Virus record (IMG/VR): IMGVR_UViG_3300021373_000885
Reading direction: 5' to 3' (one strand)
DNA: 20,000 bases
Origin: an uncultured virus (IMG/VR IMGVR_UViG_3300021373_000885)
Taxonomy: Duplodnaviria; Heunggongvirae; Uroviricota; Caudoviricetes
Below, piece by piece: positions 1-20,000 of this stretch (its first letter is position 1; every line of letters starts with the position of its first letter). Below the pieces are notes generated by a model that saw only the letters and a program-made list of their open reading frames with translations, made no database searches and was not told where the DNA came from. Both the position numbers and the translations under genes were made by a program.

Positions 1-438
1 GGTAGAGTCCTTATCTGGTACCGGCCATACGTGTGCAATAGGGCCACCTAGCTGTCGATCAATCCAAACCTGTGTAGGTCTACCTTGTGTTAACTTGTTA
101 GGAATACCTGCGTAAACACTCGCACTGGTACGTGTTAAGGGGAGATCTCTTTGTTTGGCTTGCACCCCATCATCTGTACGCAAGTTTATTTCTAAAACGT
201 CTATAGCAGTGCTATTTAGAGAGTAGTCTAAGTCCCCTTTTGCTAGGGTAGTTGTGTCTTCCGCTATAGTCCACAGATTAATACCACGGTTCGCCCACTC
301 AATGGTAAGCAAGTTCATAGATCTTCTAGCTGTTCTTAGGTCATACCCAGAACGCATCTCACGTCCGGCACGTTCCCACGCTTCCTCAGCAATCTCTGGG
401 AAGTCCATGTAAAATGTTGAAGTACCTGATGTAGCCAT
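1..438 (-). CDS. Probable head-tail adaptor / head completion protein (runs off the window edge)
   Basis: Not in the ORF track. ATG at 438 overlaps the upstream stop (TAATG). Open frame MATSGTSTFYMDFPEIAEEAWERAGREMRSGYDLRTARRSMNLLTIEWANRGINLWT...VWPVPD. Position after the capsid cluster and the sequence resemble podovirus adaptor proteins. Confidence 0.6.
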   Translation of the reverse strand, partial: MATSGTSTFYMDFPEIAEEAWERAGREMRSGYDLRTARRSMNLLTIEWANRGINLWTIAEDTTTLAKGDLDYSLNSTAIDVLEINLRTDDGVQAKQRDLPLTRTSASVYAGIPNKLTQGRPTQVWIDRQLGGPIAHVWPVPDKDST

Positions 439-740
439 TACTTACCTCTACGTTTTAGTGACTTGACTCTGCGTGGAGCACCTGCAGGTTGTCCTAAATT
501 TTTCTTTTCTCTTACCTTCTTAGCCTTCTCTGCACTAGACATTTCGCCTGATGTTTTAGGAGTCTTAGAAGATATCCGTTTGCTAGGACGACAGTATGGT
601 GTACCGCGTCCATCGCCTTTCTTTCTACCACAAGGTTTGCCTGTACTAACGTCTTTCCAGTCTTCCTTGAACCAACGTTTTAAGGCAGCGCCCTTCTTAG
701 TTTTACGAACGCCACCTCCAGACTTGTAGTACCTACGCAT
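438..740 (-). CDS. Small basic phage protein (LKRWFKEDW...PYCRP motif; possibly DUF5872-like)
   Basis: 100-aa K/R-rich ORF with TAATG overlaps on both sides. Confidence 0.75.
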   Translation of the reverse strand: MRRYYKSGGGVRKTKKGAALKRWFKEDWKDVSTGKPCGRKKGDGRGTPYCRPSKRISSKTPKTSGEMSSAEKAKKVREKKNLGQPAGAPRRVKSLKRRGK

Positions 741-880
741 TACTTTTTACCCGCTTTCTTCTTACGGCATTTAGCAATAGCGCCGGACGCATACGCAGAA
801 GGAAAGACCTTATATTGAGACTTAACCTTATGGTAGCATGCGTCCTTTACGGAACCACCTTTCTTATAGTATCTGCGCAT
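740..880 (-). CDS. Small basic phage protein, 46 aa (MRRYYKKGGSVKDACYHKVKSQYKVFPSAYASGAIAKCRKKKAGKK)
   Basis: Not in the ORF track. Fills the gap exactly with TAATG overlaps at both ends, and its N-terminus matches that of the next gene (MRRYYKxGGxV). Confidence 0.75.
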   Translation of the reverse strand: MRRYYKKGGSVKDACYHKVKSQYKVFPSAYASGAIAKCRKKKAGKK

Positions 881-1458
881 TATCGCATCTTACACTTACG
901 TACGCCTTTTTTAGCAATGCCCGCACCGCGAACCTTACCACCAGACTTAGCCTTCTTAACCTTACCGCCTTTCTTCATCATAGGCATAGGTGGCTTCTTA
1001 GGGGGCATACCCATACCACCTGCAGCAGCGCCCGGACTAGGCATAGGAGTAGCTGCCTGTGCAGGAGTTGGTGGCTTAGGAGCACTAGTGTTGTTCATAG
1101 CGGCTTCAGGGCCTTTGCTCTTAAATCTTGACCCACCATCTGGACGAGTTTTACCTGCGGCTCGCTCTTGTGCTAGTTGGCGAGGCACAGTTCTATTGAA
1201 CTTCAGTTCATCTGACGCAAACTTATCGCCTTTAGCTTCACGCTTCTTCTTGTTGGCCATGCGTTTATTCAAGTCCATTTTAACTTGTTTTTTGTTTGAC
1301 GCATCAGCGGGATTAGCTATTTTATCCTTACTAGTTACTCGCTTTTTCTTCTTTTTGACATCGCCACCTTTTTTGTAGCCCATCTTATCTTTCGCTTCTT
1401 CAGCGTCTTTCATACCTTGTTTGGTATAAGGGAATTTCTTTCCGCCTACATTTGGCAT
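880..1458 (-). CDS. Basic, low-complexity phage protein with xKxGGxV motifs
   Basis: 192 aa, K/P/M/A-rich, probably disordered. Tightly packed with neighbours in the operon. Confidence 0.75.
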   Translation of the reverse strand: MPNVGGKKFPYTKQGMKDAEEAKDKMGYKKGGDVKKKKKRVTSKDKIANPADASNKKQVKMDLNKRMANKKKREAKGDKFASDELKFNRTVPRQLAQERAAGKTRPDGGSRFKSKGPEAAMNNTSAPKPPTPAQAATPMPSPGAAAGGMGMPPKKPPMPMMKKGGKVKKAKSGGKVRGAGIAKKGVRKCKMR

Positions 1459-1461
1459 TTT

Positions 1462-1788
1462 CTAACACCTCCAGCGCTTCCGCGCTTGTCTTAATCTTGA
1501 ATTAGGGTCTTTTGCAGCTTTTGGAAACTTCTTCATCTGTCCAGCAGAACGTGCACAATATGACTTACGTCTAGACGCTCTCTTTCCAGTTGGCTTCTTC
1601 TCCGTTACTGCAGTTTGTAATTTACTACCGGGGTTATTTCGTCTGTACTTCGCAACACCTTTAGCAGTCATACCAGCACCAGATTTAGTGGGGCGCTTGT
1701 CCCCACTTTTCTGGCTCATACCTTTCATACCGGTACCAACTTTACCGCCTTTCTTGTACTTGTAGCAGACTCCGTAGTCGTTACGCAT
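1462..1788 (-). CDS. Small basic phage protein (RRKSYCAR...DPNSRLRQARKRWRC; DUF6321-like)
   Basis: 108 aa. The C-terminal motif resembles a conserved phage family (recalled, not searched). Confidence 0.7.
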   Translation of the reverse strand: MRNDYGVCYKYKKGGKVGTGMKGMSQKSGDKRPTKSGAGMTAKGVAKYRRNNPGSKLQTAVTEKKPTGKRASRRKSYCARSAGQMKKFPKAAKDPNSRLRQARKRWRC

Positions 1789-2080
1789 AGAACACCACTA
1801 CTTGGACAATACCTGTACCCAACGTAAAGTGTGGGTCAGCTACAGAACGTACGCCATCCGCAGGTATGTTAACTGAGTGAATGTCTGCTGCAGCGAGAAC
1901 CGTCATATCCAAAATAGTTTCGCCACCAGTACCGCCATCTTTAACCACAACAGTGTAAGTATCAGAACCACCATCTGCATGGCTAAGAACTTGTATTTGA
2001 CGTATACGAGCTGGGCCTACGCCCAACGCACCTGTGGCAGTCAGCTTCTTGGCTTTTACATCGGAACTGAATGATCCCAT
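1781..2080 (-). CDS. Hypothetical virion-associated protein (predicted beta-rich)
   Basis: 99 aa, preceded by RBS AGGAGG, located in the structural operon. Confidence 0.7.
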   Translation of the reverse strand: MGSFSSDVKAKKLTATGALGVGPARIRQIQVLSHADGGSDTYTVVVKDGGTGGETILDMTVLAAADIHSVNIPADGVRSVADPHFTLGTGIVQVVVFYA

Positions 2081-2092
2081 GATAGCCTCCTA

Positions 2093-2302
2093 TTAAGATA
2101 ATGCTGCGCCAATAGCAGTTTTCCACGCTGTTCCGTTACTTACAACAACACAGATTTCATCGTCGCCTGAACCATTATCAGTAACAACATACACGGTTCC
2201 TGCTACAACAGAGGTAGCCGCTGGTAAATTAGCAGTAGTTACTGCTGGGATTTGAAAACCCGCGTCCGAACGGACTGGGCCTGAAAATGTAGTCTTAGCC
2301 AT
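2093..2302 (-). CDS. Small putative head fibre / decoration protein
   Basis: 69 aa, A/T/V/G-rich, starts MAKTTFSGPVRS, GAGG RBS upstream. First gene after the capsid terminator. Confidence 0.6.
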   Translation of the reverse strand: MAKTTFSGPVRSDAGFQIPAVTTANLPAATSVVAGTVYVVTDNGSGDDEICVVVSNGTAWKTAIGAALS

Positions 2303-2395
2303 TATATGAGCCTCACATGTGAGTTAAAGTGAACTTGTCTACATGTCGTCTGTCGGGCCAGTCAAGTCCACCGATAAATTTTCCCGATTTGTCAT

Positions 2396-2424
2396 AACTT
2401 ATCACAGTGAAATATAAAAGACAA
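2396..2424 (-). promoter_or_regulatory. Putative sigma70 promoter TTGTCT-17-TAAGTT with extended -10 TG
   Basis: Minus strand: -35 at 2424-2419, -10 at 2401-2396, 17-bp spacer. Lies immediately after the capsid terminator. Confidence 0.5.
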
Positions 2425-2425
2425 T

Positions 2426-2449
2426 AAAAAAGGGAGCCGAAGCTCCCTT
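2426..2449 (-). terminator. Rho-independent terminator after the major capsid gene
   Basis: Minus strand AAGGGAGC-TTCG-GCTCCCTT followed by TTTT; cUUCGg tetraloop. Confidence 0.9.
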
Positions 2450-2465
2450 AGTAACCCAACGCAGA

Positions 2466-3374
2466 TTATGCGCCCGGTGATCCGAAGATCGCCAATGGGT
2501 CAGATACACCGAACGAGTAACGCTCACGAGCCTTATAACGGCTGTTGCCAGTATCGAAATCAGCGTCCATAGAGGTAGCCATTTTCGCACGAACAAAGTG
2601 CTTCAATCCGTTAGGAATATCAGTAGTTAAGAACCACGCATCAGTATCTGTTAGGTAGTGATTGATTGCGTAGCCGCCCGGAATAGAACCATTGTTCGAT
2701 AGGGCATTAACGTCATTGTCAGCAGTACCAACACGACCTTCAGTCTCAAGCAAACGAGTCGCTACAAACTGTAGGTTAGATGGAATAATGAGCTTCTTAG
2801 GCTGTGCAGCAATAAGAAGACCACGCTCATCTGTCCACTGACCAATTTGAATAACAGCCGCTTCCAAAGAAGTTTCGTTAAGGTCAGCCGGAGTAGCAGG
2901 TTCGTTTGAGTTAGTTCCACCATTTACTAGTGGGTGAAGAGTAGAACAAAGCTCTACGCCATCACCGTAAGTAAAGTTGGAATCAAAAGCGTTGTTTAGT
3001 ACAGCAGCAGCTTTAACCTGCTTAGTGTACGCCATAGCGCGAGCCAATGCTTTGGTATAACGAGCAGACAAAGAGTCATACAAGTTATCTTCAATCGCTT
3101 CTTCAGTGATTGCAAAACCCATAGCAACAGTCTCGTGCGTGTAGCGAGCTGTCCACGCTTCTTGCGCGTTGTCATACTCGATTGCCGCACCTTCTGATTT
3201 AGTTGGCGCAGTACCGAATCCTGACAATTTAGTTTCTTCTTCAAAAGAACGGTCAGAGCTTTCAGTCTCGAAAATCTCTTTGTGTTCTTCACCATATTTG
3301 GAATACTCCAAACCAAATAACGCATTCAGTCCGGGGAGTAGTTCCTTTAGCAGTTGTGATCTTGAAATAGCCAT
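2466..3374 (-). CDS. Major capsid protein (HK97 fold, Mu gpT-like family)
   Basis: 302 aa beginning MAISRSQLLKELLPGLNALFGLEY. Follows portal and scaffold, has a GGAG RBS and a terminator downstream. Confidence 0.9.
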   Translation of the reverse strand: MAISRSQLLKELLPGLNALFGLEYSKYGEEHKEIFETESSDRSFEEETKLSGFGTAPTKSEGAAIEYDNAQEAWTARYTHETVAMGFAITEEAIEDNLYDSLSARYTKALARAMAYTKQVKAAAVLNNAFDSNFTYGDGVELCSTLHPLVNGGTNSNEPATPADLNETSLEAAVIQIGQWTDERGLLIAAQPKKLIIPSNLQFVATRLLETEGRVGTADNDVNALSNNGSIPGGYAINHYLTDTDAWFLTTDIPNGLKHFVRAKMATSMDADFDTGNSRYKARERYSFGVSDPLAIFGSPGA

Positions 3375-3386
3375 TAGTTATACTCC

Positions 3387-4058
3387 TTATGCTAGACCGA
3401 GTGAGTTAGTGTAAGAATGTACGCCAACATTATACTTAACCAAAAACTCAGGATAAGCGTCAGTTTCCGTACCCGGAACAACGGCAATAATACGCATTGC
3501 TAGTGTTGAAGTAGCAGCCAAGCTACCACCGTTAGTGCCAACAAGCAAAGCCATGCCTGATTTACCAGTTGCAGTGCTTCCGTCGCCCAATGTAGTTAGA
3601 GCAGCGTTCATGCCCACAGCACCAGCAGCATTAGAGCTGTTGAAAGTACCTAGGGTCTCACTTCCTTGGATTTGGAACACAGTGTTAGGGTCGTCATTTA
3701 CTAAGATTTTAACGTCCGTAGCGCCACCTGAAATTAGGTTAGCTGGAAGATAGTTCTTAAATAAAAGTTGACCTTCTGCACTAATGTAACTACACCCTTG
3801 CATAACACCCATGATACCCGCAGTTGCATCAGTAGTATCTTCACTACCACTATGATCTGACGCTAGGTCAATAGCAACTGGAGTAGTTGTAACACCCGCA
3901 GGTAAACCTGTGGTCGCAAGTTGTACAAGCTGTCCGTTATAGATAGCAGTAGCAACGTTTGCTTTTACGGGATACTCACGAAGAGTACCACCTTGATATG
4001 GCCCCCCACCAATAAGGTTTTTGGGGATTAGGCCGTTTGGAGAAGCTGTAGCAGCCAT
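3387..4058 (-). CDS. Probable capsid decoration / cement protein
   Basis: 223 aa, G/A/T-rich, directly upstream of the capsid gene, AGGAG RBS. Confidence 0.55.
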   Translation of the reverse strand: MAATASPNGLIPKNLIGGGPYQGGTLREYPVKANVATAIYNGQLVQLATTGLPAGVTTTPVAIDLASDHSGSEDTTDATAGIMGVMQGCSYISAEGQLLFKNYLPANLISGGATDVKILVNDDPNTVFQIQGSETLGTFNSSNAAGAVGMNAALTTLGDGSTATGKSGMALLVGTNGGSLAATSTLAMRIIAVVPGTETDAYPEFLVKYNVGVHSYTNSLGLA

Positions 4059-4081
4059 AATAAAACTCCTAAAAAATTAAA

Positions 4082-4528
4082 TTAGCCTTTACCGAAAGTG
4101 ACCTTAGACTTTCTGTCGTTAAACAGAGGCATTCTAGGATCATTTTCCCTCATAAGGTTGTTATCCACTGCGTTCATTTGTGATTTGGTCTGTTGAGCGT
4201 AGTATTCATTACGTTCATTAGCTAACTCAATAGGCGCTTTACACAACATCAAACCACCAATCACAATGTTATCTTTAAATTTATCGTTCTCGATAGTAAC
4301 AAGTGTGATCTCAGGATGATCTGACGCTTTTACAGCAGTCCAACCTTCTCTTAGTTTTGATGAGACATTAGTGGCATCCACTTGTCCCTGATTTGCAACT
4401 CGAATCCAACGATATACATATCCCTCTTCTGGAGTGGGAGACGGTAAAACTTCTGGACGTTTCCATGCAGTTTTACGAGCAGTTTTCTCACGAGTCTCTA
4501 ATTCACGGTTTAGTCTGTTCTCAGCCAT
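4082..4528 (-). CDS. Hypothetical protein of the head module
   Basis: 148 aa between scaffold and capsid genes, TAATG overlap with the scaffold gene. Confidence 0.75.
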   Translation of the reverse strand: MAENRLNRELETREKTARKTAWKRPEVLPSPTPEEGYVYRWIRVANQGQVDATNVSSKLREGWTAVKASDHPEITLVTIENDKFKDNIVIGGLMLCKAPIELANERNEYYAQQTKSQMNAVDNNLMRENDPRMPLFNDRKSKVTFGKG

Positions 4529-5532
4529 TATCTTTCCCTCATCATTTCTTCAGCAACCTTTTTGGCGTATAGTTCAAGCGGTACTCCTAACTTCTTAGCG
4601 ACAGCCACCTGTGAACGCGTTAATTTCACCTTCTTAGGTGATGTGCTCCGCGACGCGGGAGCGACCACATTCGACTTTCGCTTCTTAGTTTCTTGCCCTG
4701 TTTGTTCATCCTCTCCGAAATAGTCCGAAAAAGTAGAACGCATACGAGAGTCAATTCTCTCATAGTATTCATCACTGCTAGGGTCAAGGCCTTCATTTAC
4801 AGCCTTGTTATGTACACCCATAGCGTATGCAGTCATCTCTTCGTCAGAACCAAACCAAGCGTTTTCTTTTGCCCAGTTTGAAGCTCTTTCGTCAGGTTGT
4901 ACTGCCTCTTGTTGACTTTGTACAGGAGTTTCATCTTCTTGTAAAGATATATCATCTAACTTACTAAGTTTGACTTTAGCGTCAGTTAATTTCTCCTGTG
5001 CGTTTAAAACTTTTTCTGCATCTCCAGCATCGTACGCTTTTTTATACGCGAACTTAGCTAGATTAACTTCTTTCTCAGCTTCTTTCTTAGATTGCTCTAA
5101 CAACGCTTCTTGCGTTTTTTGTTTAACTGAATGAAGTTTTTTGTTTTCATCAGCAAGTTGCTTAGCGTACCGCTCAAGTTCTTTACGTTCACGCTCGGCA
5201 GCTTCTTTTGCCCTGCGTTCGTCGTGGTAGCCTTTACTAAAATGCTGGATACGTTTACGAACTTTTTCAGAGTAATTTTCCAACTCTTCTTCCGTAACGT
5301 CTTCTGGTGGGGCTGATGCTTTGCGGTTACGATCAGCTTTAGGCGTATCGTCTACAACTTCGACTTCTACGTCTTCCTTAGCTTCAACCTCAACCTCTAC
5401 TTCTTTTTCTTTGTAGTCATCAGCTTCTTTTTTACCAGACAGGTCAATTTCTACTGCACTGGAATCCTCTATCTCGAGGCCTTTTTCTTCCTTCTCATCA
5501 GGAAACTCAAACTCAACTTTTTGAAAACCCAT
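4528..5532 (-). CDS. Putative capsid scaffolding protein
   Basis: 334 aa with acidic N-terminus, long coiled coil and basic C-terminal helix (LTRSQVAVAKKLGVPLELYAK). Lies between portal and capsid genes. Confidence 0.7.
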   Translation of the reverse strand: MGFQKVEFEFPDEKEEKGLEIEDSSAVEIDLSGKKEADDYKEKEVEVEVEAKEDVEVEVVDDTPKADRNRKASAPPEDVTEEELENYSEKVRKRIQHFSKGYHDERRAKEAAERERKELERYAKQLADENKKLHSVKQKTQEALLEQSKKEAEKEVNLAKFAYKKAYDAGDAEKVLNAQEKLTDAKVKLSKLDDISLQEDETPVQSQQEAVQPDERASNWAKENAWFGSDEEMTAYAMGVHNKAVNEGLDPSSDEYYERIDSRMRSTFSDYFGEDEQTGQETKKRKSNVVAPASRSTSPKKVKLTRSQVAVAKKLGVPLELYAKKVAEEMMRER

Positions 5533-5542
5533 ATTATTCTCC

Positions 5543-5929
5543 TTATGACGCTCGTGCTACTGCACGGGGATCTGGCACTACAGCTTCTACTGAATCATCA
5601 TTCATCAGACGGAACTCTGTGTCACCAATTTTAAAACGCGTGCCAGTATTAGCACGGAACATTACATAATCACCTAACGCACACCAAGGGGTATCAAAAC
5701 GTTCTTTATCAGAATACGCTTCTGTGCCCATATCTATCACTAAACCAATAGTAGATAAGACATGATCTAAGTGTTGCTCTTTGCTAGATTTAATAATACG
5801 GGTGTCACCAAAAGTCTCTTCTACTTTAGGTAAAGCAACAAGTATTCTATACCCAACAGGTTTAGGTAAGCTCTCTTCGAGCTCTTTCTCATTTTCGGGA
5901 TCTCGCTGAACAATTTTTAAATCACTCAT
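5543..5929 (-). CDS. groES: GroES/Cpn10-like co-chaperonin
   Basis: KPVGYRILV...GLVIDMG...GDYVMF...GTRFKIGDTEFRLMNDDSVEAVV follows the Cpn10 pattern. Start reassigned to ATG 5929 using GGAGG at 5936-5940. Confidence 0.85.
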   Translation of the reverse strand: MSDLKIVQRDPENEKELEESLPKPVGYRILVALPKVEETFGDTRIIKSSKEQHLDHVLSTIGLVIDMGTEAYSDKERFDTPWCALGDYVMFRANTGTRFKIGDTEFRLMNDDSVEAVVPDPRAVARAS

Positions 5930-6116
5930 CATCATCCTCCAAATGTGTTTGCATCTCTGCAATAAAGTCTTTCGCAGATTTCAGTCCTCGGATAACCCCC
6001 ACGGTTTCTTTATATTGGGCGTAATCTTTGGCATTACCTGCAGCAAGATAGTATTCAGTGTTTTTAACACCGTCATCTATCTTCTCTATCAGCACGTCTA
6101 AGACGGTAGTAGCCAT
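5922..6116 (-). CDS. Small hypothetical protein downstream of portal
   Basis: 64 aa, helical, translationally coupled to the GroES-like gene. Confidence 0.75.
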   Translation of the reverse strand: MATTVLDVLIEKIDDGVKNTEYYLAAGNAKDYAQYKETVGVIRGLKSAKDFIAEMQTHLEDDDE

Positions 6117-6119
6117 AAG

Positions 6120-8567
6120 TTATTCCTTACGTTGTTTATTCATCGCATCAGACTCAGCCTTCATAAGATCTAAGTCCAGTTTAGTGTTAGCGGTACGTCT
6201 ATCTGCCGCCAGTTTAGCCCCAGCTTTCTGGGCATCAATCTCCAACTCCTGACGTTCAATATCCAGTTGTTGTTGGTCGATTTGGTTATCCATCTGATCT
6301 TTTTGAGCTTTACGTTGTACTTCAGCTTGTTTGATCTGACCCTCAAGTTGGTCTTTTTGAGCTTTAAGCTGCATCTCTTGTTGCTTGAGCTGCATCTCTT
6401 GTTGCTTGAGCTGGATAATAGGATCTTGTGCTTTTGCCTGCGCTTGTTGCGCTGCGGCTTGCTGTTGGTTCTGTGCTGATTGTTGTTGCCCTGCTTCCAT
6501 CGCTAGACGTGATAGTTCCACTTCTATCTCTGGTACCATTTCTTCGTTTGGTAGTGGCAACGGTGCACCTAGTTTCTTCTCTAGCTGTGCTCTGTAACGG
6601 AACCCAACGTGTTCTGCTATATGCGCCTGCAATGCTTGCATCATCTGCTGTGCCGCAGGGGTTTTACCCAATGCACCCACAACCATAGGATCTTGTAAGA
6701 ACGCTTGGTGGGTAGCAATATGAGCTTCATGGTCTTGGTTCAAGAACGCTTTTATGGGGGTGCCCGTTAGCGCGTTCATGTTCTCGCTGATCGGATCTGT
6801 TGGTTTTACATCGTCTTTCGTAGGTACCAACTTGTCCGCGTTTTTCACACCCAACACCTCAATCATCTGACGGTGTAACTGGGGAAGGTTATAAATCTGT
6901 GGTGCTTGCTGTGACATCTGCAATACAGTCTGATACTGAACTACACGCTGTGCCATAGTTGTACTATTAGGGTCACTTACTGGTATCACTTCGACCATCT
7001 CATAGTCTTGTCTACGAGCAGTAACTTCACCCCTAGTAGGTTCGTACCCATATTCCTCTGGCGCATTCTCTGCCATGATCTCTTTGAGCATGCGGAACTC
7101 TAACTTCATCGCATAATGCACACGAGCCTGTACAGCAGCCATAGGCTTCAATGTACGCTCTAATAAAGCTAGTGTAGTACCAACTGGCGCGTTCGCAGAC
7201 ATATCAGAGATGTCCATATCAGCCACTGCACCTAGTTTGCGGCCTTCTGTAGTAATCTGATTAAGTAGCGCTAGTAGGGTTTGGCTAGGCTCTTTATATG
7301 GTAGCGGCATAATGTTGTCACGTATGCTACCTGATGGCACATCTACGTCTTTAAACTCACCCGGCTCGATAGGCTCATCATCACCTTTAATGCGTAAACC
7401 ACGTGATTTTAGACCCCCCGGAAGGTTAGATAGTGTACCAGCGTCCACCAATTGCCGTATAATCGACGTTCCTGCTTTAGCGTACCCACCTATTATATGT
7501 ATCAGTCCAAGGCCGTAGAAGCCAAATCCGGGCACATATACGTAATGTACGAAATGCTGACGTTTCATTTCTAGTTCGTCGTCTTCTTCGTAATTACGTC
7601 TTATAGATAGTAGCTCACCTGTGCTACGCTCGATGGTGACTACGTATGGTTTAGCTAGGTCTTCTTCATCATCAATACCTTCGATGACTAGGTTTGCATG
7701 GATTTCGTATAACGTATAGCGATCATCACTGTTTAACTGATACCCAGCTTCTTCAGCCTTACGCTCTTCAATATCAGTCTGATACGGCGCTGGGTCATCC
7801 ATGTCTATATCAGAATAAAAACCATTAGCCTGCAGTCTACGTAAATCGTTTTTAGTCTTACGCATTACATGAGTTACACGCTCGGCCTCTTCGATGTTAG
7901 ATGCTCCATAAGGCACTATAACGTCTTCTGCTGGGATATAGATAGCACACTGTCTACCCATATTAGGGTCAAAGTAAACCTTCTTAAACGCCGATCCTGC
8001 AAGTCCTAGGCTATATAGCATACGTTCATGCTCCGGACGATACTCCACCATACGATCTGTTAGCTCGTAATTCATGTCTGCTTTTACGCGTTCAGCGGCT
8101 TCTTCTTTCTCACGAGTCTCTTTACCCAAGATTTTTACTTTTACTGGCCCCTGTGCAGGGAATGTTTCTGCCATAGCCTCTGCTTGAAAACGTATTGCAG
8201 CTTCTGCTAATACAGTGGAGTGTACCCCGCAGGCTCCTTCCCACGGTGCGGTACGCTCTTCATACTTAAATCCAAGGATGTCTAATCCCTTTACGTAAGT
8301 ATCAGCCCAGTCCTTACGGCTCTGTATGTCGGATTCTACTAACCCTAATAACTCATCTACAAGGATGTTCTTGTCACGCTCGTCTAGGTCATCCGCTAGA
8401 TTAGCGTCAAATTCTGATTCTTCTTCATCACCCGGCATCAAGATAACTTCAGCACTACCGTCATCTAAAATAACCGCATCAGGGTTTATAATCTCAATCT
8501 CTAACTCTTCCCCTGTTAGGTTCTCACCTTCAGGAGCTTCAGTCTGCAAACTTTTCTCAATAGCCAT
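6120..8567 (-). CDS. Portal protein with Q-rich C-terminal coiled coil
   Basis: 815 aa directly after terL. Size, position and the long Q-rich coiled-coil tail are typical of podovirus portals. Confidence 0.88.
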   Translation of the reverse strand: MAIEKSLQTEAPEGENLTGEELEIEIINPDAVILDDGSAEVILMPGDEEESEFDANLADDLDERDKNILVDELLGLVESDIQSRKDWADTYVKGLDILGFKYEERTAPWEGACGVHSTVLAEAAIRFQAEAMAETFPAQGPVKVKILGKETREKEEAAERVKADMNYELTDRMVEYRPEHERMLYSLGLAGSAFKKVYFDPNMGRQCAIYIPAEDVIVPYGASNIEEAERVTHVMRKTKNDLRRLQANGFYSDIDMDDPAPYQTDIEERKAEEAGYQLNSDDRYTLYEIHANLVIEGIDDEEDLAKPYVVTIERSTGELLSIRRNYEEDDELEMKRQHFVHYVYVPGFGFYGLGLIHIIGGYAKAGTSIIRQLVDAGTLSNLPGGLKSRGLRIKGDDEPIEPGEFKDVDVPSGSIRDNIMPLPYKEPSQTLLALLNQITTEGRKLGAVADMDISDMSANAPVGTTLALLERTLKPMAAVQARVHYAMKLEFRMLKEIMAENAPEEYGYEPTRGEVTARRQDYEMVEVIPVSDPNSTTMAQRVVQYQTVLQMSQQAPQIYNLPQLHRQMIEVLGVKNADKLVPTKDDVKPTDPISENMNALTGTPIKAFLNQDHEAHIATHQAFLQDPMVVGALGKTPAAQQMMQALQAHIAEHVGFRYRAQLEKKLGAPLPLPNEEMVPEIEVELSRLAMEAGQQQSAQNQQQAAAQQAQAKAQDPIIQLKQQEMQLKQQEMQLKAQKDQLEGQIKQAEVQRKAQKDQMDNQIDQQQLDIERQELEIDAQKAGAKLAADRRTANTKLDLDLMKAESDAMNKQRKE
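6367..6413. repeat. 21-bp tandem repeat (about 2.2 copies) encoding QLKQQEM heptads in the portal
   Basis: AGCTGCATCTCTTGTTGCTTG at 6367-6387 and 6388-6408, then a partial copy. Confidence 0.9.
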
Positions 8568-8577
8568 CGTTTAACCT

Positions 8578-10119
8578 CTAATAATATCCGACACTTCTTC
8601 TTTGGAAGTATTTAGTTTCTTCTGGCTCATCTGAAGGTAGCCGTATAAATCCGCCCTGCCTAAACCGCATAAGCGCCATAATTGTAGAATCCACCAAGTC
8701 ATCATTACTCATAAATGGGAATCCCGCTATTTCTTCTATAACTTCTTCTGCCCAGCGCGTCTGTGGTACCCAAACAAGTTCAGATGCGATAATATCAGAT
8801 ACAGAATTTAGTCTTGCTAGTTTATCACCAGATCCACGGTGAGGGGTATACTCTTGTATAACAAGCCCCATTCTCCGCATTTCTTGATACAATGCAACAC
8901 CTGAACTCTTTTTCTCTACAATAAACGCGTCAGGATCCCACATCGTATATTGTTCCATAGCCAATTCTTTTAGCTCAGGAAACTCTAAACGCTCTTTTAT
9001 ACTATTTAATAGTATGATGTTATGTGCATTTGTCTCTTCATTGAAAAATACACCCCAAGTAGTTAGCGCAGTGAAGTCAGCCCTATTATGTTTTTCTGCT
9101 GCAGAATCCAGTGACATAATAATATACTCACACATAGGAGGATTTTCTTTCTCCCATATCTGCCACCACTCTCTTTTTACAATAGCCGCTTCTTCTGCTG
9201 TTGGCTGCTGCTGATACTGTGCATTCCACTGGAACAACGGCATTGACGCTTTTGTACGTTCCAACGCCGCCATATCAAAAAACTCAGGCCACAACGGTTT
9301 CTCTATAAGTTCTCCAGTTTCACTATCTTCTACCTCAAGAACTGCAGGAAACTCCACAACTTCATACTGGTCAGATTTGTCATTCTGACTCATATCCTTA
9401 ACTACACGGCCCGTTAGATCATCCATGTGCCATCTAGTTTGGATAATTGCTACCCTACCACCGGGCATCAAACGTGTACGAGCACCAAATGTGAACCATT
9501 CGTACGCTTTTTCAAACACACTAAAGTTACCATTAATAACATCTTGCTCAGAATGTGGGTCATCTACCAATAATAGGTGTGCACCACGACCAGCTAGTGC
9601 CGATCCTACACCACATGCGTAGTATTCACCGCCCATATTGGTGTTCCAACGCCCTGCAGACTTAGAATCTGTAGCTAATTGTACTGTAGGAAATATGTCT
9701 TTATAGTCCTGTAAACCCAGTAAATTACGCACTTTTCGACCAAAATCTACCGCTAAATCGGTCGTATGCGACACCATCATCACTTTTTTGTCTGGATTTC
9801 GCCCTAAAAACCACGCTGGGAAGAAAATTGACACTAATTGTGACTTTCCGTGCCTAGGAGGGATGTTTACACAGGTACGATCCTTGGTTCCATTCTCTAA
9901 ACCCATCAACATATCCGCCAAAATGCGGTGATGTTTACCTACAATGTAATCTGGCTGCATTCTTTTGCAAAATTCTATCAAATCATCGTACGCATTCTTA
10001 TTTTTTCTACGGGAAGCTAACTCATCGACCATTTTATTGATCTCAGTAACCTCTTCTTCAGTAAAACTATCAAGATTGTCCAACATTTGCTGGATGTCTT
10101 CTTGTGTGAATTCACTCAT
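8578..10119 (-). CDS. terL: Terminase large subunit
   Basis: Walker A PPRHGKS, Walker B LLVDDP, motif IIQTRW, and RNase H-like nuclease acidic residues (LDSA, IVEKK, NDDLVDS). Confidence 0.95.
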   Translation of the reverse strand: MSEFTQEDIQQMLDNLDSFTEEEVTEINKMVDELASRRKNKNAYDDLIEFCKRMQPDYIVGKHHRILADMLMGLENGTKDRTCVNIPPRHGKSQLVSIFFPAWFLGRNPDKKVMMVSHTTDLAVDFGRKVRNLLGLQDYKDIFPTVQLATDSKSAGRWNTNMGGEYYACGVGSALAGRGAHLLLVDDPHSEQDVINGNFSVFEKAYEWFTFGARTRLMPGGRVAIIQTRWHMDDLTGRVVKDMSQNDKSDQYEVVEFPAVLEVEDSETGELIEKPLWPEFFDMAALERTKASMPLFQWNAQYQQQPTAEEAAIVKREWWQIWEKENPPMCEYIIMSLDSAAEKHNRADFTALTTWGVFFNEETNAHNIILLNSIKERLEFPELKELAMEQYTMWDPDAFIVEKKSSGVALYQEMRRMGLVIQEYTPHRGSGDKLARLNSVSDIIASELVWVPQTRWAEEVIEEIAGFPFMSNDDLVDSTIMALMRFRQGGFIRLPSDEPEETKYFQRRSVGYY

Positions 10120-10678
10120 CTACCGTCTCCGCGTCGATTACGACTGCGTCGTCATCAACTTCAGGCGGATTTATGAGCTTTTCTAGCTTTTTTCGTAGGT
10201 TTTTCTTCAAATCATCTGTTGATTGGTGTGTAACTGTAACTTCTGACTTCTCAGCGAACAAACTTACATCAGAAATTTTACCCAATAACTCCAATGCGCG
10301 AAGCCTTATCTTAGCATCAGGGTTTTCTGTCTCTAAAATCAGCTTATTTGTTATCAAATGTCGCACTGAGGTAGCAGATTCGACCACAGAACGGCCAAAT
10401 TCACTCAAAATGTTGTTTGTAAGTACCAAAGATGCCGGTGTTAACTCTGCAACACGCGATTTTGTAGCTTTTTTGGATGTTTTTTCGGGATCTTCTGCGT
10501 ATGACATGCTCAACATGCTCGCTACAGCCTCATCTTCAGCTGTAGGAGTCAAATCTAACCCTTCTTTCTCTAATTCTTTTGCCGTTACGGTAGCAGCACG
10601 CGCACGGACTGTTAAATCCACGGTAGGATCGTCGTCATACACTGGTACGCCATTCTCTGGCTCGAGCTTTATCGTCAT
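10112..10678 (-). CDS. Putative terminase small subunit
   Basis: 188 aa, helical, overlaps the terL start, contains the DAKIRLRALELLGK motif. Confidence 0.65.
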   Translation of the reverse strand: MTIKLEPENGVPVYDDDPTVDLTVRARAATVTAKELEKEGLDLTPTAEDEAVASMLSMSYAEDPEKTSKKATKSRVAELTPASLVLTNNILSEFGRSVVESATSVRHLITNKLILETENPDAKIRLRALELLGKISDVSLFAEKSEVTVTHQSTDDLKKNLRKKLEKLINPPEVDDDAVVIDAETVDE

Positions 10679-10710
10679 ATTTTAGTCGCAGGTTATTAAC
10701 CGTAGGCGTA

Positions 10711-10739
10711 TATATACCAAAAAGTTATAAAGAGCGCAA
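10711..10739 (-). promoter_or_regulatory. Putative sigma70 promoter for the packaging/structural operon (TTGCGC-17-TATATA)
   Basis: Minus strand: -35 at 10739-10734, -10 at 10716-10711, with TGn before the -10. Confidence 0.5.
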
Positions 10740-10847
10740 GTCATTACCAAAAATCATACAAAAAATAAATAATATACATGTGTTGGTATGACCTGCTTTG
10801 GTATATAATGGCGGCATTCCCAAAACACACTACCAACTGGAGATTCT

Positions 10848-10937
10848 ATGTATCCGGATATGTTCCTATTGTCTGCTTGTTTAGTTACTAGCTTAGGGCT
10901 TGTTTGCATTTACTTTGAAGATGATCTTCCCTTTTAA
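10848..10937 (+). CDS. Putative 29-aa membrane peptide MYPDMFLLSACLVTSLGLVCIYFEDDLPF
   Basis: GGAG RBS at 10839-10842 and TATAAT at 10804-10809. Hydrophobic core with an acidic tail. Overlaps the 3' end of the nuclease gene on the opposite strand. Confidence 0.45.
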   Translation: MYPDMFLLSACLVTSLGLVCIYFEDDLPF

Positions 10938-11340
10938 AGGATCTAAGTAGACTCATACCTTCTAACTCTTCTTCCCTTGTAAAATCCGAGGCGGTTAACC
11001 GTAGCTGCGTTTTTCCTTCTAGCTCTGCAACAGGTTTTACAATCATACGTTCTATATCTAATGCCACAAATACATAGAAATCAGCAATGTGAGCAGCACG
11101 TAAGTTAAAAGCATACCCGGAAAAAGCGGGTCGTTTGTTATGTTGATTGAAATGGCAGATGTTTGATGATTTGACTTGCACTGTGAATAACGATTGGTCT
11201 AACGATTGGCACCACAAGTCTATGCCGGATCGGTCTACATGGTGACACTCTATACCGTACTTCTCCAGCTTATATATGGCAAAGAACTCCCCGACACGTC
11301 CAACGTGACTCGTTTCTCCCTCTACCAAAAGCCGCCCCAT
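10888..11340 (-). CDS. PD-(D/E)XK endonuclease (free-standing homing-endonuclease-like)
   Basis: GRVGEFFA...L...G...DRSGIDL...VQVKS...ADFYVFV pattern. Start reassigned to ATG 11340 because the upstream extension crosses AT-rich, apparently noncoding DNA. Confidence 0.75.
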   Translation of the reverse strand: MGRLLVEGETSHVGRVGEFFAIYKLEKYGIECHHVDRSGIDLWCQSLDQSLFTVQVKSSNICHFNQHNKRPAFSGYAFNLRAAHIADFYVFVALDIERMIVKPVAELEGKTQLRLTASDFTREEELEGMSLLRSFKREDHLQSKCKQALS

Positions 11341-11506
11341 ACGTAACCTATTCAGATTTGGATCACTTCTAGAAAGTAACACACAAAAAATTTTTTGCAA
11401 GGCCTTTTTTAAACAAGGTGGGGGGTTTTCAGAAAAATACGATTTATTTGAGTAAATTAGTATATATACATCTGTGGGACTCCTAAACACAAAACGCGGG
11501 GGGTGG

Positions 11507-11526
11507 GGGGTGTAGCGCTACACCCC
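11507..11526. promoter_or_regulatory. 20-bp palindrome, copy 1 (perfect): GGGGTGTAGCGCTACACCCC
   Basis: Perfect inverted repeat 30 bp upstream of the -35 of the first right-arm promoter. Confidence 0.85.
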
Positions 11527-11556
11527 ATAATAGAGGGAACATGTTCCTATAGGATC

Positions 11557-11585
11557 TTGTACAAATGTGTAGGATTGTGTATAAT
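11557..11585 (+). promoter_or_regulatory. sigma70 promoter TTGTAC-17-TATAAT
   Basis: -35 at 11557-11562, -10 at 11580-11585, upstream of the 11662 ORF. Confidence 0.75.
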
Positions 11586-11661
11586 GGTGACTATCAACAG
11601 CGCTGATGCTGTTGTGGCTATAGGGCGAGCCATTACGCCCCATTAAATAGGAAATACTAAA

Positions 11662-12345
11662 ATGAGAAATTATACATATGATCTAGCAGGTAGAGTAAAC
11701 AGCACTATCATTGATTCAATTAATAACCATGCTGATGGAATCAAAGCAGTAGAGCAAGCCACTACTGACTTACAATCCACCGCAATTGCTAACTATCAGC
11801 TATTGCAATCGCAGGGCTTTATACCTACTGATTTACTCAGCCCCGATAAACAGTCTAAAGGTACATGTACTGAAGCTGAGTGGGTTTCTTTGATGTGCGC
11901 TAGAGCTGAGAAAATGTGGGGCAGTAATAGCGTTAAGTTTAAATCAGTGTGGCGATATATGAACGACCGCGACGGTATGACAGGCGCTGAGAAAAAGACT
12001 GCTAAGGAAAGCCACGTTAAATCAGTAAGGCGCTCACTCAAAGTAATATCAAAGGGCTATGCTGACTGGATTGCTGGTGGTAGTAAGTCGGCTGAAGAGG
12101 TACAGTCTGCCCCGCGCCAAGTAACACCTACTGAAGAGTTCATAGCCAAGCGCTTGAAATCAATTAAGAGTCGAGCTGATAAATCGGTTGATGAATTGAA
12201 AGCCAAGTATGACGATTTTGATATAGCAGTATTTAATCAATTACTTGAGCCAGTAGCAATGTATATTGATCGACTGGGCAAAGCCAAGCCCAACAGTAAG
12301 CAGGTTAGTTTTGATTCTAAAGGTAACCGTAGAAAGAAAAAGTAA
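11662..12345 (+). CDS. Hypothetical early protein (monocistronic, basic C-terminus)
   Basis: 227 aa with its own promoter, AGGA RBS and terminator. Confidence 0.85.
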   Translation: MRNYTYDLAGRVNSTIIDSINNHADGIKAVEQATTDLQSTAIANYQLLQSQGFIPTDLLSPDKQSKGTCTEAEWVSLMCARAEKMWGSNSVKFKSVWRYMNDRDGMTGAEKKTAKESHVKSVRRSLKVISKGYADWIAGGSKSAEEVQSAPRQVTPTEEFIAKRLKSIKSRADKSVDELKAKYDDFDIAVFNQLLEPVAMYIDRLGKAKPNSKQVSFDSKGNRRKKK

Positions 12346-12358
12346 CACTGCTACAACG

Positions 12359-12385
12359 GGAGCGCCTACGGGCGCTCCTTTTTTT
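12359..12385 (+). terminator. Rho-independent terminator
   Basis: GGAGCGCC-TACG-GGCGCTCC followed by T7; cUACGg loop. Confidence 0.92.
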
Positions 12386-12401
12386 GGCTTAAAAATTGGG
12401 C

Positions 12402-12486
12402 TATCGAAGCCAGTTCCCAAGCGTGGCGTTGAGTCTATGTACGACTTCAGCGTATCGAAGCCAGTTCCCAAGCGTGGCGTTGAGTC
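12402..12486. repeat. Two exact 34-bp direct repeats separated by 17 bp
   Basis: TATCGAAGCCAGTTCCCAAGCGTGGCGTTGAGTC at 12402-12435 and 12453-12486. Confidence 0.95.
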
Positions 12487-12493
12487 CAAGCAA

Positions 12494-12513
12494 GGGGTGT
12501 AATGTTACCCCCC
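12494..12513. promoter_or_regulatory. 20-bp palindrome, copy 2: GGGGTGTAATGTTACCCCCC
   Basis: Matches the consensus GGGG(T/G)GTA-N4-TAC(A/C)CCCC. Confidence 0.7.
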
Positions 12514-12911
12514 CAACCCGCACCGTTACTGCAATGTAACCTTTTATGGCTCTTTTGTAACCTAATGTTACCTTTTTTTTAGGCTAAAAGTTACAAAATA
12601 GTTTTGTGTGCGATTGTTAGCAGAGGTGAAGGGTATTGATACAACGATTGTGTGCGTTTATGTACTTTCTTACTATCTATCTATCTAAATCTTTATAATG
12701 TTACCTTTTTAAAAAAGTATATATATCCCCCTGTTCGAGGGCTCTCTGGCAGATTTCTTCCCACCATCACAACACACTTCAAAATATCACCTTTCAATTG
12801 TCGCAAAAAAGGTTACATTGTTACATTACGCACCACCAGTGGTCTGTAGCCAAAAAGCAAAAGTTACAAATGGGTTACAATACAAGGTTTTTGTAACACT
12901 CAAAAAGTTAC
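12504..12911. repeat. Cluster of GTTAC/GTAAC iteron-like repeats in AT-rich noncoding DNA (candidate replication origin)
   Basis: 13 GTTAC or GTAAC cores in about 410 bp, often flanked by A/T tracts. 14-bp inverted pair at 12532-12545 and 12807-12820. Confidence 0.6.
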
Positions 12912-12962
12912 ACCTTCACAATACTACACCTAAGTACAAACCCTGACGGAAAAATATACAAC

Positions 12963-12991
12963 TTGACATGAACCCCCATAAGTGGTATAAT
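12963..12991 (+). promoter_or_regulatory. Consensus sigma70 promoter TTGACA-17-TATAAT with extended -10 TG
   Basis: -35 at 12963-12968, TG at 12983-12984, -10 at 12986-12991. Confidence 0.92.
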
Positions 12992-13042
12992 AATACTTGT
13001 TCTGGTGATACTTCCAGAGCATTGGTGACGCTGTTCCCATAG

Positions 13043-13062
13043 GGGGGGTAGCGGTACACCCC
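13043..13062. promoter_or_regulatory. 20-bp palindrome, copy 3: GGGGGGTAGCGGTACACCCC
   Basis: Ends 18 nt before ATG 13081. Confidence 0.8.
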
Positions 13063-13080
13063 TTACTTACGAGGTGATAT

Positions 13081-13278
13081 ATGAAAAAGCTAGACTTCAA
13101 CAACAGTCTTTATTACCTGCTAATGGATCATGCAGGTATTGCAAGTGAGACCGATGGACAGCGACTAGCAGGTTGCAGTGTCGATCAAATGTTCGATGAC
13201 TTGTTACGCGATCAAGATCAGCCAGAGCCATTGGTGTTTACGGATAACTACAGCAAGCGAGGTAATCGTGATGACTAA
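13081..13278 (+). CDS. Hypothetical protein
   Basis: 65 aa, GAGGTG RBS, first gene after the strong promoter. Confidence 0.75.
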   Translation: MKKLDFNNSLYYLLMDHAGIASETDGQRLAGCSVDQMFDDLLRDQDQPEPLVFTDNYSKRGNRDD

Positions 13279-13435
13279 CGTGAAACATGAACGTGCAATG
13301 ATGTGGGTAGATGAGTTACAAAACTACATCGAATCACTTGATAGTATGCCTAAGTTATTGCAGAAGAATCTAGTTACTGAGCTAGACCTAATTGTGGTTG
13401 ACCTTATCCAATTCAAGGAGAGTGATGATGAGTGA
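13271..13435 (+). CDS. Hypothetical protein (54 aa, MTNVKHERAM...)
   Basis: Start reassigned to ATG 13271 (GAGGT RBS, overlaps the upstream stop). Confidence 0.65.
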   Translation: MTNVKHERAMMWVDELQNYIESLDSMPKLLQKNLVTELDLIVVDLIQFKESDDE

Positions 13436-13598
13436 TGTATACAAAGAGTGGCAAGCTGTCATGGACATGTACTGGAAAGAGCGCAAGCGTCTACACAAAG
13501 AGTATGTGTTGGGTAAATTAGATGGTGACTTAGCGTTGCCTGAAATAAATGAGGGGGGTAACACTACACCCCATAACGAGGAGAGTGATGATGAATAA
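13428..13598 (+). CDS. Hypothetical protein (MSDVYKEWQ...)
   Basis: AAGGAG RBS at 13415-13420, coupled to both neighbours. Confidence 0.65.
   Translation: MSDVYKEWQAVMDMYWKERKRLHKEYVLGKLDGDLALPEINEGGNTTPHNEESDDE
13553..13572. promoter_or_regulatory. 20-bp palindrome, copy 4: GGGGGGTAACACTACACCCC
   Basis: Inside the 3' end of the 13428 ORF; ends 18 nt before ATG 13591. Confidence 0.75.
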
Positions 13599-14496
13599 CA
13601 TAGCTAGTATGATTGATACGTCTGATGTACCGAGCCTATCGGCTTCGGGTATGTTGGTTGAGTTTAGTGCGAGTACTTGGGGTAACAACCGACAAGACAA
13701 GGAAGCGTCGAGACAGCTCGCACAGTTGAATGGTGCAGATATGGGTAGCGTATCGGCAAGTAAGAAGCTGATTGACCACCCATCACTGGACAAGATTAAC
13801 AAGGTAACACGTGAGATACGTAGGTGTTTGTACAAGTGGACAGTCAAGTGGTCTGACTTCAACAGCTACTTACCAGCACCGCATTATATCCCTTGTATGG
13901 ATGAGTACACAGAGTTAGCTAAGAGACACAGTGAGTATTGTGAGGAGTTCTTTGAAGCGTACGAGTTCCAGATGGCAGGTGCGCAGGGTAGGCTAGGTGC
14001 TATGTTCAAGTGGTCTGACTATCCTAGTATCGAGGAGATACGTAATCGGTTCGGTCTACGTCTCAACGTGTTCCCTGTACCTGAGAGTGGTGACTATCGA
14101 GTTGACATAGCCAATGAGCAGAAGGAAGCTATCAAGTCCAAGTTCGCAGAGTTCTATGAGAACAAGTTGCGTGAGATAGCTACCGATGTGTACACGCAAG
14201 TAGCTACGTCAGTAGATCATATGGTAGATACGCTGACCCGCTATACACAGAAGAAGCGTGACGGTGAGTTGACCAAGTTGAACAGTAGTCTTATTGACAA
14301 CATGTTACACCTACTGACAACGATGCGTGGGTTCAATGTCACCAATGACCCAGAGATAGAGCGCATACGCATGGACATGGAAGATGCAGTGCGTGGGTTG
14401 ACTATCGACCAGTTGAAAGTGAGTGAAGTAACACGATTGCAGACTATCGACAAGTTCAAAGCAATCAAAGCAACATTACCTACGTTGGACATCTAG
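13591..14496 (+). CDS. DUF3150-like protein
   Basis: MLVEFSASTW...ASKKLI...YPSIEEIRNRF pattern, located upstream of the AAA/VWA pair. GAGGAG RBS at 13578-13583. Confidence 0.65.
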   Translation: MNNIASMIDTSDVPSLSASGMLVEFSASTWGNNRQDKEASRQLAQLNGADMGSVSASKKLIDHPSLDKINKVTREIRRCLYKWTVKWSDFNSYLPAPHYIPCMDEYTELAKRHSEYCEEFFEAYEFQMAGAQGRLGAMFKWSDYPSIEEIRNRFGLRLNVFPVPESGDYRVDIANEQKEAIKSKFAEFYENKLREIATDVYTQVATSVDHMVDTLTRYTQKKRDGELTKLNSSLIDNMLHLLTTMRGFNVTNDPEIERIRMDMEDAVRGLTIDQLKVSEVTRLQTIDKFKAIKATLPTLDI

Positions 14497-14497
14497 T

Positions 14498-14671
14498 ATG
14501 GATAACTTCGTAGAGTGTGAACGGTGGCGTGGTACGCAGTTGTATCATGTCGCTGAACGTAGTGGGAACGTGTCCGTACGTATACTGAGGAACAAGCGTA
14601 CCAAGCACGTACCCGCAAGTCTGAGGGGTGTAGCGTTACACCCCATTAACCAAGTAAACCGAGGAAAGTAA
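14498..14671 (+). CDS. Possible 57-aa hypothetical protein (MDNFVECERWRGTQ...)
   Basis: Fills the gap between the DUF3150-like stop and the AAA start with 1-nt spacing on each side; no clear RBS. Confidence 0.4.
   Translation: MDNFVECERWRGTQLYHVAERSGNVSVRILRNKRTKHVPASLRGVALHPINQVNRGK
14625..14644. promoter_or_regulatory. 20-bp palindrome, copy 5: GGGGTGTAGCGTTACACCCC
   Basis: Ends 28 nt before the AAA ATPase start. Confidence 0.85.
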
Positions 14672-14672
14672 A

Positions 14673-15773
14673 ATGAACAATACAATTTATGATTTATCAA
14701 TGACTGAGTGCTGTGACCTTATCGAGCATGTAGGTGGTAAGCGTACCGTTGAGGTGTGTGGTGCGTTGGGTAGTGGTAAGACACAAGGTATACGTGCAGA
14801 GATGCAACGTAGATTCCCTGACCACATATACATTGAGTTCGATTGTACCAACAAAGATATACAAGATCTGTCTGTGCCTAAGTTTATGAAAGCACTTGAA
14901 GACCATATATCTGACTACGTTGAGTTCGTACCTAACAGTGAGTTGGGTGTGCATCTGGGCAAGCCAATCATACTTAACTTCGATGAGATGGGTAAGGCAT
15001 CACCTACATTGAAGAAAGGTACTAGGCGTGTGTATCACGAGCGAGCAGTCAACGGTATCAAGCTACCCGAAGGTAGCATAGTATATATGACTTCCAATCT
15101 AGGCAGTGAGGGGTTGGGTGATGGTATGCCCGCACACCAACGTAATACAATCATACGTGTACGTATGCGCAAGCCTAATGCAGAGGAGTGGATTGATTGG
15201 GGTATGAACAACGACATTGACCCTGCTGTACTCGGTTGGGTTCGTGAGTTCCCCCAAGTGTTACAGTCCTATGAAGATGTAGCTGACCCTGCTGACAACG
15301 AGTACATACATGACCCGCGTGTACAACGTGATGGTGTGTGTACCGCACGTACGCTACACATGGTGAGTGATCTACTACATGTACGTGACAAGTTATCACC
15401 TACGGCTCTGACTGGTGCGATGATTGGTACTATCGGTATGCGTGGTGCGCTCGACTTACAGGCATTCGTTGCAATGGCTGACCAACTACCCACCCTTGAC
15501 TCTATCAAGAATGATCCTTCCAATGCACGTGTACCTGACAGTGCTAGTGCTGTGTGTCTGGTTGTATACCGTGCATTGTCTATGCTCGAACGTGGTTGGT
15601 TCAGTGCATGGTGTAAGTACCTAGAACGTCTGAGTGCAGAGGCACAAGCGTTGTTCATTATGAATGCCACCAAAGGTACATACAAACATCAATCGTGGGT
15701 TATGACACAACCAGAGTTCGGTAAGTGGTGTATGACACATGGACATCTAGTTCGTCGCACTGATGACGTGTAG
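14673..15773 (+). CDS. MoxR/dynein-related AAA+ ATPase
   Basis: Walker A GALGSGKT, Walker B ILNFDE, sensor MTSN, CTART (usually PRSW-like). Adjacent to a VWA gene. Confidence 0.88.
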   Translation: MNNTIYDLSMTECCDLIEHVGGKRTVEVCGALGSGKTQGIRAEMQRRFPDHIYIEFDCTNKDIQDLSVPKFMKALEDHISDYVEFVPNSELGVHLGKPIILNFDEMGKASPTLKKGTRRVYHERAVNGIKLPEGSIVYMTSNLGSEGLGDGMPAHQRNTIIRVRMRKPNAEEWIDWGMNNDIDPAVLGWVREFPQVLQSYEDVADPADNEYIHDPRVQRDGVCTARTLHMVSDLLHVRDKLSPTALTGAMIGTIGMRGALDLQAFVAMADQLPTLDSIKNDPSNARVPDSASAVCLVVYRALSMLERGWFSAWCKYLERLSAEAQALFIMNATKGTYKHQSWVMTQPEFGKWCMTHGHLVRRTDDV

Positions 15774-15782
15774 GGGGTAATC

Positions 15783-17027
15783 ATGTTACTAAGTAAAAAG
15801 CTGACAGTCGAAGATCGTGTCAAGCGTGCGCGTATCAAAATCGTTGACAGCACCGACTTCCCTGAGTTCCGAGCAATGGCGGGTCTTATCATGGTTGGTG
15901 ATACTACGTTTGTTGATGGCGACCACAAGATCAAGACTGCGTGTACCAATGGTCGTGATGAGTGGTACAACCGAGACTTCGTTGACACACTTAGCGATGC
16001 GCAACTACGTGGTGTGGTACTACATGAGAATTATCACATACAGTACCGACACCTTACTACGTGGGAACATCTGTGGAAGATAGATGCGCAACTGGCTAAC
16101 ATGGCGGCTGACTACGTTATCAACCTACAGATATTCACACCCGAACGTGTCAAAGCTAAGTTCGTTGATATGATTGACGGTATGCTGTACGACACCAAGT
16201 ATGAGGGTCTTGACGTTGCACAAGTGTTTAGGCAACTACGCCAAGACAAGCAAGACCAACAAGACTCTGGTGGTGATAGCGGTAATGAGGGGGGTAGCGG
16301 TACACCCTTTGACGGTGACTCGTTTGACACACACGACTGGGAAGGTGCGCAAGAGATGACCGATGCAGAGCGTGGTGAGTTAGAGCGTGAGATTGACCAA
16401 GCCATACGTCAAGGCAGTATGATGGCGGGTAAGACAGGTAGTGGTGGCAATCGAATGTTCGATGAGTTACTGAGTGCGCAAGTCAACTGGCGTGATGCAC
16501 TACGTGACTTCATTACTGACACATGTTCGGGCAATGACTATTGTTCATACGTCAAACCTGACAGACGGTTCTTGCAATACGACATGTATGTACCAAGTGG
16601 TGTATCCGATCAAGTCGATGAGTTAGTCATTGCGATTGACACAAGTGGCTCCATTGGCGGTGACGAAATCACTTGCATGCTATCTGAGGTACGCGGTATA
16701 TGCGAGACAGTACCACCCAAGCGTGTACGCATACTGTACTGGGATACTGAGGTGTGTCGTGATGAGGTGTATGAGTTACATCAGTTACCTGAACTAGTAC
16801 AGTCAACCAAGCCTGCGGGTGGCGGTGGTACTGACGTTACATGTGTACCCAAGTGGCTGACTAACAAGAACATATCACCACAAGCGACAATCATACTCAC
16901 TGACGGGTATCTGTACGGTGGTTGGGGTGATTGGTCGTGTCCAACACTGTGGTGCATACTCGACAACAAGAGTGCTGTGCCTGACTGTGGTAAAGCAATA
17001 CACATTAAATCGGGAGATATGAGATGA
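15783..17027 (+). CDS. HExxH metallopeptidase-like domain plus VWA domain protein (DUF2201-like)
   Basis: TACTNG, LHENYH, NMAADYVIN; G/S/D linker; MIDAS DTSGS, GGGTD, ILTDG. Confidence 0.88.
   Translation: MLLSKKLTVEDRVKRARIKIVDSTDFPEFRAMAGLIMVGDTTFVDGDHKIKTACTNGRDEWYNRDFVDTLSDAQLRGVVLHENYHIQYRHLTTWEHLWKIDAQLANMAADYVINLQIFTPERVKAKFVDMIDGMLYDTKYEGLDVAQVFRQLRQDKQDQQDSGGDSGNEGGSGTPFDGDSFDTHDWEGAQEMTDAERGELEREIDQAIRQGSMMAGKTGSGGNRMFDELLSAQVNWRDALRDFITDTCSGNDYCSYVKPDRRFLQYDMYVPSGVSDQVDELVIAIDTSGSIGGDEITCMLSEVRGICETVPPKRVRILYWDTEVCRDEVYELHQLPELVQSTKPAGGGGTDVTCVPKWLTNKNISPQATIILTDGYLYGGWGDWSCPTLWCILDNKSAVPDCGKAIHIKSGDMR
16289..16308. promoter_or_regulatory. 20-bp palindrome, copy 6 (intragenic): GGGGGGTAGCGGTACACCCT
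   Basis: 19/20 identical to copy 3; encodes part of EGGSGTP in the linker of the peptidase-VWA protein. Confidence 0.7.
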
Positions 17028-17209
17028 GTGAATCATTTGGTATGGGCATGGAAGCCGTACATCGACGCATGGAGTGGGACATTGCAGTCCAAGAAGTACA
17101 AAAGGCAGTGGAGTTTCGGTTAGATGCTATGACAACACGTTATGACAAATCAACCGAAGAAGATAGAGAACGCCTTGCGCAAGCATGGGCAAGAATACTA
17201 CAAGGGTAA
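17024..17209 (+). CDS. Hypothetical protein
   Basis: 61 aa, ATGA overlap, GGGAG RBS. Confidence 0.75.
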   Translation: MSESFGMGMEAVHRRMEWDIAVQEVQKAVEFRLDAMTTRYDKSTEEDRERLAQAWARILQG

Positions 17210-17248
17210 GGTACATCTTACCCCCTATTTACTACGAGGAAATATGTT

Positions 17249-18220
17249 ATGGCTTTATACTTTTACAATCTAAATACGTTTGACATGGTGGCAGACCACT
17301 ACAACAACACCAAACCAATACGCACAACAGGTGAGGTGCCGTTGGGTGATCGTGCGCGTAAGTGGGAACAAGTTGTCAAGGTCAACAAGAACAAGTATGT
17401 GTTCGTTGATTGGTATCGCCCAATCCCTGATGGTGAATCTATTAATGACAGCTTGTTCTGGGAACGGTACTTGTCCGAGTGTGTCAAGCGACCTGCTGTA
17501 GAATGGCGCAAGTTACGTAATGGTAAGGAACGTATGAAGGTGTTCAATGAGAGTGGCGATGGTGCGCACAATGGTAGGTACTCGTTCCTGTATCGTGCCA
17601 CGCCAAGAATGTTTAACTTCACTGTTGAGAATGGTAAGCAGTACGTCACTATGCCTGATGGTAACAAGCAGTACCTACCTAAGTCTAGGACAATACCCAA
17701 ACGTGTTTACGATGGTACCAAAGGCTCTCAATGGTTCCAAAAGCAAAACTACACCCCTCGTTGCGATGGTGCATACTTAGAGTTCGAGCGTGACCCTGAC
17801 ACTAGCGAGTGGACACTAATACATGGCGACCATGCACTACCTGTTAGGCGTACACGTATCGACACCGAAGCCAAGAAACCATACCGCAAGCACATCAAGG
17901 GCTTTGTCGAGTGGGCTTGGATGGTGCGCGACTTTCTTATACCTGATATAGGTGACTGGAAGAGCATGTCTCAACACCGCTCAAAATCTATTGATTATAT
18001 ATCTAATGTACACAAGTTCCGCGAAGTGCTTACAGATACAGAGCATGAAGATCGCGTACATGTACTTGCTGACATGCTCAATGACATGTGTAAGTACGAC
18101 TGGGATAAGCACTGTAACTGTGTCACTTCTGACCCTAGCAAGTTCCGTTCACAACTCAACACTAGAATCAATCGTCTCGGTGGATTCAACATCAACTCAA
18201 TTGAAATGAAGGAGAAGTAA
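17249..18220 (+). CDS. Hypothetical protein
   Basis: 323 aa, GAGGA RBS. Confidence 0.85.
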   Translation: MALYFYNLNTFDMVADHYNNTKPIRTTGEVPLGDRARKWEQVVKVNKNKYVFVDWYRPIPDGESINDSLFWERYLSECVKRPAVEWRKLRNGKERMKVFNESGDGAHNGRYSFLYRATPRMFNFTVENGKQYVTMPDGNKQYLPKSRTIPKRVYDGTKGSQWFQKQNYTPRCDGAYLEFERDPDTSEWTLIHGDHALPVRRTRIDTEAKKPYRKHIKGFVEWAWMVRDFLIPDIGDWKSMSQHRSKSIDYISNVHKFREVLTDTEHEDRVHVLADMLNDMCKYDWDKHCNCVTSDPSKFRSQLNTRINRLGGFNINSIEMKEK

Positions 18221-18221
18221 G

Positions 18222-19253
18222 ATGGTACAATCAGTAGTTATGCGAGACAAGAACCACAATCGCGCATCAGTGATTGAGGTAAAGGAACTCAAACGTGATT
18301 GGGCAGACCGCCCCTCTAGGTACGTTGTGGTGGACAAGGATTTATGTGAACGTGACTTCAACACTGAGTTTTACCGAATGGTGCGTGACTTTGTACTGGC
18401 TAGTACGAAACATATACCCGACTGTCTAGCTGTGTATGACAGGCGAGAGGATGATGTGTATATATACAGAGATGCTGACTTGTTTGTTCTGGGTAAATTA
18501 TTCATAACATACAATGAAGATAACGTGACACAATATAATGTAACATCGCACCTTATATCTAATAAGAGGTATTGCCCACACTCAAGTCCAAGAGATTACC
18601 GTACTCTTACATCTACTAAATTCGACAAGGCTGTACGTAATGCACGTACCTACCTTCGTGGGAACACGTTGCAGGATATAGCTAGGTGTACGGTAGAGAA
18701 GATGTCCTCTAGCTGTAATGTTATGATTGATGGCTTCCAACGAGAGGCTAACAAAGCCTTGCATGCTTTGGGTGTTGATAGAACAATATATAACAGGCAC
18801 AGTGACCATGAAGAACCACCCGTACTAAAGGAACTTACTAGGTTACATGAACTAGGCACAGTGTCCTTTATGGACAGTAGTGTTGGTGAGAACTTAGATA
18901 AGTATCGTGAGAACTTTGAGACTATGAAAGAACTTGCAAGATTCACGGTAGCTACGTTGTGTCATGTGTACAAGAACCACAGAGATGTTGAAGTTATAGA
19001 GTATCACGATGTATTCACAGACCAATACTCTAACCCCACCTGTATTAGTGACCCCAGTGCTACCGACTTAGACCGACTGACATTCTATAGTGAGAATTAC
19101 TGTTGTAGTCCAACCTTAGTACCTGCCGAAGAAGCTGACCCCCACATGCAAACACAGATAGCATCCCTTGCAGTGTTACCTGACCAGACATTCGTACGAG
19201 GGTTGGGTTACAAACTTAACGAGAGCATATACTATGTCACAAAACCCAATTAA
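18222..19253 (+). CDS. Hypothetical protein
   Basis: 343 aa, AAGGAG RBS. Confidence 0.85.
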   Translation: MVQSVVMRDKNHNRASVIEVKELKRDWADRPSRYVVVDKDLCERDFNTEFYRMVRDFVLASTKHIPDCLAVYDRREDDVYIYRDADLFVLGKLFITYNEDNVTQYNVTSHLISNKRYCPHSSPRDYRTLTSTKFDKAVRNARTYLRGNTLQDIARCTVEKMSSSCNVMIDGFQREANKALHALGVDRTIYNRHSDHEEPPVLKELTRLHELGTVSFMDSSVGENLDKYRENFETMKELARFTVATLCHVYKNHRDVEVIEYHDVFTDQYSNPTCISDPSATDLDRLTFYSENYCCSPTLVPAEEADPHMQTQIASLAVLPDQTFVRGLGYKLNESIYYVTKPN

Positions 19254-19476
19254 ACTTACTGTTGTAAGGAACTTGTACACAGACCAAATAAATGTCACAC
19301 AAACTTATGGAGATGTTGACATTGGTATTTGTGGTGACTATAGTTATGATGAATTGCCCGAATGGCTACGTGCCAAACTAGCTACCCTTGATGTGTTGTG
19401 TAACCTAGAACATGTTGAGGGATTAGGCTATAGGTTTGGTGGTGGTAAATATTTGGTTGAACATACGGCTGACTGA
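19234..19476 (+). CDS. Hypothetical protein (80 aa) similar to the C-terminus of the upstream protein
   Basis: Start reassigned to ATG 19234. Shares a P..(L/M)...(L/I)A.L.VL.....V.GLGY(K/R) motif with the upstream protein. Confidence 0.7.
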   Translation: MSQNPIKLTVVRNLYTDQINVTQTYGDVDIGICGDYSYDELPEWLRAKLATLDVLCNLEHVEGLGYRFGGGKYLVEHTAD

Positions 19477-19504
19477 AGCCAGTCCCCGACAATAATAAGA
19501 GAGA

Positions 19505-19524
19505 GGGGGGTAGCGTTACCCCCC
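19505..19524. promoter_or_regulatory. 20-bp palindrome, copy 7: GGGGGGTAGCGTTACCCCCC
   Basis: Ends 18 nt before ATG 19543. Confidence 0.85.
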
Positions 19525-19542
19525 TAAATCAAGGAGTTAACA

Positions 19543-19869
19543 ATGGCTATGACCCCAGAACGTAAGGTCAAGAAGAAAGTAGCCGACTATTTAAAAAGTA
19601 TTGGTGCGTACTTTTTCTACCCCGCAACAGGTGGGTACGGTAGAAGTGGTGTGCCTGACATAGTCGGTTGTTATAAAGGAAGGTTCTTTGGTATTGAGTG
19701 TAAGGCGGGTAAGAATAAACCCACCGAGTTACAGAAGAATGAATTAAAACAAATAATTCAAGCGGGTGGTATTGCAACTGTGACGAACGAGGATACACTA
19801 CATGCCCTTCAATATATTTTAAATGACTTACCTGAACCTGACCCCAACCAATTGGAACTAGACTTATGA
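19543..19869 (+). CDS. VRR-NUC domain nuclease (Holliday junction resolvase-like)
   Basis: PERKVK...GVPDIV...FFGIECKA...PTELQ motifs; AAGGAG RBS. Confidence 0.9.
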   Translation: MAMTPERKVKKKVADYLKSIGAYFFYPATGGYGRSGVPDIVGCYKGRFFGIECKAGKNKPTELQKNELKQIIQAGGIATVTNEDTLHALQYILNDLPEPDPNQLELDL

Positions 19870-20000
19870 CCGAATTAGTATCAAACCCTGTAGTAAAAGC
19901 TGAACTTGAACCCATTGACGTAGCGATACGCAAAGAGCGCAAACGTGTGTGGGATTTAGAAGATGAAACTGGTGAAGAAGTAAACTCTAACTGGTTAGAG
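19866..20000 (+). CDS. Hypothetical protein (truncated at the window edge)
   Basis: ATGA overlap with the VRR-NUC stop; frame MTELVSNPVVKAELEPIDVAIRKERKRVWDLED... stays open to the end. Confidence 0.6.
   Translation, partial: MTELVSNPVVKAELEPIDVAIRKERKRVWDLEDETGEEVNSNWLE

What the first reader, a model, noticed from the sequence alone, without database searches (positions are those of the whole stretch)
11403..20000. Sharp boundary in restriction-site content: CCGG, GGCC and GCWGC missing from the right arm
Seen by manual scan: roughly 20 CCGG and roughly 20 GGCC sites, plus many GCAGC/GCTGC, in 1-11,404 (last CCGG near 11225, last GGCC at 11401). I found none of the three words in the remaining 8.6 kb, although GATC, GCGC, CGCG and GTAC occur there. 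Established: phage DNA that enters the cell first is often depleted of host restriction sites. Inference: the right arm enters first and unprotected, and encodes or precedes an anti-restriction or modification function that lets the rest of the genome keep the sites. The hypothetical early proteins are therefore anti-RM candidates, and the host probably has HpaII/MspI-, HaeIII- and TseI-like systems.
Basis: partly seen in the sequence, partly recalled or inferred. Interest (0 to 1): 0.72.

Follow-up and report, generated by a model that had tools for sequence, protein, structure and literature searches.

The report
Restriction-site-free entry end of marine phage
The early genes of this uncultured marine phage, and of most of its close relatives, have lost the short DNA words that bacterial restriction enzymes cut, probably because this end of the genome enters the cell first, before the phage can protect its DNA.

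Summary
CCGG, GGCC and GCWGC occur 21, 19 and 29 times in 1-11,402 and never in 11,403-20,000. Synonymous-codon shuffles expect 16.1 coding sites; 0 of 2000 shuffles reached 0. CCWGG and GGWCC are absent from the whole window.

The window is part of an uncultured aquatic phage family of about 55-70 kb, distantly HTVC023P-like. The edge lies where head genes and early genes diverge. Eight of 12 near-complete relatives have a hole at the same place, with different words. Pooled over nine genomes the profile is a sawtooth: observed/expected about 1.0-1.4 before terS, 0.06 just after, back to 0.95 near 26 kb, still low past the convergent strand switch. No methyltransferase was found in 12 genomes.

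Best reading (0.7): fixed-polarity entry with restriction selection on the leading DNA, as known for T5 and Autographiviridae. The genome ends, the host and the protecting factor are not shown. A phage-specific palindrome array co-varies with the first early gene.

The parts
11405..20000 (+). Stretch without CCGG, GGCC or GCWGC (one GCSGC at 16,104; GATC halved). Runs off the window; in relatives it continues through polymerase and helicase genes and fades at about 21-27 kb from terS.
   Evidence: relatives
1..11404 (-). Late head and packaging arm with normal site density: MCP 2466-3374, GroES 5543-5962, portal 6120-8567, TerL 8578-10119, presumed TerS 10112-10678 (by position; no family hit), nuclease-like ORF 10888-11490. 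Inferred last-entering DNA.
   Evidence: TerS and nuclease labels are inference
11507..11526 (.). First of 7 copies of a 20-bp palindrome (GGGG-K-GTA-N4-TAC-M-CCCC), all in the right arm: 11507, 12494, 13043, 13553, 14625, 16289, 19505. Four lie 38-48 bp (first base to start codon) before a gene. Likely operators.
   Evidence: 8 matches at up to 3 mismatches vs 0.14 expected, 0 of 200 shuffles
11558..11585 (+). Sigma70-like promoter (10 of 12) in front of ORF1
   Evidence: consensus match only
11662..12345 (+). ORF1: 227 aa, pI 9.5, hypervariable, followed by its own terminator (12358-12389). Co-varies with the palindrome type across relatives, so likely the protein that binds it. A relative's ORF1 folds as all-helical with no structural match.
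12402..12930 (.). Conserved non-coding block: a 34-bp tandem pair (12402, 12453), then about 13 GTTAC/GTAAC repeats in both orientations around an AT-rich core. Origin-like or packaging-signal-like; sits at the foot of the site-density ramp.
   Evidence: function inferred
12963..12991 (+). Perfect sigma70 consensus promoter (12 of 12, extended -10) pointing into the site-free block; a second (11 of 12) at 19316-19344
   Evidence: conserved in L001 and L002
13081..13598 (+). Three small acidic ORFs (65, 54, 56 aa; pI 4.4-4.6) directly behind the strong promoter, found only in the closest clade. Positional candidates for a counter-defence function.
   Evidence: no family hits
13591..17027 (+). 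Three-gene module: DUF3150-like (13591-14496, below Pfam cut-off), P-loop ATPase (14673-15773, phrog_1297), DUF2201 metallopeptidase-VWA (15783-17027). Same domain set as the IncC hde locus, but only distantly similar.
17024..19869 (+). Unknown early ORFs (61, 323, 343, about 100 aa) and an Hjc/VRR-type nuclease (19543-19869)

Best explanation
The virion DNA has a fixed leading end at the divergent junction between terS and the early genes, and it enters the cell early-genes-first and gradually. Shown: the hole, its polarity, its lineage-specific words, rightward host-type promoters, and no methyltransferase in the families tested. Inferred: host restriction systems cut DNA that is inside before protection is established, so selection has removed their words completely from the first 10-12 kb and less and less out to about 25 kb. 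Later DNA keeps the words because an early gene product or an injected virion protein has by then blocked the enzymes. CCWGG and GGWCC are removed everywhere, so whatever targets them is not blocked. Words in ORF1 and just behind it are partly tolerated, as expected if that piece is terminally redundant or the end lies just past it. Protector candidates, none demonstrated: the three small acidic ORFs, the DUF3150-ATPase-DUF2201 module, and the 2,100-2,500-aa last late protein.
For: 0 vs 16.1 coding sites on the right, 57 vs 57.1 on the left. Same hole at the orthologous place in G002, G020, L001, L002. Different words at the same place: CCGG+GANTC in G008 and G012; GCWGC+GANTC+CCGG in G011; GCWGC in G009 and G013; GCWGC+GATC+CCGG in G015. 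Pooled observed/expected per 2 kb: 1.20, 1.23, 1.36, 1.03 before terS; then 0.23, 0.06, 0.07, 0.18, 0.12, 0.21, 0.22, 0.35, 0.41, 0.30, 0.48, 0.52, 0.74, 0.95; control words 0.85-1.56. Still 0.57 in the first 2 kb beyond the convergent strand switch (37 vs 64.8, p about 1e-4). Ala-Ala 1 vs 8.6, Pro-Gly 0 vs 5.1, Gly-Pro 0 vs 5.1 in right-arm proteins; these pairs force GCNGC, CCNGG, GGNCC. No methyltransferase in 12 genomes. Tested precedents: T5-like phages (PMC10644984, passages) and Murciavirus (PMC12455610, abstract and passages).
Against: No physical end was mapped. Binned contig depth rose over about 11.7-12.7 kb in 2 of 4 runs, but single-position depth was only about 1.3-1.5-fold and one run dropped there. 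Four of 12 near-complete relatives (G004-G007) had no GC-rich palindrome below p=0.002, and G007 and G013 show no CCSGG effect. Five more distant cultured relatives show no such hole. No known anti-restriction gene was found; Vcrx090 has no counterpart in the two early proteins tested. The pooled genomes are related, so bins are not independent, and G005's two words were chosen by eye. T5 and T7 show only partial depletion of 4-5-mers in their first 8-10 kb, so this signal is stronger than in the models invoked.
Confidence: 0.7

Rival explanations
1. Same polar entry, but the threat is methyl-directed. The words are targets of host solitary methyltransferases, progeny DNA carries the marks, and a methyl-directed nuclease in the next host cuts the first-entering marked DNA.
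For: GANTC, GATC and CCWGG, avoided in the family, are the classic CcrM, Dam and Dcm words (recalled). The phages encode no methyltransferase of the families tested.
Against: CCGG, GGCC, GCWGC and GGWCC are best known as Type II sites (recalled). No host or methylome data were obtained.
Confidence: 0.13
2. Timing of exposure, not of entry. The whole genome enters quickly, but late DNA is coated or sequestered (for example by the injected giant proteins), while the early arm must be open for host RNA polymerase and is therefore cut.
For: The hole coincides with the rightward arm, its promoters and palindromes. G002 encodes 2,134- and 5,302-aa late proteins; the first matches the C-terminal part of a PHROG labelled DarB-like antirestriction (E 8e-39).
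Against: Depletion weakens steadily along the arm and crosses the strand switch into the last late gene, which a transcription-unit rule does not predict.
Confidence: 0.08
3. Mosaic history. The early arm came as a module from phages that avoid these words everywhere, and the boundary is a recombination junction.
For: DNA identity to G002 is 87% up to position 11,511 and about 66-80% in patches beyond. ORF1 and its palindromes are swapped between close relatives.
Against: The hole covers conserved polymerase and helicase genes, fades gradually, enters the last late gene and recurs with different words in separate lineages.
Confidence: 0.05
4. Composition or mutation: amino-acid and codon use of early genes, or deamination of 5-methylcytosine, removes the words without selection.
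For: Early proteins have less Ala (6.0 vs 9.7%) than late ones.
Against: Shuffles that keep proteins and codons still expect 16.1. Deamination products are not enriched on the right (CCAG/CTGG 28 vs 42.5; GGTC/GACC 43 vs 47.1). GANTC and GATC, usually adenine-methylated (recalled), behave the same way in other lineages.
Confidence: 0.02

Closest known systems
T5/BF23 first-step-transfer DNA (Tequintavirus)
   Same: Restriction matters only for sites in the first-injected roughly 10 kb; sites elsewhere are tolerated by an unknown mechanism without base modification (PMC10644984, passages).
   Different: T5 has a 10-kb terminal repeat, an injection stop and A1/A2. None of the window's early proteins hit such families. 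The profile here is a ramp over about 25 kb, not a step. T5's first 9.7 kb is only partly depleted of 4-5-mers, for example CCNGG 3 of 56.
Autographiviridae leading region (Murciavirus; T7)
   Same: Only motifs in the early-injected region confer sensitivity; host-type promoters point inward from the leading end (PMC12455610, abstract and passages; T7 map).
   Different: That study concerns one Type I motif in RNA-polymerase-encoding, one-directional genomes. Here several palindromic words vanish together in a two-armed genome; no RNA polymerase was seen in the G002 proteins scanned.
IncC/SXT hde locus (Vcrx089-090 anti-Type I; neighbours DUF3150 and VWA)
   Same: AAA ATPase, DUF3150 and HExxH-linker-VWA genes lie together in a locus that acts on entry into a new host (PMC7498323, passages; map).
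   Different: ATPase similarity is weak (profile probability 74%, 127 columns). DUF3150 23% over 230 aa, E 0.006. No Vcrx090 match in the two proteins tested. The published activity is against Type I, and the module also occurs in relatives with little or no hole.
HTVC023P-type pelagiphages and Pag-Yong1/MinM2
   Same: Capsid 62-71% identical, TerL 40-48%. Pag-Yong1 has the same divergent layout with an ATPase-VWA module, a 'large polyvalent protein' and an annotated SAM lyase in its early block.
   Different: Different replication modules, and no regional restriction-word hole. The window's own group (TerL about 78-96%) has no cultured member in the phage collection searched.
Dispersed repressor-operator arrays (phiC31 conserved inverted repeats, L5 stoperators; recalled)
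   Same: Many copies of one phage-specific site across the early region, paired with one variable gene.
   Different: ORF1 has no sequence or fold match; an Atlas hit to phiC31 repressor c scored 0.80, which is chance level. No integrase was seen among the G002 proteins scanned.

Membership tests
Leading-region restriction-site avoidance | Sites depleted locally beyond codon and composition expectation | tested here: met
Leading-region restriction-site avoidance | Depletion is polar and at a fixed place across relatives | tested here: met
   8 of 12 near-complete genomes at p<0.002, CCSGG low in 9 of 12 at p<=0.05
Leading-region restriction-site avoidance | Depleted DNA begins at a fixed physical end that enters first | tested here: inconclusive
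   Only assembled contigs were available. The distant Caulobacter phage RW record has a 2,940-bp end repeat from within terL to the divergent junction.
Leading-region restriction-site avoidance | A site added early, but not late, makes the phage sensitive | not testable with these tools
   needs a cultured phage-host pair
T5-like two-step injection | Step-shaped boundary at the far side of the first-transferred DNA | tested here: not met
   recovery is gradual from 0.06 to 0.95 over about 24 kb
T5-like two-step injection | A1/A2 transfer genes in the first-transferred DNA | tested here: not met
   no such PHROG or Pfam hits for the window's early proteins
Methyltransferase-protected phages | Encoded C5 or N6/N4 DNA methyltransferase | tested here: not met
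   0 of 12 genomes for PF00145, PF01555 and PF05869, controls positive; the window's own genome is not held beyond the window and G001
Vcrx089-090 anti-restriction system | CbbQ/AAA_5 ATPase orthologous to Vcrx089 | tested here: inconclusive
   only the P-loop region aligns; no AAA_5 or CbbQ_C Pfam hit
Vcrx089-090 anti-restriction system | Adjacent Vcrx090 homologue | tested here: not met
   the 323- and 343-aa proteins do not match; the gene next to the ATPase is DUF2201
DarB-like injected antirestriction protein | Methyltransferase and helicase domains in a large virion protein | tested here: not met
   G002's 2,134-aa protein has no Pfam hit and matches only the C-terminal roughly 700 positions of phrog_10089

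The most novel reading that the evidence does not exclude
The sawtooth records a slow, transcription-driven entry paced by ORF1 bound to the palindrome array. During entry an unnamed early product (one of the small acidic ORFs or the DUF3150-ATPase-DUF2201 module) shuts off several unrelated Type II enzymes at once without methylating the DNA. That would be a broad-spectrum anti-Type II mechanism in a phage family unrelated to T5, with a handful of candidate genes.
Probability: 0.2. Interest if true: 0.8.

Novelty: new variant of a known kind. Interest (0 to 1): 0.55.

Why it matters
The principle is in print for T5-like phages and Autographiviridae. What differs here is its form: several words at once, zero sites over 10 kb or more, a graded recovery over about 25 kb, lineage-specific word sets, and loss of Ala-Ala, Pro-Gly and Gly-Pro from the early proteins.

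If the reading is right, the profile gives the entry end, the entry direction and the host's defence words for uncultured phages from sequence alone. How T5 tolerates sites in its late DNA is stated as undetermined in PMC10644984. This family poses the same question with about ten early genes and no methyltransferase, which makes a screen for a general anti-restriction factor small. The ORF1-palindrome pairs, swapped between phages whose ATPases are 94-97% identical, are a separate testable regulatory system.

Tried and rejected
Own genome not held. Nearest record G001 covers only window 1-7,008 and further late genes, where the three words occur at normal density.

Terminus mapping: all listed runs were assembled contigs. 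Binned depth over about 11.7-12.7 kb was 31-39 vs 19.5-25 in X1 and 23-32 vs 12-13 in X2, but single-position depth at 12,135 was 29.1 and 16.1, X5 fell to 3.7 in one bin and X3 was too thin. This is a weak hint of a short terminal repeat at most.

Host: 13 genome-bin hits to TerL from mixed taxa, no usable assignment. The metagenome scan gave one irrelevant locus.

ORF1: 6 close homologues and 5 profile hits; Atlas neighbours unnamed. A relative's ORF1 modelled at pLDDT 89 with no match at E<=0.001 in the viral or PDB library. The wider structural search and the dimer prediction were never run, so fold relatives and dimer state stay open. The 323-aa protein had Atlas scores of 0.86 or less.

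No RNA-polymerase-type DxDxD motif is conserved in the 2,100-2,500-aa proteins. GC skew flips with gene strand and adds nothing. All 6-bp palindromes together show no hole in the window (117 left, 106 right).

Three look-ups of earlier scan findings returned nothing. Literature searches showed no paper on this pattern in this family; the library lacks most subscription papers, and I opened no supplements.
Full report
Observation. They are the most depleted 4- and 5-mers of the right arm under its own Markov model. Shuffling synonymous codons among the 12 right-arm genes gives 16.1 expected sites against 0 seen (0 of 2000 shuffles); the 14 left-arm genes give 57.1 against 57. That test is conservative, because the proteins themselves have changed. 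Ala-Ala, Pro-Gly and Gly-Pro, which force GCNGC, CCNGG and GGNCC, occur 1, 0 and 0 times against 8.6, 5.1 and 5.1 and rank 2nd to 4th of 400 dipeptides; Lys-Asp ranks first and is unexplained. CCWGG and GGWCC are absent from both arms, and GATC is halved on the right.

Context. The left arm holds minus-strand head genes (capsid, GroES, portal, TerL, presumed TerS). The right arm holds plus-strand small genes, a DUF3150-like gene, an ATPase, DUF2201 and an Hjc-type nuclease. The capsid is 62-71% identical to HTVC023P-type and Pag-Yong1/MinM2 phages and TerL 48% or less to any cultured phage in the collection. Uncultured relatives with TerL at about 78-96% are numerous. The complete relative G002 (66.2 kb, circular assembly) shows the layout: one arm of early and replication genes for about 19 kb, one opposite late arm, divergent at terS and convergent after the primase.

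The pattern is family-wide. G002 lacks the same three words from about 54.3 to 42.6 kb, and CCWGG and GGWCC everywhere. Of 12 near-complete relatives, 8 have GC-containing palindromes depleted at p<0.002 in the 11 kb after terS, with different word sets. G004, G005, G006 and G007 do not; G004 and G005 list only AT-rich words. CCWGG occurs at most twice in each of the 12. Pro-Gly is nearly absent from the early proteins of all 15 sequences tested (0-2 against 4-8). CCSGG is low in the early 12 kb in 9 of 12 genomes at p<=0.05, but not in G006, G007 or G013. Eighty ATPase-centred loci show further sets, for example CCGG, GGCC, GCNGC, GCGC and CGCG in L184, L168 and L169. Five more distant cultured phages show no such hole.

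Shape. I pooled 18 word-genome pairs from 9 genomes, with codons redrawn from genome-wide usage and normalised to the far late arm. Words were picked on the 2.5-10 kb stretch; G005's two words were picked by eye. Observed/expected is 1.03-1.36 in the 8 kb before terS, 0.23 in the first 2 kb, 0.06-0.22 to 14 kb, 0.30-0.52 to 24 kb, 0.74, then 0.88-1.17; unselected words stay at 0.85-1.56. Beyond the convergent junction, inside the last late gene on the other strand, the ratio is 0.57, 0.77, 0.72 and 0.85 before reaching 1.0. The genomes are related, so the p-values are optimistic. A sharp edge on one side and a slow recovery across a strand switch is what ordered entry from a fixed end predicts. 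A swapped module or a transcription-unit rule predicts an edge at the junction.

Where the edge lies. Residual sites per kb per word, over 24 sequences: 1.55 between terS and ORF1, 0.58 in ORF1, 0.71 and 0.38 in the next 300 and 500 bp, 0.14, then 0.08. L151 keeps 5 GGCC inside ORF1 and 2 just behind it, and L002 keeps 4 CCGG inside ORF1. In window terms the ramp runs from about 11.5 to 13.1 kb. It covers ORF1, a conserved block of GTTAC/GTAAC repeats around an AT-rich core and a perfect sigma70 consensus at 12,963 pointing into the hole. Tolerance of sites here fits a terminally redundant piece or an end just past ORF1 (inference). Contig depth did not settle it. The distant Caulobacter phage RW is deposited with a 2,940-bp end repeat running from inside terL to the divergent junction; the passages of PMC11053796 that I saw do not say it is a physical end. 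From general knowledge, packaging that starts near terS and follows late transcription packs the early arm last, and last-packed DNA leaves first; this agrees with the polarity seen.

What protects the rest. Not a methyltransferase of the three families tested: 0 of 12 genomes, and a crude motif scan agreed. Leads: (a) three small acidic ORFs right behind the strong promoter, found only in the closest clade; (b) the DUF3150-ATPase-DUF2201 module, which resembles in make-up the IncC hde locus, where Vcrx089-090 block Type I restriction on entry (PMC7498323, passages; map), but similarity is distant, Vcrx090 is unmatched, and the module is present in relatives with a weak hole; (c) the last late protein, with a conserved HExxH-like motif and a C-terminal match to a PHROG labelled DarB-like. 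None is shown.

A second feature. Seven copies of one 20-bp palindrome lie only in the right arm. Most relatives with a long enough stretch have their own palindrome, typically 3-11 copies within 14 kb of terS. ORF1's nearest neighbour shares the palindrome class in 24 of 27 hand-classed cases, against 19 of 27 for the ATPase. G011 vs L132/L137 and L145 vs G012/L140 have ATPases 94-97% identical but different palindromes and unrelated ORF1s. ORF1 is basic and its family folds as all-helical with no structural match. A regulator-operator pair is the likely reading; binding is untested. It marks the same early block but is not tied to which words are lost.

Known parallels. T5-like phages are restricted only through sites in first-step DNA, and how the rest escapes is open (PMC10644984, passages; bioRxiv 10.1101/866236, passages). 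Murciaviruses are sensitive to a Type I system only through leading-region motifs, and the authors expect no such effect with headful packaging (PMC12455610, abstract and passages). PMC10149686 (passages) gives no termini for CRP-901/902. T5's first 9.7 kb and T7's first 8 kb show partial 4-5-mer depletion only. Enzyme names attached to words are recalled, not looked up.

Verdict. A real, selected, polar loss of restriction-type words from the presumed leading arm: known in principle, new in family, strength and shape. Ends, host and protector remain to be shown.

Noticed in passing
window 11507-19524 (7 copies) and relatives: Phage-specific dispersed palindrome that co-varies with ORF1; whole arrays of about 7-11 sites differ between phages whose ATPases are 94-97% identical.
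   Followed up: partly
window 12402-12930: 34-bp tandem pair plus an array of GTTAC/GTAAC repeats in both orientations around an AT-rich core; more conserved than ORF1 DNA. Many relatives carry an AATGTTC-type variant. Origin or packaging signal; resemblance to P4 origin repeats is recalled only.
   Followed up: partly
whole window and 12 near-complete relatives: CCWGG occurs 0-2 times per genome in all 12, GGWCC 0-2 times in 4 of 12 and 0 in the window: a genome-wide tier of avoidance separate from the polar one.
   Followed up: partly
G002 9561-25469 (L105:562-16470): 5,302-aa late protein with about 1,600 aa of coiled coil; the equivalent in several relatives is 1,400-1,960 aa.
   Followed up: no
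window 438-1788: Cluster of small, very basic proteins with repeated YKxGG motifs next to the capsid gene; possible DNA-condensing or internal proteins.
   Followed up: no
window 10888-11490: Nuclease-like ORF (phrog_5018) between terS and the junction, present in only some relatives, 92% identical in G002.
   Followed up: no
window right-arm proteins: Lys-Asp is the most depleted dipeptide (2 vs 12.9) and GTAC is enriched (71 vs 44.6); neither is explained.
   Followed up: no
L005 / G015 58627-59664: The ATPase match in this relative contains one TGA stop; two genes, a broken gene or recoding was not examined.
   Followed up: no
L232 (Pag-Yong1) 25453-38032: Early block annotated with a SAM lyase and an AcrVA2-like gene beside the ATPase-VWA module; GANTC and GTAC are avoided genome-wide, which is worth checking against the stated cyanobacterial host.
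   Followed up: no
L243: TerL relative (46%) 1.5 kb from the start of a 466-kb Pseudomonas bin contig; possible prophage or chimera.
   Followed up: no
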